Assembly (NCBI RefSeq): GCF_046105845.1
Contig: NZ_CP151004.1
Origin: Escherichia coli
Lineage (GTDB): Bacteria > Pseudomonadota > Gammaproteobacteria > Enterobacterales > Enterobacteriaceae
DNA: 64,000 nt
Direction: 5' to 3' (one strand)
Shown: positions 1 to 64,000 of the stretch, one piece after another
How positions within the stretch are numbered: the first letter of the stretch is position 1
How the letters are laid out: each line of letters begins with the position of its first letter
Notes under the pieces: model-generated
Database searches by the model: none
What the model was told of the DNA's origin: nothing
Seen by the model: the letters and a program-made list of their open reading frames with translations, nothing else
Made by a program: the position numbers and the translations under genes

Positions 1-500
1 TGGTTTACACCACCGGATGCGGTGTTCACGCCTTTACTTACGATCCTTCGCTCGGCGTTTTCTGCCTGTGCCAGGAACGGATGCGCTTCCCGGAGAAAGG
101 CAAAACCTACTCCATCAACGAAGGAAACTACATTAAGTTTCCGAACGGGGTGAAGAAATACATTAAATTCTGCCAGGAAGAAGATAAGTCCACCAATCGC
201 CCGTATACCTCGCGTTATATCGGCTCACTGGTTGCGGATTTCCACCGTAACCTGCTGAAAGGTGGGATTTATCTCTACCCAAGCACCGCCAGCCACCCGG
301 ACGGTAAACTGCGTTTACTGTATGAGTGCAACCCGATGGCATTCCTGGCGGAACAAGCGGGCGGTAAAGCGAGCGATGGCAAAGAGCGTATTCTGGATAT
401 CATCCCGGAAACCCTGCACCAGCGCCGTTCGTTCTTTGTCGGCAACGACCATATGGTTGAAGATGTCGAACGCTTTATCCGTGAGTTCCCGGACGCGTAA
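1..500 (+). CDS. fbp: fructose-1,6-bisphosphatase class 1, C-terminal part (5' end outside window)
   Basis: Track ORF 81..500 translation (…[21 protein letters not shown]…FIREFPDA) matches FBPase C-terminus; frame stays open to window start. Confidence 0.9.
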
Positions 501-532
501 TCCCCTGCGCCTCTCCACACGGAGAGGCGTTT

Positions 533-1528
533 TTATCGCTGCGCAATGTTGACTCTTGTCACTGGCGAACTCTGACGATTCTCCCACAGCACTGTTAATC
601 CACGCTGTAATGCTATAAAAATAAACAACAAAATGCCGATGGCGATTTTCGTCCACCAGGAACTCAGCGTACCGTCAAAGTTGATATATGTCTGAATCAG
701 TCCCTGAATCGCCACACCAAATAGCGTTCCCAGCACCGTTCCTACCCCACCACTTAACAACGTACCGCCAATCACCACCGACGCGATGGCGTCCAGTTCC
801 ACACCTACGCCCGCCAGCGCATATCCGGCCTGGGTATAAATCGAGAAGACAATCCCCGCCAGCGTTGCCAGTCCGGTGGAAAGCATATAAATGCGAATAG
901 TGGTGCTGCGCGTGGAAATCCCCATCAGGTTCGCCGACGTTGTGTTGCCGCCAATGGCGTACACCTGATTACCAAAACGCGTACGATGCGCGAGGAATAT
1001 GCCGATAACCACCACCGCCAGCATCAGCAGCCCCATCGCACTTAAACGACCGCCGCCAGGGATTTTCCATGCAAGGCTTGAGAGCGTGTCATAAACAGGA
1101 TGATTTATCGGGATCGACTCTTCCGAAACGAGATAGCTGACGCCACGCAAAAAGAACATTCCTGCCAGAGTAATGATAAACGCCGGGATCTTCAGGGCGT
1201 CGATCAAAAGCCCCATAAATGCGCCAAAGGCACAGCCCATCACCAGCACCAGTGGAAACGCCAGCAGCGGCGAGAGGCCGAAATCGCCAATCACTTTTGC
1301 CAGAAACACGCCGGTAAAGGCGATCACCGAACCGACGGAGAGATCGATCCCACCGGAGAGGATCACAAAGGTCATGCCAACAGCGATGATCCCCAGAAAA
1401 GCGTTATCGGTCAGGATATTGCAGATCACTCTTGTGGAAGCAAAACCGGGAAACTGGGTCAGGCAGTAGAAATAACCCAGCACAAAGACGCCGATGGTGA
1501 TCATCAGTGGCAAATTACGTTTTATCAC
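533..1528 (-). CDS. yjfF: ABC transporter permease (galactofuranose-type sugar transporter)
   Basis: 331-aa polytopic membrane ORF; adjacent to ytfT/ytfR/ytfQ in conserved order. Confidence 0.85.
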   Translation of the reverse strand: MIKRNLPLMITIGVFVLGYFYCLTQFPGFASTRVICNILTDNAFLGIIAVGMTFVILSGGIDLSVGSVIAFTGVFLAKVIGDFGLSPLLAFPLVLVMGCAFGAFMGLLIDALKIPAFIITLAGMFFLRGVSYLVSEESIPINHPVYDTLSSLAWKIPGGGRLSAMGLLMLAVVVIGIFLAHRTRFGNQVYAIGGNTTSANLMGISTRSTTIRIYMLSTGLATLAGIVFSIYTQAGYALAGVGVELDAIASVVIGGTLLSGGVGTVLGTLFGVAIQGLIQTYINFDGTLSSWWTKIAIGILLFIFIALQRGLTVLWENRQSSPVTRVNIAQR

Positions 1529-2537
1529 GGCTACGCACTCCTTTAATCAGACTGATAAAGCGTTGCGACTGGACAATCAGCACGCAAAGCACCACCACCG
1601 CTTTCACCACCTGGTTCATCTCCGGCGGAAAGCCCGAAAGCAAAATTCCGGTGTTCATCCCCTGAATAATCAGCGCCCCCACCACCGAAAGCAGTAGGTT
1701 AAAACGTCCGCCCATCAGCGAACCACCGCCAATCACCACCGCGAGAATGGCGTCCAGCTCCAGCCATAATCCGGCGTTGTTGGCATCGGCACCGCGAATA
1801 TCCGCCGCCACGATAATGCCCGCAATCGCCGCACACAGCCCGCTCAACACGTAGGTGAGCATGACGATGATTCGCGTGTTGACTCCGGCATTTTTTGCCG
1901 CCCGAATGTTGATACCAACGGCTTCGATAAACATCCCCAGCGCCGTTTTGCGGGTCAACAGCCAGAACAGGAGAAGCGTCAGCACCGCGATAATGACCGG
2001 CGTTGGCAGGAACAATAGCGATCCGCTGCCAAACCATGAGAGATCCGGCGAGTTAAACGTGACGATCTGTCCGGAGGTGATCAGTTGCGCCACGCCGCGC
2101 CCGGCGACCATCAGGATCAGGGTGGCAACAAACGGCTGAATTTTGAGGATCGCTACCAGTATGCCGTTCCACAATCCCGCCAGGATGCCAGTGCCCAGGG
2201 AGCTTAACAAAACAATCGGCAGGCTGAATCCAGCGACCGTCATCGCAGCCGTTGTGGCTCCGGCGATAGCCATCACCGCCCCCACGGAGAGATCAATCCC
2301 ACCAGTGGCGATCACCAGCGTCATACCAATCGCCAACAGCGCAACGGGGGCGGCGCGATTAAGAATGTCGATAGGGCTACCGAACAAACGCCCATCCTGA
2401 AGCACCACCTGCCAGAAATGCGGGGCTACCAGGCTGTCGACCAGCAGCACCAGCAATAGTGCTACCAGCTGCGGCATTCCTGTTGGCCAGCGAAAGCGCC
2501 TTTTCGGCGGCGTAGTGTCCGGGAGAGATTGAGGCAT
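1515..2537 (-). CDS. ytfT: ABC transporter permease
   Basis: Track ORF 1515..2561; start trimmed to internal Met (MPQSLPDTTPP…) to give about 340 aa; overlaps yjfF start. Confidence 0.8.
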   Translation of the reverse strand: MPQSLPDTTPPKRRFRWPTGMPQLVALLLVLLVDSLVAPHFWQVVLQDGRLFGSPIDILNRAAPVALLAIGMTLVIATGGIDLSVGAVMAIAGATTAAMTVAGFSLPIVLLSSLGTGILAGLWNGILVAILKIQPFVATLILMVAGRGVAQLITSGQIVTFNSPDLSWFGSGSLLFLPTPVIIAVLTLLLFWLLTRKTALGMFIEAVGINIRAAKNAGVNTRIIVMLTYVLSGLCAAIAGIIVAADIRGADANNAGLWLELDAILAVVIGGGSLMGGRFNLLLSVVGALIIQGMNTGILLSGFPPEMNQVVKAVVVLCVLIVQSQRFISLIKGVRSRDKT

Positions 2538-2550
2538 CACACTGTTCTCC

Positions 2551-4053
2551 TTACGCCGCAATGGCGTTCATGATCGCCGGAACGGAAAGCTCTGCCAGCG
2601 GGATCTCCGCTACCTGTTTGCGATCGCGCATGATAATCACCCGGTCGGCATAGCCCACCAGCTCTTCCAGCTCGGAGGAGATCACCAGCAGCGCCAGTCC
2701 ATCGGCGCACAGCGTTTCAATCAGGCGGATGATCTCGGCGTGGGCACCAACATCAATTCCGCGCGTTGGCTCGTCGAGGATCAGAAATTGCGGTCGGGTC
2801 AGTAGCCAACGTGAAAGCAACACTTTTTGCTGATTGCCGCCGGAGAGAAATTCAATCGGTTGTTCGGTTGAAGGTGTGCGAATGCCAAGCTGGCGGATAA
2901 AGCGTTGGGCAATCTCTTGCTGTTCTTTGCGGGAAATCGGTCGTAGCCAGCCGCGCTGGGCCTGGAGAGCGAGGATGATATTTTCCCGCACCGAGGCGGC
3001 GGCGATGATGCCATCGGTTTTCCTGTCTTCCGGGCAGAAGCCGATGCCCAGTACCGAAGCCTGATGTGGCGATCGCAGGGTTTGCGGTTTGCCTTTGATC
3101 AACGCCGTGCCGCTATCAGCTGGTTTGATACCGAAGATCACTTCGGCAGTTTCGGTACGTCCTGATCCCAGCAAGCCTGCCAGACCGACGATCTCGCCGG
3201 GGCGTACTTCGAGATCAAACGGTGCGATCGTTCCTTTTTTGCCGTAATTTTTGAACGCGGCAACGGGTTTGTCGCTCAGCAATGTTCGTCCGGCACGCTG
3301 TAGCGCGTGGGTGTCCAGCTCGCGCCCCAGCATCATTTTTACCAGTTCGATCTGCGGTAGCTCGCGGGTTTCCCGACAGCCTACGAAACTGCCGTTGCGT
3401 AAGACGGTGATCCGATCGCTGACCTGATAGACCTGATCGAGAAAGTGAGTAACGAAGATCAGGCTGACGCCGCGATCGCGCAACTGACGCATCAGGCCAA
3501 ACAGTAACTCTACTTCCTGAGTGTCGAGGCTGGCGGTGGGTTCATCGAGGATCAGCACTTTGGCGGAGAGATCGATGGCCCGGCAAATGGCGACGATTTG
3601 CTGCATCGCGACTGAAAAGCGGTTGAGCGGTTCGCGCACGTCGAGGGAGAAACCGTAAGATGCCATCAGTTCGGTGGCGCGCTTTTCCATCTCTTTACGG
3701 CGTAGAAGGCCGAAACGTTTGGGTTCGCGACCTATGAATAGATTATCAGCGACCGACATATTGGGTAGCAGGTTGACTTCCTGATAGACGGTGCCGATGC
3801 CGAGTTGTTGTGCATGGGCGGTATTTTTCGGTGAAATAGTCTGGCCTTCCAGCCAGATGGTGCCACGATCGGCGTGGTAGACACCGGTTAATGCTTTGAT
3901 TAGCGTTGATTTTCCCGCCCCGTTTTCACCGAGCAGCGCCATGATTTCACCACGGCGCAGGCTGAAATCAACGTTGTCTAACGCTTTGACACCGGGGAAA
4001 AATTTACTTAATCCTTCGGTGCGGAGGATTTCCTGGTGTTGGTTAGTATTCAT
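2551..4053 (-). CDS. ytfR: ABC transporter ATP-binding protein with duplicated ATPase domains
   Basis: Two Walker A motifs (GENGAGKS, GLLGSGRT) and LSGG signature; start trimmed to MNTNQHQEILRTEGL giving 500 aa. Confidence 0.88.
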   Translation of the reverse strand: MNTNQHQEILRTEGLSKFFPGVKALDNVDFSLRRGEIMALLGENGAGKSTLIKALTGVYHADRGTIWLEGQTISPKNTAHAQQLGIGTVYQEVNLLPNMSVADNLFIGREPKRFGLLRRKEMEKRATELMASYGFSLDVREPLNRFSVAMQQIVAICRAIDLSAKVLILDEPTASLDTQEVELLFGLMRQLRDRGVSLIFVTHFLDQVYQVSDRITVLRNGSFVGCRETRELPQIELVKMMLGRELDTHALQRAGRTLLSDKPVAAFKNYGKKGTIAPFDLEVRPGEIVGLAGLLGSGRTETAEVIFGIKPADSGTALIKGKPQTLRSPHQASVLGIGFCPEDRKTDGIIAAASVRENIILALQAQRGWLRPISRKEQQEIAQRFIRQLGIRTPSTEQPIEFLSGGNQQKVLLSRWLLTRPQFLILDEPTRGIDVGAHAEIIRLIETLCADGLALLVISSELEELVGYADRVIIMRDRKQVAEIPLAELSVPAIMNAIAA

Positions 4054-4095
4054 AGTTTCCCCCGTTGTAAAGCGTGCGCCAGATAAGACACAACA

Positions 4096-4183
4096 GCGTC
4101 GCATCAGGCATCTCGCACAACCGCCGGATGCGGCGTGAATGCCTTATCCGGCGGCCCACAAGTCGGCATCAGGCATTGATGCC
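4096..4183. repeat. REP/BIME-like palindromic units in ytfR-ytfQ intergenic region
   Basis: GCCGGATGCGGCGTGAATGCCTTATCCGGC-type imperfect palindromes typical of enterobacterial REP. Confidence 0.75.
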
Positions 4184-4185
4184 CC

Positions 4186-5142
4186 TCAATACCCCATGTT
4201 TTTCTTCTTCTCTAACTCTTCTTTTGCGGTATCAGGCAGGTAAAGGGTGGACTTGGTCAGGGTCAGCTTTTCAGGCATGGTGCCGTCTTTTTTATATTTC
4301 TCCAGCGCATCAAAAGCGGGGCCTGCCATGTTCGGCGTCAGTTCAACGCTGGCGTTCGCTTCGCCATCAATCATCGCTTTGTAGATGTCCGGCACGCCGT
4401 CGATAGAGCCTGTCAGGATATCTTTGCCCGGTTTCAGGCCCGCTTCTTTAATTGCCTGAATTGCACCAATCACCATGTCATCGTTATGGGCGTAAACCAT
4501 GCAGATGTTTTTGCCGTTGTTTTCCGCTTTGATAAAGCTCTCCATGACTTCTTTGCCTTTACTGCGGGTGAAGTCACCTGACTGCGAGCGGATAATTTTG
4601 ATATTTGGCGCATTCTTTATGGCTTCGGCAAAGCCTTTCTTACGGTCAATGGCGACGCTGGCCCCAACAGTGCCCTGCAGCTCCACCACGTTGCATGGTT
4701 TGCCATTCACTTCTTTTACCAGCCAGTCACCAATCAACTTGCCTTCGAGGATGTTGTCGGCAGTGACGGTGGTCATATAGAGAGACTTGTCTTTCACATC
4801 GATGGAACGATCGAGCAAGAAGACCGGGATTTCGGCATCTTTCGCCTCTTTTAATACCGGCTCCCAACCGGTCGCTACCACTGGAGCGATAAAGATCGCA
4901 TCCACCCCTTGTGCAACGAAGGAACGTACCGCTTTAATCTGGTTTTCCTGCTTTTGTTGACCATCGGCGATTTTCAGTGTGATACCGCGTTTTTCGGCTT
5001 CACTTTTCGCCACGTTGGTTTCAGCGGCACGCCAGCCGGATTCCGATCCGACCTGCGAAAATCCAACGGTTAATGGAGCGGCCAACGCCATAGACGACAT
5101 GGCTGCCGAGACTGCAGAGACTACAAGTAAGCGTTTCCACAT
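4186..5142 (-). CDS. ytfQ: periplasmic sugar-binding protein of ABC transporter
   Basis: 318-aa ORF with signal peptide (MWKRLLVVSAVSAAMSSMALA) and periplasmic binding-protein fold signature; operon context. Confidence 0.88.
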   Translation of the reverse strand: MWKRLLVVSAVSAAMSSMALAAPLTVGFSQVGSESGWRAAETNVAKSEAEKRGITLKIADGQQKQENQIKAVRSFVAQGVDAIFIAPVVATGWEPVLKEAKDAEIPVFLLDRSIDVKDKSLYMTTVTADNILEGKLIGDWLVKEVNGKPCNVVELQGTVGASVAIDRKKGFAEAIKNAPNIKIIRSQSGDFTRSKGKEVMESFIKAENNGKNICMVYAHNDDMVIGAIQAIKEAGLKPGKDILTGSIDGVPDIYKAMIDGEANASVELTPNMAGPAFDALEKYKKDGTMPEKLTLTKSTLYLPDTAKEELEKKKNMGY

Positions 5143-5384
5143 AGGGTTGTCCTCGTCGGGGTAATTATTATTGGTGAAAAGATGTTCGCGAAAAAACTAT
5201 AGACAATTCGTTATGTAACGGATTGCGTTACATCACACTTCAAAAAAGTAAATAAAACGTTAATCACAAGTTTGTAATCGCTTTCATCTCACTATGAAAA
5301 ATGCGGCTACGGTTATGGATTTTCCTGCTCTTTAAACCACCTTAAAACTGGCTAAAAAGGAAAATGAAGAAGAAAACAAGCGAA

Positions 5385-5410
5385 GACATTCGGCGCGAGT
5401 TGGCTATAAT
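5385..5410 (+). promoter_or_regulatory. putative sigma70 promoter for ppa (-10 TATAAT, weak -35 GACATT)
   Basis: TATAAT hexamer at about 5405..5410, 41 bp upstream of ppa ATG; -35-like hexamer with 14-bp spacer. Confidence 0.35.
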
Positions 5411-5451
5411 ACTCGGCACTTGTTTGCCACATATTTTTAAAGGAAACAGAC

Positions 5452-5982
5452 ATGAGCTTACTCAACGTCCCTGCGGGTAAAGATCTGCCGGAAGACATCT
5501 ACGTTGTTATTGAGATCCCGGCTAACGCAGATCCGATCAAATACGAAATCGACAAAGAGAGCGGCGCACTGTTCGTTGACCGCTTCATGTCCACCGCGAT
5601 GTTCTATCCGTGCAACTACGGTTACATCAACCACACCCTGTCTCTGGACGGTGACCCGGTTGACGTACTGGTCCCGACTCCGTACCCGCTGCAGCCGGGT
5701 TCTGTGATCCGTTGCCGTCCGGTTGGCGTTCTGAAAATGACCGACGAAGCCGGTGAAGATGCGAAACTGGTTGCGGTTCCGCACAGCAAGCTGAGCAAAG
5801 AATACGATCACATTAAAGACGTTAACGATCTGCCTGAACTGCTGAAAGCACAGATCGCTCACTTCTTCGAGCACTACAAAGACCTCGAAAAAGGCAAGTG
5901 GGTGAAAGTTGAAGGCTGGGAAAACGCAGAAGCCGCTAAAGCTGAAATCGTTGCCTCCTTCGAGCGCGCAAAGAATAAATAA
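5452..5982 (+). CDS. ppa: inorganic pyrophosphatase
   Basis: 176-aa ORF; sequence recognisable as E. coli PPase (…[29 protein letters not shown]…). Confidence 0.95.
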
Positions 5983-6000
5983 GTTCTTCTAGCGCAATAA

Positions 6001-6036
6001 CCCTGAACGCCGGGCTTCGGTTAGTAAGGGTTTTTT
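6001..6036 (+). terminator. putative rho-independent terminator downstream of ppa
   Basis: GC-rich stem region CCCTGAACGCCGGGCTTCGG…AAGGG followed by TTTTTT. Confidence 0.5.
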
Positions 6037-6060
6037 ATGCCCGCGATAAATAAACACGCC

Positions 6061-6411
6061 TTATTCCACCACCGCCTGCAAACGTAATAACGCCTCTTCC
6101 ACCACTTCACCCGCAGCCAGACCAATACGCTTTGCCAGCCGGGCGCGTAGATCCATCATCCGCACCTGATTCACCAGCACCACGCCGTGCACATCGCCTT
6201 CTTCGCAATGTAAAGGAACGCTGAATCCTGCATAACGGGCAAAATTTCCGCCCTGCGTAATGGGGGCCACCAGCGTCATTCCCAGTTGATTAAAGGCTTG
6301 AACGGAGAGCACAAGCGCAGGTCGACCAGCACCTTGCTGTTCATGGCCGCTTGCTGGATCAAAGCCAACCAGCACAATGTCTCCCCGTTCAAATTCACTT
6401 TTCTTTACCAT
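6061..6411 (-). CDS. chpB: MazF/PemK-family endoribonuclease toxin ChpBK
   Basis: 116-aa ORF (MVKKSEFERGDIVLVGFDPASGHEQ…); start overlaps stop of upstream antitoxin gene. Confidence 0.9.
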   Translation of the reverse strand: MVKKSEFERGDIVLVGFDPASGHEQQGAGRPALVLSVQAFNQLGMTLVAPITQGGNFARYAGFSVPLHCEEGDVHGVVLVNQVRMMDLRARLAKRIGLAAGEVVEEALLRLQAVVE

Positions 6412-6656
6412 ATTTCGTCACCCGCAGGGGTGGATTTACCCCAGACATCCTGCTCGCTAAGTTCCGTGGCGTTCATGTCACACTGTGCCAGCAGTTCATC
6501 AAGCGAGTAGCGCCTGGAGATGGGTGTCAGAATCAGTTGATTGTTGCTCACTTGCGCCTCCACGCTCTGCCCCGGCCGTAAGTTAAGTTCTTTCATCACA
6601 ACATTAGGAATGACCATACCTGAACTATTCCCCCATCTTTTTATGGTAATACGCAT
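6405..6656 (-). CDS. chpS: MazE/AbrB-type antitoxin ChpBI
   Basis: 83-aa product from internal Met (MRITIKRWGNSSGMVIPN…); SD AAGGAGG upstream; classic antitoxin-toxin gene pair. Confidence 0.88.
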   Translation of the reverse strand: MRITIKRWGNSSGMVIPNVVMKELNLRPGQSVEAQVSNNQLILTPISRRYSLDELLAQCDMNATELSEQDVWGKSTPAGDEIW

Positions 6657-6669
6657 CTGCACCTCCTTA

Positions 6670-6688
6670 AGTTATACAAAGTATAACT
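6670..6688. promoter_or_regulatory. 8-3-8 inverted repeat AGTTATACaaaGTATAACT immediately upstream of chpS; candidate autoregulatory operator
   Basis: Perfect palindrome a few bp upstream of the chpS SD; TA operons are typically autorepressed at such sites. Confidence 0.5.
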
Positions 6689-6815
6689 CACGGTGCTACA
6701 GGAAACGTTTTACCCCTGCGCATTTGTGAACGCCAGCAGAGTTTTTTATGCGTTAACAGATATGGAAAGCGGCTCGGAGAGAAAAGCAAAAGGTGAGGGA
6801 ATTACAAAACAGAAT

Positions 6816-6856
6816 GCGAGTCGTCTCGCAAAAAACAACGCCACCCGAAGGTGGCG
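6816..6856 (-). terminator. rho-independent terminator downstream of ytfP (tandem hairpins)
   Basis: On minus strand GCCACCttcgGGTGGC followed by GTTGTTTTTTG, then GCGAGacgaCTCGC. Confidence 0.75.
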
Positions 6857-6861
6857 TATGG

Positions 6862-7203
6862 TTACTTATCCCTGTCTAACCAGTCGCCGCTTTCAATTAG
6901 CTTTAATCCATCGACGGGTCGTTGATAAACGTACATCCATGCACTCCCGTACGGCGTCTGAATCAACTGGCGCGCGTATTCACCGCCCCTGGTGCGCAAG
7001 GCATCAAGTTCGGCCAGCGTGGCGTTGTCAATACGATAAACTTCACCGTGTACTGTTCCGTTCCCCGGAACTGCGCCTGGATAGTGGCCCAGGCTATACA
7101 ACTGGTAGTTATCGATACTGAAATCGCCCAGTAACTGGGCATTGGTCATCCAGTGACTGTTGCCTTGTTTGTGGCGTAAACTGCCGTAGACAAATATTCG
7201 CAT
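6862..7203 (-). CDS. ytfP: gamma-glutamylcyclotransferase-like (AIG2-like) protein
   Basis: 113-aa ORF (MRIFVYGSLRHKQGNSHWM…) with YGSL motif; directly downstream of tamB. Confidence 0.85.
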   Translation of the reverse strand: MRIFVYGSLRHKQGNSHWMTNAQLLGDFSIDNYQLYSLGHYPGAVPGNGTVHGEVYRIDNATLAELDALRTRGGEYARQLIQTPYGSAWMYVYQRPVDGLKLIESGDWLDRDK

Positions 7204-7205
7204 TG

Positions 7206-12757
<5,552 letters not shown>

Positions 12758-12920
12758 TTAAACGGCTTAACAAAAATCCAGTAATATGGATTAAAAAGCA
12801 GACTAAACCCCAAATATTTCTTATGTTTTACTTTAGACCTATTCACAGCGGTTATTGTGTGCAAATACGCCTCTTGTTACAACCTTAACCCCAATGACCG
12901 ATTTTCGGGAGAGCGACACC

Positions 12921-13559
12921 ATGAGTTTATTTGATAAAAAGCATCTGGTTTCCCCCGCCGATGCCCTGCCTGGACGTAACACCCCGATGCCCGTAGCCAC
13001 GCTGCATGCGGTCAACGGTCACTCAATGACCAATGTACCTGACGGAATGGAGATTGCCATTTTTGCGATGGGTTGTTTCTGGGGTGTGGAGCGTCTGTTC
13101 TGGCAGTTACCCGGCGTTTACAGCACCGCCGCAGGCTATACCGGCGGCTATACGCCAAATCCGACTTATCGGGAAGTGTGTTCCGGTGATACTGGTCATG
13201 CCGAAGCGGTACGCATTGTTTACGATCCTTCCGTCATCAGCTATGAGCAGTTGCTACAGGTATTTTGGGAGAATCACGATCCCGCCCAGGGAATGCGTCA
13301 GGGCAATGACCACGGCACGCAGTATCGTTCAGCGATTTATCCACTGACCCCAGAACAGGATGCTGCTGCTCGCGCCAGTCTGGAACGTTTTCAGGCGGCG
13401 ATGCTTGCCGCCGATGACGATCGTCACATCACCACGGAAATCGCGAACGCCACACCGTTTTATTATGCCGAAGATGACCACCAGCAATATCTGCATAAAA
13501 ACCCGTATGGTTACTGTGGAATTGGCGGAATTGGCGTCTGTCTGCCGCCGGAAGCATAG
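12921..13559 (+). CDS. msrA: peptide methionine sulfoxide reductase A
   Basis: Start trimmed to [12 protein letters not shown]… (212 aa); GCFWG active-site motif present. Confidence 0.93.
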
Positions 13560-13605
13560 CGTTACGGGTACAAATGTAGATTGTTGATAAAGTGCTATTT
13601 GTCTA

Positions 13606-13706
13606 TGCCGGATGCGGCATAAACGCCTTGCCAGGCCTACAAAACCCTCCAAATTCAATATATTGCAGGGACTTCGTAGGCCTGATCGGCATAGCGCATC
13701 AGGCAG
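13606..13706. repeat. REP/BIME-like palindromic units in msrA-ytfL intergenic region
   Basis: GCCGGATGCGGCATAAACGCCTTGCCAGGCCTAC… and TAGGCCTGATCGGCATAGCGCATCAGGC imperfect palindromes. Confidence 0.75.
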
Positions 13707-13881
13707 TTTTTCATTTATCAACAGTCTGAATTTTAACCCTCTGGCGGCTTTACAGTACCTTACGCTATACTAGCCACTGAAAATGCCGGTTCACTTTCTT
13801 CGAATCGGCTTTCAATGTGTATTTCACACAAATTAATCAACTTCCCCTTCCGAGGATCTGGCCTGAAAGGTCGGATAAGAT

Positions 13882-15225
13882 ATGTTAAACAGTATTTTAG
13901 TCATACTCTGTTTGATCGCTGTAAGTGCGTTCTTCTCGATGTCCGAGATCTCGCTTGCCGCCTCACGCAAAATCAAACTTAAACTGCTGGCTGATGAAGG
14001 CAATATAAATGCCCAACGCGTTCTGAATATGCAGGAAAATCCCGGCATGTTCTTTACCGTGGTCCAAATCGGTCTGAACGCAGTGGCGATTCTCGGCGGT
14101 ATCGTCGGTGATGCGGCATTTTCTCCAGCTTTTCACAGCCTGTTCTCCCGCTATATGTCGGCAGAACTCTCTGAGCAACTGAGCTTTATTCTCTCTTTCT
14201 CGTTAGTGACTGGCATGTTTATCCTGTTTGCGGATTTAACCCCGAAACGCATCGGTATGATTGCGCCAGAAGCGGTGGCTTTGCGTATCATCAACCCGAT
14301 GCGCTTCTGCCTGTACGTTTGCACCCCGCTGGTGTGGTTCTTCAACGGACTGGCGAACATAATCTTCCGTATTTTCAAACTGCCAATGGTACGTAAAGAT
14401 GACATCACTTCTGATGACATCTACGCGGTAGTGGAAGCCGGTGCGCTGGCGGGCGTGTTACGTAAACAGGAACACGAGCTGATTGAAAACGTCTTTGAAC
14501 TAGAATCCCGTACCGTTCCGTCTTCAATGACACCGCGTGAAAACGTGATTTGGTTTGATCTCCACGAAGATGAGCAAAGTCTGAAGAATAAGGTGGCGGA
14601 ACATCCGCACTCTAAGTTCCTCGTCTGTAATGAAGATATTGACCACATCATCGGCTATGTCGATTCTAAAGACCTGCTGAACCGCGTGCTGGCTAACCAA
14701 AGCCTGGCACTGAACAGCGGCGTACAAATTCGCAACACGCTGATTGTGCCGGATACGTTAACCCTTTCAGAGGCGTTGGAAAGTTTTAAAACCGCAGGTG
14801 AAGACTTCGCGGTGATCATGAACGAGTACGCGCTGGTAGTGGGGATCATCACCCTCAACGACGTGATGACCACGCTGATGGGCGATCTGGTCGGTCAGGG
14901 GCTGGAAGAGCAGATTGTCGCCCGTGATGAGAACTCATGGCTGATTGACGGCGGCACTCCGATTGACGACGTCATGCGCGTGCTGGATATTGACGAGTTC
15001 CCGCAGTCGGGCAACTACGAAACCATCGGCGGCTTTATGATGTTTATGCTGCGTAAGATCCCGAAACGCACCGATTCGGTGAAATTCGCCGGCTACAAAT
15101 TTGAAGTGGTGGATATCGATAACTACCGCATCGACCAGCTGCTGGTGACCCGAATCGACAGCAAGGCCACCGCCCTTTCGCCAAAACTGCCTGACGCTAA
15201 AGATAAAGAAGAAAGCGTCGCGTAA
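13882..15225 (+). CDS. ytfL: CNNM/TlyC-family inner membrane protein with CBS pair and CorC_HlyC domain
   Basis: 447-aa ORF with N-terminal TM segments; recognisable as E. coli YtfL/PaeA. Confidence 0.88.
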   Translation: MLNSILVILCLIAVSAFFSMSEISLAASRKIKLKLLADEGNINAQRVLNMQENPGMFFTVVQIGLNAVAILGGIVGDAAFSPAFHSLFSRYMSAELSEQLSFILSFSLVTGMFILFADLTPKRIGMIAPEAVALRIINPMRFCLYVCTPLVWFFNGLANIIFRIFKLPMVRKDDITSDDIYAVVEAGALAGVLRKQEHELIENVFELESRTVPSSMTPRENVIWFDLHEDEQSLKNKVAEHPHSKFLVCNEDIDHIIGYVDSKDLLNRVLANQSLALNSGVQIRNTLIVPDTLTLSEALESFKTAGEDFAVIMNEYALVVGIITLNDVMTTLMGDLVGQGLEEQIVARDENSWLIDGGTPIDDVMRVLDIDEFPQSGNYETIGGFMMFMLRKIPKRTDSVKFAGYKFEVVDIDNYRIDQLLVTRIDSKATALSPKLPDAKDKEESVA

Positions 15226-15241
15226 CCCCCAGAAACATCAA

Positions 15242-15270
15242 CGGCTCCTGAATCAGGAGCCGTCTTATTA
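15242..15270 (+). terminator. putative terminator between convergent ytfL and ytfK
   Basis: GGCTCCTGAatcAGGAGCC hairpin followed by GTCTTATTA. Confidence 0.55.
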
Positions 15271-15286
15271 CTGCATAGCACTTTGG

Positions 15287-15493
15287 TTAAGCCATCTCTG
15301 TTTGCAGACGCATAACCTGACGGTTAACTTCGGACATCACTGACAAATGCAGCTTATCCTTCACTTTTGGGATAAGAATCTTACCCTTATCAAATTCAAA
15401 AGCGCCAACGTCCTTGATGTATAACCGTCCACGGAACAGGATCTTTACGTACTTCGCCACCTGAAGTGGGTTGTACCGTTGGAAAATTTTCAT
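15287..15493 (-). CDS. ytfK: small DUF1107-type protein YtfK
   Basis: Track ORF trimmed to [38 protein letters not shown]… (68 aa). Confidence 0.8.
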
Positions 15494-15817
15494 TGTTATC
15501 TCCTGCTGAGTATTACGCCTGTGCGGTGCCACAATCGGCCCAACTATTATGAGGCGCAAATTTTAATGCCTAGTGACTATAGACTATCCGGGCAATGTTT
15601 CCACCGCGTATAACTTTTTTTACCTAAAGGTTACAATTATTCAGAATTATCTTTTTACCGAAGCGCGGTCTTCAGTATAAGCATTCATTTTTCATATGAT
15701 TTGTGCGCTTGACCGCAAACTGGCATCACACTTGCGGGAAATTCGATAAATAGCACATATGATTAAAACTCAGACCCAAGTGGTCGGATCACCTGCATAT
15801 CATAAGAAGGAAACACC

Positions 15818-16372
15818 ATGACCCTACGCAAGATTCTGGCACTCACCTGCCTGCTGTTGCCGATGATGGCTTCCGCACATCAGTTCGAAACCGGTCAGCG
15901 AGTGCCGCCGATTGGCATTACCGATCGTGGCGAGTTGGTGCTTGATAAAGATCAGTTTAGCTACAAAACCTGGAACAGCGCGCAGTTAGTGGGAAAAGTG
16001 CGAGTACTGCAACATATTGCTGGTCGCACCTCTGCAAAAGAGAAAAACGCGACGCTGATTGAAGCGATTAAATCAGCAAAGTTACCGCACGATCGTTACC
16101 AGACCACCACCATTGTTAACACCGACGACGCGATTCCGGGTTCCGGCATGTTTGTGCGCAGCAGTCTGGAGAGTAATAAAAAGCTTTATCCCTGGTCGCA
16201 GTTTATTGTCGATAGCAATGGCGTCGCGCGCGGTGCCTGGCAGCTGGATGAAGAAAGTTCCGCTGTAGTGGTGCTGGATAAAGACGGTCGCGTGCAATGG
16301 GCCAAAGACGGGGCGCTCACACCGGAAGAGGTACAGCAAGTGATGGGCCTGCTGCAAAAGTTGCTCAAATAA
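15818..16372 (+). CDS. ytfJ: periplasmic protein YtfJ
   Basis: 184-aa ORF with signal peptide (MTLRKILALTCLLLPMMASA). Confidence 0.85.
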   Translation: MTLRKILALTCLLLPMMASAHQFETGQRVPPIGITDRGELVLDKDQFSYKTWNSAQLVGKVRVLQHIAGRTSAKEKNATLIEAIKSAKLPHDRYQTTTIVNTDDAIPGSGMFVRSSLESNKKLYPWSQFIVDSNGVARGAWQLDEESSAVVVLDKDGRVQWAKDGALTPEEVQQVMGLLQKLLK

Positions 16373-16401
16373 TGGCAATAACATAAATTCTGCAAAAATA
16401 A

Positions 16402-16432
16402 TTTTCCCCTATCGTTATCTATGGGATAGGGG
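16402..16432 (-). terminator. bidirectional-type terminator hairpin between ytfJ and ytfI
   Basis: CCCCTATC…GATAGGGG stem flanked by T/A runs. Confidence 0.55.
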
Positions 16433-16461
16433 AATTAAGCCTCTGAGTTCTTACGCCGAAC

Positions 16462-17373
16462 TCATACTGGTAACGCTAGTTGCTTTTTTTTAAACGCCTC
16501 AATGGTCGATTTATATTTCTCGCAAATCTTTTCTTCGGTAATATCACTATCTGCGGCCAGATTCGCACTTACTATCGCATCCACTTGTTCGGCTAATTCG
16601 ACTTGTTGGCAACCTGCATTAACCAGAAAATTATAAATAAGAGAGTAATCTTCATCCTCCAAAACAACAGAGGAACCATTACGAAAACGTTCATCCCCTC
16701 CATAGATTTTAAGCGCAAAGCCCAAAGATTCTATGACTATGGCAAAATTATCATCAATTATTTTTTCGTAAATATACCATCCATCGCATTCTTTAATTCC
16801 ACCTCCTGGAATTTGGAGGTCAAATTTACCCCGTTTTAATTTACTTACTATATCATCCAATACAGCATAACCTAAAGACACGTCACCAAACGCCTGGCGA
16901 ATATAACCTTTAATCCTTTCCGGTATGTCAGACTGTTTTTTCTGCAAAATATCCCAGGCATACAATCTTCTGTTTTGTTCTAACGGAAACTCGCGGTTTT
17001 TGAAATCCATGAATGAGTTATACTCATTTATTGTTATGGGAATTTCTTCGTATTCAAATCCACTGCCTCGCAATGTCATTATATATTCGGCACCGTTATC
17101 TTTAAGGCTGAAACTGATAAGAAACTTATCCATGGTGTTAACAGTTTCATTTTTTGATGAAAGTACCTGATAACTATTTTTATCAATCTGAGTTGCGCAA
17201 CGAAAGAACTCCCGCAAAGTTAACAGGCTATCATAATTTGAAATCCAATCTTTTTTATTAAATGCATGCTGGATATTGTTAAAAAAATTGTTTGAATGTG
17301 TTTTTGTATGCGATGATTTTATAAATAACTCCACCGCACCAATAAAATTATTGTGTCTGATCCTGGGTAACAT
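16462..17373 (-). CDS. ytfI: uncharacterised protein, low-GC gene
   Basis: 303-aa ORF in markedly AT-rich DNA between cysQ and ytfJ; no recognisable domain. Confidence 0.7.
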   Translation of the reverse strand: MLPRIRHNNFIGAVELFIKSSHTKTHSNNFFNNIQHAFNKKDWISNYDSLLTLREFFRCATQIDKNSYQVLSSKNETVNTMDKFLISFSLKDNGAEYIMTLRGSGFEYEEIPITINEYNSFMDFKNREFPLEQNRRLYAWDILQKKQSDIPERIKGYIRQAFGDVSLGYAVLDDIVSKLKRGKFDLQIPGGGIKECDGWYIYEKIIDDNFAIVIESLGFALKIYGGDERFRNGSSVVLEDEDYSLIYNFLVNAGCQQVELAEQVDAIVSANLAADSDITEEKICEKYKSTIEAFKKKQLALPV

Positions 17374-17584
17374 ATGGCTACCTTATTTTATTTGGTTATT
17401 TTATGTCGCCATTAAATATCTCATTATAGAAGTAAACTATCAAAAAACGCTCATTATTAAAATGTAACTTATTAGCAATTGAATTTTTGCACTTTAAATA
17501 CAATCTCTTTTTATTTATAACTTTTTAGGTTGGGAGAAATCAGGATGGCAGAATCAGGAAATACACTGTTTCTGCCATCTGAAT

Positions 17585-18325
17585 TTAGTAAATAGACACT
17601 CTGAATCCCGGATTCAGGAACGACTCGCGCGGAGTGTAATCCAGCGGTTTACCCTGCCAGTCGTGAACGTGCGCTCCGGCAGCTGCGGCCACAGCATGTC
17701 CAGCGGCGGTGTCCCAAATATTCGTTGGTCCGAAGCGCGGGTACAGCTGCGCCTGTCCTTCCGCCACCAGGCAGAATTTCAGCGAAGAGCCGATGGACGT
17801 GGTCTGATGTTCGCCAAGCTGTTGCAGATACTCTTTCAGCTCCGCATCTGCATGGGAACGGCTGATAACCACCAGCGGCGGGCGCGCATCGCGGACCTGA
17901 ATCTGCTTGCGCACACCGCACTCTTCTTTCCAGGCTTTGCCTTCTGCCGCGCTGTACATTACGTTCATTACCGGCGCATACACCACACCTAAAATCGGTT
18001 TTCCATGGTCAATGAGCGCAATGTTAACGGTGAATTCGCCATTACGTTTAATAAACTCTTTAGTACCATCCAGTGGGTCTACCAGCCAGTAACGCTGCCA
18101 GTGCTGACGGACTTCCCAACCGGGAGGATCTTCTTCAGAAAGGACCGGAATATCCGGTGTCAGCGTACGTAAACCGTCCATAATAACGGTGTGAGCGGCA
18201 ATATCCGCTGCCGTTACCGGAGAATTGTCCGCTTTGCTGACGACGTCCATCGGTTTCGTCCCGTCGTAGACCTGCATAATGGCATCGCCTGCATTCCGTG
18301 CAAGCTGGCATACTTGATCTAACAT
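17585..18325 (-). CDS. cysQ: 3'(2'),5'-bisphosphate nucleotidase
   Basis: 246-aa ORF ([20 protein letters not shown]…) with inositol-monophosphatase-family motifs. Confidence 0.93.
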
Positions 18326-18514
18326 TTCTCCACCTCGTCTCTGTGAGCGGTGTTAACTTATTGTTTTACTTATACCCTATCGTTAATGAATGCGCCAACT
18401 GTGATAGTGTCATCATTTTCAAAGCGTAAAATTGTGGCATTCTTCACTGTTCTATAAGTAAGACGTTTATTCTCCCTTTTCTTTCGTATTCCCGATGATA
18501 AAAGGATGTCCCTG

Positions 18515-20458
18515 ATGATTAAGTTTAGCGCAACGCTCCTGGCCACGCTGATTGCCGCCAGTGTGAATGCAGCGACGGTCGATCTGCGTATCATGGAAAC
18601 CACTGATCTGCATAGCAACATGATGGATTTCGATTATTACAAAGACACCGCCACGGAAAAATTCGGACTGGTACGTACCGCAAGCCTGATTAACGATGCC
18701 CGCAATGAAGTGAAAAACAGCGTACTGGTCGATAACGGCGATTTGATTCAGGGGAGTCCGCTGGCCGATTACATGTCGGCGAAAGGTTTAAAAGCAGGTG
18801 ATATTCACCCGGTCTATAAGGCATTAAATACGCTGGACTATACCGTCGGCACGCTTGGCAACCACGAGTTTAACTACGGTCTGGATTACCTGAAAAATGC
18901 GCTGGCGGGAGCGAAATTCCCTTATGTAAATGCCAACGTCATTGACGCCAGAACCAAACAGCCAATGTTTACACCGTATTTAATTAAAGACACCGAAGTG
19001 GTCGATAAAGACGGAAAAAAACAGACGCTGAAGATTGGCTATATTGGCGTCGTGCCGCCGCAAATCATGGGCTGGGATAAAGCTAATTTATCCGGGAAAG
19101 TGACGGTGAATGATATTACCGAAACCGTGCGCAAATACGTGCCTGAAATGCGCGAGAAAGGTGCCGATGTTGTTGTCGTTCTGGCGCATTCCGGGCTGTC
19201 TGCCGATCCGTATAAAGTGATGGCGGAAAACTCAGTTTATTACCTCAGTGAAATTCCGGGTGTTAACGCCATTATGTTTGGTCATGCTCACGCCGTTTTC
19301 CCGGGTAAAGATTTTGCTGATATCGAAGGGGCTGATATCGCCAAAGGCACGCTGAATGGTGTTCCGGCGGTAATGCCGGGCATGTGGGGCGATCATCTTG
19401 GTGTGGTCGACTTACAACTCAGTAATGACAGCGGTAAATGGCAGGTGACGCAGGCGAAAGCGGAAGCAAGACCGATTTACGACATCGCTAATAAAAAATC
19501 CCTCGCGGCGGAAGACAGCAAGCTGGTAGAAACACTCAAAGCCGATCACGATGCCACACGCCAGTTCGTCAGCAAGCCAATCGGTAAATCCGCCGACAAT
19601 ATGTATAGCTATCTGGCGCTAGTGCAAGACGATCCGACCGTGCAGGTGGTGAACAACGCGCAAAAAGCGTATGTCGAGCATTACATTCAGGGCGATCCGG
19701 ATCTGGCAAAACTGCCGGTGCTTTCAGCTGCCGCACCGTTTAAAGTTGGTGGTCGCAAAAATGACCCGGCAAGCTATGTGGAGGTGGAAAAAGGCCAGTT
19801 GACCTTCCGTAATGCCGCCGATCTTTATCTCTACCCCAATACGCTGATTGTGGTGAAAGCCAGCGGTAAAGAGGTGAAAGAGTGGCTGGAGTGCTCTGCC
19901 GGACAGTTTAACCAGATTGATCCTAACAGCACGAAACCACAGTCACTCATTAACTGGGATGGTTTCCGCACTTATAACTTTGATGTGATTGATGGTGTGA
20001 ATTATCAGATTGATGTTACCCAGCCCGCCCGTTATGACGGCGAGTGCCAGATGATTAATGCCAATGCGGAAAGGATTAAGAACCTGACCTTTAACGGCAA
20101 GCCGATTGATCCGAACGCCATGTTCCTCGTTGCCACCAATAACTATCGCGCTTACGGCGGCAAATTTGCCGGTACGGGCGACAGCCATATCGCTTTTGCT
20201 TCACCGGATGAGAACCGCTCGGTGCTGGCAGCGTGGATTGCTGATGAGTCGAAACGTGCGGGGGAAATTCACCCGGCGGCAGATAACAACTGGCGTTTAG
20301 CACCGATTGCTGGCGATAAGAAACTGGATATCCGTTTCGAAACCTCTCCGTCAGATAAAGCCGCAGCGTTTATTAAAGAGAAAGGGCAATACCCGATGAA
20401 TAAAGTCGCGACCGATGATATCGGGTTTGCGATTTATCAGGTGGATTTGAGTAAGTAA
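18515..20458 (+). CDS. cpdB: 2',3'-cyclic-nucleotide 2'-phosphodiesterase / 3'-nucleotidase (periplasmic)
   Basis: Start trimmed to [19 protein letters not shown] (signal peptide); metallophosphatase motifs GNHEF. Confidence 0.92.
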
Positions 20459-20471
20459 TACACTTCTTTTT

Positions 20472-20586
20472 CGGCCTATAAATCATCAACCGCATCCGGC
20501 ACTTTTGTCGGATGCGATGCTGGCGCATCTTATCCGTTCTACAAGCCATGCACCGTTGGCCGGATAAGCGCAGCGCATCCGGCAGT
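20472..20586. repeat. REP/BIME-like palindromic units between cpdB and ytfH
   Basis: Repeated GCATCCGGCA / CCGGATAAGCGCAGCGCATCCGGC units. Confidence 0.75.
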
Positions 20587-20966
20587 TATGCCGCACGTTC
20601 ATCCCGCACCGCTAACACCTCGGGCAAATTCAGCTCAATCCAGTCCGCCAGTGCAGCAACCTTTTCGCTCACCTGCTCGCCCAGCGGCGTGAGGCTATAT
20701 TCCACATGCGGCGGCACCACCGGATACGCGATACGGTTAAGAAAACCATCCTGCTCTAGCGCCTGTAACGACTGCGCAAGCATCTTTTCACTTACCCCGC
20801 CGATTTTGCGCCGCAGGTCGCTAAAGCGATGAGTACCTTCGCGTAGCGCCACCAGAATCAACACCCCCCAACGGCTGGTGACGTGTTTCAAAACCTCGCG
20901 CGACGGACACTGTTCAGCGAAGAGATTTCCCTCTTTCAGTTGTTGCGACAGGCTAACCTGACTCAT
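20586..20966 (-). CDS. ytfH: HxlR-family transcriptional regulator
   Basis: Start trimmed to MSQVSLSQQLKEGNLFAEQCPSREVLKHVTSRWGVLILVAL… (126 aa); winged-helix HxlR signature. Confidence 0.85.
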   Translation of the reverse strand: MSQVSLSQQLKEGNLFAEQCPSREVLKHVTSRWGVLILVALREGTHRFSDLRRKIGGVSEKMLAQSLQALEQDGFLNRIAYPVVPPHVEYSLTPLGEQVSEKVAALADWIELNLPEVLAVRDERAA

Positions 20967-20989
20967 CTCATACTTACCTTTTTGTACGT

Positions 20990-21006
20990 ACTTACTAAAA
21001 GTAAGT
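20990..21006. promoter_or_regulatory. inverted repeat ACTTACTaaaAGTAAGT in ytfH-qorB divergent promoter region
   Basis: Perfect 7-3-7 palindrome between divergent start codons; candidate HxlR-type operator. Confidence 0.45.
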
Positions 21007-21054
21007 TTAGGTGTTAGCGTATTTAAACACAAGACAAAACGATGGAGACTTCCT

Positions 21055-21915
21055 ATGATCGCAATTACTGGTGCCACTGGCCAACTTGGTCACTATGTTA
21101 TTGAATCCTTGATGAAAACGGTTCCTGCCAGCCAAATAGTGGCTATCGTTCGTAATCCGGCAAAAGCCCAGGCCCTGGCAGCACAAGGCATTACCGTGCG
21201 TCAGGCTGACTACGGCGATGAAGCCGCACTGACATCTGCACTACAGGGAGTGGAAAAACTACTGCTGATCTCTTCCAGCGAAGTGGGTCAACGTGCCCCG
21301 CAGCATCGTAATGTTATTAATGCCGCAAAGGCGGCTGGCGTGAAATTTATCGCTTATACCAGCCTGCTACATGCAGATACCTCCCCGCTCGGCCTCGCCG
21401 ATGAGCACATCGAGACGGAGAAAATGCTGGCTGATTCTGGCATCGTTTACACCCTGCTGCGCAACGGCTGGTACAGCGAAAACTACCTCGCCAGCGCCCC
21501 GGCAGCACTGGAACACGGCGTATTTATCGGTGCCGCGGGCGATGGCAAAATTGCCTCGGCAACGCGGGCAGATTATGCGGCAGCTGCGGCGCTCGTGATT
21601 AGCGAAGCCGGTCACGAAGGCAAGGTTTACGAGCTGGCGGGCGATAGTGCCTGGACGCTGACACAGTTAGTGGCAGAGCTGACCAAACAGAGCGGAAAAT
21701 CGGTTACCTATCAAAATCTGAGCGAAACCGATTTCGCTGCGGCGCTGAAAAGCGTTGGCCTGCCTGACGGACTGGCGGATATGCTGGCGGATTCTGACGT
21801 TGGCGCATCGAAAGGCGGTCTGTTTGATGACAGCAAAACGCTGAGCAAATTGATTGGCCGCCCAACGACAACGTTAGCCGAAAGCGTAAGCCATCTTTTT
21901 AATGTTAATAACTAG
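21055..21915 (+). CDS. qorB: NAD(P)H:quinone oxidoreductase (NmrA-like)
   Basis: 286-aa ORF with N-terminal Rossmann motif ITGATGQLG. Confidence 0.9.
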   Translation: MIAITGATGQLGHYVIESLMKTVPASQIVAIVRNPAKAQALAAQGITVRQADYGDEAALTSALQGVEKLLLISSSEVGQRAPQHRNVINAAKAAGVKFIAYTSLLHADTSPLGLADEHIETEKMLADSGIVYTLLRNGWYSENYLASAPAALEHGVFIGAAGDGKIASATRADYAAAAALVISEAGHEGKVYELAGDSAWTLTQLVAELTKQSGKSVTYQNLSETDFAAALKSVGLPDGLADMLADSDVGASKGGLFDDSKTLSKLIGRPTTTLAESVSHLFNVNN

Positions 21916-22013
21916 TTAATTAAAGTGGCATCCTCCCGTATCCTCTCTGATAATGACGGGATGCGGGGAGCAATCATGTCTGCTTCCTGAACTTTCTTCT
22001 GACAGACCAATGG

Positions 22014-22988
22014 ATGCCAGTAATGATTAGCGGCGTGCTGTACGCCCTGTTAGCAGGGTTGATGTGGGGGCTTATTTTTGTCGGGCCGTTGATCGTGCCG
22101 GAATACCCGGCGATGTTGCAGTCGATGGGGCGTTATCTGGCGTTAGGGTTAATTGCGCTGCCCATTGCCTGGCTGGGACGCGTGCGTCTGCGTCAGTTGG
22201 CGCGTCGCGACTGGCTTACCGCCTTGATGCTCACCATGATGGGCAACCTCATCTATTACTTCTGCCTTGCCAGTGCCATTCAACGTACTGGCGCGCCTGT
22301 TTCCACGATGATTATTGGCACCCTGCCGGTGGTGATTCCCGTTTTTGCCAATCTGCTTTATAGCCAGCGCGACGGCAAACTCGCGTGGGGAAAACTCGCC
22401 CCGGCACTGATTTGTATTGGCATCGGCCTGGCGAGTGTGAATATTGCTGAGTTAAACCACGGACTCCCCGATTTTGACTGGGCACGTTATACCTCTGGCA
22501 TCGTGCTGGCGTTAGTTTCCGTGGTCTGCTGGGCATGGTATGCCCTGCGCAACGCCCGCTGGCTGCGGGAAAATCCCGACAAACATCCGATGATGTGGGC
22601 GACGGCGCAGGCGCTGGTCACGCTGCCGGTTTCGCTTATCGGCTATCTCGTCGCTTGTTACTGGCTGAATACGCAAACGCCGGACTTCTCCCTACCTTTT
22701 GGCCCCCGTCCGCTTGTATTTGTTAGCCTGATGATTGCGATAGCTGTGCTTTGCTCATGGGTCGGCGCACTTTGCTGGAACGTCGCCAGCCAGCGATTAC
22801 CAACGGTGATTCTCGGGCCACTGATTGTCTTCGAAACGCTGGCAGGTTTGCTGTACACCTTTTTGTTACGCCAGCAAATGCCGCCACTAATGACGCTGAG
22901 CGGTATCGCACTGTTAGTGGTTGGCGTGGTCATTGCGGTCAGAGCAAAACCAGAAAAACCTTTAACTGAATCTGTTTCAGAAAGTTGA
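22014..22988 (+). CDS. ytfF: DMT-superfamily (EamA-like) inner membrane transporter
   Basis: 324-aa polytopic membrane ORF; true start may be the internal Met at 22023. Confidence 0.82.
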   Translation: MPVMISGVLYALLAGLMWGLIFVGPLIVPEYPAMLQSMGRYLALGLIALPIAWLGRVRLRQLARRDWLTALMLTMMGNLIYYFCLASAIQRTGAPVSTMIIGTLPVVIPVFANLLYSQRDGKLAWGKLAPALICIGIGLASVNIAELNHGLPDFDWARYTSGIVLALVSVVCWAWYALRNARWLRENPDKHPMMWATAQALVTLPVSLIGYLVACYWLNTQTPDFSLPFGPRPLVFVSLMIAIAVLCSWVGALCWNVASQRLPTVILGPLIVFETLAGLLYTFLLRQQMPPLMTLSGIALLVVGVVIAVRAKPEKPLTESVSES

Positions 22989-23046
22989 CACGCTGGCAGT
23001 GAGTTAAATAAGCCTCTGCTACGTAAGGGTTATAGCTTTTGCCTTA

Positions 23047-23069
23047 AAGGTGCATTTAAAATGAATCTT
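23047..23069. promoter_or_regulatory. NsrR-type operator (11-1-11 inverted repeat) upstream of ytfE
   Basis: AAGGTGCATTTaAAATGAATCTT about 27 bp upstream of the ytfE ATG, matching the NsrR AAGATGCATTT-n-AAATGCATCTT pattern. Confidence 0.7.
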
Positions 23070-23095
23070 ATCTTATTAAGAATGAGGTATCAGCT

Positions 23096-23758
23096 ATGGC
23101 TTATCGCGACCAACCTTTAGGTGAACTGGCGCTCTCTATTCCTCGCGCTTCGGCTCTGTTTCGTAAATATGATATGGATTACTGCTGCGGCGGTAAGCAA
23201 ACGCTGGCGCGTGCGGCGGCACGTAAAGAACTGGATGTTGAGGTCATTGAAGCTGAGCTGGCAAAGCTTGCTGAACAACCGATTGAGAAAGACTGGCGTA
23301 GCGCCCCGCTGGCAGAAATCATCGACCATATCATCGTGCGCTACCACGATCGTCACCGCGAGCAACTGCCGGAGCTGATCCTGCAAGCGACTAAAGTCGA
23401 ACGCGTTCACGCCGACAAACCGAGCGTTCCAAAAGGGCTGACAAAATACCTGACTATGCTGCATGAAGAGCTTTCCAGCCACATGATGAAAGAAGAGCAG
23501 ATCCTCTTCCCGATGATCAAACAAGGCATGGGCAGCCAGGCAATGGGGCCAATCAGCGTAATGGAAAGCGAGCACGATGAAGCGGGTGAACTGCTGGAAG
23601 TAATCAAACACACTACCAATAACGTCACACCGCCGCCGGAAGCCTGCACCACCTGGAAAGCGATGTATAACGGCATTAATGAACTGATTGATGACCTGAT
23701 GGAGCACATCAGTCTGGAAAACAATGTGCTGTTTCCGCGCGCACTGGCGGGTGAGTGA
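23096..23758 (+). CDS. ytfE: iron-sulfur cluster repair di-iron protein (RIC)
   Basis: 220-aa ORF ([35 protein letters not shown]…) with hemerythrin-like repeats. Confidence 0.93.
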
Positions 23759-23760
23759 TC

Positions 23761-23790
23761 TAAAAGCTGGATGGCATTGCGCCATCCAGC
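23761..23790 (-). terminator. terminator hairpin between convergent ytfE and cycA
   Basis: GCTGGATGGCattgcGCCATCCAGC 10-bp stem; T-run on the cycA side. Confidence 0.65.
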
Positions 23791-23802
23791 ATGATAATGC
23801 GG

Positions 23803-25215
23803 TTATTTCCGCAGTTCAGCAGCCCGCTTCTTACCAATAAACAACCAGCCCAGCCCCAGAGCGATAAACCACAGCGGGGTAACCAGCAGCGCCTGGCGGG
23901 TATCATCTTCCAGTGTCAGCAGCACGACCACGAACACAAAGAATGCCATACATACCCAGCACATCAGCTTGCCGAGCGGCATCTTGTAGATTGATTTCTC
24001 ATGCAGGTGCGGACGCTGTTTGCGATACACCAGGTACGAGCAAAGGATAATCGTCCAGACGAACATAAACAGAATCGCGGAAACGGTTGTAATCATCGTG
24101 AACGCGCCAATCACGCTGGGATTCACATACAACATCACCACGCCGCCGAGCAGGCAGATGCAGGAGAAGGTCAGCCCTTTCGCGGGTACTGCGCGCTTAG
24201 AGAGTTTAGCGAACGCTTTCGGTGCCACACCTTCCTGCGCCAGACCAAACAGCATACGACTGGTAGAGAAGACGCCGCTGTTAGCGGAAGACGCCGCAGA
24301 GGTCAGCACCACAAAGTTGATCACGCTGGCAGCCGCAGGCAAACCTACCAACACAAACAGCTCAACGAACGGGCTTTTCTCCGGGACTACCGAACTCCAC
24401 GGCGTCACGGACATAATCACAATCAGCGCGAAGACGTAGAACATAATGATACGGATCGGAATGGAGTTAATCGCGCGTGGCAGTGATTTCTCTGGATCTT
24501 TGGTTTCCGCAGCTGTTGTACCTACCAGCTCAATCCCTACGAAAGCGAAAACCGCTATCTGGAATCCGGCAAAGAAGCCACTTAAACCTTTCGGGAACCA
24601 GCCGCCATCATTCCACAAATGCGCGAATGACGCTTCCACACCGGTCGGTGACTGAAAGTGCATCGCCACCATGACCAGGCCGACGACAATCAGCGACACA
24701 ATGGCGACGATTTTGATCATCGCAAACCAGAACTCCATCTCACCGAACATTTTCACGGTGGCGAGGTTGAGCGTCAGCAGCAGCACTATCACCGCCAGCG
24801 AGGCGACCCAGTCGGAGAGCTCGGGGAACCAGAACTGAGCATAAGCCGTGATCGCCACCACGTCTGCCATACCGGTTACAACCCAGCAGAACCAGTAAGT
24901 CCAGCCGGTGAAATATCCTGCCCACGGCCCGAGTAAATCGGAAGCGAAGTCACTAAAAGATTTGTATTCCAGATTCGAAAGCAGCAATTCCCCCATTGCC
25001 CGCATCACGAAAAAGAGCATAAAACCGATGATCATATAAACGAAAATGATCGACGGCCCGGCAAGGCTAATCGTTTTGCCGGACCCCATAAACAACCCCG
25101 TACCAATGGCACCGCCAATGGCAATAAGCTGAATATGTCGGTTTGTGAGATTGCGCCGTAGCGACTGTTCAGCCGGAGCCTGATCATCGGCAACGACTTT
25201 TACCTGATCTACCAT
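23803..25215 (-). CDS. cycA: D-serine/D-alanine/glycine APC-family transporter
   Basis: 470-aa 12-TM ORF (MVDQVKVVADDQAPAEQSLRRNLTNRHIQLIAIGG…). Confidence 0.93.
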   Translation of the reverse strand: MVDQVKVVADDQAPAEQSLRRNLTNRHIQLIAIGGAIGTGLFMGSGKTISLAGPSIIFVYMIIGFMLFFVMRAMGELLLSNLEYKSFSDFASDLLGPWAGYFTGWTYWFCWVVTGMADVVAITAYAQFWFPELSDWVASLAVIVLLLTLNLATVKMFGEMEFWFAMIKIVAIVSLIVVGLVMVAMHFQSPTGVEASFAHLWNDGGWFPKGLSGFFAGFQIAVFAFVGIELVGTTAAETKDPEKSLPRAINSIPIRIIMFYVFALIVIMSVTPWSSVVPEKSPFVELFVLVGLPAAASVINFVVLTSAASSANSGVFSTSRMLFGLAQEGVAPKAFAKLSKRAVPAKGLTFSCICLLGGVVMLYVNPSVIGAFTMITTVSAILFMFVWTIILCSYLVYRKQRPHLHEKSIYKMPLGKLMCWVCMAFFVFVVVLLTLEDDTRQALLVTPLWFIALGLGWLFIGKKRAAELRK

Positions 25216-25523
25216 GTTTTTTTCTTCCTGTACCTGTCTGTGTTGTTCAGGCTCTACGGCCTTTAGTCAGTCTATGATACGACGAATCTGTATCGGGACT
25301 CATCGATATTAGGTAACAATACGCGGGATGAATACTAAGATTTAGATCTAATGTTAATTTTATGTTTAAAGTGAGTGTCATATCACGGTGATAACGCGAA
25401 ACAGCTCACAAAAATACACGCTTACGCGGTCTTTGCAACACAAAATAGCGCCGTTTGGCAAACTGAAGGGGTTATTGCTGAATGCCTGCTCCCCTCTGGC
25501 TCGAGGGGAACAGAATGCGCTGC

Positions 25524-26144
25524 TTAGAGGATTTCCAGCAGTTCGACTTCAAACACCAGGGTGCTGAACGGAGGGATGGACGCGCCTGCGCCACGCTCGC
25601 CATATGCCAGTTCCTGCGGGATAGTCAGTTCCCATTTAGAACCTACCGGCATCAGAGTCAGTGCTTCAATCCAGCCAGGGATCACGCCGTTAACCGGGAA
25701 TTCAGCTGGCTCGCCGCGAGCAACGGAGCTGTCAAACACGGTGCCGTCGATCAGTTTTCCGGTGTAATGAACACGAACGCGGTCGGTACGTGCCGGAATT
25801 GCGCCTTCGCCCTGGTTGATCACGCGGAATTGCAGGCCAGATTCGGTGCTATTTACACCTTCTTTTTTGGCGTTTTCTTCCAGGTATTTCACACCTTCAG
25901 CAGCCATCGCCTGGAAACGCTGACGACGAACGGCATCGGCGCGTTCGTGGATTTCACGCAGCGCGCGGTGCACCACATCAACCGGAACAGCCGGATGTTT
26001 GCCTTCCAGCGCATCAGCAATGCCTGCAACCAGTGCTTCTGGCAGCAGCCCTTCCAGGCCAGATTCACTTAGTTGTTGCCCTACCTGCAAACCAATGCCG
26101 TAGCTTGCTTGCGCTTCGATGGTGTCAAAAGTTGGGGTGGTCAT
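25524..26144 (-). CDS. fklB: FKBP-type peptidyl-prolyl cis-trans isomerase (FKBP22)
   Basis: Start trimmed to [20 protein letters not shown]… (206 aa); FKBP domain at C-terminus. Confidence 0.9.
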
Positions 26145-26361
26145 CGTATTTCCTTTCTTAGGGTATAAAGTAGCGGGCAGCATATCAGCCACACTTCTTT
26201 GGGTAAAACTTTGTCGCGGGAATGATGACAAATCCCGGGGAAAAAGAAACAATAGCAATATCCCGTATGAATATAATAAAGGCGGGTTTACCACGGACAT
26301 CATAGCGTTAGCTTATTCATAGGCTATGATTGAGGAACAAGACGCGGAGCAGGAGGAAACC

Positions 26362-27000
26362 ATGCCCGGGCGCTTTGAACTAAAACCAACCCTGGAGAAA
26401 GTCTGGCACGCGCCGGACAATTTTCTCTTCATGGACCCGCTGCCGCCGATGCATCGTCGGGGGATCATTATTGCCGCCATTGTATTGGTGGTCGGATTTC
26501 TGCTTCCATCTGATGATACGCCCAACGCGCCGGTGGTGACGCGTGAAGCGCAGTTAGATATTCAGTCGCAATCACAACCACCGACAGAAGAACAGCTGCG
26601 GGCGCAATTAGTCACGCCACAAAATGATCCTGATCAGGTGGCTCCGGTCGCTCCAGAACCAATACAGGAAGGCCAGCCAGAAGAGCAGCCGCACCCCCCC
26701 CAAACGCAACCATTCCAGCCAGATAGCGGAATTGATAATCAATGGCGCTCTTACCGTGTCGAACCCGGTAAAACGATGGCACAGCTGTTCCGCGACCACG
26801 GGCTGCCCGCTACCGATGTCTATGCAATGGCGCAGGTAGAAGGCGCGGGTAAGCCGCTGAGTAATTTGCAAAACGGGCAGATGGTGAAAATCCGCCAGAA
26901 CGCCAGCGGCGTGGTGACGGGCTTAACCATTGATACGGGGAATAATCAACAGGTCCTGTTTACCCGTCAGCCGGATGGCAGTTTTATTCGCGCGCGGTAG
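26362..27000 (+). CDS. ytfB: OapA/LysM-like cell-division-associated protein
   Basis: Start trimmed to [21 protein letters not shown]… (212 aa); single TM then periplasmic domain. Confidence 0.85.
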
Positions 27001-27134
27001 ATGAAGGGTCAACCAGAAGCCAGCTAAGGAGCGTCTCTTTGATGACCTTACGTCTGGCTTCCAGTGCCTGGGGTGAAACCATACTGATATGTTGACATCC
27101 TCCACGCCCTGAAGGACGTGGATCCCTGCTACGT

Positions 27135-28343
27135 TCAGGCTGTCGCCTGAATCATTTCGGTGGGTTCCTGCTTCAACGAGCGGCCTGACTGCACCATCTC
27201 TCCACAGGCAAGAACGGCGTGCCCCGCCGCTAAAATGTTACGAGCGCCGTTTACATCGGCGTTCGCTGTATATCCACATGCCTGGCATCTGAATTGACTT
27301 TGTGACAGGCGATTTTCTTTCGCTGTATGACCACAGCACGCGCAACGCTGGCTTGTGTACGCTGGCGGAACAGCAAGCACCTGACCGCCACGCCAGAGCT
27401 GCTTGTACTCAAGCTGGCGGCGCATTTCATACCAGCCCTGATCCTGTATCGAACGGTTTAAACCTGATTTTGCCCGGACATTGCGCCCCGGCTGGCTGAC
27501 CGTACCCGCTGCTGACTTTGACATGTTGCTGACCTTCAAATCCTCAATGACTATCATTGCGTGGTTTTTGCTGACGGTCGTTGTGACTTTGTGAAGGTAG
27601 TCCCTGCGGATATTTGCGATACAGGAATGCAGTCGCTGTATTTTGCGTTTCTGCTTCTGCCAGTTGTTGCTGAATTTGACCTTGCGGCTTAACTGTCGCT
27701 GAAGTCTCGCCAGCGTCTTCTGGTTTTTCTGAAAACTGTTTACAGGCCCAAAGACTGTGCCATCTGACAGCGTGGCGAGTTTAGCCACGCCAGCATCCAG
27801 CCCGACCATTGATGCTGAAGGGTGAACCGGAGTTGATACTTCATTTTCAGTCTGAATACTGATGTACCACTTACCGCAGGACTGGCTGACAGTGACATTT
27901 TTCACAACACCCGTGACCTGACGGCTATTCCGGTAGCGCATACAGCCAAGTTTCGGCAGAAAAATACGGCTGTTTTCCTGATCGAGCTTAACGCCCTGCG
28001 GGTAGCGGAATGCATCATTCTGTCCCCGCTTTTTGAATCGGGGAAAAGCAGCCCGCTTCTGGAAGAAGTTTTTGTAAGCCCGCTCAAGGTCTTTCAGTGA
28101 CTGTTGCAATGGCTGTGACGGGGCATCTTTAAGCCATTGCGTTTCAGTGGCATTTTTCCACTCAACCAGCCAGGAAGCCATTTTCCCGTAAGGGATGTAT
28201 TTATTACCGGCCTCATGATTCTCATTCTGAAGCGCCAGAGCACGATTGAAAACGAAACGACATGCGCCTGCGAAGCGCCTCATTTCACACTCCTGTTGAC
28301 CACCTGGTCTTAACTGGAATTTAAATGCCTGTAATCGTTTCAC
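27135..28343 (-). CDS. tnpB: TnpB (OrfB_IS605) RuvC-like RNA-guided endonuclease
   Basis: 402-aa ORF with RuvC-I (GLDAGV), RuvC-II (IVIEDL), zinc finger (CACCGH…CQACG) and RuvC-III ([10 protein letters not shown]) motifs. Confidence 0.9.
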
Positions 28344-28350
28344 AGGTCAA

Positions 28351-28782
28351 ATGATACTTTGGTCTATGAAAAAAGAAACCGATATCCGGCGTGGAAAGCA
28401 TTGTGTTTTCCTGATGCATGTTCACCTGGTCTTTGTCACCAAATACCGACGCCAGATTTTTGACCATGACGCGAAAGAAAAACTACGCACTTACTTTTCA
28501 AAGGTATGTGCTGATTTTGAAGCTGAACTGGTTGAAATGGATGGCGAACCAGATCACGTCCATTTGTTAATTAACTATCCTCCCAAACTGGCGATATCCA
28601 GTCTGGTAAACAGCCTCAAAGGCGTATCGAGTAGGTGACTGCGACGAGATCGACCAGATATTGCAGTCAGGTATTACTACAAAGGCGTTTTGTGGAGTCC
28701 TGGCTATTTTGCCAGTAGCTGCGGAGGTGCGCCAATATCCGCCATCCGTCAATACATTGAACAACAGCAAACACCTGGTTAG
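28351..28782 (+). pseudogene. tnpA: IS200-like Y1 HUH transposase TnpA interrupted by in-frame TGA
   Basis: HUH motif (PDHVHLLINYPPK) before a TGA at 28636..28638; the same frame continues (LRRDRPDIAVRYYYKGVLWSPGYFASSCGGAPISAIRQYIEQQQTPG) to TAG at 28780..28782. Confidence 0.75.
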
Positions 28783-28797
28783 GTGGAAAACCGCGCC

Positions 28798-29055
28798 TTA
28801 TATCCCCGCCCTGAAGGACGGGGTTTTACGGCGCACTGGATAAACCAGGCCAAGCGTATGCTGGTTGATCAAATAATATCCCCCAAGCGCAGCAATATTA
28901 ATATTCACCTGCAATGGGTCGCTATCTGCCTTAAAAATATTGTGTTTCTTCCCTTCATCCAATAATTCCATTAAATGCAAGTGCGCATGATTAATTTCTA
29001 AGAGACGCTGTGATTTTGCATAATGCACACCTTTACTTTGGTTTTCACTATGCAC
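28798..29055 (-). pseudogene. ytfA: ytfA-like remnant ORF; 3' end reads into the IS left-end hairpin
   Basis: 85-aa GTG-start ORF; last 7-8 codons (…TPSFRAGI) are encoded by the IS terminal hairpin; upstream in-frame TAA near 29182. Confidence 0.4.
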
Positions 29056-29405
29056 AATTTTTAAAAACCTGGGATTAGCAATATAATAACCCCAGGTAAA
29101 ATCGATGATTTTTTCAATGGATTTTTGTGGCTGGTTAACCTGCTGATTAACGAACGCACCGATACCGACAGCGTAGAATAATTACATACCGCACAACAAG
29201 AATGTATGGTGTAAGGCGTTGTCAGTCATCTCCCTCCCTGGATGCATCGTTATATCCGTGATGAGCGATTTTTGATATTAATATCTTTCACCATCCGCTA
29301 TCTTCACTACTTCAGAAAACAAACTTATTTTTATTAATATCGATTATTTATTCTGTGCACATTCAGCTGCGATATTTATAAAAAAATTAAACAGGCAAAA
29401 ATACA

Positions 29406-30200
29406 ATGACATTACCAACCACTATTTATTCATTTCCTGCATATTCACCCCGTTTTTCGTCCACCGACAAACCAGTAAAATTAAAATTTCATCAATACGC
29501 ACGCGCTACATTACTTTCAAATCGTGGAAGAGATCATAATTGCGATGGCAGACATACTGTTGAGATCCACAAACTAGATCTCTCAGACTGGCAAGCATTC
29601 AATAAGTTAGCGACGAGGTGTAATGCTTACGATGGAATAACAATGAATGGTGATAATTCTTTTGGATGGAACCATGAAGCTACATTAGATAATATTCACG
29701 CCCAGAAATACAATAAAGCTTACGCGGGTGCGAGGTTAACCGCAGAACTGAAATATTTATTGCAAGATGTCGAATCCTTCGAACCCAACAGTAAATACAC
29801 AATACACGAGGTTGTTTTGGGACCTGGTTATACTACTCCAGACTATACCGGCCAATCGATAGGATACGTTGTAACCCTTCCTGCCCAAATGCCTAATTGC
29901 TGGTCATCTGAACTACCAACAATCGATCTTTATATCGACCAACTTCGCACTGTTACAGGCGTTTCTAATTCCCTCGGATTCATCATTGCTGCATTGCTAA
30001 ACGCGTATTCTGATTTACCCCATGATTTGAAAATTGGTCTGCATTCCTTATCAAGTTCAGCAGCAATCTACTCGGGTTTGGGTTTCGAGCGAGTGCCGCA
30101 GGAGCGAGACATCAGTTGCGCTCGTATGTATCTAACGCCAGCAAACCATCCTGACTTATGGACACAAGAGAATGGTGAATGGATCTACTTGCGAAACTAA
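29406..30200 (+). CDS. yjfZ: uncharacterised protein YjfZ
   Basis: 264-aa ORF in AT-rich DNA; no recognisable domain. Confidence 0.75.
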   Translation: MTLPTTIYSFPAYSPRFSSTDKPVKLKFHQYARATLLSNRGRDHNCDGRHTVEIHKLDLSDWQAFNKLATRCNAYDGITMNGDNSFGWNHEATLDNIHAQKYNKAYAGARLTAELKYLLQDVESFEPNSKYTIHEVVLGPGYTTPDYTGQSIGYVVTLPAQMPNCWSSELPTIDLYIDQLRTVTGVSNSLGFIIAALLNAYSDLPHDLKIGLHSLSSSAAIYSGLGFERVPQERDISCARMYLTPANHPDLWTQENGEWIYLRN

Positions 30201-30222
30201 TACCTGACGAAAAATAGAAAGC

Positions 30223-30250
30223 AAAACGCCGACCACTGGTCGGCGTTTTT
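30223..30250. terminator. bidirectional rho-independent terminator between yjfZ and rplI
   Basis: AAAACGCCGACCactGGTCGGCGTTTTT: 10-bp GC-rich stem flanked by A-run and T-run. Confidence 0.85.
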
Positions 30251-30270
30251 ACGTCTCGTTGAATAACGAA

Positions 30271-30732
<462 letters not shown>

Positions 30733-30761
30733 TCAAAGTCGTATTAATGGACCGTGACCGA

Positions 30762-31308
<547 letters not shown>

Positions 31309-31314
31309 CAGAAA

Positions 31315-31728
<414 letters not shown>

Positions 31729-32036
31729 TTATTCAGCCTCCTGTCTGGGTCAGCCGAATCCCGGGGAGGCAAGGAACGTGTTAAAGGTCGGCTGAAAAAT
31801 GACGCGTTATAGTACTGACATACCCCGCTAAACTCAAGGCCAGCCGACAAATAAATCTCATCTTTCACCAAATCGTACTAACACGCTGATTTGAAGTTCA
31901 TCACACTTCATCATGGTGTTTTTTTGAACAACTGCATCAGAAATGGTCACCATCAACTTCTTTATCATTGATTAAAATTAAATCAGAAGATCATCACAGA
32001 GGAGAGCACACAAAGTCAGCCGTCGAGGAGGTATCT

Positions 32037-32312
32037 ATGTTCAGTCGTGTTTTAGCCCTTCTGGCTGTGCTTTTGCTAAGTGCAAATACATGGGCAGCCA
32101 TTGAAATTAATAACCACCAGGCCAGAAATATGGACGATGTGCAAAGCTTAGGCGTGATTTATATCAACCATAACTTCGCCACTGAAAGTGAAGCACGTCA
32201 GGCATTAAATGAAGAGACAGATGCGCAGGGCGCAACGTACTACCACGTGATTCTAATGCGGGAACCGGGGAGTAACGGCAATATGCACGCCAGCGCGGAT
32301 ATTTATCGCTAG
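32037..32312 (+). CDS. yjfY: DUF1471 (YdgH/BhsA/McbA-like) periplasmic protein
   Basis: Start trimmed to MFSRVLALLAVLLLSANTWA… (91 aa). Confidence 0.82.
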   Translation: MFSRVLALLAVLLLSANTWAAIEINNHQARNMDDVQSLGVIYINHNFATESEARQALNEETDAQGATYYHVILMREPGSNGNMHASADIYR

Positions 32313-32352
32313 CACCAGGTATAACCAACGAAACATTGCCATAGTTTGCTTT

Positions 32353-32377
32353 GCCCCCTTCGCAGGGGGCTTTTTTT
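32353..32377 (+). terminator. rho-independent terminator downstream of yjfY
   Basis: GCCCCCTtcgcAGGGGGC followed by TTTTTTT. Confidence 0.85.
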
Positions 32378-32440
32378 GAAAAACGGCTGCGGAATTAGAC
32401 CAGTTATCTCCCGAAGAAGGAAATTTCCGCAGCGCGTGTT

Positions 32441-33127
32441 TTACTTCTGCCCGTAATAAGCGTTAGGACCGTGCTTACGCATGAAGTGTTTATTCATGAG
32501 GTAGCTGTCGATATGATTCAGTTGTGGGTTAATGCCGCGGGCAATCCACGCCATTTTCGCCACTTCTTCCATCACTACCGCGTTATGCACCGCATCGTGG
32601 GCATCTTTCCCCCAGGCGAACGGCCCGTGCTGGTACACCACAATCCCCGGTGTATGCAGAGGCTCGGCGTTGCCCAGCGTTTCGATAATCACTTTGCCGG
32701 TGTTCAGTTCGTACTCGCCCTGCACCTCTTCTTCGCTTAATCCGCGCGTGCACGGGATGTCGCCAAAGAAGTAATCGGCGTGCGTAGTGCCTAACGCCGG
32801 GATCGCCAGCCCCGCTTGCGCCCATGCGGTAGCATGAGTTGAGTGGGTATGGACAATACCACCAAGCGACGGATAACGACGGTAGAGTTCGAGATGCGTG
32901 GCGGTGTCGGAAGACGGGCGATATTCCCCTTCCACCACCTTGCCGCTCATATCGACCACTACCATATCGTCTGCTTTCATGGTTTCGTAGGCGACACCGC
33001 TGGGCTTGATCACCACCAGCCTGCGTTCGCGGTCAATGGCACTGACGTTGCCCCAGGTAAAGGTCACCAGCCCGTAGCGCGGCAGATCCATGTTGGCTTC
33101 AAACACCTGCTGTTTTAGCTTTTGCAT
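32441..33127 (-). CDS. ulaF: L-ribulose-5-phosphate 4-epimerase
   Basis: 228-aa class II aldolase-fold ORF; last gene of ula operon. Confidence 0.92.
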
Positions 33128-33981
33128 TATGCCGCCTCCACCATGCCTGCTTTAGCCATACGCGCTTTCACCCAATCACGCGCTTTCGCCACTTCTGCCG
33201 CCGGGTCTTCCGCCGTTTCGCTCCACATCTCAATCAGGTACGGCCCGCAATAGCCACTCTGTTTGAGCGTTTCGAAGCAACGTTCGAAATCCACTACGCC
33301 TTCGCCAAATGGCACATTTTTGAAGACGCCTGGTTTGGTGTCTTTCACATGTACCGCGACGATATGCCCGATTCCGGCCTGCAACTCCATCTGCACATCG
33401 TTGTCCCACGCCGACAGGTTGCCGATATCCGGGTAGAGCTGGAACCACGGGTTGTTGAGATAGTGCGCGTAGCCCAGCGCCTTGCTGATGGAGTTCATCA
33501 ATGGGTAATCCATGATCTCCATCGCCAGCGTCACCTGCGCGCGGCTTGCCATCTCAACGCTCTCTTTCAGGCCGTCACGGAAACGACGACGCGTTTCGTT
33601 ATTGGCTTCCTGATAATAAACGTCATAGCCCGCCAGCTGGATCACACGGATACCGACATCCTGGGCGAACTGGATAGCTTTGCGCATAATCTCCAGCCCC
33701 TGCGCCCGCACCGCGTCATCTTCGCTACCCAGCGGGAAACGACGATGAGCAGAAAGGCACATAGACGGTACACGCACGCCGGTTTCAACAATCGCATTCA
33801 CCAGCGCCAGACGCTGCTCGCGGCTCCAGTCGAGGCGCGACAGGCGATCGTCCGTTTCATCTACCGACATCTCGACAAAATCGAAGCCTAACGTTTTTGC
33901 AAGTTGCAGCCGTTCCAGCCAGCACTCCCCGGCGGGGAGCGCTTTTTCATAGATGCCAAGCGGGATTTGTTTGGACAACAT
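33127..33981 (-). CDS. ulaE: L-ribulose/xylulose-5-phosphate 3-epimerase
   Basis: 284-aa TIM-barrel ORF; stop overlaps ulaF start. Confidence 0.92.
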
Positions 33982-33990
33982 ATCCGCTCC

Positions 33991-34641
33991 TTAGCCCCAC
34001 AGTTCGGCGATGGAACGTTTGAACTGACGCGCGGCTTCAACCGGAGAAGCGGCATCACGGATGCTGCGACCAGCGATAAACACGTGAATCGGAATGCCTT
34101 TGAACAGCGGCAGATCTTCCAGCGCCAGGCCACCGGTGACGGTCACTTTGAAGCCCATATCGGAAAGACGTTTGATCGCGGTAATGTCCGCTTCGCCCCA
34201 CGCCACGCCTGCGGCCTGTGCGTCACGGCTGCGGTGATAAACCACCTGCTGAATGCCTGCATCGCGCCACTGTTGCGCCTGTTCCCAGGTCCAGTAACCG
34301 GTCAGTTCGATCTGCACGTCGCCGTTAAACTCTTTTGCCACGTCCAGCGCACCTTTGGCGGTGTTGATATCCGCACAGCAAATCACGGTCACCCAGTCAG
34401 CGTTGGCTTCAAAGCACATACGAGAAAGGATTTTGCCCGCATCGGCAATTTTGGCGTCTGCCAGTACGATTTTGTGCGGGTAAAGCGCTTTCAGATCGCG
34501 AACCGCACGCACGCCTTCGCCCACGCACAGAATGGTGCCCACTTCGATAATGTCGACTTCTTCGGCAATCAGGCGAGTGGTTTCGTAGGCGCTATCCATA
34601 GTCTGGTTGTCCAGCGCGACTTGCAACATCGGTAATGACAT
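33991..34641 (-). CDS. ulaD: 3-keto-L-gulonate-6-phosphate decarboxylase
   Basis: Start trimmed to [36 protein letters not shown]… (216 aa). Confidence 0.92.
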
Positions 34642-34654
34642 TTTCAATTCCTTC

Positions 34655-35119
34655 TTAAGCTGCCGCGTTGGTGCGGTCAATGAGATCCAGTACTTCCTGC
34701 TCGGTACGGCAGGCGCGTAAACGGTCGAAATTCTCTTCATCTTCAAACAGGTTAACGATCTGCATGATGCCCACTTCCTGATGAGTGTTGGCATCGACCG
34801 CCGCCATGGTGATGAGGATATCCACCGGATCGTTATCTTCGTGGTTGAACTCCAGCGGCTTTTTCAGCGTCACTAGCGCAAAACCGGTTTTCTTAACGCC
34901 CTCTTCCGGGCGACCGTGCGGCATTGCCAGGCCTGGTGCGAGCACAAAGTACGGACCGTGCTGTTCAACCGCATCCAGAATCGCCTGGTAGTAACGCGGC
35001 TCGACAACATCCGCCGCCACCAGCAGGTCAACGCCGATTTTTACTGCGTCCTGCCATGTCTCAGCTTCAGCCTGCAGGCGGATGGATTTATTCTCCGCCA
35101 GCGAATCACGTAATTTCAT
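34655..35119 (-). CDS. ulaC: ascorbate PTS enzyme IIA
   Basis: 154-aa ORF ([29 protein letters not shown]…). Confidence 0.92.
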
Positions 35120-35128
35120 GGCGCGTCC

Positions 35129-35434
35129 TTACTTCACATCCTGCGGGAAATGCTCTTTGATCACTTCCAGCAGTTTCGGGCCAAAGTCGGCAGGAGAGAG
35201 CATGTTGCGCACACCAACCACGTATTTGTTGCCGGTCACGGTGATTTCGCCCGCAATGTGCGTAGAAGCGATGATGATATCCGCGCCGCTCAACTCGCTT
35301 TTGTATTCGCCAACCGCGCAGCTGTTTACCGTGTGGTCAATGTTTGATTGGGTTAAAAACTGGTCCACTTTCATCTTCATGATCATGGAACTGCCTTGTC
35401 CGTTGCCACACACAGCCAGAATACGTACGGTCAT
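35129..35434 (-). CDS. ulaB: ascorbate PTS enzyme IIB
   Basis: Start trimmed to [25 protein letters not shown]… (101 aa). Confidence 0.9.
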
Positions 35435-35449
35435 AATCAAAACTCCTTA

Positions 35450-36904
<1,455 letters not shown>

Positions 36905-37024
36905 TCACTCTAATTTTCAAAAGTAATCACAACAAGATTATTTATGATTAAATGTGACGCGACCCGCAAATAATTCCACATGGATAGAGTGGGATTCACA
37001 CAACGAAATAATTATTCATTTAAA

Positions 37025-37042
37025 TTCATTTAGTTAAATGAA
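37025..37042. promoter_or_regulatory. inverted repeat TTCATTTAgtTAAATGAA in ulaA-ulaG divergent control region; candidate UlaR (DeoR-type) operator
   Basis: Perfect 8-2-8 palindrome in the AT-rich intergenic region between the divergent ula transcription units. Confidence 0.5.
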
Positions 37043-37201
37043 TTACACATTCCATTAAATCTTTCCACACTCAAAATCAACAACAACTTCCCTGGCAAAA
37101 AGTCAAAAAATGGTCATTGCCTTCCTGAAAAAATAGTGTCAGGATTAATCAAAACCAATCACATGTTGATTCGAATTGAACTATCATGAAGGTAAATGGC
37201 G

Positions 37202-38266
37202 ATGAGTAAAGTGAAAAGTATCACCCGAGAATCCTGGATCCTGAGCACTTTCCCGGAGTGGGGTAGCTGGCTGAATGAAGAAATTGAACAAGAGCAGGTC
37301 GCCCCTGGCACATTTGCGATGTGGTGGCTAGGCTGCACCGGGATCTGGCTGAAATCAGAAGGTGGCACCAACGTTTGCGTTGATTTCTGGTGCGGCACTG
37401 GCAAACAAAGTCACGGTAACCCGTTAATGAAACAGGGTCACCAGATGCAGCGCATGGCTGGCGTGAAAAAACTGCAGCCAAACCTGCGCACCACCCCGTT
37501 TGTTCTTGATCCGTTTGCGATTCGCCAGATCGACGCGGTACTGGCGACTCACGATCACAACGATCATATCGACGTTAACGTCGCTGCTGCCGTGATGCAG
37601 AACTGTGCTGATGACGTACCGTTCATTGGACCGAAAACCTGCGTTGATTTGTGGATTGGCTGGGGCGTACCGAAAGAGCGTTGCATCGTGGTCAAACCGG
37701 GCGATGTTGTAAAAGTGAAAGACATTGAAATTCATGCGCTTGACGCTTTCGACCGTACTGCACTGATCACCCTACCTGCCGATCAAAAAGCGGCTGGCGT
37801 ACTGCCAGATGGCATGGACGATCGCGCAGTAAACTACCTGTTCAAAACCCCTGGCGGTTCCCTGTATCACAGTGGCGATTCCCACTACTCTAACTATTAT
37901 GCGAAGCACGGTAACGAACATCAGATCGACGTGGCTTTAGGTTCATACGGCGAAAACCCGCGCGGTATTACCGACAAAATGACCAGCGCCGATATGCTGC
38001 GTATGGGTGAAGCCCTGAATGCGAAAGTGGTTATCCCGTTCCACCACGACATCTGGTCAAACTTCCAGGCCGATCCGCAAGAAATCCGCGTGCTGTGGGA
38101 GATGAAAAAAGATCGTCTGAAGTATGGCTTCAAGCCGTTTATCTGGCAGGTGGGCGGCAAATTTACCTGGCCGTTGGATAAAGACAACTTCGAATACCAC
38201 TATCCGCGTGGTTTCGATGATTGCTTCACTATTGAACCGGATCTGCCGTTCAAGTCATTCCTGTAA
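37202..38266 (+). CDS. ulaG: L-ascorbate-6-phosphate lactonase (metallo-beta-lactamase fold)
   Basis: Start trimmed to [24 protein letters not shown]… (354 aa); HDHNDH metal-binding motif. Confidence 0.92.
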
Positions 38267-38278
38267 TCTGTCGTTTAT

Positions 38279-38312
38279 ACCGGATAGCGTGGAGTAGTTC
38301 GCGCTATCCGGC
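38279..38312 (+). terminator. stem-loop downstream of ulaG (putative terminator or REP-like hairpin)
   Basis: CCGGATAGCG…CGCTATCCGG 10-bp inverted repeat; no clear T-run. Confidence 0.4.
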
Positions 38313-38373
38313 GTAGTATTTCCTGGCTATTTCAAATATCATCTAAAAAAATCAAATTTTATCGGAATAGCTC

Positions 38374-39129
38374 ATGACTGAAGCACAAAGACATCAAATC
38401 CTCCTGGAAATGCTCGCACAATTGGGCTTTGTGACCGTTGAGAAAGTCGTTGAGCGTCTGGGAATTTCGCCTGCCACTGCGCGACGCGATATCAATAAAC
38501 TTGACGAAAGCGGCAAACTGAAAAAAGTGCGCAATGGCGCAGAAGCTATTACCCAGCAGCGCCCACGCTGGACGCCGATGAATCTGCATCAGGCGCAGAA
38601 TCACGATGAAAAAGTACGTATTGCTAAAGCGGCCTCGCAGCTGGTTAATCCGGGCGAAAGCGTAGTCATCAACTGCGGCTCCACCGCGTTTCTGCTTGGG
38701 CGGGAAATGTGTGGCAAGCCAGTGCAAATCATCACTAATTATCTACCGCTGGCAAATTACCTGATCGATCAGGAGCATGACAGCGTGATCATTATGGGCG
38801 GACAGTACAACAAAAGTCAGTCCATCACTTTAAGCCCGCAAGGCAGCGAAAACAGTCTCTATGCCGGGCACTGGATGTTTACCAGCGGCAAAGGGCTGAC
38901 AGCAGAAGGGTTGTATAAAACCGATATGCTGACGGCAATGGCAGAGCAGAAGATGCTAAGCGTGGTAGGGAAACTGGTGGTACTGGTTGATAGCAGTAAG
39001 ATCGGCGAACGCGCGGGAATGCTTTTTAGCCGTGCCGATCAAATCGATATGCTGATCACCGGCAAAAATGCTAACCCGGAAATCCTGCAACAACTGGAAG
39101 CGCAAGGGGTCAGCATTCTGCGTGTTTAA
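38374..39129 (+). CDS. ulaR: DeoR-family transcriptional repressor of the ula regulon
   Basis: 251-aa ORF with N-terminal HTH (…[27 protein letters not shown]…). Confidence 0.92.
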
Positions 39130-39875
39130 AGATGCTGGCGGAAAAATGTCACGGCAGCATCTAACGCCTCAGGCGTAATGCGGTGACGCACGCCTGGCTG
39201 CCATGAACAGGTTAGCAGTTTATCCCGTCCCGTCTCGCTTAAGGCCTGCTGCAAACGTAGTGATTCGTCGGCAGGCACGACGTCATCGTCAAGGCCATGC
39301 CACAGCAGTAGAGGTCTGTCACCAAGTTGTTCCAGGTGGTTTGTCGCTTCCCACTCTGCCAGCGGCGCGACAATGTTATTGAATTCATTCTGCTGTGCTG
39401 CCGTTTCAGGTATCAGCGGTGGAAACAGTGAACGGGCGAGCGATGTAAAATAGCCCGATCCCATCATGCTGGCGGTACATTTCACCGTGGGGTGGCGAGC
39501 GGTAATTCCCAGTGCCGTCATCGCGCCCATCGACGCGCCACCGACTGCCAGACGGTCAGCAAGCAGCCAGTTTTCTTCGGCTATTGCCGCACGTAACGTA
39601 GTGAATTCCTGCATACTTTGTAGCAAAATTTGCCAAAATTGATTTAACCGCCGCGCTGCGTCGCCCCTAAAACGGCTACCGTGATCGGGCGCATCCGGCA
39701 TGATCACTCGCAAACCAGCCTGCGCCAGCGCAACGGCAAAATAGCTATACACCAGACTGGACGAAGTAAAGCCGTGATAAAAAATCACGCACGGTAATGG
39801 GGTATCTTTTTGCCCGACAGGATAAGCATGAAGAACGGGAATATCTGCCAGCTCGCGTGATTCTATTTCAATCAT
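39126..39875 (-). CDS. yjfP: alpha/beta-hydrolase esterase
   Basis: 249-aa ORF with GASMG nucleophile-elbow motif; 4-bp overlap with ulaR stop (convergent). Confidence 0.88.
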
Positions 39876-40056
39876 CTGTCTCTCCTTTTTGTCTGGTATG
39901 ACATGAAGAAATCCTTAGCACAAGTTTCTGCTGGCGGTATTAGTTCATAATGTTGAGATGTGGGTTACGCTTTCATCACGTTTTCATTCGAAAATCGCGT
40001 ACCAGGTAACAATTCGGGAACATTCCCCCAAAGTTAAATTAATAAGGCACTACACT

Positions 40057-40386
40057 ATGGTTAGCAGGAAACGTAATAGCGTTATTTACCGGTTTGCCAG
40101 TTTATTATTGGTGTTGATGTTAAGTGCCTGTAGCGCACTGCAAGGTACGCCACAGCCAGCACCGCCAGTAACCGACCATCCGCAAGAGATTCGCCGCGAC
40201 CAGACGCAAGGGTTACAGCGAATAGGTAGCGTAAGCACGATGGTTCGGGGTTCTCCGGATGACGCATTAGCAGAAATCAGAGCGAAAGCTGTCGCTGCAA
40301 AAGCTGATTATTACGTTGTCGTCATGGTGGACGAAACCATCGTCACAGGACAGTGGTATTCACAAGCCATTTTGTACCGTAAATAA
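40057..40386 (+). CDS. bsmA: biofilm stress and motility lipoprotein BsmA
   Basis: Start trimmed to MVSRKRNSVIYRFASLLLVLMLSACSALQG… (109 aa); lipobox LSAC. Confidence 0.85.
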   Translation: MVSRKRNSVIYRFASLLLVLMLSACSALQGTPQPAPPVTDHPQEIRRDQTQGLQRIGSVSTMVRGSPDDALAEIRAKAVAAKADYYVVVMVDETIVTGQWYSQAILYRK

Positions 40387-40534
40387 ATCAGACAACTTAC
40401 ATAGTCAGCTTTACATTGCTTTGCGTCCCTATGCGTTTACCTGTGCACAATAAATTACCGGCTGGAAGCTCGGGCGTTTATTACCGCGATGGAATGCCCT
40501 GCAACATGTGGGGAAACGAAAAATGGAGCTGACG

Positions 40535-40810
40535 ATGAAACAATTACTTGCCTCACCCTCGCTGCAATTAGTGACTTATCCTGCGAGCGCCACGGCACAG
40601 TCTGCAGAATTCGCCAGTGCTGACTGCGTGACGGGCCTGAATGAAATAGGTCAGATCTCAGTTAGCAATATTTCAGGGGATCCGCAGGACGTGGAACGTA
40701 TCGTGGCGTTAAAGGCCGATGAACAAGGTGCGTCATGGTACCGCATTATTACCATGTACGAAGACCAGCAGCCTGATAACTGGCGCGTACAGGCGATACT
40801 GTATGCATGA
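40535..40810 (+). CDS. yjfN: DUF1471 periplasmic protein
   Basis: Start trimmed to MKQLLASPSLQLVTYPASATAQSAEFA… (91 aa). Confidence 0.8.
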   Translation: MKQLLASPSLQLVTYPASATAQSAEFASADCVTGLNEIGQISVSNISGDPQDVERIVALKADEQGASWYRIITMYEDQQPDNWRVQAILYA

Positions 40811-40835
40811 GTGTCATCTACAGCAAATGAACAAT

Positions 40836-40868
40836 GCCGGATGCGGCGCGAGCGCCTTGTCCGGCCTA
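40836..40868. repeat. REP element between yjfN and aidB
   Basis: GCCGGATGCGGCGCGAGCGCCTTGTCCGGCCTA palindromic unit. Confidence 0.75.
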
Positions 40869-40926
40869 TAATTTTCACATATTTCATTGAGTTAATTGAA
40901 ACCAGCGTTGCATCAGTCGTATACGC

Positions 40927-42552
40927 TTACACACACACTCCCCCCGTCGCCCGCAGCAATAAATCATTCTGGATCTGCTCTGACAACCGTACGCCGCCGC
41001 GCGTATCTAACATCACCTGACACCACGCCTGCGCCATTGGCGGAGAGGCATATTTCAACATTTGCGCACCGCAGCCCAGCAGGAATAGCTTATGAGTAAT
41101 CTCTCGCCCCAGTTCTTCAGCTGGCTTACGCAGCTGCTGCTGTAAACGACGAACCGCGCGATCAAAATAGCGATCCTGCCCTTTCACTTCCACAAATGCT
41201 TCCGACAATAAGTCGTATACACCCGCTTGCTTATTGAGAACACGCAGTACATCCAGGCACATAATATTACCGGAACCTTCCCAAATACTGTTTACCGGCA
41301 TCTCCCGGTAAAGCCGCGGCAGCTCGCTCTCCTCGCAATAACCAATGCCGCCCAGCACCTCCATCGCTTCGGCCACAAACGGCATACCTCGTTTGCAGAT
41401 CACAAATTTCACCGCAGGCGTAAATAAACGCGCCCACAGGGCTTCTTTAGCATCGGCACGCCGGTCCCACGCTCGCGCAAGACGAAACAGCAACGCCGTT
41501 TGCCCTTCAAGCTGAAGTGCCATGCGACTTAAGACATGACGCATAAGGGGCTGTTGGATCAATGGATTACCAAAAACATGGCGTTGATGGGCATGATAAA
41601 TCGCCAGCGAAAATGCACGGCGCATCATGGCATGGCTACCCAGGGCGCAATCAAAACGCGTCATCCCTCCCATTTTCAGGATCAGACGAGTTCCTTCCCC
41701 TTCCTGCCCTAACAACCAGCCAATGGCATCCTGAAACTCCACTTCGCAGCTGGCGTTAGAGCGATTACCCAGCTTATCTTTCAGCCGCTCGAGGCGAATC
41801 GCGTTGCGTTGCCCGTCAGGCAAAAAGCGCGGCACAAAAAAGCAGGACAAACCGCCCGTAGTCTGCGCCAGCACCAGATGCGCATCGCTTTGCGGCACCG
41901 AGAAAAACCATTTATGCCCCACCAGCCGATAAGAGCCATCTTCCAGGCGCTCTGCGCGGGTGGTGTTGCTCATGACATCGGAACCGCCCTGCTTTTCCGT
42001 CATTCCCATGCCAATCAACAAACCGCGTTTTTGCCCACCTGGCAATAAGTGAGAATCGTAGCGATCGCTCAACAGCGGCGTGGTCCAGTCCTGAAACGGC
42101 GTGGGTAACATCTGTAACAACAATGGCGTGGCGGCAAAGGTCATCGTTATCGGACATAACGACCCTGCCTCAACCTGTGCGTGCAACATAAAACGCGCCG
42201 CGCGCGCCACAAATGCGCCGGAGCGAGCGTCTTCTTCCCAGGCAAGATTGTGCACCCGATTGGTACATAGCGCCTGCATCAGCAAGTGCCAGGCGGGGTG
42301 AAAACGCACATCGTCCAGATGGCGTCCTTGCGCATCGTAGCGCAATAATTCAGGCGGATTCACATTCGCCAGCCGCCCCAGTTCAAGAGATTCAGCCGTT
42401 CCTAACTGCTGACCAATACTGGCTAGAAAATCGCTATCCCAGCCAGCACCTTCACGCGTTACCGCTTCACAGAGCGCGCCATCAGACAGGTATAAGTTAC
42501 TGTTATTTAATGGTATAGGTTGATTAAAAACGGTGTGAGTTTGCCAGTGCAC
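40927..42552 (-). CDS. aidB: acyl-CoA dehydrogenase-family adaptive-response protein AidB
   Basis: 541 aa from GTG start (VHWQTHTVFNQPIPLNNSNLY…); acyl-CoA dehydrogenase fold. Confidence 0.9.
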   Translation of the reverse strand: MHWQTHTVFNQPIPLNNSNLYLSDGALCEAVTREGAGWDSDFLASIGQQLGTAESLELGRLANVNPPELLRYDAQGRHLDDVRFHPAWHLLMQALCTNRVHNLAWEEDARSGAFVARAARFMLHAQVEAGSLCPITMTFAATPLLLQMLPTPFQDWTTPLLSDRYDSHLLPGGQKRGLLIGMGMTEKQGGSDVMSNTTRAERLEDGSYRLVGHKWFFSVPQSDAHLVLAQTTGGLSCFFVPRFLPDGQRNAIRLERLKDKLGNRSNASCEVEFQDAIGWLLGQEGEGTRLILKMGGMTRFDCALGSHAMMRRAFSLAIYHAHQRHVFGNPLIQQPLMRHVLSRMALQLEGQTALLFRLARAWDRRADAKEALWARLFTPAVKFVICKRGMPFVAEAMEVLGGIGYCEESELPRLYREMPVNSIWEGSGNIMCLDVLRVLNKQAGVYDLLSEAFVEVKGQDRYFDRAVRRLQQQLRKPAEELGREITHKLFLLGCGAQMLKYASPPMAQAWCQVMLDTRGGVRLSEQIQNDLLLRATGGVCV

Positions 42553-42571
42553 TGTGTCTCCCTCCATCAAT

Positions 42572-42599
42572 GGCAGTCACCATTAGTATGGTCACTGCC
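42572..42599. promoter_or_regulatory. inverted repeat GGCAGTCACCAT-tagt-ATGGTCACTGCC just upstream of aidB start
   Basis: 12-bp near-perfect palindrome (1 mismatch) about 20 bp upstream of aidB; could equally be the yjfC terminator. Confidence 0.4.
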
Positions 42600-42635
42600 A
42601 TGGATTCATGACAGAAAGAGATTGCTAAAACATTC

Positions 42636-43799
42636 TTATCCAGCAATGTAATGCGGAACGAAACGTGAGGTGTCTTTGGTGATCAGCGTGTTATCTTCAC
42701 GGATCCCCATTCCGCACGCTTCATCATCGACAATCCAGCTACCGATGAGTGTGTAGCTATCGCCAAATCGCGGCAGAGGTTGAAACGCCTGGTAGATCAT
42801 CGGTTCATCGGCGTAATCACCATCAGCGTGGTCAACGACGTTATTCTGACCGTCGAAAATGGTGACATTGCCGCCTTCGCGCGAGTAGATCGGTTTACGC
42901 ACATAGCTTTCGCCAGCGGCAATCTGCGGTTTTTCGCCCTCAAACCAGGATGCAAGAAGGTTAGGATGACCAGGGAAGAAGCGCCAAAGCAGTGGCATTA
43001 GCCCTTTATTACTCAAGATACTTTTCCATAACGGCTCCACCCATTGCTCGCGACGCTTGCGCAGCAGCGGACCGTTATCGTCACGCATCATCCACTCTAG
43101 CGGATACAGCTTAAATGCACGCTGGATGACATTATCATCAAGATCGGTCAGTACACCGCCGACGCCCAAACCGAGATCTTCAATGTAGATAAACCGCGAC
43201 TCCTGCCCTGCCTGCTGGGCGCAGTCCTGCAAATACAGCACGGTAGTCCTGTCTTCATCGGTGTCCTGACAGCAGCAAAAATAAAACGGTTCCCGACTGT
43301 AAAGCTCGCTAAAGCGTGAAATCAGGCGTTCCTGAATAGCATTGTACTGATCGGCATCACGCGGAATAATGCCGCTGCGCCGGGCATCCTCCAGCCACAG
43401 CCACTGGAAATAAGCCGACTCGTACAATGAAGTTGGCGTATCGGCGTTGTACTCCAGTAGCTTCACCGGCGCATTGCCACACCAGGCAAAATCCATCCGG
43501 CCATACAGCGAAGGATCTCGTGCGCGCCAGCTTTCGGCGATCACATCCCAGTACAATGGCGGGATCGCCAGTTGCGTCAGGATCTCTTCGTCTTTAACCG
43601 CGCGATCCACCACCTCAAGGCACATCTGATGCAGTTCCGCAGTCGGTTTTTCGATCTGCTCTTCAATCTGACGCAGGGTAAAGCGGTAAGCCCGACTCTC
43701 ATCCCAATAGATTTCATTGTCGATGATATGAAAGTCGAAACCGTTGTCAGCGGCGATCTGGTCCAGATCCCACCGTACAGGAACGTTGTGTCTCAGCAT
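42636..43799 (-). CDS. yjfC: glutathionylspermidine-synthase-like ATP-grasp protein
   Basis: Start trimmed to MLRHNVPVRWDLDQIAADNGFDF… (387 aa); overlaps yjfM stop. Confidence 0.85.
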   Translation of the reverse strand: MLRHNVPVRWDLDQIAADNGFDFHIIDNEIYWDESRAYRFTLRQIEEQIEKPTAELHQMCLEVVDRAVKDEEILTQLAIPPLYWDVIAESWRARDPSLYGRMDFAWCGNAPVKLLEYNADTPTSLYESAYFQWLWLEDARRSGIIPRDADQYNAIQERLISRFSELYSREPFYFCCCQDTDEDRTTVLYLQDCAQQAGQESRFIYIEDLGLGVGGVLTDLDDNVIQRAFKLYPLEWMMRDDNGPLLRKRREQWVEPLWKSILSNKGLMPLLWRFFPGHPNLLASWFEGEKPQIAAGESYVRKPIYSREGGNVTIFDGQNNVVDHADGDYADEPMIYQAFQPLPRFGDSYTLIGSWIVDDEACGMGIREDNTLITKDTSRFVPHYIAG

Positions 43800-43801
43800 G
43801 A

Positions 43802-44440
43802 TTAGCCTCCCCAATGCCCACGGGCGCTGGAAGAACGACCATAGCCGCCGCGAGAAACGGTTGACGCTTTTTTGGTGGTAAAGCCGCCCGAAGAGTAAGA
43901 CTCTTTTTTGCCAGAACCGGAGCGCCAGGAGTAATCACCAGAAGTGTTGCGCCAGACAGGGCGCGAAGCAAAAGAGGAACCGCCGCTGTTATAAACAAAC
44001 TGCTCATCACGATCTTTACGTATAACCCGGCTTAACAAAAATCCAGAAACGACCGGGATCCAACTCTGTTCAACGTTGTCGTAGTAACAATTTTCATACT
44101 TAGACTGACAATTCTGCTGAGTCATATTCTTCGGAACATCGGCATAAAACGCCGCTTTGGCGTTGTTCCAGCCATGAGCACAGATATCTGAATTATTTCC
44201 GTCATCAATACAATCCTGCACAGTCGAGTAAAACGTTCCGTCGCCGTCGTTATCGACATCGCCACTATCGCCACAACCTTTCAATACGAAAAAAGCGGCA
44301 CCGCCCATTAGCGCCAACGTTAAGTATTTTTGTGCGTAACGATTGCGACGCGGTTCAAAAGGATTATTCGGTCTACCAATGCGACTGATCGCTCCGTGAC
44401 CAATTTTACTGTTATTTCTTGATTTGCGTTTTCTGGCCAT
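43802..44440 (-). CDS. yjfM: DUF1190-type protein with basic N-terminus, Cys-rich middle and Gly/Ser/Arg/Tyr-rich C-terminal tail
   Basis: 212-aa ORF; possible lipobox (FVLKGC); low-complexity C-terminus. Confidence 0.8.
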   Translation of the reverse strand: MARKRKSRNNSKIGHGAISRIGRPNNPFEPRRNRYAQKYLTLALMGGAAFFVLKGCGDSGDVDNDGDGTFYSTVQDCIDDGNNSDICAHGWNNAKAAFYADVPKNMTQQNCQSKYENCYYDNVEQSWIPVVSGFLLSRVIRKDRDEQFVYNSGGSSFASRPVWRNTSGDYSWRSGSGKKESYSSGGFTTKKASTVSRGGYGRSSSARGHWGG

Positions 44441-44449
44441 GATCGTCCA

Positions 44450-44848
44450 TTACCATGTCATACAAGCTGCGTTAAAAATACCGCCAGCCAGTGCGGCGGT
44501 TCCCATAAACATTCCTGCTGCGGTATTGTGATTAATAATTTTTTCGCTTAATGCGGGCATATAAAGTCTGACGCCAGCAAAAACGAGTAACTGAATCACC
44601 AGTGCGATCCCGCCCCAGGCGAAATAGTCTGGAATACTCACCGCATTGATTGCCGCACTGGATAACGGGATCACGTAACCCAACAATGTACCGCTGAACG
44701 CCAGTGACGCCGCGGTATTATTGTTTTTGATTAACTGCCATTCGTTGTGCGGTGTAATTTTAGAATAGATAAACAGAAAAATAATCACCATAGCCACGCC
44801 AATAAAAAAATAGGCACTAAAGGCAAGAAGAGAATCCAGTATATGCAT
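44450..44848 (-). CDS. yjfL: DUF350-type inner membrane protein
   Basis: Start trimmed to MHILDSLLAFSAYFFIGVAMVIIFLF… (132 aa); 4 predicted TM segments. Confidence 0.8.
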   Translation of the reverse strand: MHILDSLLAFSAYFFIGVAMVIIFLFIYSKITPHNEWQLIKNNNTAASLAFSGTLLGYVIPLSSAAINAVSIPDYFAWGGIALVIQLLVFAGVRLYMPALSEKIINHNTAAGMFMGTAALAGGIFNAACMTW

Positions 44849-44865
44849 TGTAAACGTCCTTGTAA

Positions 44866-45525
44866 TTAACCAATAATATGAAGTGATGTCAGCGGGATAT
44901 CGACACCCAACGCGCGCGAAAATAACCACTCTGGCTCGCCGAGATCGTTAAAAGATTCCTCACCATTTAGCAGCAAATATTCGTAAGTATCTTCGGTTAC
45001 TTGCCGTTGGTAGCCCATGGTAAAATTATGGACCTCCCATTTGGCATGGTTTTGATTTTCTACTTTTTCCAGCATGTAGACGGGTTCGATATTTCCCGGT
45101 TCTTCGCTGTTAAAAAATCGCTGCCAGCGTTTTTCCTGCCAGTTTAAGGTCATTGCCCCCATCGCTTTGGCATTGATCGTCTCGCGCCAGTGACTCTCTT
45201 TACTGATACCGTAGCTCTCTTCATAGACAAAGAGCTTGATATCATCAATGTCATCAATATTTTCGCCGCCGGTGGTATTGATTTGCAGAAATTCATCGCC
45301 CGAAGTGTAGTAGCGGAAAATCTGGCTACCGCCGCCCAGATCGATGCGGCTGACGGCGGCTACCGTAAATTCCTCACCCGGCAGCGCAATCAGCAATTCA
45401 TCTTCCAGCAAACGAAACGCTAACGTGTCGAGCGTAAAACCACTATTGAGATGCAGACCCAGCGGACCGCGAGCGATAGCAGGCTTATTATCCTTGCCAA
45501 ACAGACGCTGGAAAAAACCAGACAT
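44866..45525 (-). CDS. yjfK: DUF2491-type protein
   Basis: 219-aa soluble ORF in conserved yjfI-yjfC cluster. Confidence 0.8.
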   Translation of the reverse strand: MSGFFQRLFGKDNKPAIARGPLGLHLNSGFTLDTLAFRLLEDELLIALPGEEFTVAAVSRIDLGGGSQIFRYYTSGDEFLQINTTGGENIDDIDDIKLFVYEESYGISKESHWRETINAKAMGAMTLNWQEKRWQRFFNSEEPGNIEPVYMLEKVENQNHAKWEVHNFTMGYQRQVTEDTYEYLLLNGEESFNDLGEPEWLFSRALGVDIPLTSLHIIG

Positions 45526-45575
45526 ATTTTATCCTTAAAATAGTTGCCAGCCTTGCAGTGAGGCTGGCAAAAAAA

Positions 45576-46274
45576 TTACTCGCCCTGTTGGCGTTGCAGT
45601 CTTGCTAATACATCCTGGGCGCTACTTTTATTGCTACCGCCTATTCCGGCTTCCGCCAGCTTTTCATCAAGATCGCGACCGTCTGCGACTTTTTCCAACT
45701 GTGCAGCAGCATCCAGACGAGCCTGACGTTCGGCCTGACGCGTTTGCAGGCGTTTTAAGGATTCTGCCGCTGTCGAAACGCTGGAAGATGCGCCAACGGT
45801 AGAGGTCGTTACAGCCTGTTGTGCACGCTGCATGGCTTCAGTGGCTTTAACGACTTCCATTTGCTGCTCAAACTGAGCGATACGCTGCGCTGTCGCTGTA
45901 ACTGCTTTTTCCACGCCATCACGGGAGACTTCCAGATTCGACAACACTTGCTCTTCAGCGGTAATGAGATTCTCAAGGCGCGCGATTTCTTCAGCAACTT
46001 CGTTAATCAACGACGGATTAACGTTCTTGCTTAACGCTTCCAGCGCACGAGCTTCCAGACTGGCTTTGCGCTCACGTAAATCTTTCAGCTTATCGTGACT
46101 TAATTTCACCCGCGCCAGCAGATCAACGCGAGATTTTCCGGCTTTATCGAGTTCAGCTTTAGCGTCACGAATATGCTGTTCCAGCATGCGCACGCCCTGG
46201 GTTTCTTCAATGGATTCTTCCGCTTGGGAGATAAACGATTTCCCCAGCGTAAATAAACTTTTTAAAATTCCCAT
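45576..46274 (-). CDS. yjfJ: PspA/IM30-family coiled-coil protein
   Basis: 232-aa ORF with extended heptad-repeat coiled coil typical of PspA/Vipp1. Confidence 0.85.
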   Translation of the reverse strand: MGILKSLFTLGKSFISQAEESIEETQGVRMLEQHIRDAKAELDKAGKSRVDLLARVKLSHDKLKDLRERKASLEARALEALSKNVNPSLINEVAEEIARLENLITAEEQVLSNLEVSRDGVEKAVTATAQRIAQFEQQMEVVKATEAMQRAQQAVTTSTVGASSSVSTAAESLKRLQTRQAERQARLDAAAQLEKVADGRDLDEKLAEAGIGGSNKSSAQDVLARLQRQQGE

Positions 46275-46292
46275 AAATACCCGTCCTTGTAA

Positions 46293-46694
46293 TTAGTGTG
46301 AATATTCTTCTGTAATTTCAGCCAGATCCAATGCGTTATCTACCAGCGAGGTTATCTCAAGCAGGATATCTTCAAGAGAAGATTTAAGCGATAACGCCCC
46401 GAAAACAATGTAATACTCTTCCTGTTGTACGCTGGAGATCCCTACCGATGACAACGGCATCATCTTCTGATTTCTTAATAAGAAGGTATTAAATTCATCT
46501 GGATTGCTGATACTACTCACCGGACAAATAAAGGTTTCGATAATCATTTGGCGGGAAGTAAAAAGAATATTGATTTGCAAATCGCCATAATCATTCATTT
46601 TAATAATTAATGCGTTCTCGCTATTTGTTACATCAATATTTTGTTCAGGTACAGTTTGCAGCGCCGTCGCCAGCGCCAACGGATTCCATGTCAT
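46293..46694 (-). CDS. yjfI: DUF2170-type protein
   Basis: 133-aa ORF; first gene of the yjfI-yjfC cluster. Confidence 0.8.
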   Translation of the reverse strand: MTWNPLALATALQTVPEQNIDVTNSENALIIKMNDYGDLQINILFTSRQMIIETFICPVSSISNPDEFNTFLLRNQKMMPLSSVGISSVQQEEYYIVFGALSLKSSLEDILLEITSLVDNALDLAEITEEYSH

Positions 46695-46773
46695 ATATTA
46701 TTCCATATAGATTTAGTTTAAATATTAACAAAATGAATATTTGCAGTACGTAATTATCTTACCAGCTAAACAC

Positions 46774-46806
46774 AAAAAAAAACCATCCAAATCTGGATGG
46801 CTTTTC
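46774..46806 (-). terminator. rho-independent terminator downstream of rlmB
   Basis: On minus strand CCATCCAgattTGGATGG followed by TTTTTTTTT. Confidence 0.85.
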
Positions 46807-46820
46807 ATAATTCAGAGGAA

Positions 46821-47552
46821 CTAGCTGCGCTGTCGCACCGCTTCAAATAAGCAAATCCCTGTCGCAACCGAAACGTTCAGGGAAGAAACGCTTCCTGCCA
46901 TTGGGATGCTGATCAACTCGTCGCAATGTTCACGAGTCAGGCGACGCATACCTTCACCTTCCGCGCCCATCACCAGCGCCAGGCGTCCGGTCATTTTGCT
47001 CTGATAGAGTGTATGATCCGCCTCGCCTGCCGTACCGACGATCCAGATATTCTCTTCCTGCAACATACGCATGGTGCGCGCCAGATTAGTCACCCGAATC
47101 AGCGGAACGCTTTCTGCCGCGCCGCAGGCTACTTTTTTCGCCGTGGCGTTGAGCTGTGCGGAGCGATCTTTCGGCACAATCACCGCATGAACACCTGCGG
47201 CGTCCGCGCTACGCAGGCACGCGCCGAGGTTATGCGGATCGGTTACACCGTCGAGGATCAGCAGGAACGGTTGATCGAGCGAAGCGATCAGATCCGGCAG
47301 ATCGTTTTCCTGATACTGACGTCCTGGCTTCACACGGGCAATAATGCCCTGATGCACGGCACCGTCGCTTTTCTCGTCGAGATACTGACGGTTCGCCAAC
47401 TGAATAACCACGCCCTGGGACTCAAGGGCGTGAATCAGCGGTAACAGACGTTTATCTTCACGGCCTTTTAAAATAAAGACTTCCTGAAAACGTTCAGGGG
47501 CGCGCTCCAGCAGGGCCTGCACTGCGTGGATGCCGTAAATCATTTCGCTCAT
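46821..47552 (-). CDS. rlmB: 23S rRNA (guanosine-2'-O)-methyltransferase (SpoU family)
   Basis: 243-aa ORF ([28 protein letters not shown]…). Confidence 0.93.
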
Positions 47553-47565
47553 TAATGTACTCGTT

Positions 47566-47636
47566 GTTTACGTTTTGCCGGGAGCGCCACGCTTGCCCGG
47601 CCTACGGATAATTCACCCTCTTCTGTTTGAAGAGGG
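47566..47636. repeat. REP-like unit plus hairpin in rnr-rlmB intergenic region
   Basis: GCCGGGAGCGCCACGCTTGCCCGGCCTAC followed by CCCTCTTCtgtttgGAAGAGGG. Confidence 0.5.
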
Positions 47637-47642
47637 TTGTGA

Positions 47643-50084
47643 TCACTCTGCCACTTTTTTCTTCGCCGCACGCTTCGCTTTGGTCGCTGCGGCTATTTTC
47701 TGCGTTTTAGCCGATGGCTTTTTCGCTTTTCTCGCGTCTTTCTTCGCCGCTTTCGGCTTCGGTTTTTTCTCGCCGCGGAAGGCACTGTCTGGCTCAAAGT
47801 TTACCTTTTTACCGACCTGACGACGCTTGCCGCCTTTTTTGCCAGCATCGCCTTTTTTCACTTTCTCGCGCGCCGTTTTACCGACGTTGCGCGGTGCGCG
47901 TTCGCTGGAGATCAGGCTAAAGTCGATTTTGCGCTCGTCCATATTAACCGCTTCGACGCGAACTTCCACGCGATCGCCCAAGCGATAAGTCTGGCCGCTG
48001 GATTCACCCATCAGGCGTTGCCCTACCTGGTCAAAGCGATAGTAGTCATTGTCCAGCGAAGAGACATGGACCAGACCATCAATGAACAAGTCGTCCAGAC
48101 GGACGAAGAAGCCAAAGCCAGTGACGCTGGAAATTACGCCTTTAAAGACGTTACCTACCTGGTCGAGCATGAAGTCACACTTCAGCCAGTCAGCTACATC
48201 GCGTGTTGCTTCGTCGGCACGACGTTCCGCCATCGAACAGTGCTGACCCAGTTGCAGCATCTCTTCCATCGAATAATGGTAACCACCGGTTTCAGTGGTA
48301 TTGCCCTGATGCCCCTGCTCTTTCGCCAGCAGATACTTAATGGCGCGGTGCAGCGTCAGGTCAGGATAACGACGAATCGGCGAAGTAAAGTGCGCATAGG
48401 ACTGCAATGCCAGACCGAAGTGACCACGGTTTTCCGGATCGTAAATCGCCTGTTTCATCGAGCGCAGCAGCATGGTTTGCAGCATTTCTGCGTCAGGACG
48501 ATCGGCAACCGACTCTAGCAACTCCGCGTAATCACGCGGTTCCGGCTTGTTACCGCCCGGCAATTCCAGCCCCAGCTCCGCCAGCACTGAACGGAAAGAG
48601 GTAATCGCTTCGGTGCTCGGCTTATCGTGAATACGGAATAGTGCTGGTTCTTTGGCTTTCTCAACGAAACGCGCCGCCGAGATATTCGCCAGAATCATGC
48701 ACTCTTCAATTAACTTGTGTGCGTCGTTACGCTGAGTCTGTTCGATACGCTCAATACGGCGTTCGGCGTTGAAAATGAACTTCGCTTCTTCGCTCTCAAA
48801 TGAGATCCCGCCACGTTCTTCACGGGCTTTATCCAGCACTTTATAGAGGTTATGCAACTCTTCGAGATGCTTAACCAGTGGGGCGTACTGCTCGCGCAGA
48901 TCCTGATCGCCCTGCAGAATATGCCAGACTTTGGTGTAGGTCAGACGTGCGTGAGAGCTCATTACCGCTTCATAGAATTTGTAGCCAGTCAGGCGGCCTT
49001 TCGACGAAACCGTCATCTCGCACACCATACACAGGCGGTCTACCTGCGGGTTGAGCGAACACAGACCGTTAGAGAGCACTTCCGGCAGCATCGGGATAAC
49101 CTGCGAAGGGAAGTACACCGACGTACCACGGTTACGCGCTTCTCTGTCCAGCGGTGTTGGCGGACGCACATAGTAGCTAACGTCGGCAATCGCGACCCAT
49201 AAACGCCAGCCGCCGCCGCGTTTTTTCTCGCAGTAAACTGCATCGTCAAAGTCACGGGCGTCTTCGCCATCAATGGTGACCAGCGGTAAATCGCGCAGAT
49301 CGACACGGCCCGCTTTTGCTTCTTCCGGCACTTCTTCTTTCAGCCCGGCAACCTGTTGCTCAACGGCCTGCGGCCAGATATACGGAATTTCATGGGTACG
49401 CAGAGCGATATCAACCGCCATGCCGGTGCCCATATTGTCGCCAAGTACTTCGACGATTTTACCCACCGCTTTGGTACGGCGAGTCGGGCGTTGGGTCAGT
49501 TCAACCACCACCACAAAGCCCATCCGCGCGCCCATGATCTGATCGGGCGGGATTAAGATATCGAAGCTCAAACGACTGTCGTCAGGAACCACAAAGCCGA
49601 CGCCCGCTTCGGTAAAGTAGCGACCAACAATCTGGCTGGTTTTTGGCACCAGTACGCGGACAATACGCGCTTCACGACGACCTTTACGGTCAGCACCCAG
49701 CGGCTGCGCCAGCACCTGATCGCCATGAATGCAGGTTTTCATCTGCTCGCTGGAGAGATACAAATCATCTTTACGCCCTTCAACCCGCAGAAAGCCGTAG
49801 CCATCACGGTGGCCAATAACGGTACCTTTCACCAGGTCGAGGCGTTCCGGCAGCGCATAGCACTGACGACGAGTGAAGACCAGTTGACCATCGCGCTCCA
49901 TCGCGCGCAGGCGGCGACGCAGGCCTTCAAGCTGCTCTTCGCCTTCAATGTGCAGTTCTACCGCCAGCTCATCACGGCTGGCCGGTTTTTCACGTTTGGT
50001 TAAATGTTCGAGGATAAATTCCCGACTAGGGATGGGATTCGCGTATTTTTCAGCTTCGCGTTCCTGGAAAGGATCTTGTGACAT
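47643..50084 (-). CDS. rnr: ribonuclease R
   Basis: Start trimmed to [28 protein letters not shown]… (813 aa); Lys-rich C-terminal tail. Confidence 0.93.
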
Positions 50085-50122
50085 CTCGGTTCCTCCGTTG
50101 TCATCTCTGATGAAGATTTTCG

Positions 50123-50548
50123 TCACTCCACCAGCAATAATTTATAAAGCGGTTGATTCTCTTCAACCAAATCGGCAAGCGTGTAGTTATCCAGTTCCGT
50201 AAGAAAACTTTGCACGGCCTTAGAAAGCGCCTGTTTCAACCGACAGGCAGGTGTAATGTGGCAAAACTCACTGCTGCAATTCACCAGCGATAAGGGCTCC
50301 AGCTCGCGCACCACATCACCAATACGTATCGCACTCGCCGGTTTACCCAGACGAATGCCGCCATTTTTTCCACGAACAGCAGTCACGTAGCCGGCACGAC
50401 TAAGTTGATTGATTATTTTGACCATATGATTACGGGAGACGCCGTAGACGTCAGTCACTTCAGAAATACTGGTCATCCGCCCTTCTGGCAATGACGCCAT
50501 GTAGATCAGCGCACGTAATCCGTAATCAGTGAAACTCGTTAACTGCAC
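50123..50548 (-). CDS. nsrR: NO-sensing Rrf2-family transcriptional repressor
   Basis: 141-aa ORF ([31 protein letters not shown]…); stop overlaps rnr upstream region. Confidence 0.93.
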
Positions 50549-50752
50549 ATCAACCTCAAAAGGGAAAACGGGAAAAAATACATTTATATTGATGATAAAC
50601 CAGCCACAAGCTGTGTCGCTAATTTATTTCAGTTCGGGGAAGGAAAAAAGCGAGGATTTAACACTGTGTCGGATAGCGTAATGGCTTACCCGACACAGCA
50701 ATGTATCACACTGTTAGCCCGGCAGGCAAAATATCTGCCAGGCGTACCAGAA

Positions 50753-52054
<1,302 letters not shown>

Positions 52055-52154
52055 TCAAAATCACCGTTTGCTTAAAAATGGATTCTACCATCGCTTTTTC
52101 AGAGTTACAGCACTTTTTGCACTCAAAAATGACCTCGATCAGTCTGTTTTTTGT

Positions 52155-52352
52155 TCAGCCAATCGTTTTCCTCAACATGTAGTAGACCACAACGCCCGCA
52201 ACCACAAGTCCACCGCCAAAACGACGTAAAATATTATCAGGCAAATTGGTCATCGCAGAGATCATCTTCTTCCATGCCTTCGGGTAAAGCATCGGCCCTA
52301 AACCTTCGAGCACCAAAACCAGGGCAAGCGCCAGCCAGATTGTCGAATTCAT
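52155..52352 (-). CDS. yjeT: DUF2065 small membrane protein
   Basis: 65-aa ORF with two hydrophobic segments. Confidence 0.75.
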   Translation of the reverse strand: MNSTIWLALALVLVLEGLGPMLYPKAWKKMISAMTNLPDNILRRFGGGLVVAGVVVYYMLRKTIG

Positions 52353-52365
52353 TGATTATCCTTAT

Positions 52366-52404
52366 AGAAAAAGAAAACCACCGACATCCCTGAGGATGCG
52401 GTGG
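52366..52404 (-). terminator. rho-independent terminator downstream of hflC
   Basis: On minus strand GCCACCGCATCCtcagGGATGTCGGTGG followed by TTTTCTTTTTCT. Confidence 0.8.
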
Positions 52405-52433
52405 CTTTATTGACCTGTACCGCAGTCGTTATA

Positions 52434-53438
52434 TTAACGCGTTGCGGAAGTCGGCGTCTTCATGTAGCGGAAGAAATCGCTATCCGGGCTCATGACCATC
52501 ACGTCCTGATTGCCAGAGAAGCTGTTCTCATAAGCACGCAGGCTACGGATAAATGCGTAGAAGTCCGGATCTTTACTGAATGCATCAGCAAACAGTTTGG
52601 CTGCTTCTGCATCGCCTTCACCACGCATGATGCGGCCCTGACGCTCAGCTTCTGCCAGCGTTCTGGTCACTTCATAGTCGGCAGTCGCACGCAGTTTTTC
52701 CGCTTCTTCCTGACCTTGTGAACGGTGACGACGCGCTACCGCTTCACGCTCGGCGCGCATACGGTTGTAGATCGCTTCAGACACTTCGGTCGGCAGGTTG
52801 ATCTGCTTAATTCGCACATCGACAACTTCAATACCCAGCGCCGCCATACTGTTCGGGTTGATGACCGGAACTTTACCCTTCGTCTCAGCCGTTACGCGCT
52901 CTGCCGCTTCGGCAATGGCGTTATCTGCTGCCGGGGTAGTAACTTCATCTTCTGTACCCGCAGAACCGGAGTTCAGCGCGTCACGTACTTCGAGGGTCAG
53001 ACGACCACGGGAATCGGTGACGATGTCTTTCACGTCCAGGCGACCAATTTCAGAACGCAGACGGTCAGAGAACTTACGTTTCAACAGCACTTCCGCTTGC
53101 GAAATGTCGCCACCACCCGTTGCCAGGTAGTAACGGCTGAAATCGCTGATGCGCCATTTGATGTAAGAGTCGACGATCAGGTCTTTCTTCTCTTTGGTCA
53201 CAAAGCGGTCGGCCTGGTTGTCCATTGTCTGAATACGTGCGTCGAGCATTTTCACCGTTTCAATGAACGGTATCTTGAAATGCAGACCCGGCTCATAAAC
53301 CAGAGGTTTGTTGTCATCGTCACGCAGTACCTTACCAAAACGCAGCGTAATACCGCGCTCACCTTCTTTGACGACAAAGACAGACATGTAAAGCACTACC
53401 AGCACGATGATGATAATCGCGATAACTGACTTACGCAT
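52434..53438 (-). CDS. hflC: FtsH protease modulator HflC (SPFH/band-7)
   Basis: 334-aa ORF with N-terminal TM anchor (MRKSVIAIIIIVLVVLYMSVFVV…). Confidence 0.95.
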   Translation of the reverse strand: MRKSVIAIIIIVLVVLYMSVFVVKEGERGITLRFGKVLRDDDNKPLVYEPGLHFKIPFIETVKMLDARIQTMDNQADRFVTKEKKDLIVDSYIKWRISDFSRYYLATGGGDISQAEVLLKRKFSDRLRSEIGRLDVKDIVTDSRGRLTLEVRDALNSGSAGTEDEVTTPAADNAIAEAAERVTAETKGKVPVINPNSMAALGIEVVDVRIKQINLPTEVSEAIYNRMRAEREAVARRHRSQGQEEAEKLRATADYEVTRTLAEAERQGRIMRGEGDAEAAKLFADAFSKDPDFYAFIRSLRAYENSFSGNQDVMVMSPDSDFFRYMKTPTSATR

Positions 53439-53440
53439 CG

Positions 53441-54700
53441 TTATTCCCCCTGACGCTGGTAGTCGTTACGCTGCGCGTTGGCGCGGCGTTGGTCCATAAT
53501 ATCGCCCTGACTGGTGGACGACGTGTTGCTTGCTCCACTGGTTGTGGAGGAAGAGGCTGGCGGCAGACGCAGCAGATTGCTGGCACCGTTATCGCTCTTC
53601 GCCGCAGGGGCGTTACCACCTTTCAGCATCTGGTCTAACGGCAGAACCATCAGGTTGCCACCTTTATCGTTAACCAGCACTTTGCGGGTGTTGCCCAACA
53701 CTTTTTCCATCGTCTCGATATACAGACGCTCGCGAGTAATTTCCGGCGCAGCTTTATATTCCGGCAGAAGTTTAGCAAAGCGCGCCACTTCACCCTGAGC
53801 TTCCAGGATGGTCTGGGCCTTGTACGCACGCGCCTCTTCGAGGATACGTTGCGCCTGACCGTTCGCACGCGGCTGAACTTCGTTGGTATACGCTTCTGCT
53901 TCACGAATGTATTGCTGTTCGTTTTCACGCGCGGCAATCGCATCGTCAAACGCCGCTTTTACTTCTTCCGGCGGACGAGCTGCCTGGAAGTTGACGTCCA
54001 GCAGAGTGATGCCCATGTCATACGGACGAATCGTCTCTTCCAGTTCGCGCTGAGTATCGCTACGAATCACGGTACGACCTTCCGTCAGAATGCGGTCCAT
54101 GGTGTATTTACCGATAACCCCACGCAGGGCACTGTCGGTAGCCTGACGCAGGCTGTCATCCGGGCTGGTCACGCTATACAGATATTTTTCCGGATTGGTG
54201 ACGCGGTACTGCACGTTCATCTCAACGCGCACTACGTTCTCGTCCGACGTCAGCATCACACCAGAAGCGGCCAGTTCACGCACGGCTTCCACGTTCACCG
54301 GTTTGACTTCGTCGATAAACGTCGGTTTCCAGTTCAGACCCGGCTCAACCAGATGGCTGAATTTACCAAAGCGTGTTACCACGCCACGTTCGGCTTCTTT
54401 AATGGTATAGAAACCACTGGCCGCCCAGATAATGACAATCGCTGCCGCTGCGATGGTAACGACACGACCGCCAAGCTGCGGGCGCGGGCCTTGCGATGAA
54501 CTGCCACCGCCAGATCCGGTGCCTTTACCGCCGCCCAGACCACCGAGCTTTTTGCTCAGTTTGCGGAAGATATCATCTAAATCAGGTGGCCCTTGATCGC
54601 GACCGCCTTTGTTTCCATTTCCCTCAGAGTTGCCGCCAGGTTTGCTGCTTCCCCACGGGTCGCGGTCTTGTCCGTTATTACCGGGCTGATTCCACGCCAT
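53441..54700 (-). CDS. hflK: FtsH protease modulator HflK (SPFH/band-7)
   Basis: 419-aa ORF with Gly-rich N-terminus and band-7 domain. Confidence 0.95.
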   Translation of the reverse strand: MAWNQPGNNGQDRDPWGSSKPGGNSEGNGNKGGRDQGPPDLDDIFRKLSKKLGGLGGGKGTGSGGGSSSQGPRPQLGGRVVTIAAAAIVIIWAASGFYTIKEAERGVVTRFGKFSHLVEPGLNWKPTFIDEVKPVNVEAVRELAASGVMLTSDENVVRVEMNVQYRVTNPEKYLYSVTSPDDSLRQATDSALRGVIGKYTMDRILTEGRTVIRSDTQRELEETIRPYDMGITLLDVNFQAARPPEEVKAAFDDAIAARENEQQYIREAEAYTNEVQPRANGQAQRILEEARAYKAQTILEAQGEVARFAKLLPEYKAAPEITRERLYIETMEKVLGNTRKVLVNDKGGNLMVLPLDQMLKGGNAPAAKSDNGASNLLRLPPASSSTTSGASNTSSTSQGDIMDQRRANAQRNDYQRQGE

Positions 54701-54785
54701 GTTTGTGCTCCATATTTGTTATGCGGTGATCCCTGTTGTCTTTCGACGCCAGAGGATATGACTCCACGCTTCAGACGCTACGCCG

Positions 54786-56066
54786 TTAGATCAGGTAATC
54801 GATCAACGCCGGTTCTTGTTTACAGAGGCGACGCCAGTCAACGATCGGCATACGAACTTGCAGACTTACGCTGCCGTCCTCCTCCATCCACTCTTTTTCT
54901 ATTGCCTGAAGCTGATAAAAACGACTTCTCAGACGCCCTTCCTGCGGTGGCAGACGCAATGTATGCTGCGCCACCTCGCCGGAAAGCCGCTCCGTCAAAG
55001 CCTGAAAAAGCTGTGGTATCCCCGCTCCGGTCTGTGCGGAAAGCCAGACACGGATCGGTTTGTTCTCTTCGTCCCGATCAATACGCGGTTCGAAATCTTC
55101 CAGCATATCGATCTTGTTCATCACCAGCAGGGTTGGGATCTCGTGAGCGTCGATCTCTTCAAGAACCGTATTCACCGCTTCGATGTTTTCTTGTACACGT
55201 ACATCCGCCGCATCAATGACGTGCAGCAGCAATGTGGCTTGCCGCGTCTCTTGTAACGTGGCTTTAAATGCCGCCACCAGATCGTGCGGCAGGTGGCGAA
55301 TAAACCCTACGGTATCTGCCAACACGGTTTCACCGACATCCGCGACGTCAATACGCCGCAACGTCGGGTCGAGGGTGGCAAACAACTGGTCTGCCGCGTA
55401 GACCCGCGCTTCGGTGATGCGATTGAAAAGGGTAGATTTACCGGCGTTGGTATATCCCACCAGCGAAACAGTAGGAACGTCGGCTTTGATACGCGATTGC
55501 CGCCCCTGCTCACGCTGCTTTTCAACTCTTTCCAGGCGCGACTGTATCTGCACGATGCGATTACGCAACAAACGACGGTCGGTTTCGAGCTGGGTTTCAC
55601 CCGGACCACGCAAACCTATCCCGCCTTTCTGTCTTTCAAGGTGGGTCCAGCCACGCACCAGGCGCGTAGCCAGATGGCGCAGCTGCGCCAGCTCAACCTG
55701 CAACTTACCCTCATGGGTACGCGCACGTTGGGCGAAAATATCTAAAATAAGGCCGGTGCGGTCGATGACACGACACTCGCACAAACGCTCCAGGTTACGC
55801 TCTTGCGCCGGGCTCAGGGCATGGTCAAAAAGAACGACCGAAGCACCCGTCGCTTTGACAGCTTCCGCAATTTCAACTGCTTTACCTTCACCTACAAAAT
55901 ACTTTGGGTGCGGCGCTTTACGGCTACCGGTAATCACCTGCAATGCTTCGACACCGGCGGAAGAGACCAGAGATTCAAACTCCTGGAGGTCTTCCATATC
56001 TTTGTCTTGCGTAAAATAGATGTGTACCAGTACCGCCTGCTCACCAGCATCATAACGGTCAAACAA
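54786..56066 (-). CDS. hflX: ribosome-associated GTPase HflX
   Basis: 426-aa ORF with G-domain motifs ([17 protein letters not shown]). Confidence 0.95.
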
Positions 56067-56141
56067 GCGTATAACCCTCTAAATAGATCAGCGGGGAACG
56101 CAGGATCGCTGGCTCCCCGTGTAAAAAAACAGCCCGAAACC

Positions 56142-56462
<321 letters not shown>

Positions 56463-56535
56463 TTATATGCTTATTTGTACTTTGAACCTTTCGATTCTGA
56501 AAAAATTGCGCACGATACGTCTCAATTGTACACAT

Positions 56536-57486
56536 TCAGCCTGCGATAGCACCAACAACCTGTAATACTTCGTCACGCGCCTGTTCTGGTTTTTCACTAT
56601 CAAGCCAGTGAACCCCTTCCCAACCACGCAGCCAGGTTATCTGCCGCTTCGCCAACTGTCTCGTGGCGCAAACACCTCGATAAACCATCTCATCGTATGA
56701 GATTTCGCCTTCAAGGTAAGACCACATCTGGCGATAACCCACACAACGAATGGAAGGCAAATCCGTATGCAAATCTCCTCGGGCAAAAAGAGCCCGGACT
56801 TCTGCTTCAAAACCTGAAGCCAACATCTGATGAAAACGCTGCTCAATTCGTTGATGGAGCAGTTCACGGCTCGCCGGGGCGATGGCGAACTGATGCACCT
56901 GATACGGTAGAGCGTCTCCTGACGTTTGCGTCAGTTCCGTTAAAGTTTTACCCGAAATGAAAAAAACTTCCAGTGCCCGGGAAAGCCTTTGTGGATCATT
57001 TGGATGAATCCTTGCTGCCGCAACCGGATCTACCTCCTGAAGTTGACGATGCAATGACTCCCAACCTTGCTCTGCCGCCTGTTGCTCAATTCTGGCCCGC
57101 ACTTCCGGGTCTGCCGACGGTAGCGGCGACAACCCTTCCAGCAATGCCTTGAAATACAACATCGTACCGCCCACTAACAGTGGGATCCGCCCCGCTGCGG
57201 TGATATCGGCCATTTCCGCCAGCGCATCGCGGCGAAAATCAGCAGCCGAGTAAGCCTGCGACGGATCGCGAATATCCAGCAATCGGTGCGGCGCGGCGAG
57301 TAACTCTTCAGCGTTCGGCTTCGCCGTCCCGATATCCATCCCTTTGTAAATAAGGGCAGAATCAACGCTTATCAACTCTACTGGTAAAATTTTACGCAGC
57401 TCAATGGCTAACGCCGTTTTACCGGAGGCCGTCGGCCCCATCAAAAAAATCGCCTTAGGCAGGCTCGCCTTACTGATATCACTCAT
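56536..57486 (-). CDS. miaA: tRNA dimethylallyltransferase
   Basis: 316-aa ORF with P-loop (GPTASGKT). Confidence 0.95.
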
Positions 57487-59326
57487 CTTTCAGGGCTTTT
57501 ATCGCCGGATGTAAATCAACAGATTGTAACAGACCACCCGGCGGCGTTTTCACAAGTTGCGGACATAACCGTTCCACGTCCGCCAGCAGGGTTATGGCCT
57601 GTGCCATTGACCACTGCGCATGTTCGCTCATCAGATTTCGTGCAATCCACTGCGCAATATTGCCAGGTTCGAATACGGACTGCTTCGCCAGGTAGCCTAT
57701 CAGTTCAGGAATCAAGATTTGTAAATTTTGTTGGCGTAAGGGTAAAGGCACGGCCCTGATGGTCACATGCTGCGCATCGGACTGGAAATCAATACCCAAT
57801 TCCGCCAGGGCAGACTGCGCTTTTTCTAATGCCGATTTTTCTTCACCAGAAACTTTTAGCCGCAGCGGAATCAGCAACGGCTGGGCGCAAACTGGCGCTT
57901 CACCCGGCGTCAGTTGCGCCTGACGCAGCCAACGTTCTGCCACTGGCAAGGCTAAAAGTGAAATGTTGCCGTCGCGCTCCAGCAACGCACAGTCGGAATG
58001 GACGATAGTCAGTACCCGACCAAAACTCTGACTGTTCGCCGCAAGTGCAGGTTCCTGCGGTTCTGGCGCTTTTGGTTTTTGCATCGGCGCGGGCGTTTGC
58101 AAAAGCTGGCGATACACTTCACCTTGCTGTTTCTGGTAACCTGGCTGCGCATTCGGCCAGGGGGCAGCCGGACGACTGCCTGAGGCGGGCGCAGGAGTGT
58201 AACGCGGAGCTACTGGCTCACGAACTGCCGGTTCAGCAAAATGATTGCGCCCCGCCGCCACGCGGTTTTCCGGGATGGCGCGCGGTGCAGGTTGTGGTTC
58301 ATCGTCCAGCGGTAGCGGCGTTTCCAGTTGCTGTTGTAGCACGCTCAGCACGCCCTGATAGATAAAATCATGCACCAGACGCGACTGATGGAAACGCACT
58401 TCGTGTTTGGCAGGGTGCACGTTGACGTCCACCTGATGTGGGTCGATCTCCAGATACAACACAAATGCCGGTTGCTGATCGGCCCCCAGTTTGTCTTCGC
58501 AGGCCTGGCGGATCGCGTGATTGATCAGACGATCGCGCATCATGCGACCATTCACATAGCAATACTGAATTTCCGCCAGTGCGGGCGTGGTGTGATTCGG
58601 ATCTGCCACCCAGCCGCGCAGCGTGAGATCGCCGTGTTGCCATTCAATCGCCAGCGCTTGTTCGAGAAAAGCGGTGCCGCAAATCGCCCCTAAACGGCGC
58701 TCTTTTTGTCCACCTTCCGGCACGGCGCGGTACTGGCGGACCATTTTCCCGTTATGCGACAGGTTGATCGTGACGTCGAAACGCGCCAGCGCAATGCGGC
58801 GGATGATCTCATCAATGTGGTTAAATTCGGTTTTCTCGGTGCGCAGGAATTTGCGCCGCGCCGGGGTGTTGTAGAACAGGTCCAGCACCTCCAGCGTAGT
58901 CCCCACCGGATGCGCCGCCGGTTTTACCGTCACGTCCATATCGCGCCCTTCGGCATAGGCCTGCCAGGCTTCCTGCTGTTCTGCGGTACGTGAAGTGAGC
59001 GTCAGGCGGGAAACCGAACTGATACTCGCCAGCGCCTCACCGCGAAAGCCCAGGCTGATAATGGCTTCGAGATCGTCCAGAGAGGCGATTTTACTGGTGG
59101 CATGACGAGCCAGCGCCAGCGCCAGCTCATCTTTTTTGATACCGCAGCCGTTATCACGAATGCGGATAAGTTTCGCCCCACCGCGTTCGATATCAATATC
59201 GATACGCGTCGCACCTGCATCGAGGCTGTTTTCCACCAGTTCTTTGACTACCGACGCAGGTCGCTCGACCACCTCACCTGCGGCAATCTGGTTCGCCAGT
59301 TGTGGCGGTAAGACCTGAATTGGCAT
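57479..59326 (-). CDS. mutL: DNA mismatch repair protein MutL
   Basis: Start trimmed to [39 protein letters not shown]… (615 aa); stop overlaps miaA start. Confidence 0.95.
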
Positions 59327-59335
59327 CAATAATCC

Positions 59336-60673
59336 TTAGTTTGGCAGCGTGCGATCTGGCGTCGTCACCGTACTGGCCGTTTGTGCCGCTGCACCCTGCG
59401 GCGCAGATTGCATCGGATGCGCAAGGAAATAATTGCGCAGGCCTTTGTAAATGGCTTCTGCCAGCTGTTGTTGGTAATCGTCGCTCGCCAGCAAACGTTC
59501 TTCGCTGTTGTTGCTGATAAAACCGGTTTCGACCAGTACTGATGGGATATCCGGCGAACGCAGAACGCCAAGGCTGGCGTGTTCTGGTCGACGTTTATGT
59601 ATTTCGCCAATGCGTTGCAACTGACTGATCATACTGGTCGCTACATCATACCCTACCCGCTGGGAATGACCGAACTGTAAATCCAGCACCGCCTGGCTTA
59701 AATAGGGGTCAGACTGACTGTTCGCCAGCACATCGCCCGCTCCGCCCAATAGCTCCGACTGTTTCTCATGCTGTTCCAGCCAGCTTGCCATCTCGCTGTT
59801 TGCACGACGGTTTGAGAGCACCCATACGGAAGCGCCAGTCGCACTGCGGTTCGGTGCGGCATCAGCGTGAATCGACACGAGGAAATTGGCGTTTTGCTTA
59901 CGTGCCACATCGCTGCGCCCCATCACCGAGATAAAGTAATCCCCGTCACGGGTTAAAACGCCTTTAAACATTGGATCGTCATTGAGCAAAGTACGCAATT
60001 TACGTGCGATGGCGATGGTGACATTTTTCTCCCGCGTACCGCCGGGGCCGATAGCGCCAGGGTCCTGACCGCCGTGTCCTGCATCAATAGCGATGATAAT
60101 TTTATCGCCAGTGTTAGCCGTCGCACGCGCTGCCGGACGCGTTACCGTATTACTGCTGATAACACCTGTAGTGCGGTTACTTTCCGTTTTAAACGGATTG
60201 CGCGCCGGTTCGCTGACGCGCGGTGCGACAACCGCAGGCGTTTCAACGCGTTTCGCAACCACAGGCGGCGGAGGAGGCGGTGGCGGCACATCGGCGTTAA
60301 TCGTAAAGACGACAGTGTAATTGCTGCCATTCTGCCGCTTCACCGCTTCGGTTTTACCGTTTTCGGTAAGATCGACCACCAGCCGTAGCGTTTGTGCATC
60401 TTTAGGCGTTCCGGAGCGAATCGCCTTCACCAGATTATTGCCGCTAAACAACAACGGCAGCCCCTGAATTACCCCCGTTTGTTTGATATCGAGCGCCACG
60501 GTGCGTTTGCTTTGATGGCTAAACGCATAATCAGGATCGCCAATAAAACTCAACGTTATCCGCGCCTGTTGGTTGCCGTTAGAAACCTGAATATCAGAGA
60601 GCGTCGCGGCACCCACCTGCGCGCACAGCAGCAGCAACGTCGCTACCAACCAATTTCTGATGCGATACATCAT
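59336..60673 (-). CDS. amiB: N-acetylmuramoyl-L-alanine amidase AmiB
   Basis: Start trimmed to [23 protein letters not shown]… (445 aa); polyproline linker and amidase_3 domain. Confidence 0.92.
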
Positions 60674-60691
60674 CCCGCCACCTTTCAAAGG

Positions 60692-62670
<1,979 letters not shown>

Positions 62671-62672
<2 letters not shown>

Positions 62673-63810
62673 GTCAGAGCCCCTCGATCTCAATCAGTTA
62701 GCGCAAAAAATTAAACAGTGGGGGCTGGAACTGGGCTTTCAGCAGGTAGGTATTACCGATACCGATCTCAGCGCGTCCGAGCCCAAACTGCAAGCATGGC
62801 TGGACAAACAATACCACGGCGAAATGGACTGGATGGCGCGTCACGGTATGCTGCGTGCTCGTCCTCACGAATTATTGCCCGGTACGCTGCGCGTGATCAG
62901 CGTGCGGATGAATTACCTTCCTGCTAACGCCGCATTTGCCAGCACGCTGAAAAATCCCAAACTCGGCTATGTTAGCCGTTATGCGCTGGGCCGTGACTAT
63001 CACAAGCTTCTGCGCAACCGACTCAAAAAGCTGGGCGAGATGATTCAGCAACATTGTGTTTCGCTGAATTTTAGACCGTTTGTCGATTCTGCGCCTATTC
63101 TCGAGCGCCCGTTAGCTGAAAAAGCAGGACTTGGCTGGACAGGTAAGCACTCACTTATCCTCAATCGCGAAGCCGGTTCGTTCTTCTTTTTAGGCGAATT
63201 GCTGGTCGATATTCCGCTGCCCGTGGATCAACCAGTCGAGGAAAGATGCGGTAAATGCGTGGCCTGTATGACGATTTGCCCGACCGGTGCCATCGTCGAG
63301 CCATATACCGTAGATGCTCGCCGCTGCATTTCTTATCTGACGATAGAACTGGAAGGGGCAATCCCGGAAGAGTTGCGACCGTTAATGGGAAATCGTATTT
63401 ATGGTTGCGATGACTGCCAGCTTATCTGCCCGTGGAATCGCTATTCGCAACTCACTACAGAAGACGATTTCAGCCCGCGTAAGCCGCTACACGCTCCGGA
63501 ACTCATTGAGTTATTCGCCTGGAGCGAAGAGCAGTTTTTAAAAGTCACGGAAGGTTCGGCGATTCGCCGTATAGGTCACCTGCGTTGGCTGCGTAATATC
63601 GCCGTAGCATTAGGCAATGCCCCCTGGGATGAAACGATTTTGACAGCGCTGGAAAGTCGTAAAGGTGAGCACCCACTTCTCGATGAGCACATAGCGTGGG
63701 CGATTGCGCAGCAAATCGAGAGGCGAAATGCGTGCGTGGTCGAAGTGCAATTACCGAAAAAACAGCGTCTGGTTCGGGTGATTGAAAAAGGGTTACCGCG
63801 TGACGCCTGA
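62671..63810 (+). CDS. queG: epoxyqueuosine reductase
   Basis: Start trimmed to MSEPLDLNQLAQKIKQWGLELGFQQ… (379 aa); 4Fe-4S ferredoxin Cys motifs (CGKCVACMTICPTGA, CDDCQLICPWN). Confidence 0.9.
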
Positions 63811-64000
63811 TTCATCCACAGCTTGTGAATAAAAATAAAAACGCATTGCAATTCAAGCCGGAAAAAATCGTCAAGTGATCGATACGACAAAACGAAATCT
63901 TAATTTTTAACTTATCTATCAATAGGTTAAAAAAATACTATTCACCGTGCGAAGTTTCTTTGAAATTAAGATTACAGCCTGAGACTGTGGATAACTCTGT

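What the first reader, a model, noticed from the sequence alone, without database searches (positions are those of the whole stretch)
6405..6688. chpBS toxin-antitoxin module with a perfect 8-3-8 palindrome at its promoter
The chpS-chpB pair shows the classic type II TA layout with overlapping stop and start codons. AGTTATACaaaGTATAACT sits directly upstream of the chpS SD (about 6670..6688) and is a strong candidate for the antitoxin-toxin autoregulatory operator. TA loci are of interest for persistence and phage defence.
Basis: partly seen in the sequence, partly recalled or inferred. Interest (0 to 1): 0.4.

Follow-up and report, generated by a model that had tools for sequence, protein, structure and literature searches.

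The report
chpSB toxin-antitoxin promoter operator palindrome
The palindrome is real and is almost certainly the DNA site where the ChpS antitoxin, helped by the ChpB toxin, shuts off its own promoter; this is the expected arrangement for a long-known E. coli toxin-antitoxin pair, so the finding is sound but ordinary.

Summary
On the minus strand lie chpS (6656-6405, 83 aa) and chpB (6411-6061, 116 aa), whose ORFs overlap by 7 nt. AGTTATAC-aaa-GTATAACT sits at 6670-6688, one base upstream of the SD AAGGAGGTG.

A palindrome of this size is not rare: the window holds 12 against 6.6 expected. Its weight comes from homology and conservation.

- It has the same half-sites (GTTATA/TATAAC) and the same position next to GGAGGTG as parD region I of plasmid R1, which Kis and Kid-Kis footprint and whose left half carries the -10.
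- 55 PemI/Kis-like loci from many phyla carry GTTATA-N6-TATAAC.
- All 16 ChpS-clade loci (Escherichia, Enterobacter, Lelliottia, Leclercia, Trabulsiella) carry an N5 version, while their flanks diverge.
- The left half reads TATACT, a near-consensus -10, so the start site is inferred inside the right arm.

So this is an autorepression operator overlapping the promoter. ChpS binding was not tested here.

Side findings:
- a conserved CRP-S-like site upstream at 6815-6830;
- two flanking half-site-like heptamers about 30 bp either side of the dyad;
- a ChpS-clade-specific tract that could mask the SD in longer transcripts, without real covariation.

The module is already known. Interest is low.

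The parts
6405..6656 (-). chpS (antitoxin ChpS, 83 aa, AbrB/MazE/SpoVT-type N-terminal DNA-binding domain)
   Evidence: ORF list. NCBIfam equivalog NF008463, 192.8 bits against a cut-off of 101. Pfam PF04014 precomputed. Annotated chpS in RefSeq E. coli.
6061..6411 (-). chpB (endoribonuclease toxin ChpB, 116 aa); its ORF overlaps chpS by 7 nt (ATGGTAA)
   Evidence: ORF list. NCBIfam NF007320, 226.8 bits against 129. PF02452 in orthologous loci. Junction sequence.
6670..6688 (.). Perfect 8-3-8 palindrome AGTTATAC-N3-GTATAACT. The family-type core is GTTATA-N5-TATAAC at 6671-6687. Inferred ChpS / ChpS-ChpB operator.
   Evidence: Homologous to parD region I GTTATATTTAAATATAAC. Conserved in 16 of 16 ChpS-clade loci and, as an N6 version, in 55 PemI/Kis-like loci.
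6680..6685 (-). Inferred -10 hexamer TATACT (left half-site plus first spacer base). The start site is inferred at about 6673/6672, giving a leader of about 17 nt.
   Evidence: Inference. In parD the left half of region I carries the -10. TATACT is present in 15 of 16 N5 loci, and TATATT or TATACT in 46 of 54 N6 loci. It is the only positionally conserved sigma-70-like pair in a position-weight-matrix scan. No start-site data were found.
6703..6708 (-). Position of the -35 hexamer for TATACT with a 17-nt spacer; ACGTTT is a poor match in E. coli
   Evidence: Orthologues have ATGACA, ATGCCA or ACGTCA at 16-17 nt. The region overlaps the conserved block GTAAAACG.
6660..6668 (-). Shine-Dalgarno AAGGAGGTG of chpS
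   Evidence: Sequence. GGAGG is invariant in the ChpS-clade alignment. parD/pemI shows the same GGAGGTG.
6707..6713 (-). GTAAAAC, an upstream half-site-like heptamer (6 of 7 matches to GTATAAC), centred about 31 bp from the dyad centre. Possible auxiliary site; it overlaps the -35 region.
   Evidence: Position-conserved in Escherichia, Lelliottia, Leclercia and part of Enterobacter. Function is inferred only.
6646..6652 (-). GTATTAC in chpS codons 2-4, a downstream half-site-like heptamer centred about 30 bp from the dyad centre. It is an exact GTATAAC, using the rare Ile codon ATA, in most other genera.
   Evidence: Function is inferred only.
6657..6701 (-). Extended imperfect inverted repeat (21-nt arms) around the palindrome. 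As RNA it forms a hairpin that pairs the SD with a pyrimidine tract in the -35/-10 spacer.
   Evidence: 76% complementary. (-19.4 kcal/mol, z = -5.2). Flank-shuffle test in the ChpS clade against a null control in 42 PemI-like loci. No compensatory covariation.
6815..6830 (-). TGCGAGACGACTCGCA, a perfect CRP-S-type core (TGCGA-N6-TCGCA). Candidate Sxy/CRP site for a separate upstream promoter.
   Evidence: Sequence. The motif definition comes from PMC1635313. It is conserved with a variable N6 at a fixed distance in ChpS-clade loci. A review reports chpSB upregulation on sxy overexpression.
6838..6857 (-). Intrinsic terminator of ytfP (ACGCCACC-TTCG-GGTGGCGT plus a T run), which isolates chpSB from upstream transcription
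   Evidence: Invariant in the alignment.

Best explanation
The 8-3-8 palindrome is the primary autoregulatory operator of the chpSB operon, and it overlaps the core promoter.

Inferred mechanism:
- A ChpS dimer, through its AbrB/MazE-type N-terminal domain, recognises the two half-sites GTTATA and TATAAC.
- ChpB dimers bound to the ChpS C-termini bridge ChpS dimers and strengthen binding. Excess toxin loosens it, as in Kid-Kis.
- The left half-site plus the first spacer base spells the -10 hexamer TATACT, and the start site falls in the right arm. An occupied operator therefore excludes RNA polymerase.
- Loss of labile ChpS derepresses the operon.

Shown here: the sequence, its homology to a footprinted operator, and its conservation. 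Inferred: binding by ChpS and ChpS-ChpB, the -10 and start-site assignment, and the co-repressor role of ChpB.
For: 1. Identity of the genes.

2. Homology to a proven operator. Monti et al. 2007 (PMC1865072) footprinted Kis and Kid-Kis on parD region I, an 18-bp perfect palindrome in the fragment GGATGTTATATTTAAATATAACTTTTATGG. Its left half overlaps the -10. The pemI upstream read in L002 is ...gatGTTATATTTAAATATAACttttatGGAGGTGaagaATG. chpS is ...gtgaGTTATACtttGTATAACttaaGGAGGTGcagATG. The half-sites are the same and so is the placement.

3. Family-wide conservation. GTTATA-N6-TATAAC lies upstream of 55 PemI/Kis-like antitoxin genes from Proteobacteria, Cyanobacteria, Acidobacteriota, Gemmatimonadota and Acidimicrobiia. 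Its distance to the start codon varies from 10 to 60 nt.

4. Antitoxin-operator correlation.
- Antitoxins with the 'LR/KKVGGS' N-terminus pair with the N6 palindrome.
- The 'MRITIKK/RWGNSAGMVIP' ChpS clade pairs with N5 in 16 of 16 loci.
- The 'MEVKVQQWGNS' clade and similar ones have other inverted repeats.

5. In syntenic tamB-ytfP-chpS-chpB loci of five genera the core is invariant or nearly so, while the adjacent spacer diverges.

6. Changes in the core are one-sided and uncompensated: Trabulsiella GTCTAAC, L006 ATATAAC, L096 ATTATAC. That is the pattern of a protein site, not of an RNA stem.

7. The left half is a near-consensus -10: TATACT in 15 of 16 N5 loci, TATATT or TATACT in 46 of 54 N6 loci, and 24 of 54 with a TGn extension. 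It is the only positionally conserved promoter-like pair.

8. The 68-bp control region is identical in 2818 of 3097 chpSB-bearing complete E. coli genomes.
Against: - No experiment showing ChpS binding to this site was run here or found in the readable library.
- The spacing is 1 bp shorter (N5) than in the footprinted parD site.
- The ChpS N-terminus is closer to the MazE 'KRWGNS' type than to the Kis 'KRVGGS' type, so the recognition details may differ.
- The -35 for TATACT is poor in E. coli (ACGTTT), and the generic promoter scan found nothing on this strand.
- No start-site data could be retrieved.
- Palindromes of this size are common in the window.
Confidence: 0.85

Rival explanations
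1. The palindrome acts mainly, or additionally, at the RNA level. In transcripts that start upstream of 6701, the 21-nt-arm inverted repeat folds into a hairpin that buries the chpS SD. That would set translation or stability of chpS relative to chpB. This reading does not exclude the operator role.
For: - The inverted repeat extends to 6657-6677 / 6681-6701.
- The RNA fold is -19.4 kcal/mol, z = -5.2, with the SD paired; in a 121-nt context the helix extends over the AUG.
- In 15 ChpS-clade sequences the native 5' flank pairs with linker, SD and pre-AUG better than shuffled flanks in most lineages (Fisher chi-square 88.5, df 30, sequences not independent).
- The same test on 42 PemI-like loci is null (mean z = -0.2).
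- Cognate flanks beat swapped flanks weakly (p = 0.026).
- A conserved CRP-S-like site about 149 bp upstream of the inferred start site implies that a longer transcript exists under Sxy induction.
Against: - The alignment-based count shows no covariation: score 0.144 against 0.151 in shuffles, and the pairs opposite the SD vary only C to U on one side.
- Core changes are uncompensated.
- If the main promoter uses TATACT, the main mRNA lacks the 5' arm.
- In the wider family the palindrome can lie 30-60 nt from the SD.
- There is no Rfam match.
- Hairpin strength does not track CRP-S quality across lineages.
- No upstream start site has been mapped.
Confidence: 0.2
2. The palindrome is the site of an unrelated host regulator, not ChpS, that happens to sit at this promoter.
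For: Only that no direct ChpS binding data were obtained. The intergenic region also holds several other conserved blocks (CTGYAAY, CGAGCCGCTTTCC, GCTGG) that imply additional factors.
Against: The same half-sites travel with PemI/Kis-type antitoxin genes on plasmids and chromosomes of unrelated phyla, where no host factor is shared. The motif type also switches with the antitoxin's N-terminal sequence. Kis itself footprints the homologous site.
Confidence: 0.04
3. A chance AT-rich palindrome with no function.
For: 12 palindromes of this class occur in the window against 6.6 expected, so the class is common.
Against: Position and sequence are conserved across five genera while the flanks diverge. 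The site is homologous to a footprinted operator. It is identical in 2818 of 3097 chpSB-bearing E. coli genomes.
Confidence: 0.01

Closest known systems
parD (kis-kid) / pemIK operator-promoter region I of plasmids R1/R100 (Monti et al. 2007, PMC1865072)
   Same: - Homologous antitoxin and toxin (ChpS is 36-39% identical to PemI).
- Half-sites GTTATA/TATAAC.
- A perfect palindrome that contains the -10 in its left half.
- The palindrome lies a few bases upstream of GGAGGTG and the start codon.
   Different: - The centre is N5 (17 bp) instead of N6 (18 bp).
- The -10 is TATACT without the TGn extension.
- No clear region II palindrome lies 33 bp upstream; there are only single half-site-like heptamers about 30 bp on either side.
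- Binding is proven for Kis and only inferred for ChpS.
mazEF (chpA) promoter 'alternating palindrome' bound by MazE/MazE-MazF (as described in PMC3879964)
   Same: An E. coli chromosomal paralogue with an AbrB-fold antitoxin. The ChpS N-terminus shares the 'KRWGNS' motif. Autorepression works through palindromic DNA that overlaps the promoter.
   Different: The operator sequence and architecture differ: three-part alternating arms and two promoters. A ChpS query scores well below the MazE equivalog cut-off (34.8 bits against 113).
AbrB-linked MazF-family upstream motif (Chopra et al. 2013, PMC3879964)
   Same: That survey reported a conserved repeat or palindrome motif directly upstream of 76 of 79 AbrB-type antitoxin modules, coinciding with parD region I. 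The family-wide conservation seen here is the same phenomenon.
   Different: In the passages read, the survey was not seen to single out the chpSB site, the N5 against N6 split, or the link to the antitoxin's N-terminal motif.
hicAB two-promoter arrangement (P1 CRP-Sxy dependent, P2 antitoxin-repressed), as summarised in PMC6957337 and PMC11951105
   Same: A CRP-S-type site lies upstream of a TA operon that also has a proximal palindromic operator. chpSB is reported to be Sxy-induced.
   Different: No upstream promoter or start site has been mapped for chpSB. The gene order is antitoxin first. The consequence for the toxin/antitoxin ratio is unknown.

Membership tests
Type II TA module of the MazEF / ChpBS / PemIK (Kis-Kid) family | Antitoxin with an AbrB/MazE/SpoVT N-terminal DNA-binding domain | tested here: met
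   NCBIfam ChpS equivalog at 192.8 bits against a cut-off of 101. PF04014. Nearest PDB relatives are MazE chains 1MVF, 1UB4 and 2MRN.
Type II TA module of the MazEF / ChpBS / PemIK (Kis-Kid) family | Toxin of the PemK/MazF fold | tested here: met
   NCBIfam ChpB-family equivalog at 226.8 bits against 129. PF02452 in orthologous loci.
Type II TA module of the MazEF / ChpBS / PemIK (Kis-Kid) family | Antitoxin-first bicistron with coupled or overlapping ORFs | tested here: met
   chpS 6656-6405 and chpB 6411-6061, with a 7-nt overlap ATGGTAA.
Type II TA module of the MazEF / ChpBS / PemIK (Kis-Kid) family | Toxin is a sequence-specific endoribonuclease neutralised by the antitoxin | not testable with these tools
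   Literature only: the ACY/ACD specificity of ChpB is quoted.
parD region-I-type operator | Inverted half-sites GTTATA / TATAAC | tested here: met
parD region-I-type operator | 18-bp element (N6 between the hexamer half-sites) | tested here: not met
   chpS has N5 (17 bp), as do all 16 ChpS-clade loci. 55 PemI-like loci have N6.
parD region-I-type operator | Left half overlaps the -10 of the TA promoter | tested here: inconclusive
   TATACT is present and conserved. No start-site data were available and the -35 is poor in E. coli.
parD region-I-type operator | Second, weaker pseudo-symmetric site (region II) upstream, giving cooperative binding | tested here: inconclusive
   No second palindrome was found. 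Single heptamers GTAAAAC (6707-6713) and GTATTAC (6646-6652) flank the core at about 30 bp.
parD region-I-type operator | Specific binding by the antitoxin dimer, enhanced and tuned by the toxin | not testable with these tools
   Needs EMSA or footprinting. Shown for Kis/Kid only.
CRP-S (Sxy-dependent CRP) site | Core TGCGA-N6-TCGCA with C rather than T at position 6 | tested here: met
   TGCGAGACGACTCGCA at 6830-6815 on the minus strand. Definition. Conserved with 2 or fewer mismatches in 17 of 23 listed sequences, at a fixed distance.
CRP-S (Sxy-dependent CRP) site | Class I position (about -61.5 or further upstream on the same helical face) relative to a start site | tested here: inconclusive
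   The centre is about 149 bp upstream of the inferred proximal start site, which is too far. No convincing sigma-70 hexamers lie at the expected distances.
CRP-S (Sxy-dependent CRP) site | Sxy- and CRP-dependent activation | not testable with these tools
   A review states that chpSB is upregulated on sxy overexpression. The primary paper, PMC2725579, is not held.
SD-sequestering 5' leader hairpin | Stable helix pairing the SD, supported by compensatory changes | tested here: not met
   The helix is predicted. No covariation beyond shuffles, and only a weak cognate-flank effect.
SD-sequestering 5' leader hairpin | Both arms are present in a natural transcript | not testable with these tools
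   No start-site data were retrievable.

The most novel reading that the evidence does not exclude
The chpSB control region may be a roughly 68-bp dyad (6646-6713), not a single palindrome. It would comprise the core operator, two auxiliary half-sites about three helical turns to either side, and a spacer that can pair with the SD.

Two transcript classes would follow. A short leader from the ChpS-repressed proximal promoter would be freely translated. A long leader from an upstream CRP-Sxy promoter would have the chpS SD and AUG buried in a hairpin. That would bias translation toward ChpB and switch the toxin on during the Sxy (competence-like) response.
Probability: 0.1. Interest if true: 0.55.

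Novelty: already known. Interest (0 to 1): 0.2.

Why it matters
chpSB is one of the classic E. coli chromosomal toxin-antitoxin loci, yet I found no paper in the searchable library that maps its operator or promoter. This analysis makes three modest contributions:

1. It gives a precise, testable operator (6670-6688; K-12 positions 4,448,415-4,448,433) and a predicted start site.
2. It shows that the ChpS clade uses a half-site spacing 1 bp shorter than the Kis/PemI family.
3. It flags a conserved CRP-S-like site that could explain the reported Sxy induction.

None of this changes how type II TA regulation is understood.

Tried and rejected
**Start-site data.** I searched for chpS or nearby coordinates in the held supplements of four genome-wide E. 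coli start-site papers and found nothing: PMC3415461, PMC4782308, PMC6131387 and PMC2760140. PMC4161252 has no supplement held as text, and PMC4288677 is not held at all.

**Primary papers.** Sinha 2009 (PMC2725579) and Masuda 1993 (PMC206809) are not held. The cap on papers stopped me reading the MazE-DNA paper.

**Generic scans.**
- The promoter scan found no sigma-70 site on the gene strand.
- Rfam found no match in 5950-7250.
- PADLOC found no defence-system hit for either protein.

**Transcript ends.** I looked at a short Logan contig (P0004, L100) in case its end marked a transcript 5' end. It simply ends inside chpS.

**Other readings considered and rejected.**
- TATAAC in the right arm as the -10: it is not conserved (Trabulsiella has TCTAAC), and the start site would cut the SD.
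- The conserved TGYAAY block as a -10, a -35 or a sigma-54 element for the CRP-S promoter: the distances and invariant bases do not fit.
- TGCGAGACGACTCGCA as a second terminator hairpin, as the scan flagged it: the N6 varies while the half-sites are kept, which is the signature of a protein site.

Full report
**1. What is there**

The window around the finding is an E. coli-type chromosome segment:
- ppa (+, 5452-5982)
- chpB (-, 6411-6061)
- chpS (-, 6656-6405)
- ytfP (-, 7203-6862)
- tamB (-, 10985-7206)

ChpS and ChpB hit their NCBIfam equivalog models far above the cut-offs. RefSeq annotates the same genes in E. coli, including K-12 b4224/b4225.

The two ORFs overlap by 7 nt (ATGGTAA). 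AGTTATACAAAGTATAACT is at exactly 6670-6688 and is unique in the window. On the gene strand the order is AGTTATAC-TTT-GTATAACT, then T, then AAGGAGGTG (the SD), then CAG and ATG.

**2. Is it more than chance?**

The palindrome alone is not. Perfect inverted repeats with arms of 8 bp or more and a spacer of 6 or less occur 12 times in the window, against 6.6 on average in Markov shuffles. The case has to rest on position, homology and conservation.

**3. Homology to a proven operator**

Monti et al. 2007 (PMC1865072) showed by hydroxyl-radical footprinting, EMSA and native mass spectrometry that Kis, and more tightly Kid-Kis, bind two sites in the parD promoter of plasmid R1.
- Region I is an 18-bp perfect palindrome within GGATGTTATATTTAAATATAACTTTTATGG. 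Its left half overlaps the -10.
- Region II, GTTATATTTTTATTAAAC, is weaker and lies 33 bp upstream.

I read the pemI upstream region in a plasmid record (L002)...GTTATATTTAAATATAAC ttttat GGAGGTG aaga ATG. The chpS region is ...GTTATAC ttt GTATAAC ttaa GGAGGTG cag ATG.

The half-sites (GTTATA/TATAAC), the adjoining SD and the distance to the start codon are the same. ChpS is 36-39% identical to PemI-type antitoxins. The chpS palindrome is thus the homologue of parD region I.

**4. Conservation**

A scan of one genome per species with a ChpS/PemI alignment gave 80 loci.
- 55 loci carry GTTATA-N6-TATAAC within 130 nt upstream of the antitoxin start codon. These encode PemI/Kis-like antitoxins with N-terminus xTTxL(R/K)(K/R)VGGS. 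They come from Gamma-, Beta- and Deltaproteobacteria, Pseudanabaena cyanobacteria, Acidobacteriota, Gemmatimonadota and Acidimicrobiia. The distance to the start codon varies from 10 to 60 nt.
- Antitoxins with other N-termini (MEVKVQQWGNSAAIRLP and similar) have different inverted repeats, for example TTGTAGATAC...GTATCTACAA.
- ChpS-clade orthologues (MRITIK(K/R)WGNSAGMVIP) were gathered from Escherichia species, Enterobacter, Lelliottia, Leclercia, Trabulsiella and metagenomes. All lie in the same tamB-ytfP-chpS-chpB synteny. All 16 carry GTTATA-N5-TATAAC, 12-15 nt upstream of the ATG.

In the clade alignment the core and the SD are invariant or nearly so, while the 17-nt stretch just upstream is highly variable. 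The few core changes are one-sided and uncompensated: GTCTAAC in the Trabulsiella group, ATATAAC in L006 and ATTATAC in L096. That is how a protein-binding site behaves, not an RNA stem. Within E. coli the 68-bp control region is identical in 2818 of the 3097 complete genomes that carry the locus.

**5. Promoter**

The left half-site plus the next base reads TATACT, a 5-of-6 match to the -10 consensus.
- The equivalent hexamer is TATATT or TATACT in 46 of 54 non-redundant N6 loci. 24 of these have a TGn extension, and many have a TTGC-type -35 at 16-18 nt.
- In the ChpS clade the only promoter-like pair conserved in position is a -35 (ATGACA, ATGCCA, ACGTCA or ACGTTT), then 16-17 nt, then TATACT.
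- In E. coli the -35 is poor, and the generic scan finds nothing.

By analogy with parD, I infer a start site at about 6673/6672 (K-12 position about 4,448,430) and a leader of about 17 nt. This step is inference. No start-site data could be retrieved.

A start inside the right arm is the expected geometry for an operator that overlaps the -10.

**6. Mechanism proposed**

ChpS dimers bind the two half-sites. ChpB dimers bridge ChpS and raise affinity at balanced ratios, then lower it in toxin excess, as measured for Kid-Kis. Occupancy blocks RNA polymerase at the -10 and +1. Loss of ChpS derepresses the operon.

I put confidence in the operator role at 0.85. The main gap is direct binding data for ChpS. 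The N5 spacing and the MazE-like 'KRWGNS' N-terminus of ChpS mean that recognition details may differ from Kis.

**7. Things beyond the finding**

(a) *Extended inverted repeat.* The repeat extends to 21-nt arms (6657-6677 / 6681-6701). As RNA it would form a -19.4 kcal/mol hairpin that pairs the SD.
- In ChpS-clade lineages the native 5' flank, which is the -35/-10 spacer, pairs with linker, SD and pre-AUG better than shuffled flanks.
- 42 PemI-like loci show no such effect.
- However, an alignment-based count finds no compensatory covariation. Only C/U varies opposite the invariant SD guanines. The cognate-versus-swapped flank test is weak (p = 0.026).
- The 5' arm would be absent from the proximal-promoter mRNA.

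I treat this as an unproven secondary role (about 0.2).

(b) *CRP-S-like site.* TGCGAGACGACTCGCA (6830-6815) is a perfect CRP-S core (TGCGA-N6-TCGCA). It sits just after the ytfP terminator.
- Its half-sites and its distance to the operator are conserved across genera, while the N6 varies.
- A review reports chpSB induction on sxy overexpression.
- Its centre is about 149 bp upstream of the inferred start site. It therefore implies a separate upstream promoter, which I could not locate.
- This resembles the hicAB P1/P2 layout.

(c) *Heptamer cluster.* GTWWWAC heptamers cluster: four lie in 68 bp, against 51 in the whole 64-kb window. The two outside the core are GTAAAAC (6713-6707, overlapping the -35 region) and GTATTAC (chpS codons 2-4).
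- They lie about 31 and 30 bp from the dyad centre.
- They are position-conserved in most lineages.
- The coding copy is an exact GTATAAC, using the rare ATA codon, in most other genera.

They may be auxiliary half-sites comparable to parD region II. This was not tested.

(d) *Loss of the locus.* About 43% of complete E. coli genomes lack chpSB. BL21 keeps the upstream region as far as ...GGGGTAAAACG, followed by a decayed chpB remnant.

**8. Comparison and novelty**

The module is the textbook chpB locus. The operator type is that of parD/pemIK, and a family-wide upstream motif for AbrB-linked MazF modules has been reported (PMC3879964). What I did not find stated in the accessible literature is:
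- the explicit chpSB operator and promoter assignment;
- the N5 against N6 split tied to the antitoxin's N-terminal type;
- the conserved CRP-S-like site.

These are small increments. Rating: already known. Interest: 0.2.

Noticed in passing
window 6815-6830 (minus strand): TGCGAGACGACTCGCA is a perfect CRP-S-type core (TGCGA-N6-TCGCA) immediately downstream of the ytfP terminator. The half-sites and the distance to the operator are conserved across five genera, while the N6 varies. The terminator scan flagged it as a hairpin. It is a likely basis for the reported Sxy induction of chpSB, but no matching promoter was found.
   Followed up: partly
window 6646-6652 and 6707-6713: Two extra half-site-like heptamers lie about 30-31 bp either side of the palindrome centre: GTATTAC in chpS codons 2-4 and GTAAAAC over the -35 region. 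GTWWWAC occurs 4 times in these 68 bp against 51 times in the whole 64-kb window. The coding copy is an exact GTATAAC, using the rare Ile codon ATA, in most other genera.
   Followed up: partly
window 6657-6701 (minus strand): An imperfect 21-nt-arm inverted repeat surrounds the palindrome. As RNA it would bury the chpS SD. A pyrimidine tract opposite the SD is kept in ChpS-clade lineages but not in PemI-like loci. No compensatory covariation was found.
   Followed up: yes
L099 (E. coli BL21-AI) 880-1060, compared with window 6061-6710: E. coli genomes without chpSB (about 43% of complete genomes) are not empty sites. BL21 keeps the ytfP terminator, the CRP-S-like site and the sequence up to ...GGGGTAAAACG, followed by a roughly 200-bp decayed remnant of chpB. 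The operator, chpS and most of chpB are deleted.
   Followed up: partly
window 6405-6656 compared with 6061-6411: ChpB recognition triplets AC[AGU] are twice as dense in chpS (14; 5.6 per 100 nt) as in chpB (10; 2.8 per 100 nt). Two ACU triplets lie inside the palindrome. This is consistent with a published remark that the chpSB transcript has more sites in the antitoxin part.
   Followed up: partly
window 5213-5233: A perfect 8-5-8 palindrome ATGTAACG-gattg-CGTTACAT lies in the intergenic region between the 318-aa periplasmic-binding-protein gene (4186-5142, minus) and ppa. It looks like a LacI-family-type operator.
   Followed up: no
window 37023-37044: A perfect 8-6-8 AT-rich palindrome AATTCATT-tagtta-AATGAATT. 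Its context was not examined.
   Followed up: no
L024, L036, L039, L043, L044, L046, L051, L058 (Pseudomonas and Azotobacter loci); L032, L045: Antitoxins with MEVKVQQWGNSAAIRLP-type or MRTEIKKWGNSAALRLP-type N-termini, paired with ChpB-family toxins, carry different inverted repeats built on GTATCTAC/GTAGATAC rather than GTTATA/TATAAC. Operator type tracks the antitoxin's N-terminal sequence.
   Followed up: partly

Follow-up and report, generated by a model that had tools for sequence, protein, structure and literature searches.

The ytfI gene of Escherichia coli is very probably the only gene of an old, H-NS-silenced orphan islet that was inserted between ytfJ and cysQ. In the stretch of 64 kb analyzed here (hereafter the window), ytfI is a minus-strand ORF of 303 aa with an ATG start (16462..17373), flanked by ytfJ (15818..16372, plus strand) and cysQ (17585..18325, minus strand); a megablast search of 5,426 complete E. 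coli genomes gave the locus order cpdB-cysQ-ytfI-ytfJ-ytfK. The MG1655 counterpart is ytfI (b4215, “protein YtfI,” 312 aa), and RefSeq labels the ORF in E. coli either ytfI or “hypothetical protein.” Earlier publications already cover the gene, its insertion in some strains only and its binding by H-NS. What is added here is proof of the polarity of the event, the age of the islet, its two-state distribution in E. coli and the reuse of the junction by unrelated cargo, together with a selected protein for which billions of sequences yielded no relative and a GC content that is equally low across the alleles compared. The comparisons show that an islet of about 1.2 kb, comprising one gene, a promoter region for it and two terminal hairpins, entered the genus Escherichia in a single ancient insertion at the overlapping stop codons of ytfJ and cysQ, and has since persisted as a presence/absence polymorphism, at 32–35% GC in the four alleles compared.

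The base composition of the islet sets it apart from its surroundings. GC content is 0.354 in the ytfI ORF and 0.280 in the 211-bp spacer upstream of it (17374..17584, minus strand), which likely holds the ytfI promoter; across the two together (16462-17584) it is 0.340, vs. 0.516 for the window. Among window tiles of 1,123 bp (mean GC 0.517, SD 0.040), this one is the lowest, and tiles equally low make up 0.03%. Relative to the 42 other long ORFs of the window, ytfI is low in GC (0.354 vs. 0.532 ± 0.030; z about -6), in GC3 (0.322 vs. 0.581 ± 0.063; z about -4.1) and, to a lesser degree, in local codon adaptation (0.60 vs. 0.69 ± 0.055; z about -1.65). The windowed GC and codon usage calculations thus bear out the original prediction, made from the sequence alone, that the ORF and some 200 bp upstream of it are unusually AT-rich. 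The entire islet, taken from the stop of ytfJ to the stop of cysQ (16373..17584), measures about 1,212 bp with a GC content of 0.343. After this islet, the part of the window lowest in GC (28931-30200) contains yjfZ (DUF2686; ORF 29406..30200; GC 0.42, GC3 0.36), which adjoins an IS200/IS605 transposase and a TetR-family fragment, and this stretch is complete in only 2,226 of the 5,426 E. coli genomes. Like ytfI, yjfZ is an uncharacterized, low-GC and variably present gene in a core-gene context, but the two are unrelated in sequence, and yjfZ has a named DUF and a transposase as neighbor, whereas ytfI has no mobility gene nearby.

The limits of the islet were set by alignment to the empty site of strain H2, and the junctions were compared across 15 taxa. 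In addition, we retrieved 80 loci around YtfJ, with one genome per species, and located ytfJ, cysQ and ytfI in them by tblastn. In about 70 other species of Enterobacteriaceae, ytfJ and cysQ are convergent, with stop codons that abut or overlap, and with the exception of a few lineages the pair abuts or overlaps throughout the 80 loci; the arrangement was found in Citrobacter, Salmonella, Klebsiella, Raoultella, Enterobacter, Kosakonia, Pluralibacter, Trabulsiella and the cryptic Escherichia clades. The overlap sequence itself, TCAATAAATAG, is kept from Klebsiella to the cryptic Escherichia clades. In the empty junctions that were printed out, ytfJ typically ends in ...CTC AAT AAA TAG and overlaps cysQ by 11 nt, the cysQ stop being the reverse complement of a TCA within the ytfJ end string. 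YtfJ is 185 aa long at all empty sites examined, vs. 184 aa with an ...LLQKLLK end at four of four occupied sites. At the left junction of the window (16358..16380, plus strand), ytfJ ends in ...CTC AAA TAA where empty sites have ...CTC AAT AAA TAG, and at the right junction (17578..17597, plus strand) the cysQ stop, read as TTA on the plus strand, lies beside TAAATAG, the ancestral overlap sequence. Since the overlap is conserved in the outgroups, the empty site is the ancestral state and ytfI represents an insertion of about 1,212 bp.

Within E. coli, the site exists in two states. The junction is empty in 3,795 genomes and carries ytfI in 1,622, which accounts for 5,417 of 5,418 genomes with the locus, and ytfI is nearly full-length in 1,604 of the 1,622 carriers. 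The resulting proportions of about 30% occupied and 70% empty give a rough frequency from a collection biased to laboratory K-12 and O157:H7. The horizontal acquisition proposed in the original prediction is consistent with this presence/absence pattern, the junction being empty in about 70 enterobacterial species as well as in 70% of E. coli, and it is in its timing that the proposal needs correction. Diverged alleles with 77% (P0008) and 70% (P0010) amino acid identity were found at the same locus. In a deep Escherichia lineage that carries a 70%-identity allele (L009), the junctions are homologous to those of the window, indicating one insertion event. Between the window and this lineage, dS is 0.69 for ytfI, 0.67 for cysQ and 0.57 for ytfJ, and the dS of its flanks resembles that of other cryptic clades, somewhat below that of E. 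albertii. Because the dS of ytfI matches that of its flanks, the sequence comparison indicates that the acquisition is old, not recent. GC content is 32–35% in all four ytfI alleles compared and, on the same evidence, the low GC of the islet does not imply a recent arrival. For both states to have lasted across a dS of about 0.6, repeated homologous exchange or some selection is needed. At two further loci with a 70%-identity ytfI (L004 6967-7421 and L005 4146-5126), an insertion sequence with a DDE_Tnp_1/DUF772 transposase lies directly downstream of ytfI and occupies the place expected for ytfJ; L009, with a similar allele, has ytfJ in its normal position.

A search of the islet for a transposase or integrase gene and for terminal inverted repeats found none, and its junctions can be read, ambiguously, as an imperfect duplication of 0 to 8 nt. 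No donor of the islet was identified in the protein, phage and plasmid collections searched. An IS200/IS605-like element was considered and set aside, since the hairpins at the two ends are unrelated to each other and the conserved target tetranucleotide is absent. An integron cassette was likewise rejected, as attC-type core sites were not seen at the junctions.

The original prediction had also held that the AT-rich segment is probably silenced by H-NS, and published data agree with it as far as binding is concerned. By ChAP-seq, Higashi et al. showed that the ytfI insert of K-12 is bound by H-NS and that binding spreads from ytfI to cpdB, cysQ, ytfJ and ytfK, whereas the empty site of strains SE11 and SE15 shows no H-NS binding (Higashi et al., 2016, S10 Fig; PMC4720273). 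The composition of the islet is in keeping with these data: TATAAT-like hexamers occur at 35 per kb in the islet vs. 6.9 for the window, TpA steps are twice as frequent as in the window, and A/T tracts 2.5 times. The H-NS nucleation motif TCGATAAATT shows no enrichment, occurring twice in the islet, about as often as expected by chance. A candidate ytfI promoter in the spacer consists of a -35-like TTGATA (17443-17438), a 17-nt spacer and a TG-extended -10-like GATATT (17420-17415), elements that are consensus matches only. The spacer also contains a perfect TATAAT (17428-17423) where K-12 MG1655 has TATAGT, so the window allele may have a stronger promoter than that of K-12. A promoter scan of the islet was uninformative, with four sites vs. 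4.8 in shuffled sequences. In addition, ytfI ranked first among the “disputed” sigma-32 ChIP-chip sites, a signal that later work put down to artefact (PMC3870955; PMC2996942). Under laboratory conditions, H-NS would keep both ytfI and the many promoter-like sites inside the islet silent.

Each end of the islet carries a hairpin. The first (17537..17586, minus strand; inverted repeat I1) lies right after the cysQ stop and is probably a cysQ terminator supplied by the islet; its predicted RNA fold has a free energy of -21.4 kcal/mol (z -5.6), and all four alleles retain it, the most diverged of them having one compensatory pair. The second (16404..16434, minus strand; inverted repeat I12) resembles an intrinsic terminator, follows ytfI and faces ytfJ. 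It has a perfect 10-bp stem followed by AAAAUUAUUUUUG, a U-run, and its fold z is only -1.7, so that a role as terminator is suggested by its shape and U-run. Rfam contained no match to the region. With the ends of the two core genes no longer overlapping, the hairpins would serve to terminate cysQ, ytfI and perhaps ytfJ, and may thereby insulate cysQ and ytfJ after the loss of their shared overlapping end. We also observed a 7-bp inverted repeat, CTGAATCCGGGATTCAG, at 17601-17617, within the last codons of cysQ, which was scored as terminator-like. An inverted repeat is present at the matching position of the printed empty sites too, and it may have been the terminator of ytfJ and cysQ while the two genes overlapped.

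The islet conforms closely to what has been described for H-NS-bound, strain-specific segments. Indeed, ytfI itself is an example of these, with the same locus, AT-richness and absence elsewhere, and its raised non-synonymous divergence is like that reported for H-NS-bound genes (PMC4720273). The islet of the window does not differ in kind from the published K-12 example (PMC4720273); the differences are its 303-aa allele and its TATAAT in place of TATAGT. Its single gene and promoter region, its sharp junctions and the existence of natural strains of either state make the ytfI islet a clean, minimal example of xenogeneic silencing. It is also one of the genes of unknown function in K-12, and while the present results leave current understanding unchanged, they mark ytfI as a reasonable target for phage, stress or structural studies. 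A second class that it resembles is that of the E. coli ORFans, which Daubin and Ochman (in 2004) reportedly characterized as AT-rich, fast-evolving and taxonomically restricted genes. In agreement with that class, ytfI is AT-rich, confined to one genus and dispensable, has no known donor, and has a high dN with dN/dS below 1. A length of 303 aa is high for an ORFan, and unlike the class ytfI has been kept at one locus across lineages separated by a dS of about 0.7.

As for the product, a bold reading is that YtfI founds an Escherichia-only family involved in conflict (for example, phage defence, immunity or a host-interaction effector), kept polymorphic by selection, and that the ytfJ/cysQ junction is an integrase-free recurrent hot spot that captured unrelated cargo in E. 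coli, E. albertii, Citrobacter youngae and Kluyvera; we consider this unlikely. The proposal that ytfI acts by itself in anti-phage defence or as a toxin follows a hint in the original prediction, and we consider it unlikely as well. The presence/absence polymorphism, a dN that is 15–30 times that of the neighboring genes and a variable C-terminal half would all suit such a gene, as would a weak, sub-threshold match to Cas6b (E 3e-4, residues 112-152), the sole match in PADLOC. That match, however, covers 41 residues of a 240-position model at 14–19 bits (E 3e-4 to 6e-3) and weakens in the diverged alleles. No nuclease, NTPase, TIR, Sir2 or transmembrane module was recognized in YtfI, the islet has no conserved second ORF as a toxin-antitoxin pair would require, and the neighbors are cysQ, cpdB, ytfJ and ytfK, with no defence or mobility genes among them. 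Typical defence hot spots vary in their cargo, unlike the ytfI site, which in E. coli holds one type of cargo only. Silencing by H-NS would, moreover, keep a defence gene off. The sole phenotype encountered for ytfI is a raised tolerance to HOCl upon induction of its ASKA clone, ytfI being one of 23 genes from that screen, and cells with the clone grew under induction with 0.1 mM IPTG (PMC8228696), which argues against a free-standing toxin. As neither a significant model match nor a partner gene nor neighbors related to defence or mobility were found, and as overexpression is tolerated, the hint at a defence or toxin function was not substantiated.

A different possibility is that ytfI has no selected protein function today and is decaying junk that is tolerated through silencing by H-NS. 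Several observations would fit this. Apart from the 70% of genomes that lack the gene, there is a common lineage in which a T7 homopolymer at codons 29–31 (17281..17287, minus strand) is reduced to T6, causing a frameshift, and a protein cluster of 251 aa with 729 member sequences (P0007) begins downstream of it. One genome carries an IS1 insertion within ytfI (H27) and another retains a 14% remnant (H65). Because of the genomes without the gene, the frameshifted lineage and the IS1-disrupted copy, ytfI is regarded as dispensable. Decay would also be compatible with a dN that is very high relative to the flanks and with a protein to which no family or fold could be assigned. The pattern of substitution, however, makes this reading improbable. 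Between ytfI alleles, dN/dS is 0.22–0.38 (cysQ, 0.01–0.03; ytfJ, 0.02–0.11), and it stays below 1 in every 50-codon window, with lower values over residues 1–150 and higher values over residues 150–303. Conservation between alleles is seen in the ytfI frame only, the antisense ORFs not being kept, and the full-length ORF of 303–312 codons is preserved in four alleles with dS up to 0.85, at a base composition that would make about 7% of random codons stops and that puts the chance of 303 stop-free codons at about 2e-10. Taken together, these comparisons indicate that ytfI encodes a real, fast-evolving protein under purifying but relaxed selection. The window allele, with 96.5% DNA identity to that of K-12, is 9 aa shorter than the 312-aa K-12 protein, having TGA rather than TTA at codon 304; other alleles stop at 303, 306 or 307 aa, and since the C-terminal tail is variable among alleles, the 303-aa form is not a pseudogene. 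The T7/T6 tract may reflect simple decay or may be a switchable tract.

YtfI is an acidic protein of 34.9 kDa (pI 5.3) that is predicted to be soluble and has no transmembrane or hydrophobic segment. Homology scans against Pfam, NCBIfam, PADLOC, PHROGs and PDB sequences were carried out, and no family match was obtained in Pfam or NCBIfam even at permissive thresholds. Among 5.8 billion clustered proteins, the only relatives were from E. coli and Shigella, and a profile built from six ytfI alleles recovered no others. When 1.84 billion representatives were searched exhaustively with phmmer, the output was confined to E. coli-like fragments with identities of 68% or more and one chance match, a lone distant protein of 1,100 aa (P0036) that was dismissed as a repeat protein with compositional similarity. 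The phage and plasmid collections yielded no true match, the apparent “plasmid” matches being mislabeled chromosomes or a 655-kb replicon. Thus, remote homology searches uphold the orphan status assigned to the protein in the original prediction, with no relative found outside Escherichia and Shigella. The weak matches to Cas6b (PADLOC, E 3e-4), phrog_3250 (E 1e-3) and T4 gp32 (E 0.07) all fall within residues 71–163 and were treated as chance, because they fade in the diverged alleles and vanish or change when a profile is used. Truncated YtfI entries in UniProt (A0A377DE36 and A0A3A6TYV3), which appeared in the Foldseek output, are named “Galectin domain-containing protein,” a label that looks like an automatic artefact since Pfam shows no galectin domain even at an E-value of 10.

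AlphaFold2 modeling of YtfI on a shallow alignment was unreliable (pLDDT 57.6, pTM 0.41), and a central fragment modeled alone was worse (pLDDT 43.4). The layout in this low-confidence model is helices, five strands, helices, five strands and helices. It is conceivable, if very improbable, that YtfI binds nucleic acid through a PUR-alpha/Whirly-like fold of two beta-beta-beta-beta-alpha modules, and a comparison of the two beta modules by hhalign did not detect an internal duplication. Within the preferred reading of an old, silenced orphan islet, the product would be a cytoplasmic alpha/beta protein whose N-terminal half is more constrained and whose C-terminal half is more variable. We would guess, with low confidence, that YtfI is neither an enzyme nor a free-standing toxin but a binding or accessory protein that is dispensable and expressed only under certain conditions.

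The ytfJ/cysQ junction has also received other cargo. In E. albertii NBRC 107761, a different insert of 1.5 kb and 33% GC occupies the same junction (L015 5556-7059). The 385-aa product of its ORF (5792..6949) is a pentapeptide-repeat protein (Pfam PF00805) that weakly resembles the type III effectors PipB, PipB2 and SopA. The location of this PipB-like ORF at exactly the same junction raises the question of whether YtfI, too, is secreted, effector-like cargo of a type III system. The first 40 residues of YtfI contain one acidic residue and 12 Ser, Thr or Asn residues, and such a composition is typical of type III secretion signals. It may, however, merely mirror AT-rich codons; in addition, YtfI and the E. 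albertii ORF are not similar in sequence by tblastn, ytfI is intact in K-12 even though that strain has no working type III system, and we know of no effector screen that lists YtfI. An effector role is accordingly given a very slight chance. The remaining notion, that ytfI is ancestral to the Enterobacteriaceae and was deleted from most lineages, would account for its age within Escherichia and a dS that matches the flanks, but it is refuted by the outgroup junctions, as independent deletions would not recreate the 11-nt overlap and 185-aa YtfJ shared by Klebsiella, Salmonella, Citrobacter, Enterobacter and cryptic Escherichia, and no ytfI homologue was found anywhere else among the 1.84 billion representatives searched, so that its probability is close to nil.

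Two further inserts at the junction were observed outside Escherichia. In Citrobacter youngae ATCC 29220, a 2.1-kb insert (L042 5559-7678) codes for two proteins, a TIGR04222 membrane protein whose tail is rich in Cys, Gly and Ser and a radical SAM/SPASM maturase; together they look like a peptide-modification pair. In Kluyvera (L058 and L064, about 5556-6460), a 0.9-kb insert of 55% GC carries an ORF similar to serine-type D-Ala-D-Ala carboxypeptidases, at scores well below the family cut-offs. The inserts of E. albertii, C. youngae and Kluyvera share the insertion point of ytfI, between two stop codons, and their cargo is unrelated to it. The right junction of the C. youngae insert repeats about 30 nt of the 3′ end of ytfJ, a flanking copy that sets it apart from the ytfI islet, which has none.

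What the first reader, a model, noticed from the sequence alone, without database searches (positions are those of the whole stretch)
20990..21006. Perfect palindrome in the ytfH-qorB divergent promoter region
ACTTACTaaaAGTAAGT lies midway between the divergent starts of an HxlR-family regulator (ytfH) and an NAD(P)H:quinone oxidoreductase (qorB), consistent with a local redox-responsive regulator-target pair. I am not aware of a characterised operator here.
Basis: inference. Interest (0 to 1): 0.4.

Follow-up and report, generated by a model that had tools for sequence, protein, structure and literature searches.

The report
Conserved YtfH operator controlling qorB
The palindrome is real and is half of a 35-base, deeply conserved binding site, most likely where the uncharacterised E. 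coli regulator YtfH sits to shut off the neighbouring quinone reductase gene qorB; this is an ordinary local repressor-operator pair of a known kind, but with an unusually well-conserved operator.

Summary
ACTTACT-AAA-AGTAAGT is at 20990..21006, in the 88-nt spacer between ytfH (HxlR/DUF24 family, minus strand) and qorB (QOR2/YtfG quinone reductase, plus strand). Alone it is weak evidence: 8 such 7-3-7 repeats occur in the window, and P is about 0.07 in shuffles of the spacer.

Comparative data change this. In 66 of 80 loci encoding YtfH relatives, from Enterobacteria to Streptomyces and Gemmatimonadota, a qorB homolog is divergently adjacent. In 61 of those the spacer carries the same 35-nt block, here 20972..21006. 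It has four ACTTAC-like half-sites forming two adjacent dyads.

A TAnnnT hexamer lies at a fixed distance in 44 of 57 distinct sequences, which places the qorB -35 inside the palindrome. Half-sites vary without compensation, so this is a protein-binding site, not a hairpin.

The sole cysteine of YtfH (C20) and its recognition helix are invariant. A 2025 preprint reports that ytfH knockdown raises qorB about 24-fold. The C. glutamicum counterpart QorR is a characterised redox-sensing repressor.

This is a new member of a known kind, of moderate interest. Binding, redox response and promoter assignments remain inferred.

The parts
20586..20966 (-). ytfH: 126-aa HxlR/DUF24-family winged-helix regulator with a single cysteine, C20, in an invariant CPSR motif
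   Evidence: ORF. Pfam PF01638, E 2.6e-32. PDB 1YYV (listed only as a putative transcriptional regulator), E 3e-70. RefSeq annotation ytfH. C20 is invariant in alignment A1 and in the locus-derived homologs.
21055..21915 (+). qorB (ytfG, QOR2): NAD(P)H:quinone oxidoreductase, the presumed regulated target
   Evidence: ORF. Pfam NmrA and NAD_binding_10. PDB 2ZCU/2ZCV 'oxidoreductase ytfG', E 1.7e-176. RefSeq annotation qorB. A qorB homolog is divergently adjacent to the ytfH homolog in 66 of 80 loci.
20972..21006 (.). Composite operator, 35 nt: ACTTAC-CTTTTT-GTACGT|ACTTAC-TAAAA-GTAAGT. Consensus across phyla: ACTTACCttnatGTnCGTACTTACnaanaGTtAGT
   Evidence: PWM alignment of 61 loci. It is the only hit of at least 8 bits in the 64-kb window, and every hit of at least 15 bits in 410 kb of loci lies in the ytfH-qorB spacer. 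Mean identity to the window is 76%, against 28% for a flanking control.
20972..20989 (.). Left dyad (site A): half-sites ACTTAC (20972..20977) and GTACGT (20984..20989), 6-nt spacer. The second half-site is degenerate (GTnnGT).
   Evidence: Information content and pair counts. It abuts the ytfH start codon: an in-frame start lies 0-9 nt from the first half-site in most loci.
20990..21006 (.). Most other species have GTTAGT in the right half.
20992..20997 (+). Candidate qorB -35 hexamer TTACTA, embedded in the left half of the palindrome (inferred)
   Evidence: It lies 17 nt upstream of the phased TAnnnT. The hexamer at this position starts with TT in 56 of 57 distinct loci and is mostly TTACnn.
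21015..21020 (+). Candidate qorB -10 hexamer TAGCGT (inferred)
   Evidence: TAnnnT occurs at exactly this offset from the operator in 44 of 57 distinct loci, and in 3 or fewer at any other offset.
20977..20980 (-). Candidate ytfH Shine-Dalgarno AAGG, overlapping the end of the first half-site and the spacer of site A (inferred)
   Evidence: Read from the sequence. The same GGTAAGT/AAGG context directly precedes the start codon in many loci.
20998..21027 (-). Candidate ytfH promoter TTTAAA-18-TACTTT on the minus strand (-35 at 21027..21022, -10 at 21003..20998). Low confidence.
   Evidence: Read from the sequence. A bottom-strand TAnnnT occurs at this or the adjacent offset in 26 of 57 loci, less consistently than the qorB -10.

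Best explanation
The palindrome is the promoter-proximal half of a 35-bp composite operator (20972..21006) for the local HxlR/DUF24-family regulator YtfH, the E. coli counterpart of Corynebacterium glutamicum QorR.

**Proposed mechanism**
- Reduced YtfH dimers bind two adjacent dyads, ACTTAC-N6-GTnnGT and ACTTAC-N5-GT(A/T)AGT.
- The right dyad covers the -35 hexamer and spacer of the qorB promoter and probably the -10 of the divergent ytfH promoter. The left dyad lies over the ytfH leader and ribosome-binding region.
- Occupancy therefore blocks RNA polymerase at qorB and probably autoregulates ytfH.
- Oxidants or electrophiles such as quinones and diamide modify the single cysteine, C20. By analogy with 1-Cys QorR this would form an intersubunit disulfide. 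YtfH then leaves the DNA and QorB is made.

**Shown here**
- The sequence and the gene identities.
- Conservation of the gene pair and of the operator.
- The phased -10-like hexamer.
- Absence of RNA-type covariation.
- Invariance of C20 and of the recognition helix.

**Shown by others**
- qorB is derepressed on ytfH knockdown.
- The repressor and redox mechanism of QorR.

**Inferred**
- That YtfH is the protein that binds.
- The stoichiometry of two dimers.
- The exact promoter elements and autoregulation.
- The redox trigger in E. coli.
For: **Gene identities**
- ytfH matches PF01638 (HxlR); qorB is NmrA-like and matches PDB 2ZCU.

**Pairing**
- 66 of 80 loci encoding YtfH relatives have a divergent qorB homolog. 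They span Gamma-, Beta- and Alphaproteobacteria, Myxococcota, Desulfuromonadota, Gemmatimonadota and Actinomycetota.

**Operator**
- A 35-nt block aligns without gaps in 61 of those 66 loci.
- The PWM gives 52 bits at 20972..21006 and no other hit of at least 8 bits in the 64-kb window. In 410 kb of loci, every hit of at least 15 bits is in the spacer.
- The block is 76% identical to E. coli on average, against 28% for the adjacent control. It stays at 31-46% GC in genomes of 68-73% GC.

**Co-variation of protein and site**
- The motif is present in 61 of 66 qorB-linked loci and in 1 of 14 unlinked paralog loci.
- The recognition helix GVSEKMLAQTLQ is invariant in loci with the motif. Paralogs differ at S49N, G56D, A64S, Q68H, V83T and V84N.

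**Promoter geometry**
- TAnnnT is at a fixed offset in 44 of 57 loci.
- A TT-initial hexamer (56 of 57) lies 17 nt upstream, inside the palindrome.
- The dyad centre is therefore near -29, a repressor position.

**Direction of regulation**
- CRISPRi of ytfH raises qorB by log2 4.6, and qorB is the only differentially expressed gene.

**Family precedent**
- QorR is a DUF24 repressor of a quinone oxidoreductase that senses diamide and H2O2 (PMC3351151). It is a 1-Cys type with an intersubunit disulfide (PMC11633110).
- YodB binds TACT-N7-AGTA, which has the same 11-bp half-site periodicity (PMC8063818).
- C20 is the only cysteine and is invariant.

**Within E. coli**
- The 42-nt operator region is 100% identical in 3903 of 5406 genomes and occurs once per genome.
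Against: - No binding experiment exists for YtfH. The preprint says so explicitly.
- The CRISPRi effect was seen in only about 4% of cells. dCas9 sitting next to a divergent promoter could itself disturb the region.
- Part of the conservation must come from promoter and ribosome-binding-site functions embedded in the block. It cannot be separated from operator function by sequence alone.
- The two dyads have different spacers (6 and 5 nt) and the second half-site is degenerate, so the two-dimer model is uncertain.
- The ytfH promoter could not be placed consistently.
- I could not obtain the C. glutamicum qorR-qor2 spacer or the Ehira 2009 paper, so I could not check that the mapped QorR site matches.
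- The simple sigma-70 scan did not call the proposed qorB promoter. Its only call overlaps the qorB start codon.
Confidence: 0.8

Rival explanations
1. YtfH binds here but acts as an activator, like its family members HxlR and HypR, or as a MerR-like spacer-binding activator, rather than as a repressor.
For: HypR and HxlR, in the same DUF24 family, are activators (PMC3351151; PDB names). The proposed qorB promoter is weak (TTACTA-17-TAGCGT), as activator-dependent promoters often are.
Against: Knockdown of ytfH increases qorB. The dyad centre falls near -29, within the core promoter, and the spacer is 17 nt rather than the 19-20 nt of MerR-type promoters. QorR is a repressor.
Confidence: 0.05
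2. The conserved block is mainly core-promoter and translation-initiation sequence (-35, -10, Shine-Dalgarno, overlapping divergent promoters), and the dyad symmetry is incidental.
For: The block contains a phased TAnnnT, a TT-initial hexamer 17 nt upstream, and an AAGG next to the ytfH start codon.
Against: Promoter and ribosome-binding-site signals do not normally keep about 20 specific bases fixed from E. coli to Streptomyces, which have different sigma preferences and 70% GC genomes. The right-hand half-site (21001..21006) and the second half-site (20984..20989) have no promoter role for qorB yet are conserved. The block co-occurs with one regulator subfamily and is absent next to its paralogs.
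Confidence: 0.05
3. A different DNA-binding protein, such as a global stress regulator, rather than YtfH, recognises the palindrome.
For: No direct binding data exist for YtfH.
Against: The site travels with the ytfH gene across phyla and onto plasmids. It is retained upstream of the regulator even where qorB is missing (L045). Its half-site periodicity fits the family. No global regulator is shared by all these taxa.
Confidence: 0.04
4. The inverted repeats act as a nucleic-acid structure: an RNA hairpin in the ytfH or qorB leader, or a DNA cruciform.
For: The minus-strand 40-mer can fold with the outer half-sites paired, -9.1 kcal/mol, z = -2.3.
Against: The whole spacer folds no better than shuffles on either strand (z +0.6 and -0.4). 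There is no Rfam match. Variable positions change without compensation: position pair 24/34 is complementary in only 26 of 57 sequences, pair 5/18 in 6 of 57, with only one apparent compensatory double change. Perfect arms occur in only 12 of 57. What is conserved is base identity, not pairing.
Confidence: 0.03
5. The palindrome is a chance occurrence with no function.
For: Eight 7-3-7 repeats occur in the window, and P is about 0.07 in spacer shuffles.
Against: The block is conserved at the same position in 61 loci from several phyla.
Confidence: 0.01

Closest known systems
QorR-qor2 of Corynebacterium glutamicum (Ehira et al. 2009, J Biol Chem 284:16736)
   Same: A DUF24/HxlR-family regulator controls a quinone oxidoreductase. 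[quoted passage not shown] It is a 1-Cys type inactivated by an intersubunit disulfide (PMC11633110). YtfH likewise has a single, invariant N-terminal cysteine. SEED/RAST annotates enterobacterial ytfH orthologs as QorR, in one subsystem with ytfG (names).
   Different: The E. coli protein has never been tested for DNA binding or redox response. I could not retrieve the C. glutamicum spacer or paper, so identity of the operators and strict orthology are not verified here. That qor2 is a QorB/YtfG-type enzyme and is divergently arranged is from my memory of that paper.
YodB (Bacillus subtilis) and QsrR (Staphylococcus aureus), quinone-sensing DUF24 repressors
   Same: Same protein family: YodB PDB 5HS7 matches YtfH at E 9e-10. 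They use thiol-based sensing of quinones and diamide. The operator TACT-N7-AGTA is palindromic with 11 bp between half-site centres and is contacted in two consecutive major grooves (PMC8063818). The E. coli site even contains TACT-N7-AGTA (20989..21003).
   Different: The targets differ (azoreductase, nitroreductase). The best-supported dyad here is ACTTAC-N5-GTAAGT, centred 2 bp away from the TACT-N7-AGTA reading. Here there are two tandem dyads and a divergent regulator-enzyme cassette.
HypR and HxlR (Bacillus subtilis), DUF24 activators
   Same: HxlR-type winged helix with a conserved N-terminal cysteine, and inverted-repeat operators. The HypR box is the 7-2-7 repeat GTATCAAAATTGATAC, present at both the target and the regulator's own promoter. 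From memory, HxlR uses two adjacent binding regions.
   Different: Both activate transcription from upstream sites. The YtfH site overlaps the core promoter, and knockdown derepresses the target.

Membership tests
HxlR / DUF24 (MarR-like) thiol-based redox-sensing regulators | HxlR-type winged helix-turn-helix domain (Pfam PF01638) | tested here: met
   PF01638, E 2.6e-32, residues 29-115. PDB relatives are 1YYV, HxlR 7BZD/7BZE, HypR 4A5M/4A5N and YodB 5HS7.
HxlR / DUF24 (MarR-like) thiol-based redox-sensing regulators | Conserved redox-active cysteine at the N-terminus of helix alpha1 | tested here: met
   C20-P21 are invariant, and S22 and R23 at least 90% conserved, in 23 diverse homologs (A1) and in the locus-derived proteins. 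The family feature is described in PMC3351151.
HxlR / DUF24 (MarR-like) thiol-based redox-sensing regulators | Dimer binds a (pseudo)palindromic operator with half-sites about one helical turn apart | tested here: inconclusive
   The sequence fits: ACTTAC-N5-GTAAGT has 11 bp between half-site centres, as in the YodB box TACT-N7-AGTA. Binding itself was not tested.
HxlR / DUF24 (MarR-like) thiol-based redox-sensing regulators | DNA binding or activity changes on thiol oxidation or alkylation | not testable with these tools
   This needs EMSA with and without diamide, quinone and DTT, and a C20S mutant.
QorR-QOR2 regulator-enzyme pair | Regulator gene adjacent and divergent to a QOR2 (YtfG/NmrA-like) quinone oxidoreductase gene | tested here: met
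   In the window, ytfH is on the minus strand and qorB on the plus strand, 88 nt apart. QorB matches PDB 2ZCU. The arrangement is conserved in 66 of 80 loci.
QorR-QOR2 regulator-enzyme pair | Regulator represses the oxidoreductase gene | not testable with these tools
   Published support only: CRISPRi of ytfH raises qorB by log2 4.6 (bioRxiv 10.64898/2025.12.20.695731). The operator position over the -35 and spacer is consistent with repression.
QorR-QOR2 regulator-enzyme pair | 1-Cys type sensor | tested here: met
   The 126-aa YtfH sequence contains one cysteine, C20. QorR is described as 1-Cys type.
QorR-QOR2 regulator-enzyme pair | Orthology to C. glutamicum QorR, with the same operator as the footprinted QorR site | not tested
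   The C. glutamicum sequence and the Ehira 2009 paper could not be obtained. Only annotation-level naming as QorR is available.
Structured RNA leader or intrinsic terminator | Stable fold supported by compensatory changes, or a match to a known RNA family | tested here: not met
   No Rfam hit at E up to 1. Fold z-scores are +0.6 and -0.4 for the spacer. Mismatches between arms are uncompensated in most species.

The most novel reading that the evidence does not exclude
The regulator, its 35-bp operator, both overlapping promoters and the reductase gene form one self-contained redox/quinone-responsive cassette. Its cis-element is kept almost base-for-base across at least five phyla, including 70% GC actinobacteria, and on conjugative Klebsiella/E. 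coli plasmids. It would be a horizontally mobile switch that works with very different host transcription machineries. That degree of operator conservation is rare for a local regulator, and the cassette could serve as a broad-host-range electrophile biosensor.
Probability: 0.5. Interest if true: 0.55.

Novelty: new member of a known kind. Interest (0 to 1): 0.4.

Why it matters
- YtfH is one of the few dozen E. coli K-12 transcription factors still listed as uncharacterised.
- This analysis gives it a precise, testable binding site with four half-sites at single-base resolution. It also gives a single target and a mechanism borrowed from a characterised counterpart.
- It explains the recent knockdown phenotype, qorB derepression, in cis terms.
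- The cross-phylum conservation gives a ready-made position weight matrix for annotating the same switch in hundreds of genomes and on resistance and virulence plasmids.
- It suggests which residues separate this subfamily from its paralogs.
- It does not reveal a new kind of regulation.

Tried and rejected
- **Palindrome statistics alone.** These were not significant, so I did not rely on them.
- **Consensus sigma-70 scan.** It gave only AAGACA-17-TATGAT, which overlaps the qorB start codon. I rejected this as the qorB promoter.
- **Promoter in Shimada 2014.** The promoter listed there for qorB (TCGACA-15-TACATT) is not present within 20501..21400, and neither hexamer occurs within 1 kb on either side. 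I ignored it.
- **RNA element.** There is no Rfam hit, no significant fold and no covariation. Rejected.
- **TACT-N7-AGTA (YodB-type) dyad centred at 20996.** This reading has fewer symmetric conserved pairs than ACTTAC-N5-GTAAGT centred at 20998. I kept it only as a resemblance.
- **Obtaining the C. glutamicum qorR-qor2 locus or the Ehira 2009 paper.** The paper is not held. Two protein searches seeded with actinobacterial homologs returned no Corynebacterium entry. Searches for cg1552/cg1553 gave no operator sequence.
- **Search of the paper library for the operator strings.** The 17-mer and the forward-strand 12-mer GTACGTACTTAC have no occurrence. The reverse-complement 12-mer occurs once, in an unrelated oat paper, and the shorter 9-mers hit only unrelated papers.
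- **Other regulon members.** There is no second site in the 64-kb window and only one place per E. coli genome at BLAST sensitivity. A whole-genome PWM scan was not possible with the sequence I could hold.
- **The qorB/ytfG literature search** was swamped by unrelated matches.

Full report
**1. The observation**

The window reads ACTTACTAAAAGTAAGT at 20990..21006. It has two perfectly complementary 7-bp arms around an AAA spacer.

It lies in the 88-nt spacer between two divergent ORFs.
- One is a 126-aa protein on the minus strand (20586..20966).
- The other is a 286-aa protein on the plus strand (21055..21915).

The centre of the repeat is 32 nt from the first start codon and 57 nt from the second.

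Taken alone the repeat is unremarkable.
- The window holds 8 perfect 7-3-7 repeats and 85 with spacers of 0-10 nt.
- 7.3% of shuffles of the spacer contain a 7-bp-arm inverted repeat.

**2. The neighbours**

- The minus-strand protein matches Pfam HxlR (PF01638, E 2.6e-32) and the PDB entry 1YYV (E 3e-70). It is more distantly related to HxlR, HypR and YodB.
- The plus-strand protein is NmrA-like and matches PDB 2ZCU/2ZCV 'oxidoreductase ytfG'.
- The region is 95-99% identical to E. coli genomes, where the genes are annotated ytfH and qorB, flanked by cpdB and ytfF.
- The K-12 spacer differs from the window only at its two terminal bases.

**3. Comparative evidence**

*Gene pairing.* A profile of 23 YtfH relatives (A1) was used to fetch 80 loci from one-genome-per-species contigs.
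- In 66 of them a qorB homolog (36-86% identity) sits immediately upstream on the opposite strand.
- These loci come from Enterobacterales, Pseudomonas, Halomonas, Xanthomonas, Haemophilus, Acinetobacter, many Beta- and Alphaproteobacteria, Myxococcota, Desulfuromonadota, Gemmatimonadota, and Streptomyces and other Actinomycetota.

*The shared block.* The spacers share an ungapped block. Its consensus is nAnACTTACCttnatGTnCGTACTTACnaanaGTtAGT-N8-TAnnnT, which corresponds to window 20969..21020.

The block has four half-sites related to ACTTAC:
- 20972..20977
- 20984..20989 (degenerate, GTnnGT)
- 20990..20995
- 21001..21006

These form two adjacent dyads.

*Specificity of the block.*
- A 35-nt PWM scores 52 bits here and finds nothing else at 8 bits or more in the 64-kb window.
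- In 410 kb of fetched loci, every hit of at least 15 bits is in the regulator-reductase spacer.
- The core is on average 76% identical to E. coli, against 28% for the neighbouring 30 nt.
- It stays AT-rich (31-46% GC) in genomes of about 70% GC.
- In E. coli the 42-nt region is identical in 3903 of 5406 genomes and occurs once per genome.

**4. Protein site or nucleic-acid structure?**

The evidence favours a protein-binding site.
- Positions that vary do so without compensation. Most species have GTTAGT opposite ACTTAC.
- Only 12 of 57 distinct sites have perfect 6-bp arms.
- There is no Rfam match.
- The spacer folds no better than shuffles.
- So specific bases are conserved, not pairing.

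**5. Link between site and regulator**

- The motif is present in 61 of 66 qorB-linked loci and in only 1 of 14 loci that encode paralogs without qorB.
- That one exception, an Acinetobacter locus, keeps the site upstream of the regulator although no divergent reductase is present.
- The recognition helix GVSEKMLAQTLQ and the wing are essentially invariant in loci with the motif.
- The paralogs without the motif differ consistently at S49N, G56D, A64S, Q68H, V83T and V84N.

**6. Promoter geometry (inferred)**

- A TAnnnT hexamer occurs exactly 8 nt after the last half-site in 44 of 57 distinct loci, and in 3 or fewer at any other offset. Here it is TAGCGT, 21015..21020.
- Seventeen nt upstream, the hexamer begins with TT in 56 of 57 loci. 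Here it is TTACTA, 20992..20997, inside the palindrome.
- This puts the right dyad centre near -29 of a qorB promoter, which is a repressor position.
- The left dyad abuts the ytfH start codon. An in-frame start lies 0-9 nt away in most loci, and the dyad contains an AAGG Shine-Dalgarno-like sequence. It is therefore downstream of any ytfH promoter, which suggests autoregulation.
- The ytfH promoter itself could not be placed consistently.
- The generic sigma-70 scan did not detect the proposed promoter.

**7. Literature**

- E. coli YtfH is listed as uncharacterised.
- A Dec 2025 preprint reports that CRISPRi of ytfH raises qorB by log2 4.6. qorB was the only differentially expressed gene, the effect was seen in about 4% of cells, and the authors note that no binding data existed.
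- C. glutamicum QorR is a DUF24 repressor of a quinone oxidoreductase that senses diamide and H2O2. It is a 1-Cys sensor inactivated by an intersubunit disulfide.
- YtfH has one cysteine, C20, which is invariant in all homologs examined.
- YodB, in the same family, binds TACT-N7-AGTA with the same 11-bp half-site periodicity. HypR binds a 7-2-7 repeat.
- The operator's 17-mer and its forward-strand 12-mer were not found in the paper library.

**8. Conclusion**

The best explanation is that reduced YtfH occupies this composite operator, occludes the qorB promoter and probably its own, and is released when C20 is oxidised or alkylated. I hold this at about 0.8 confidence for the core claim.

Rivals are less likely:
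- an activator mode;
- pure promoter and ribosome-binding-site conservation;
- a different binding protein;
- a nucleic-acid structure;
- chance.

Not shown here, and needing experiment: binding by YtfH, stoichiometry, transcription starts, and the redox response in E. coli. I also could not compare with the footprinted QorR site of C. glutamicum.

**9. Novelty and score**

- The kind of system is well known: a DUF24 thiol-switch repressor with a palindromic operator next to a detoxifying reductase.
- The E. coli pairing had been predicted by annotation and recently supported by expression data.
- What is added here:
  - the operator itself and its two-dyad architecture;
  - its embedding in the promoter;
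  - its exceptional conservation across phyla and on plasmids.
- I rate it a new member of a known kind, with interest 0.4.

Noticed in passing
L083:2100-3443 (plasmid pJ53-KPC_Vir, NZ_CP157326.2 about 170131..171474); operator at L083:2491-2535: A 360-kb E. coli/Klebsiella-type KPC-virulence plasmid carries a paralogous cassette. It has an HxlR regulator (60% identical to YtfH) divergent from a QorB-like SDR (61% identical). The operator between them is the same except for a degenerate fourth half-site: ACTAACCTTTTTGTAAGTACTTACTAAAATAATCT. A TetR regulator and a nitroreductase lie next to it. YtfH homologs occur on 87 plasmid records, 27 of them Klebsiella and 35 conjugative, although several records of about 4-5 Mb labelled as plasmids look like chromosomes.
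   Followed up: partly
L020:1888-1940, L044:2375-2427, L055:2393-2445 and other Streptomyces loci: In Actinomycetota and a myxobacterium the PWM also hits the opposite strand, shifted by 18 bp. This reveals a third dyad (for example GTTAGTAC-N7-TAnGGTAAGT) that overlaps the -10-like TAnnnT of the reductase promoter. E. coli lacks this third site.
   Followed up: partly
L060, L064-L066, L068, L069, L072, L074, L076, L078, L081, L082: A Streptomyces/Lentzea paralog group (48-55% identical to YtfH) has no divergent qorB, no operator motif, and consistent changes in the helix and wing (RFN, DGVSEKMLSQTLH, PTNPP). In L064 the divergent ORF looks like a WrbA/flavodoxin-type quinone reductase, and in L059 like another NAD(P)-binding reductase. 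This suggests sister regulator-reductase pairs with a different, unidentified operator.
   Followed up: partly
L045:2412-2446 (Acinetobacter sp. Marseille-Q1618): The operator (30.6 bits) is retained upstream of the regulator, but there is no divergent qorB. The upstream genes are unrelated and on the same strand. This is consistent with autoregulation surviving loss or relocation of the target.
   Followed up: partly
L063, L067, L073 (Couchioplanes, Rhodococcus, Nocardia): These loci are qorB-linked but have a rearranged or weak operator. Pieces such as CGAAAAGTAAGTGC and repeated GTGAGT remain, and the proteins show partly paralog-like helix residues. The operator may therefore differ in Mycobacteriales, which matters for comparison with C. 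glutamicum QorR.
   Followed up: no
window 21964..21989: A terminator-like hairpin (9 pairs, followed by a T-rich tail) lies between qorB and ytfF. Two promoter-like sites lie at 21925..21954 and 21999..22027, so qorB may be monocistronic. ytfF follows qorB only in Enterobacteriaceae loci (L003-L009).
   Followed up: no
window 6671..6687, 17012..17028, 56687..56703 and others: Other perfect 7-3-7 inverted repeats are in the window: GTTATACAAAGTATAAC, AATGAGTTATACTCATT and ATCTCATCGTATGAGAT, plus four GC-rich ones at 10897, 15244, 17601 and 30228. None was examined.
   Followed up: no
window 20560..21120 compared with E. coli genomes: Only 11 of 5414 genomes are at least 99% identical to the window over this 561-bp stretch, and most are 95-99%. 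The 88-nt spacer, by contrast, is identical in 3255 genomes. The source strain is somewhat divergent in the coding flanks, while the spacer is under tighter constraint.
   Followed up: no

Follow-up and report, generated by a model that had tools for sequence, protein, structure and literature searches.

The window, that is, the whole stretch of 64,000 nt analysed here, consists of core chromosome of the E. coli type and extends from fbp to mutL, reversed relative to K-12 numbering. It carries ytfE together with two neighbours: ytfF, which encodes a DMT transporter, lies upstream on the same strand and ends at 22988, and cycA is located downstream in convergent orientation. In 5,414 E. coli genomes, the matching DNA is annotated in RefSeq as ytfF and ytfE. 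Within the 107-bp ytfF-ytfE intergenic region, a 23-bp inverted repeat was read directly from the + strand at positions 23047-23069 (AAGGTGCATTTAAAATGAATCTT). The gene for the NO-sensing repressor NsrR is found in the same window between purA and rnr. The features discussed below and the natural alleles of the repeat are compiled in the table.

Table. Features of the ytfE-nsrR circuit in the window and alleles of the ytfE operator (bases at operator positions 4/17/18)
Feature	Position	Strand	Remarks
ytfE	23096..23758	+	220 aa, di-iron RIC/YtfE protein; NF008221, Pfam ScdA_N + Hemerythrin
Shine-Dalgarno sequence of ytfE	23084..23087	+	GAGG, 8 nt before ATG; conserved across genera
NsrR operator of ytfE (predicted)	23047..23069	+	23-bp 11-1-11 inverted repeat AAGGTGCATTT-A-AAATGAATCTT; PWM 28.4 bits; positional ortholog of K-12 and CFT073 operators
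Left half-site of the operator	23047..23057	+	AAGGTGCATTT; 10/11 to consensus AAGATGCATTT; departure A>G at position 4
Right half-site of the operator	23059..23069	-	AAGATTCATTT (minus-strand reading); 10/11 to consensus; departure at operator position 18
Candidate -10 hexamer of the ytfE promoter	23057..23062	+	TAAAAT, at the operator centre; inferred
nsrR	50123..50548	-	141 aa, GTG start; cognate Rrf2-family NO-sensing repressor; NF008240, Pfam Rrf2
Allele A/A/C (K-12 type)			exact in 3,317/5,426 genomes
Allele A/G/C (perfect palindrome)			exact in 886/5,426 genomes
Allele G/G/C (PCN033 type)			exact in 75/5,426 genomes, strain 1190 included
Allele A/G/A			3/5,426 genomes
Allele G/G/A			window; 0/5,426 complete genomes

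YtfE is full length. It matches the NCBIfam equivalog NF008221 over residues 1-219 of 220 with 417 bits (cutoff 254) and is composed of an ScdA_N domain with a CC pair at residues 30-31 and a C-terminal hemerythrin-like domain. This exact YtfE allele is very common in E. coli. The sequence-only reading had named the open reading frame behind the repeat as ytfE and called it a nitrosative-stress repair gene. The gene assignment stands; the repair label is dated. YtfE has been argued to act as a nitrite reductase that generates NO, with feedback on NsrR (Crack et al., 2022; PMC9052748).

NsrR scores 293 bits against NF008240 (cutoff 182) and contains the Pfam Rrf2 domain. It is 100% identical to NSRR_ECOLI, with M for the GTG-encoded first residue, and Cys91, Cys96 and Cys102 are present. 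In comparison to a K-12-type strain, the gene, its GAGG ribosome-binding site and the 212 nt upstream show three synonymous changes and two upstream single-base differences. The distance of 27 kb that had been given between repeat and regulator gene is accurate: 27,053 nt lie between the end of the operator and the nsrR stop codon and 27.5 kb between the operator and the GTG start. Likewise, the family profiles bear out that the window holds both regulator and target, and that both are intact.

Two observations concern the region upstream of nsrR. At position 50568, 20 nt upstream of the GTG, the nsrR strand has a T, compared with an A in K-12 and PCN033. nsrR is reportedly poorly translated, a statement said to go back to Chhabra and Spiro in 2015. 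In addition, an NsrR half-site with 13.5 bits is located 27-37 nt upstream of the GTG (50575-50585, + strand, AAAATACATTT; overlapping on the - strand at 50576-50586, TAAATGTATTT). By its position, it hints at autoregulation. As a random 64-kb sequence should contain about two half-sites of this score, this one is not distinguishable from chance and was dismissed. purA, the gene upstream of nsrR, goes unmentioned in the main text of PMC5320621, the CFT073 ChIP-seq study.

The repeat between ytfF and ytfE has the 11-1-11 architecture that had been read from the letters, with arms complementary at nine of 11 positions. Compared with a perfect palindrome of two inverted AANATGCATTT separated by a 1-bp spacer, 21 of its 23 bases are identical. 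Operator position 18 corresponds to window position 23064, and the change there is C>A on the + strand. The spacing to ytfE, previously estimated at about 27 bp, is exactly 26 nt between the end of the repeat and the ATG at 23096.

The intergenic region can be aligned without gaps to those of K-12-type, O157:H7, CFT073-type and other E. coli strains. In this alignment, the 23-mer coincides with the known ytfE operator, for which both genetic and ChIP-seq evidence exists, and is orthologous to the CHARACTERISED site. The ytfE site was predicted by comparative genomics with the core consensus gATGyAT-N5-ATrCATc (Rodionov et al., 2005; PMC1274295). In CFT073, the ytfE operator has the top PatSer score genome-wide and is covered by an NsrR ChIP-seq peak; nitrate raised ytfE 70-fold in the same study (PMC5320621). 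Similarly, ytfE mRNA was found to be up 544-fold in a Salmonella nsrR mutant (PMC2884951), and an EHEC PytfE reporter responds to NO donors (PMC7336997).

For quantitative assessment, a position weight matrix (PWM) was derived from the 27 11-1-11 sites in Table 4 of Mehta et al. (2015) for CFT073 (PMC5320621). The ytfE site and one duplicate were removed, and the counts of the remaining 25 curated sites were symmetrised and converted to log-odds. When the whole 64-kb window was scanned with this leave-one-out matrix, the ytfE operator obtained 28.4 bits, more than any of the 25 other curated NsrR sites, of which hcp is the best with 26.5 bits. The second-best position in the window reached 13.5 bits, which is chance level. 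In 60 Markov-1 random sequences of 64 kb each, the mean maximum was 13.6 and the overall maximum 21.1 bits, and none of 3.84 million positions reached 28.4. A matrix built from ChIP-positive sites alone yielded 26.0 for the operator versus 11.9 for the next position. The half-sites were also scored individually: the left one has 14.4 and the right one 14.1 bits (median of the 50 curated half-sites 10.1), and each of them scores above 45 of these 50. The scan with a curated motif that had been suggested for the repeat has thus been performed, and the poor score that would have spoken against NsrR did not appear. Together with the column-for-column orthology to the K-12 and CFT073 ytfE operators, this very high score supports the original assignment to NsrR.

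Apart from the ytfE operator, the PWM scan of the 64-kb window revealed no full NsrR site above chance. Four half-sites of at least 13 bits were observed, two of them in the ytfE operator, compared with 2.1 expected. A stretch at 17248-17506, intergenic between cysQ and ytfI according to the collinearity with PCN033, consists of AT-rich DNA and contains full-site scores of 13.5 and 12.3 bits as well as a half-site of 14.3 bits at 17460-17470 (AAGTTACATTT). All these matches, the half-site included, were rejected as chance level. Neither cysQ nor ytfI is mentioned in the main text of PMC5320621.

Operators of the same kind are found beyond E. coli. Species-representative genomes were scanned with a pattern whose fixed positions bias the resulting sample, and at least 120 loci matched. 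Among the matches listed, at least 11 lie directly upstream of a ytfE homolog; the genera and species represented are E. albertii, Citrobacter, Enterobacter, Kluyvera, Pseudescherichia, Superficieibacter and Mangrovibacter. Nine of 10 enterobacterial operators among the matches listed are located exactly 26 nt before the ATG and one at 25 nt; the 26-nt spacing is conserved in E. albertii, Citrobacter, Enterobacter, Kluyvera, Pseudescherichia and Superficieibacter. Position 4 varies in the ytfE operators of other genera among these matches (A, C, T). By contrast, position 18 is C and its symmetric partner G in 11 of 11 listed other-genus operators, a count to be read with the pattern bias in mind.

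Taken together, the 23-bp repeat is very probably the ytfE operator for the NO-sensing repressor NsrR. We assign a probability of about 0.88 to this reading, which includes that regulator, target and operator are intact, that NsrR binding is retained and that the circuit is expected to work. Judged by alignment and motif, 23047-23069 is the already known ytfE NsrR operator and neither a new element nor a new kind of element.

The mode of action can be outlined from what is known about the regulator. According to PMC9052748 and PMC5320621, NsrR is an Rrf2-family Fe-S cluster repressor whose cluster-bound form binds the palindrome, and nitrosylation of the cluster by NO abolishes DNA binding. 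For E. coli and Salmonella, it is established that a holo-NsrR dimer with its Fe-S cluster on three cysteines occupies the 11-1-11 palindrome of the ytfE promoter and blocks transcription. Upon nitrosylation of the cluster by NO, NsrR dissociates from the DNA, with strong induction of ytfE as the result.

How NsrR would interfere with transcription depends on the position of the promoter. TAAAAT in the operator centre is the only 5/6 match to TATAAT in the intergenic region and most likely represents the -10 hexamer of the ytfE promoter; the candidate -35 box is poor (2/6). The inverted repeat upstream of ytfE is said to overlap the -10 element, as Bodenmiller and Spiro reportedly noted in 2006. 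NsrR on the operator would cover TAAAAT, so that repression would presumably rest on RNA polymerase occlusion. With TAAAAT as the -10 hexamer, transcription would start near 23069 and the leader would comprise about 26 nt. In this case, operator positions 17 and 18 would be the first two bases of the discriminator, and it is conceivable, albeit speculative, that the polymorphisms there touch promoter kinetics. A generic promoter/terminator scan called no promoter at the operator region, full-text literature searches yielded nothing on a ytfE transcription start site, and ytfE is not listed in the Kim 2012 supplements.

Since a conserved block with TATAGC is located 12 nt upstream, a different layout is conceivable, in which the start site would immediately precede the operator. 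TATAGC is part of a block AAAGGG(T/G)TATA(G/T), which lies at 23025-23035 in the window (AAGGGTTATAG), about 12 nt upstream of the operator. E. coli shares this conserved block with Citrobacter, Enterobacter, Kluyvera and Pseudescherichia, and it was also found upstream of ytfE at seven further loci. The genera outside Escherichia carry a CRP-type palindrome TGTGA-N6-TCACA, which is perfect in Citrobacter werkmanii and has its centre about 30 nt upstream of TATAGC. With TATAGC as a hypothetical -10 box, this palindrome would have class II geometry (about -41.5 or -42.5). It is missing upstream of ytfE in E. coli and E. albertii. The other genera may have a second, activator-dependent ytfE promoter, or the block may be a regulatory site that has escaped recognition.

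For a census of operator alleles, 43-nt queries were compared with 5,426 complete E. coli genomes, and alleles were named by the bases at positions 4/17/18 (see table). In the rest of the genomes, the flanking part of the 43-mer deviates, and the counts do not extend to them. Based on these counts, G4 is a minor natural variant, and A18 is very rare. Strain 1190 is one of the G/G/C carriers and, over 20 kb, one of the best matches of the window as well. At the locus, the three A/G/A genomes share only 94.8% identity with the window; A18 thus arose there independently or was transferred via a very short recombination tract. The G/G/A allele was not found in a metagenome collection either, although this zero weighs little since a control pattern found only 44 E. 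coli-type operators there (29 A/A/C, 13 A/G/C and 2 G/G/C). Furthermore, it is absent from 20 contigs that encode exactly the YtfF or YtfE protein of the window. In two of the three complete genomes with A18, FDAARGOS_1285 and strain 98203, ytfF is annotated as a pseudogene with an internal stop. First alignments, in which intergenic variation appeared at three operator positions only, suggested the operator as a polymorphism hotspot. With 19 sequences, three variable columns in the 23-bp operator faced seven in the 84 other intergenic bp, which is no real enrichment, and the idea was abandoned.

What do G4 and A18 mean for NsrR binding? Position 17 is the degenerate 'r' of the Rodionov consensus, whereas positions 4 and 18 are capital-letter positions (PMC1274295). 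Among the 50 curated half-sites outside ytfE, position 4 is A in 20, T in 21 and G in nine cases, which makes it effectively degenerate. At half-site position 6, which pairs with operator position 18, 28 of the 50 have G, 10 have A, nine have T and three have C. The bases of the window, G at position 4 and T at half-site position 6, hence each occur in 9/50 (18%) of the curated half-sites. Among ChIP-positive sites, the variant bases are present in c0118/c0233 (ATGAAT) and arnA (GGTGCAT). The PWM assigns 31.1 bits to the CFT073 palindrome, 30.4 to the K-12 and 29.9 to the PCN033 allele. From these data we predict that the G/G/A operator is functional and at most mildly weaker than the K-12 and CFT073 alleles. 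A18 may cost more affinity than a matrix made from weaker sites implies, because position 18 is conserved in the Rodionov consensus and is C in 11 of 11 other-genus operators among the matches listed.

Three other explanations of the locus have to be weighed, and the first is that the repeat is no NsrR site at all. It might be a chance palindrome in AT-rich intergenic DNA, where the generic promoter/terminator scan anchored nothing, a hairpin or terminator of ytfF, or a site for FNR, CRP, Fur or NarL. A PWM score far beyond random expectation and the orthology to a ChIP-validated site make this extremely improbable. The individual candidates fare no better: the repeat folds no better than shuffled sequence (z = -0.3 as RNA, -0.6 as DNA) and no terminator was called, and the best intergenic matches to the FNR, CRP, Fur and NarL consensus sequences do not surpass those in shuffled sequence. 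A sequencing or assembly error at 23064, with the PCN033-type AAGGTGCATTTAAAATGCATCTT as true operator, is somewhat easier to imagine, as the window allele is one base away from an allele of 75 genomes and was itself seen nowhere else, neither in complete genomes nor in metagenomes nor in the 20 contigs mentioned above. Yet, the window diverges by about 1.5% from its best complete-genome matches over 20 kb and by 0.8-1.9% from PCN033 across its length, so that real private SNPs are far more common than errors in finished genomes. Moreover, 23064 does not fall into a homopolymer-length ambiguity, and the same C>A exchange at position 18 occurs in three independent complete genomes. We therefore regard an error as very unlikely.

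The third explanation accepts both the site and its sequence and proposes that the operator is impaired: two off-consensus bases, especially the one at position 18, would reduce the affinity for NsrR and leave ytfE partly derepressed without NO. In this case, the source lineage would have undergone a cis-regulatory change of ytfE expression. Both changes strike conserved positions of the Rodionov consensus, the score is 1.5-3 bits below those of the K-12, CFT073 and PCN033 alleles, and A18 is restricted to three of 5,426 complete E. coli genomes and occurs in none of the 11 orthologous operators of other genera among the matches listed. If TAAAAT is the -10 box, position 18 would be the second base downstream of it, and, by general reasoning, promoter kinetics could shift. 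Against impairment, the operator still outscores every non-ytfE NsrR site including the strongly regulated hcp, both half-sites belong to the top 10% of curated half-sites, and the variant bases occur in the ChIP-positive sites named above. In addition, NsrR reportedly needs no more than one good half-site to bind (Partridge 2009, cited by PMC5320621 and PMC3887101). On balance, impairment is unlikely, and a weakening large enough to matter physiologically appears equally unlikely from the sequence comparisons. Slightly less likely still is that G4/A18 constitutes an adaptive cis-regulatory variant and not neutral drift, with both half-sites weakened and, consequently, lower NsrR occupancy at ytfE. 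If this were true, basal YtfE would be higher or the NO threshold for induction lower; as NsrR is limiting in the cell, its sharing among other targets could shift; and C18>A on an unrelated haplotype in three genomes would be a sign of recurrent selection. An intact operator that binds NsrR remains the preferred reading.

Over the window as a whole, gene order is standard for E. coli. The best identity over 20 kb to any of the 5,426 complete E. coli genomes is only 98.5%, which means that complete RefSeq E. coli genomes cover the source lineage poorly. Window and PCN033 are collinear, with an identity of 98.1-99.2%, and no IS insertions separate the two. An IS200/IS605-family element (27135-28343 on the - strand, roughly 26980-29130) contains an intact 402-aa TnpB/InsQ ORF with the Pfam domain OrfB_IS605, a Cas12f1-like TNB domain and HTH_OrfB_IS605. 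According to the collinear PCN033 annotation, a tnpA remnant flanks this element, and the insertion is located in a gene for a TetR/AcrR-family regulator. At about 46805-46815 (rlmB/yjfI), the window lacks a 5.1-kb PCN033 island with genes for an IclR regulator, a DHDPS-family protein, an MFS transporter and a UxaA-family hydrolase. At about 47605-47615 (rnr/rlmB), about 100 bp present in PCN033 are missing.

The source strain has a complete NsrR-ytfE circuit comprising regulator, operator and target, which is of little import beyond annotation. Nothing at the ytfE operator challenges current understanding, and the sole new point is its allele. As an element of NO biosensors, the ytfE operator is in wide use, and it looks like the highest-affinity NsrR site in E. 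coli. For these two reasons, the catalogue of five natural alleles is a small practical resource for sensor tuning and for structure-function analyses of positions 4, 17 and 18.

Among known systems, the K-12 operator AAGATGCATTTAAAATACATCTT (Bodenmiller and Spiro, 2006; Partridge et al., 2009) shares with the window the locus, the 23-bp register, the 26-nt distance to the ATG and both flanks, and the NsrR proteins are identical. Three bases differ from K-12 to the window: A>G at position 4, A>G at position 17 and C>A at position 18. The CFT073 operator AAGATGCATTTAAAATGCATCTT is a perfect palindrome (Mehta et al., 2015; PMC5320621) with orthologous position and the same half-site architecture. 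It matches the window in 21 of 23 bases, and due to G4 and A18, neither half-site of the window is perfect. A more distant likeness concerns Neisseria, where the symmetric G/C pair in the core of the NsrR motif is replaced by T/A (Rodionov et al., 2005; PMC1274295). The identical replacement is present at the corresponding position of the right half-site in the window. Unlike in the Neisseria motif, it affects one half-site alone, and the window encodes E. coli NsrR in unchanged form. The likeness extends to one position and does not amount to membership in that motif class. The nearest allele and haplotype is that of PCN033, which has G4 and G17 in common with the window and differs in the operator by a single base, C18 in PCN033 versus A18 in the window. 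Over 901 bp around ytfE, the two sequences are 99.8% identical, and one of only two differences is C18>A in the operator. The allele of the window is, therefore, best described as the G/G/C allele with one extra, apparently private substitution.

Follow-up and report, generated by a model that had tools for sequence, protein, structure and literature searches.

An IS609 copy inside Escherichia coli ytfA with an open tnpB gene, a conserved omega-RNA scaffold and a predicted guide against uninterrupted ytfA

Next to ytfB in this Escherichia coli chromosome lies an insertion that encodes a TnpB protein. Does it amount to an RNA-guided nuclease aimed at the very site it occupies, and is this copy in a state to act as one? 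We addressed these questions within the window, the whole stretch of 64,000 nucleotides analysed here, by comparison with complete E. coli genomes, related loci from other species and experimentally studied relatives.

Identity and ends of the element

RefSeq labels identical insertions 'IS200/IS605-like element IS609 family transposase' and 'RNA-guided endonuclease InsQ/TnpB family protein', and the full-length identity to E. coli IS609 copies is 97-99% over 1748 bp. By these comparisons the window element is IS609, an already-catalogued E. coli insertion sequence, sitting inside ytfA. On the minus strand of the window, which serves as the transposon 'top' strand, the left end is at 28839 and the right end at 27092. 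The element, its surroundings and its terminal features are as follows.

27092..28839, minus strand: complete IS609-like element of the IS200/IS605 family, 1748 bp (from the empty site, eight copies and RefSeq)
28351..28782, plus strand: tnpA, pseudogene of a Y1 HUH transposase; 143 codons, interrupted at codon 96 by a premature TGA (28636..28638)
26326..27000, plus strand: ytfB, its stop overlapped by the last 17 nt of ytfA
26984..27091, minus strand: ytfA 3′ remnant (TetR/AcrR regulator), 108 nt, mapped from RefSeq of Nissle and strain 1190
28840..28843, minus strand (ATAA on the plus strand): predicted TAM and target tetranucleotide 5′-TTAT-3′ adjoining the left end (8/8 copies, seven loci)
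27092..27095, minus strand: right-end cleavage tetranucleotide TCAA, the final four bases of the element (8/8 copies)
28804..28823, minus strand: left-end subterminal hairpin CCCCG-TCCTTCAGGG-CGGGG, read from the sequence and a weak secondary match (12.3 bits) of the covariance model described below
27101..27122, minus strand: right-end subterminal hairpin TCCACGT-CCTTCAGG-GCGTGGA, also the last scaffold stem (helix 9, seven pairs, four compensatory)

In empty-site strains, the uninterrupted ytfA is a 648-nt minus-strand TetR/AcrR gene that overlaps the ytfB stop with its last 17 nt. Measured from the two stop codons, the insertion point is 91 nt beyond that of ytfB and about 105 nt short of that of ytfA, and the ytfA 5′ remnant begins at 28840. 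Comparison with the Nissle empty site placed the insertion between 27091/27092 and 28839/28840, with a seamless join and no target duplication. The empty site alone leaves a boundary ambiguity of 1 nt (a G at 27091 or at 28839), which was settled by copies elsewhere. Eight copies at seven loci (ytfA, ydcO/ydcL in K-12, ygjK, yedK, yeaQ/yeaR, hslO/yhgE and one plasmid) all follow TTAT, open with CC(A/G)GTGCG and close with GGAGGATGTCAA, measuring 1748 bp if full length. Read in the tnpB sense, every copy has the same layout, TTAT then CC(A/G)GTGCGCCGTAAAA and a hairpin on the left, a hairpin then AGGATGTCAA and the flank on the right, and the flanks are unrelated. Of 47 related loci in other species, about 20 lose their nucleotide homology to the window exactly at 27092. 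TCAA closes the 24 aligned sequences (TTAA in one), 22 of them from about 17 other taxa.

The subterminal hairpins at the two ends lie on one strand and have the same loop, and there are no terminal inverted repeats. TCAA lies at most 10 nt 3′ of the right-end hairpin, and the AAAA that precedes the left-end hairpin is a candidate DNA guide for TTAT. This arrangement, compared at the level of sequence features, resembles that of IS608 of H. pylori (PMC3201880), a single-strand 'peel and paste' architecture in which hairpins likewise lie near both ends and inverted repeats and a target duplication are lacking. Both right ends finish in TCAA at most 10 nt from the hairpin foot, and the four nucleotides 5′ of the left hairpin, AAAA in the window and AAAG in IS608, are complementary in the same register to TTAT and TTAC, respectively. 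The two elements differ in that IS608 has the target TTAC, co-directional genes and a left-end cleavage site 19 nt from the hairpin, whereas the window has TTAT, divergent genes and a cleavage site 16 nt 5′ of the hairpin.

tnpA starts seven bases upstream of tnpB on the opposite strand. tnpA had been called broken in the first-pass annotation, and the lesion proves to be a single nonsense TGA at 28636..28638, not a frameshift. In the alignment codon 96 is TGA in the window and in K-12 and TTA (Leu) in strain 1190; it is Leu in intact copies and in all other species. With the stop read as Leu, the product scores 149.6 bits against NF033573 (cut-off 55) and contains the HVHLL motif. The TGA precedes the C-terminal ...WSPGYFASSCG... 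segment, which is absent from the truncated TnpA and which, by comparison with Y127 of IS608, would hold the catalytic Tyr. The same TGA (context UGA-C) is common to IS609 copies at no fewer than four chromosomal loci, and the allele occurs at at least 3,369 places in 2,725 E. coli genomes.

As read from the sequence, a Y1 HUH TnpA, the end structure and a fixed target motif, the features by which the IS200/IS605 family is recognised, are all present, and the window element is a member of it. The IS609 copy of K-12, between ydcO and ydcL, is likewise 1748 bp, with about 97.6% nucleotide identity and 96.5% TnpB identity to that of the window. It shares the ends (TTAT before, TCAA last), the divergent gene order and the TGA at tnpA codon 96, and RefSeq annotates its genes as insQ and an IS200/IS605 tnpA. 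Its site is ydcO/ydcL, that of the window copy is ytfA, and hence the guides differ.

The nuclease gene, the scaffold and the guide

27135..28343, minus strand: tnpB (insQ), 402 aa, GTG start, open frame (ORF, Pfam, NCBIfam, PDB)
27795-27797, minus strand: RuvC D183, motif GLDAGV at residue 181
27543-27545, minus strand: RuvC E267, motif IVIEDL at residue 264
27255-27257, minus strand: RuvC D363, motif at residue 361
Residues 334 and 353 of TnpB: zinc-finger CxxC pairs, CACC and CQAC

The protein contains the Pfam domains HTH_OrfB_IS605 (4e-13), OrfB_IS605 (5.9e-34) and Cas12f1-like_TNB (2.8e-24), and it scores 385 bits against NCBIfam NF040570, 'RNA-guided endonuclease TnpB family protein' (cut-off 100). 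A phmmer search of the PDB matched it to ISDra2 TnpB (8exa/8bf8; also 8h1j) with E=3.4e-52. The RuvC triad D183/E267/D363 aligns with D191/E278/D361 of ISDra2 TnpB, its residues standing opposite GVDVG, TEHLK and RDENAALNI. The first-pass annotation had recognised a TnpB ORF with RuvC residues and a CxxC...CxxC zinc finger; we find the same, in the ORF 27135..28343 with CACC at 334 and CQAC at 353. On domain and motif evidence, tnpB encodes a protein of the TnpB RNA-guided nuclease family in which both the RuvC triad and the zinc finger are complete. Domain order, D/E/D residues and zinc-finger residues are those of ISDra2 TnpB from Deinococcus radiodurans (PDB 8exa/8bf8/8h1j). A further likeness, predicted for the window, is that the guide RNA comes from the 3′ end of tnpB plus the right end and that the TAM equals the transposon target motif. 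The ISDra2 TAM is TTGAT and that of the window TTAT, the window scaffold is unrelated to that of ISDra2 at the nucleotide level, and the divergence of tnpA and tnpB in the window counts as another difference; the nuclease activity of the window protein is putative.

The RNA partner would be encoded at the 3′ end of the gene.

27092..27240, minus strand: predicted omega-RNA (reRNA) scaffold, about 149 nt (consensus fold, covariance model, published scaffold)

This stretch spans the last 35 or so tnpB codons, the stop codon (27135-27137) and the 43-nt right end. We aligned 24 sequences, comprising the window, two other E. coli copies and 21 loci from other taxa. RNAalifold returned 40 pairs in nine helices, 18 of the pairs with compensatory double changes. 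Paired cells made up 95.6% of the observed alignment and 89.3% in column shuffles, and none of 500 shuffles equalled the observed alignment on any measure; in a register-shift control, with partners slid by 1-3 columns, 38-50% were paired. In the window copy, each of the 40 pairs is a standard one. Compensatory changes are carried by helices 2, 5, 7 and 8, and helices 2-5 overlap coding sequence. A covariance-model search had been suggested in the first-pass annotation as a check. The model, built from 18 non-Escherichia relatives, gave a single strong match in the 64-kb window, end to end at 27240..27092 on the minus strand (165.9 bits, E=1.9e-45).

At the gathering threshold, no Rfam family was reached for the scaffold region. 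A permissive search on the same strand (27079..27262) returned HgcC, RAGATH-18 and sot0042 with scores of 24.6, 29.5 and 19 against gathering values of 50, 44.9 and 88; we take all three to be RNAs overlapping tnpB 3′ ends. HgcC (RF00062), RAGATH-18 (RF03064) and sot0042 (RF02656) share with the window a ...UGAAGCAGGAA... core and a terminal hairpin, and since the window RNA falls below their gathering thresholds it has no curated membership among them. A promoter and terminator scan of the minus strand turned up neither a sigma-70-like site upstream of the scaffold nor a terminator 3′ of the guide, a result that carries little information and is compatible with an omega RNA processed from the tnpB mRNA. 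Literature searches on IS609, insQ, TnpB and sRNA brought up no work on an E. coli omega RNA. The 'IS609 omega RNA scaffold' of PMC12781874 (Table S3) finishes with the identical GGAGGAUGUCAA; it aligns without gaps, collinearly and with 82% identity, to window positions 27298..27092. Table S2 of the same paper gives TTAT as the TAM used with an IS609 TnpB that is 94% identical and was purified and assayed; the text of that paper does not state the activity of this ortholog. The tnpB codons shared with the scaffold specify the C-terminal tail of the protein, which in ISDra2 is dispensable according to the ISDra2 mutational-scanning preprint. From the covariation, the model match and the published counterpart, the final 149 or so nucleotides of the element are a structurally conserved omega-RNA scaffold.

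27072..27091, minus strand: predicted guide CATATCAGTATGGTTTCACC, with a 16-nt core at 27076..27091, the first flank bases after TCAA in all copies and species

Which DNA such a guide would match depends on where the element ends. The first-pass annotation had set the right end at this point and taken the adjoining flank as the guide. Both proposals stand: the empty site, the eight copies and the other species agree that the element ends ...GTCAA and that the flank, CATATCAG, starts at 27091, and the predicted guide is that flank from 27091 to 27072, which would be appended to the conserved scaffold at this exact boundary. The same annotation expected the guide to be directed against the uninterrupted ytfB-ytfA junction. 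The uninterrupted site holds up, with matches to TTAT plus guide in the AF40, ST131 and SJ7 alleles; the junction does not, as the guide is coding sequence of the ytfA 3′ remnant and the target lies inside the ytfA coding sequence. The empty alleles of AF40, ST131 and SJ7 read GGTTTAT followed by CATATCAGTATGGTTTC, giving both the TAM and the guide match, over all 20 nt in AF40 and over the first 17 nt in ST131 and SJ7. Empty alleles of the AF40 kind have the flank haplotype seen at occupied sites. In the Nissle/K-12 empty allele, TTAT is followed by CACATCAG, with a mismatching C at guide position 3. Occupied alleles (the ytfA-site copies) likewise vary at guide positions 3 and 18, so the SNPs there are ordinary polymorphisms. 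The SNP at guide position 3 (27089) was considered as a divider of empty from occupied alleles and rejected, both alleles being found in both classes. The protospacer at the occupied locus is the only near-match to the guide in the 64-kb window. It is preceded by TCAA, which differs from TTAT at two positions, and for this reason, the usual one for self-immunity, the occupied locus would be immune.

Spread and state of the ytfA copy

In a megablast search of 5,426 complete E. coli genomes, the ytfA-site insertion was present in about 1,699 (about 31%) and a contiguous empty ytfA site in 3,283. Regarding the host itself, the window is at most 98.8% identical over 20 kb to any of these genomes, which puts its lineage outside that genome set.

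We compared the window copy with seven others at the ytfA site. Among these eight the element in the window has three private substitutions, W134C, L300Q and K350Q, all three non-synonymous, and they are private to the window TnpB in comparison with the K-12 copy as well.

27942..27944, minus strand: W134C, codon 134 TGT (Cys), private among the eight ytfA-site copies
27444..27446, minus strand: L300Q, codon 300 CAG (Gln), private among the eight ytfA-site copies

Position 134 is Trp in 15 of 15 close relatives and in every relative with 50% identity or more, stands opposite the Trp of KLGW in ISDra2, and is Leu in relatives of 30-35% identity. At position 300 the relatives above the same limit all have Leu, and distant relatives have Ala, Ser or Arg. 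The main text of the ISDra2 mutational-scanning preprint makes no mention of a Trp equivalent to W134, and a literature search on 'W141' found nothing. With pN/pS of 0.17-0.38 among the ytfA-site copies, tnpB seems to be under some constraint in E. coli; between the window and its closest ytfA-site copy it is 0.95. Two of the eight ytfA-site copies have a dead tnpB, one through a premature stop (residue 354) and the other through a frameshift, and a further copy stops harmlessly at codon 399. The density of variable sites is flat at 4-6% across tnpA, tnpB, scaffold and flanks. The omega scaffold, at 6.1%, does not fall below tnpA or the flanks, and the 20-nt guide has two variable sites.

Such observations bear on whether this copy works. 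IS608 TnpB of H. pylori was inactive in a comparable assay (bioRxiv 10.1101/2023.03.14.532601), so an intact motif set is no guarantee of activity, and given the private W134C, L300Q and K350Q together with the truncated tnpA, the window allele, which the first-pass annotation had judged probably active, is not to be assumed active. One alternative therefore touches the activity claim only: IS609 and its scaffold may be intact and the TnpB allele non-functional or unused, an open but dead relic. We regard this as a serious possibility of somewhat less than even weight. The broken tnpA speaks for it, as do the exclusively non-synonymous private changes, W134C among them at a Trp conserved as far as ISDra2, the ratio of 0.95 to the nearest ytfA-site copy, the stop or frameshift in two of eight sampled tnpB genes, and an omega region that shows no extra conservation among these copies. 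It has to contend with an intact catalytic triad, an intact zinc finger and all 40 scaffold pairs, with the constraint on tnpB that the range of 0.17-0.38 implies, and with the tolerance of distant relatives for Leu at position 134 and for Ala, Ser or Arg at position 300.

Two further readings concern what the 3′ structure and the gene are for. That the right end holds only ssDNA hairpin and guide sequences for TnpA, superimposed on tnpB coding constraint, and no RNA, is in our estimate highly improbable. Helix 9 (27101..27122) is indeed the right-end hairpin that TnpA would bind, with a similar hairpin at the left end, and helices 2-5 lie within coding sequence; against this, the compensatory changes extend to helices 2, 5, 7 and 8, and the sub-threshold Rfam matches are to HgcC, RAGATH-18 and sot0042, presumably RNAs of tnpB 3′ ends. 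The covarying helices reach about 150 nt inward, compared with a right end of about 45-56 nt in IS608 TnpA complexes (PMC3201880). The coding constraint would apply to a C-terminal tail that the ISDra2 preprint describes as dispensable, and the stretch has served as an omega-RNA scaffold with a purified ortholog (PMC12781874). A domesticated function, either as a TldR-like RNA-guided repressor or through a read-through RNA antisense to the 3′ end of ytfB, seems to us extremely improbable. In favour of domestication, about 31% of complete E. coli genomes have the insertion fixed, and any transcript running out of the right end would lie antisense to at least the last 17 nt of ytfB. Unlike nuclease-dead TldR proteins, though, the window protein has its RuvC triad; the guide is different at each locus and tracks the transposon boundary; tnpB has decayed in some ytfA-site copies; guide positions 3 and 18 vary among occupied alleles; and neither a promoter nor a terminator was found in the scan.

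Proposed working and significance

The reading that we prefer, and consider very likely, is that of a resident IS609 copy, inserted 3′ of TTAT inside ytfA, whose TnpB, conserved scaffold and flank-derived guide target uninterrupted ytfA in a homing role. By analogy with ISDra2 and Geobacillus, transcription or processing of the tnpB message across the right end would add the flank from 27091 to about 27076 or 27072 as a guide of 16-20 nt. The predicted ribonucleoprotein would then cut DNA in which TTAT is followed by CATATCAGTATGGTTTC, a sequence expected only in uninterrupted ytfA, whether as the scarless donor joint after TnpA excision or as an empty allele. Cutting of the vacated site would favour retention of the element by recombination, so that the expected role is homing and retention. 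What we infer about cleavage, about the length of the guide and about transcription past the right end draws on the ISDra2 and Geobacillus work: ISDra2 TnpB takes its guide RNA from the 3′ end of tnpB plus the right end, with a flank-derived guide (PMC8612924), and Geobacillus TnpB homing was demonstrated experimentally (bioRxiv 10.1101/2023.03.14.532601). ISGst of Geobacillus stearothermophilus, from the latter study, follows the same logic as predicted here, in which the guide equals the scarless donor joint, the vacated site is cleaved and the element is retained by recombination. It differs from the window in that its homing was shown by experiment and that of the window is deduced, and in that the cis tnpA of the window is broken.

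In the window copy the nuclease system is probably idle. Its excision would need TnpA from another copy, its own tnpA having the nonsense codon, and its TnpB has the private W134C, L300Q and K350Q. Since the cis tnpA is truncated, no donor joint would arise without TnpA from elsewhere, and the nuclease would consequently be without a target in its own chromosome unless another copy supplied it. A further possibility, which we judge very improbable, is that the TGA at codon 96 reflects more than decay and is a leaky or programmed stop. TnpA would then be throttled with TnpB and the omega RNA still produced, and IS609 would be an element of low activity guarded by its nuclease. If it were true, the ytfA copy would be a standing drive against empty ytfA alleles entering by recombination.

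IS609, InsQ/TnpB, the TTAT TAM and the omega-RNA scaffold are already in RefSeq annotation or in a published reagent table. What is added here is a base-exact map of one copy, with its ends, TAM, scaffold, guide and natural target alleles, and the placement of the target is corrected to the ytfA coding sequence. Beyond annotation the finding is of little importance, and the biology that can be tested at this locus is the known homing model. The E. coli population is a natural testing ground for that model: about 1,700 ytfA sites are occupied and about 3,300 empty, and the empty alleles include both guide-matched and position-3-mismatched ones.

The codon 96 nonsense allele of tnpA

The tnpA gene of the IS609 copy in ytfA carries a nonsense change at codon 96 (window 28636..28638), where TTA is replaced by TGA, giving a stop in a UGA-C context. 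The identical TGA recurs at this codon across four IS609 loci, namely ytfA (window), ydcO (K-12), ygjK and yedK. Other IS609 copies, including the one that occupies the ytfA site in strain 1190, read TTA. Searches with allele-specific 30-mers located the TGA allele at no fewer than 3,369 places in 2,725 genomes and the TTA allele at no fewer than 6,301 places in 3,879 genomes. The occurrence of TGA at several loci possibly reflects mobilization of a defective lineage in trans, gene conversion, or a leaky stop. Transcribed divergently, tnpB (GTG start, 28343, minus strand) and tnpA (ATG start, 28351, plus strand) have start codons separated by only 7 nt, and therefore each promoter must sit within the opposite gene. 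A consensus scan of the minus strand found no sigma-70-like site.

Empty and occupied ytfA alleles

The empty ytfA site of E. coli AF40 is bordered on each side by the flank haplotype of the occupied alleles, with 98.8% identity to window 26892..27091 and 28840..29039, and perfectly matches TTAT plus the 20-nt guide. The AF40 allele could be either the pre-insertion haplotype or the product of precise excision. Occupied alleles, namely those of the window and strain 1190, lack three nucleotides (AGG, plus strand) at approximately 28964/28965 in the 5' remnant of ytfA; every empty allele examined has them. The ytfA annotation is N-terminally incomplete for K-12 and AF40; for Nissle, ST131 and SJ7 it gives an intact gene of 648 nt.

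Across window 29000..49000, the top identity among 5,426 complete E. coli genomes was 98.8% over 20 kb. Thus, the window lineage, that of a divergent E. coli or Shigella-like genome, is absent from this set. Rfam searches of the window also returned the following common enterobacterial features, which are unconnected with the IS609 finding.

Rfam matches in the window at the gathering threshold
4077..4153, minus strand, naRNA4
13641..13683, plus strand, ES036
13763..13820, plus strand, STnc450
18392..18514, minus strand, ES239 sRNA
31708..31792, minus strand, RpsF leader

Decay of tnpB and loss of tnpA

At the ytfA site, tnpB is pseudogenized in the copies of strains 7_12_15B and Ec15103, through an internal stop at amino acid 354 or an 11-nt deletion that causes a frameshift, and in strain Yu5 the reading frame stops four codons short. 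This damage shows that, in some strains, decay of the fixed IS609 copy is still under way. Elsewhere, IS609 derivatives of 1500 and 1336 bp, at the hslO/yhgE site and on plasmid NZ_OZ409599.1, carry an internal deletion of tnpA. Since each still has its two ends, tnpB and the omega region, these derivatives are tnpB-only, non-autonomous forms of IS609.

Follow-up and report, generated by a model that had tools for sequence, protein, structure and literature searches.

A compensatory base-pair change between the subterminal hairpins of an IS609 copy in Escherichia coli

We consider it very probable that the two hairpins described here are the palindromes recognised by the IS609 transposase TnpA, that the right-end (RE) one doubles as an omegaRNA stem-loop, and that the paired change between them is a compensation. 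The difference itself, A:T at the RE and C:G at the left end (LE), is a real compensatory change and is fixed in E. coli. The hairpins lie in a stretch of E. coli DNA of 64,000 nucleotides (the window). A sequence-only reading had placed them at 27102..27121 and 28804..28823 and had argued for a secondary structure under selection, in DNA or RNA, instead of chance repetition. The coordinates are borne out: the plus strand reads CCACGCCCTGAAGGACGTGG at the first place and CCCCGCCCTGAAGGACGGGG at the second. These 20-mers differ at positions 3 and 18 alone, and as 3 pairs with 18 the difference is one of A:T versus C:G. The hairpins were also said to be terminal. They do mark the ends of an IS, but they are subterminal, being separated from the ends, as defined by comparison with an empty site, by 10 nt at the RE and 16 nt at the LE (Table 1).

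Table 1. Features of the IS609 copy and its flank in window coordinates; the minus strand of the window is called the top strand.
Feature	Position	Strand	Basis or remarks
Complete IS609 copy, 1748 bp, IS200/IS605 family	27092..28839	- (top strand)	Empty (L001) versus occupied sites; K-12 copy at a different locus
Right-end terminal 10 nt	27092..27101	-	Top strand AGGATGTCAA; right cleavage site TCAA = 27095..27092
IPR, right-end subterminal imperfect palindrome	27102..27121	-	Top strand CCACGTCCTTCAGGGCGTGG; 3:18 = A:T, 6:15 = T.G; also predicted omegaRNA 3' stem-loop
Putative right guide GGAT	27122..27125	-	Adjoins the RE hairpin on its 5' side (top strand); by analogy with the guides of IS608
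Predicted omegaRNA scaffold	27092..27261	-	Overlaps the tnpB 3' end and finishes at the RE boundary; RNAalifold and sub-threshold Rfam matches
tnpB/insQ, RNA-guided endonuclease, 402 aa	27135..28343	-	ORF; NCBIfam NF040570 guided_TnpB
tnpA, Y1/HUH transposase, 143 codons, nonsense-mutated	28351..28782	+	ORF; in-frame TGA at 28636..28638
Outer helix around the LE hairpin	28793..28834	-	GCGCC 28793..28797 pairs with GGCGC 28830..28834 (fold)
IPL, left-end subterminal imperfect palindrome	28804..28823	-	Top strand CCCCGTCCTTCAGGGCGGGG; 3:18 = C:G, 6:15 = T.G
Left-end terminal 16 nt	28824..28839	-	Top strand CCAGTGCGCCGTAAAA; last four bases AAAA (28827..28824) = putative left guide
Target and left cleavage motif TTTAT (TTAT) in the flank, not part of the element	28840..28844	-	Motif also next to the LE in relatives and in the K-12 and O157 copies

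The element is IS609, another copy of a catalogued E. coli IS; it represents no new type of element. RefSeq annotates it as 'IS200/IS605-like element IS609 family transposase', and copies elsewhere match from query positions 90/93 to 1844/1845. The full-length copies listed, which include K-12 insQ/tnpA and O157 (tnpA annotated IS609), are 97.6-98.9% identical to it in nucleotides over the whole length. It sits in a TetR/AcrR-family gene beside ytfB, a site common to O157 and other strains. Insertion occurred 3' of TTTAT without target duplication, the empty site reading ...TTTAT-CACATC... and the occupied one TTTAT-IS-CA(T/C)ATC. The K-12 copy likewise adjoins TTTAT at another locus. TTTAT next to the LE and TCAA ending the RE are found at two different loci, and TTAT and TCAA have been reported as the cleavage sites of IS609 (PMC6906374). 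Judging from Meers et al., TTTAT would be the expected TAM of TnpB. With tnpB as accessory gene the element has an IS605-type organisation. TnpB scores 385 bits against NF040570 guided_TnpB (cut-off 100), and TnpA, with its stop codon repaired before scoring, 149.6 bits against the equivalog NF033573 transpos_IS200 (cut-off 55). Because of the in-frame TGA, tnpA is a pseudogene and this copy is unable to move by itself; the nonsense mutation is its own and sets it apart from other IS609. The element lacks terminal inverted repeats, and the two hairpins are direct repeats in the same orientation, the arrangement of subterminal palindromes in IS200/IS605 elements. We found no literature on the hairpins of IS609, which appears in resistome and mobilome listings and in a P1-plasmid paper.

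Both 20-mers form a stem of 8 bp (1-8 with 13-20) closed by a loop of 4 nt. The palindromes are imperfect because the plus strand of both copies has the mismatch C.A at pair 6:15, which on the minus strand reads as the wobble T.G. Folding of both strands, proposed with the earlier reading as a check, gave the hairpin as single-stranded DNA on each strand at both ends: the two strands have energies of -6.9 and -7.7 kcal/mol for the RE hairpin and of -15.4 and -16.7 kcal/mol for the LE hairpin with its flanks; the z-scores lie between -2.4 and -3.4 for both hairpins. The hairpins would function on the window's top (minus) strand, i.e. the sense strand of tnpB. Wobbles are distributed asymmetrically among relatives: at the RE, 15 G.T fall on the top strand and 2 on the bottom strand, and at the LE the numbers are 21 and 8. 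In the outer helix of the LE, pair 11:50 covaries among relatives (C:G in 12, U:A in 7, U.G in 2). When the whole 64 kb window was searched for CCNCGCCCTGAAGGACGNGG with up to 3 mismatches, just the two hairpin copies were found; shuffled windows gave 0.08 matches on expectation, and none of 100 contained two or more. We rejected chance repetition on the strength of these shuffles together with the covariation across the family.

In other species, too, related copies have these hairpins at each end, and the claim of a selected structure is upheld by stem pairing and covariation in the whole family. Read on the tnpB-sense strand, 95.1% of the pairs in the RE stem are standard, against 89.2% after shuffling, and the figure for the LE stem is about 93-93.9%. 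The covariation scores of both ends are about twice the shuffled means, and the observed value was reached in 0 of 500 shuffles; since the relatives share a phylogeny, these shuffle statistics overstate independence. Controls slid out of register were all at most 58.6% paired, those of the LE at most 45.2%. RE pair 3:18 is U.G in 6 of the 16 distinct sequences, A:U in 4, C:G in 4 and U:A in 2, and is never unpaired. At the same end, pair 4:17 changes from C:G to U:A, and pair 6:15 is U.G, C:G or U:A.

Non-compensatory variation at these positions had been named as what would speak against such selection. It is seen in a few relatives. LE pair 3:18 is C.A in two relatives (L028 and L032) and LE pair 4:17 is C.A in three; a single RE from soil has A.G at pair 3:18. 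Single stem changes also occur closer by, O157 having C.T at RE pair 4:17 despite an intact tnpA and K-12 having A.C at LE pair 5:16. Stem pairing is thus strongly favoured, yet not absolute. A metagenome scan of at least 120 loci, in which 18 bases of the pattern were fixed and which is therefore biased in the variants it can reveal, found A:T, T:A and G:C at pair 3:18 in unrelated contexts beside TnpB homologues of 25-64% identity. About 16 other matches (CCGCGCCC...GACGAGG), all from gut metagenomes and sharing one recurring flanking sequence, have no TnpA or TnpB homologue nearby; we judged them to be coding sequence and rejected them as IS ends.

Within E. coli the two states do not mix. 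Among 5426 genomes, the RE context with A:T at 3:18 has exact matches at 5126 places and is always A:T, and the LE context with C:G occurs at 4955 places and is always C:G. Megablast queries with an RE carrying C:T or C:G, or with a swapped LE (A:T), had no match in these genomes, and an RE query with A:G found no true RE, matching solo remnants on IncI2 plasmids alone, at query positions 1-29. These variant queries need exact words of 28 nt, so that variants with a second close change escape them.

Solo remnants of this kind form a small class of their own. They are rare LE/RE hybrids of 46 nt with a single hairpin, which keep the exact outer ends of IS609 and the flanking TTTAT; pair 3:18 is unpaired and the right guide is missing. 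They occur in 141 of the 5426 E. coli genomes at about one copy per genome, and their sites include a phage-plasmid, pUMNK88 and an O157 prophage. At the phage-plasmid site, the matches listed comprise solo and empty states and no full-length IS609. Like PATEs and MITE-like IS200/IS605 derivatives, the remnants retain the outer ends of their parent element; unlike them, they have a single hybrid hairpin, no right guide and a copy number per genome of about one. Their features suggest deletion scars and not a proliferating element; we consider it unlikely that they are mobilised as minimal elements instead of being inert.

The likely role of the hairpins in transposition can be sketched from the literature on relatives, from which we infer TnpA binding, guide pairing, and the expression and function of an omegaRNA in IS609. 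By analogy with IS608, the hairpins would fold on the single-stranded top strand and be bound there by a Y1 TnpA dimer. Guides placed 5' of the hairpin feet, AAAA at the LE and GGAT at the RE, would pair with the cleavage tetranucleotides and so choose the cut sites. On the left this is TTAT in the flank, 16 nt upstream of IPL; on the right it is TCAA, 10 nt downstream of IPR. 'Peel-and-paste' excision would result, with insertion 3' of TTAT and no target duplication. Since stem formation is required, position 3 would be free to change only if position 18 changed to match. The lineage of IS609 would have acquired A:T at the RE and kept C:G at the LE, each state being now fixed.

This scheme follows IS608 of Helicobacter pylori, in which TCAA lies 10 nt 3' of IPR, the target lies 5' of IPL and TnpA binds both palindromes (PMC3201880). 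The two elements have in common imperfect palindromes that are subterminal at both ends and lie on a single strand, a right cleavage site TCAA situated 10 nt 3' of IPR, a left cleavage and target tetranucleotide 5' of IPL, a guide of four bases 5' of either hairpin foot, and both tnpA and tnpB. IS609 differs in its target (TTAT with guide AAAA, against TTAC with guide AAAG in IS608), in its LE spacing (16 nt against 19 nt), in the sequences of its hairpins, and in having divergent tnpA and tnpB with tnpA directed at the LE. Guides and targets vary together in relatives, the fourth base of the LE guide covarying with that of the target: TTAT goes with AAAA in 12 distinct sequences and TTAC with AAAG in 6, and there are 3 exceptions. 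In the Photorhabdus group the target is TTAG with guide AAAC, and the RE site is TCAC with GAAG. Right guides in relatives are GAAT or GAAG, and the RE site TCAA accompanies GGAT or GAAT. Under the IS608 rule as read here, the guide GGAT gives a T.G contact and not T:A.

The RE hairpin would have a second job. Transcribed with the 3' region of tnpB, it may become the stem-loop at the 3' end of the omegaRNA, the guide of TnpB. In omegaRNAs such a hairpin lies within 10 nt of the 3' end, is the sole consistently conserved feature and is contacted by TnpB (PMC10278001). The position of the RE hairpin, 10 nt from the RE end, fits that in the omegaRNAs of ISDra2 and of surveyed orthologues, where a stem-loop lies at most 10 nt from the 3' end of the scaffold. 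RNAalifold on 12 relatives gave a predicted structure of 49 pairs, with compensatory changes in 13, which includes the RE hairpin; the region is mostly coding. On this strand the Rfam scores are all below their gathering thresholds (HgcC 24.6 against 50, sot0042 19.3 against 88, RAGATH-18 29.5 against 44.9), and we do not assign the region to any of these families. Because the whole-model scores fall short, the upstream scaffold is unlike that of HgcC and sot0042. For the RE hairpin itself, the alignment with the 3' hairpin of both models has a high posterior probability: the consensus CCccCGcccUUuAgggCGggG-AGGAGGUCA of HgcC (RF00062) and CccCGCCCUUcAGGGCGggG of sot0042 (RF02656) correspond to CCACGUCCUUCAGGGCGUGG-AGGAUGUCA in the window.

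These data might be read as the RE stem being kept chiefly as RNA, with DNA recognition by TnpA playing a minor part in the compensatory pattern. Pairs 3:18 and 6:15 of the RE are compatible with RNA in all 16 distinct sequences, whereas the LE, outside the omegaRNA, tolerates C.A. The metagenomic 20-mer lies about 20-160 nt past TnpB homologues (25-39% identity), where no homologue of TnpA was detected up to 2.2 kb away, and the Rfam consensus hairpins just described align to the kind of hairpin that TnpB contacts (PMC10278001). Yet a nearly identical hairpin stands at the LE, outside the omegaRNA, and the selector should therefore be common to both ends, i.e. TnpA. Biochemistry shows the TnpA of IS608 binding both palindromes (PMC3201880), and TnpA is thought in the literature to mobilise TnpB-only elements in trans. 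We regard a mainly RNA-based selection as unlikely. It is more doubtful still that the fixed difference between the ends was itself selected, e.g. by marking the ends for TnpA or TnpB, by tuning the RE stem for the omegaRNA or by limiting recombination between the direct-repeat hairpins. Such selection would fit the complete fixation in E. coli, the unlike LE and RE hairpins of most relatives (e.g. loop TTTA at the RE and TTCA at the LE, with T.G at RE 3:18) and the single-hairpin hybrids, according to which the two hairpins do recombine. But L008, L011 and L020 have C:G at pair 3:18 of both ends, so that this pair is not needed for end identity; it is the geometry of guide and cleavage site, and not hairpin sequence, that distinguishes the ends of IS608 (PMC3201880). 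Moreover, one IS lineage descending from one ancestor is expected to show fixation anyway.

Stem conservation might also be explained by transcription termination, the LE hairpin serving tnpA and the RE hairpin tnpB. A left-end hairpin of IS200 is reported to stop read-through transcription, and on the plus strand the LE hairpin, 21 nt past the tnpA stop codon, is followed by TTTTAC. This T-run is just 4 nt long, however, and is not conserved: as the complement of the guide, it reads CTTT or ATAT in relatives. A scan for consensus terminators called neither hairpin, and the wobbles are commoner on the minus strand, the antisense strand of tnpA. We rejected termination as very improbable. That the compensatory look is a coincidence of two unrelated neutral substitutions between duplicated ends is hardly credible. 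The window by itself offers a single pair of differences, and one case alone lacks the power to prove selection. But two random differences would fall on partner positions and remain complementary in about 1.4% of cases ((8/190) x (1/3), our own arithmetic), the family covaries at 3:18, 4:17 and 6:15, and against the 5126 exact-match A:T places no C:T RE and no true A:G RE was found. Recognition of both palindromes by TnpA, with an additional RNA role at the RE, is the reading that we retain.

The biology of these hairpins is already known, and IS609 is a textbook case of the IS200/IS605 family. Beyond annotation, i.e. the correct location of the functional ends of a catalogued IS, the significance of our results is small. 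They give a natural example of known principles: recognition of hairpin structure in single-stranded DNA, pairing between guides and cleavage sites, and one RE hairpin serving the transposase as DNA and TnpB as RNA. The population counts indicate how strictly a stem pair is retained over thousands of copies, and could make a benchmark for covariation detectors. The exact coordinates of ends, target (TAM) and guides are useful for testing the InsQ/TnpB of E. coli.

The element in the window is a copy of the catalogued IS609, and the biology of its end hairpins is already known. A megablast search with 27000..28950 matched 5425 of the 5426 complete E. coli genomes; the full-length copies among the matches listed are 97-99% identical to the window and carry annotated InsQ/TnpB and tnpA, in O157 with tnpA as 'IS200/IS605-like element IS609 family transposase'. 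Boundaries follow from comparing the empty site of strain CH10508 to the occupied one and to the ydcO/ydcL locus, where K-12 has its copy. On the minus strand the element starts directly 3' of a flanking TTTAT (28844..28840) and ends in AGGATGTCAA (27101..27092), and these comparisons revealed no target duplication. The cleavage sites TTAT and TCAA are those given for IS609 in a paper on P1-like plasmids (PMC6906374). Because tnpA is interrupted by an in-frame TGA (28636..28638), at the codon for Leu96 of the intact O157 allele, this copy lacks a functional transposase; the K-12 tnpA is likewise annotated as a pseudogene with an internal stop. The insertion disrupts a TetR/AcrR-family regulator gene next to ytfB and overlapping its 3' end. 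Parts of this gene flank the element (27001..27091 and 28840..about 29160). It is intact in strains CH10508 and YP3, the empty site being locus L001, and the insertion is common to O157 and many other strains.

Features of the IS609 copy in the window, and loci with the 46-nt solo remnant (coordinates within each locus)
Feature	Coordinates	Strand	Details
IS609 element	27092..28839		1748 bp; empty/occupied site comparison
Right-end (RE) hairpin	27102..27121	plus	reads CCACGCCCTGAAGGACGTGG
Left-end (LE) hairpin	28804..28823	plus	reads CCCCGCCCTGAAGGACGGGG
tnpB (insQ) ORF	27135..28343	minus	402 aa; RNA-guided TnpB family, NCBIfam above cut-off
tnpA ORF	28351..28782	plus	143 codons, divergent from tnpB; IS200/IS605 transposase equivalog, NCBIfam above cut-off
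Predicted long-range helix	about 27093..27098 with about 27233..27238	minus	alignment A5, columns 24-29 with 165-170
Remnant, L088	3522..3541
Remnant, L167-L171	1201..1251
Remnant, L173
Remnant, L177	1498..1548

The sequence-only reading held that the two end hairpins differ by a compensatory change, and this is borne out: they differ solely at stem positions 3 and 18, mutual partners, with A:T in RE and C:G in LE. We estimate at about 1.4% the chance that two random differences would hit partner positions and keep complementarity. The stem joins positions 1-8 with 20-13 around a 4-nt loop, and pair 6:15 is imperfect in both hairpins (T.G on the minus strand, C.A on the plus strand). On folding, the hairpin forms as single-stranded DNA on either strand, with z-scores of -2.4 to -3.4. 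With up to 3 mismatches allowed, the motif matches only these two places in the 64 kb window, against 0.08 expected from shuffles.

That reading also took the paired change as a sign of selected secondary structure, which is supported by the relatives, where further covariation was seen at RE pairs 3:18, 4:17 and 6:15. Distinct hairpins were aligned in top-strand orientation, i.e. the window minus strand or tnpB sense (16 for RE, 21 for LE). RE has standard pairs in 95.1% of cells, against a shuffled mean of 89.2% (0 of 500 shuffles as high), and a covariation score of 0.281 against 0.144; LE is 93.9% paired. Slid registers reach at most 58.6% in RE and 45.2% in LE. RE pair 3:18 is U.G in 6, A:U in 4, C:G in 4 and U:A in 2, unpaired in none of the 16 sequences; pair 4:17 shows one double change, C:G to U:A, in Morganella (L021), and pair 6:15 is U.G in 7, C:G in 6 and U:A in 3. 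LE pair 3:18 is C:G in 17, U.G in 2 and C.A in 2. Wobbles of G.T type are far more frequent on the top than on the bottom strand (15 versus 2 in RE, 21 versus 8 in LE), as expected if the folded species were the window minus strand or its RNA copy.

Queries of 35-36 nt with exact seeds, run on the E. coli genomes, found the RE context with A:T at 3:18 in 5126 places (4129 genomes) and the LE context with C:G in 4955 places (3435 genomes), and no match for RE with C:T, RE with C:G or LE with A:T. Nor was a true RE with A:G found: its 162 plasmid matches all cover query positions 1-29 only and are the IncI2 solo remnant. The difference between the ends is thus old and fixed in the IS609 lineage. 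Individual copies carry uncompensated changes elsewhere in the stem (C.T at 4:17 in the O157 RE, A.C at 5:16 in the K-12 LE), and pairing is therefore strongly favoured, not inviolable. One might speculate that the difference is itself adaptive, but we consider this quite improbable, and such a reading is unnecessary: three relatives (L008, L011, L020) have C:G at pair 3:18 in both hairpins. A reading of the hairpins as terminators is weak; the terminator scan called neither of them.

In IS608, cleavage occurs 3' of TTAC, 19 nt 5' of the left subterminal palindrome (IPL), and at TCAA, 10 nt 3' of the right one (IPR), these sites being recognised through four-base guides located 5' of the hairpin feet, with AAAG as the left guide (PMC3201880). 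IS609 likewise has TCAA ending the exactly 10 nt 3' of IPR on the top strand, but it has 16 nt before IPL, the last four AAAA, and its flanking target is TTAT. The two window hairpins are the IPL and IPR typical of IS200/IS605 elements. In the relatives fetched with intact O157 TnpA (43 loci, species-representative genomes), LE target and guide covary: TTAT/AAAA in 12 distinct sequences, TTAC/AAAG in 6, and TTAG/AAAC in a Photorhabdus-type group of about 50% TnpA identity (L036-L040, L044). It is base 4 of the target that covaries with base 4 of the guide (LE alignment A4, columns 4 and 20). At RE the combinations are TCAA/GGAT, TCAA/GAAT and TCAC/GAAG. To judge from these sequences, natural covariation agrees with the retargeting rule worked out by experiment for IS608; Geobacillus elements show similar covariation (Meers et al.).

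An outer 5-bp helix, GCGCC/GGCGC (28793..28797 with 28830..28834), surrounds the LE hairpin and covaries to GTGCC/GGCAC in 7 of 21 relatives' sequences; it would compete with guide-target pairing. In an LE variant, TTATAT takes the place of the guide region that precedes the hairpin on its 5' side (top-strand GTAAAA or GTAAAG), and LE thereby becomes a long perfect palindrome, GTGCCTTATAT-hairpin-ATATAAGGCAC. Its carriers are an IncI2 mcr-1 plasmid (L172, 201..247) and Buttiauxella warmboldiae (L012, L017, L019). This guide mismatches a TTAC target under the IS608 rule, yet several copies occur within one genome.

A 46-nt solo remnant joins the outermost 10 nt of RE, a hybrid hairpin with its 5' arm from RE and its 3' arm from LE, and the outermost 16 nt of LE, with the TTTAT target in the flank: TTGACATCCT-CCACGCCCTGAAGGACGGGG-TTTTACGGCGCACCGG, then ATAAA. 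Its 3:18 is unpaired and uncompensated because the arms come from different ends, and its single hairpin lacks the right guide. Of 5426 E. coli genomes, 141 carry it, in 147 places altogether and at five or more different sites (the nleD region, prophage tail-fibre/intS, pUMNK88_Hly, a phage-plasmid terminase region and an O157 prophage). A variant with a TTATAT-type flank is carried by 162 records of E. coli plasmids; L172, the copy examined, is IncI2. From its sequence, the remnant would be the expected product of recombination or slippage between the hairpin direct repeats. It may thus be a deletion scar, but it might also move as a mini-element: full-length IS609 was not found at the same sites, and among the matches listed the phage-plasmid site is only solo or empty.

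A metagenome scan with CCNCGCCCTGAAGGACGNGG gave at least 120 loci. Among the matches listed, pair 3:18 is C:G in at least 69, A:T in at least 13, T:A in at least 4 and G:C in at least 6; unpaired combinations are a minority, and many of these were judged unrelated coding sequences. At least 35 matches adjoin TnpA and/or TnpB homologues, some TnpB identities being merely 25-39%, and the A:T state therefore arose in several unrelated contexts. Exact CCCCGCCCTGAAGGACGGGG lies 20-70 nt past tnpB homologues 25-39% identical to InsQ in soil and peat loci (including L049, L053, L064, L076 and L134); at many of these, a search of 2.2 kb detected no tnpA homologue. Conservation of the hairpin sequence runs far deeper than that of the proteins. 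A 2057-bp contig labelled Streptomyces mutabilis (L016) is entirely an IS609-like element (TnpA identity 84%, RE 3:18 A:T); since the IS is of enterobacterial type, its presence in a Streptomyces assembly points to contamination. In Klebsiella indica (L006, 3454..3473 and 4894..4913) an IS609 relative has an LE hairpin that is apparently split or partly duplicated, CGCCCTGAAGGATG flanking an insert of about 1.4 kb on both sides.

The RE hairpin might also serve the TnpB guide RNA (omegaRNA). According to Nety et al. (PMC10278001), the omegaRNA 3' end is at most 10 nt from the RE subterminal hairpin in nearly every TnpB orthologue; no other feature of the scaffold is consistently conserved, and the TnpB WED linker contacts this hairpin. 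On the minus strand, Rfam gave sub-threshold matches to HgcC (27079..27202), sot0042 and RAGATH-18. In these sub-threshold matches the 3' hairpins of HgcC (consensus CCccCGcccUUuAgggCGggG then AGGAGGUCA) and sot0042 (CccCGCCCUUcAGGGCGggG) align to the IS609 RE hairpin and 3' tail with high posterior probability. For the 170 nt that precede the RE boundary, RNAalifold predicted from 12 relatives 49 pairs, 13 with compensatory changes. The predicted fold contains the RE hairpin, and in it the terminal GGAUGU also forms a long-range helix with an A(C/U)AUUU located upstream, inside tnpB. The C/U change there preserves pairing with G. This helix may be a guide-proximal pseudoknot-like element of the omegaRNA. 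RE pairs are uniformly RNA-compatible whereas LE tolerates C.A; to judge from these small numbers, this may be because the RE hairpin serves the omegaRNA.
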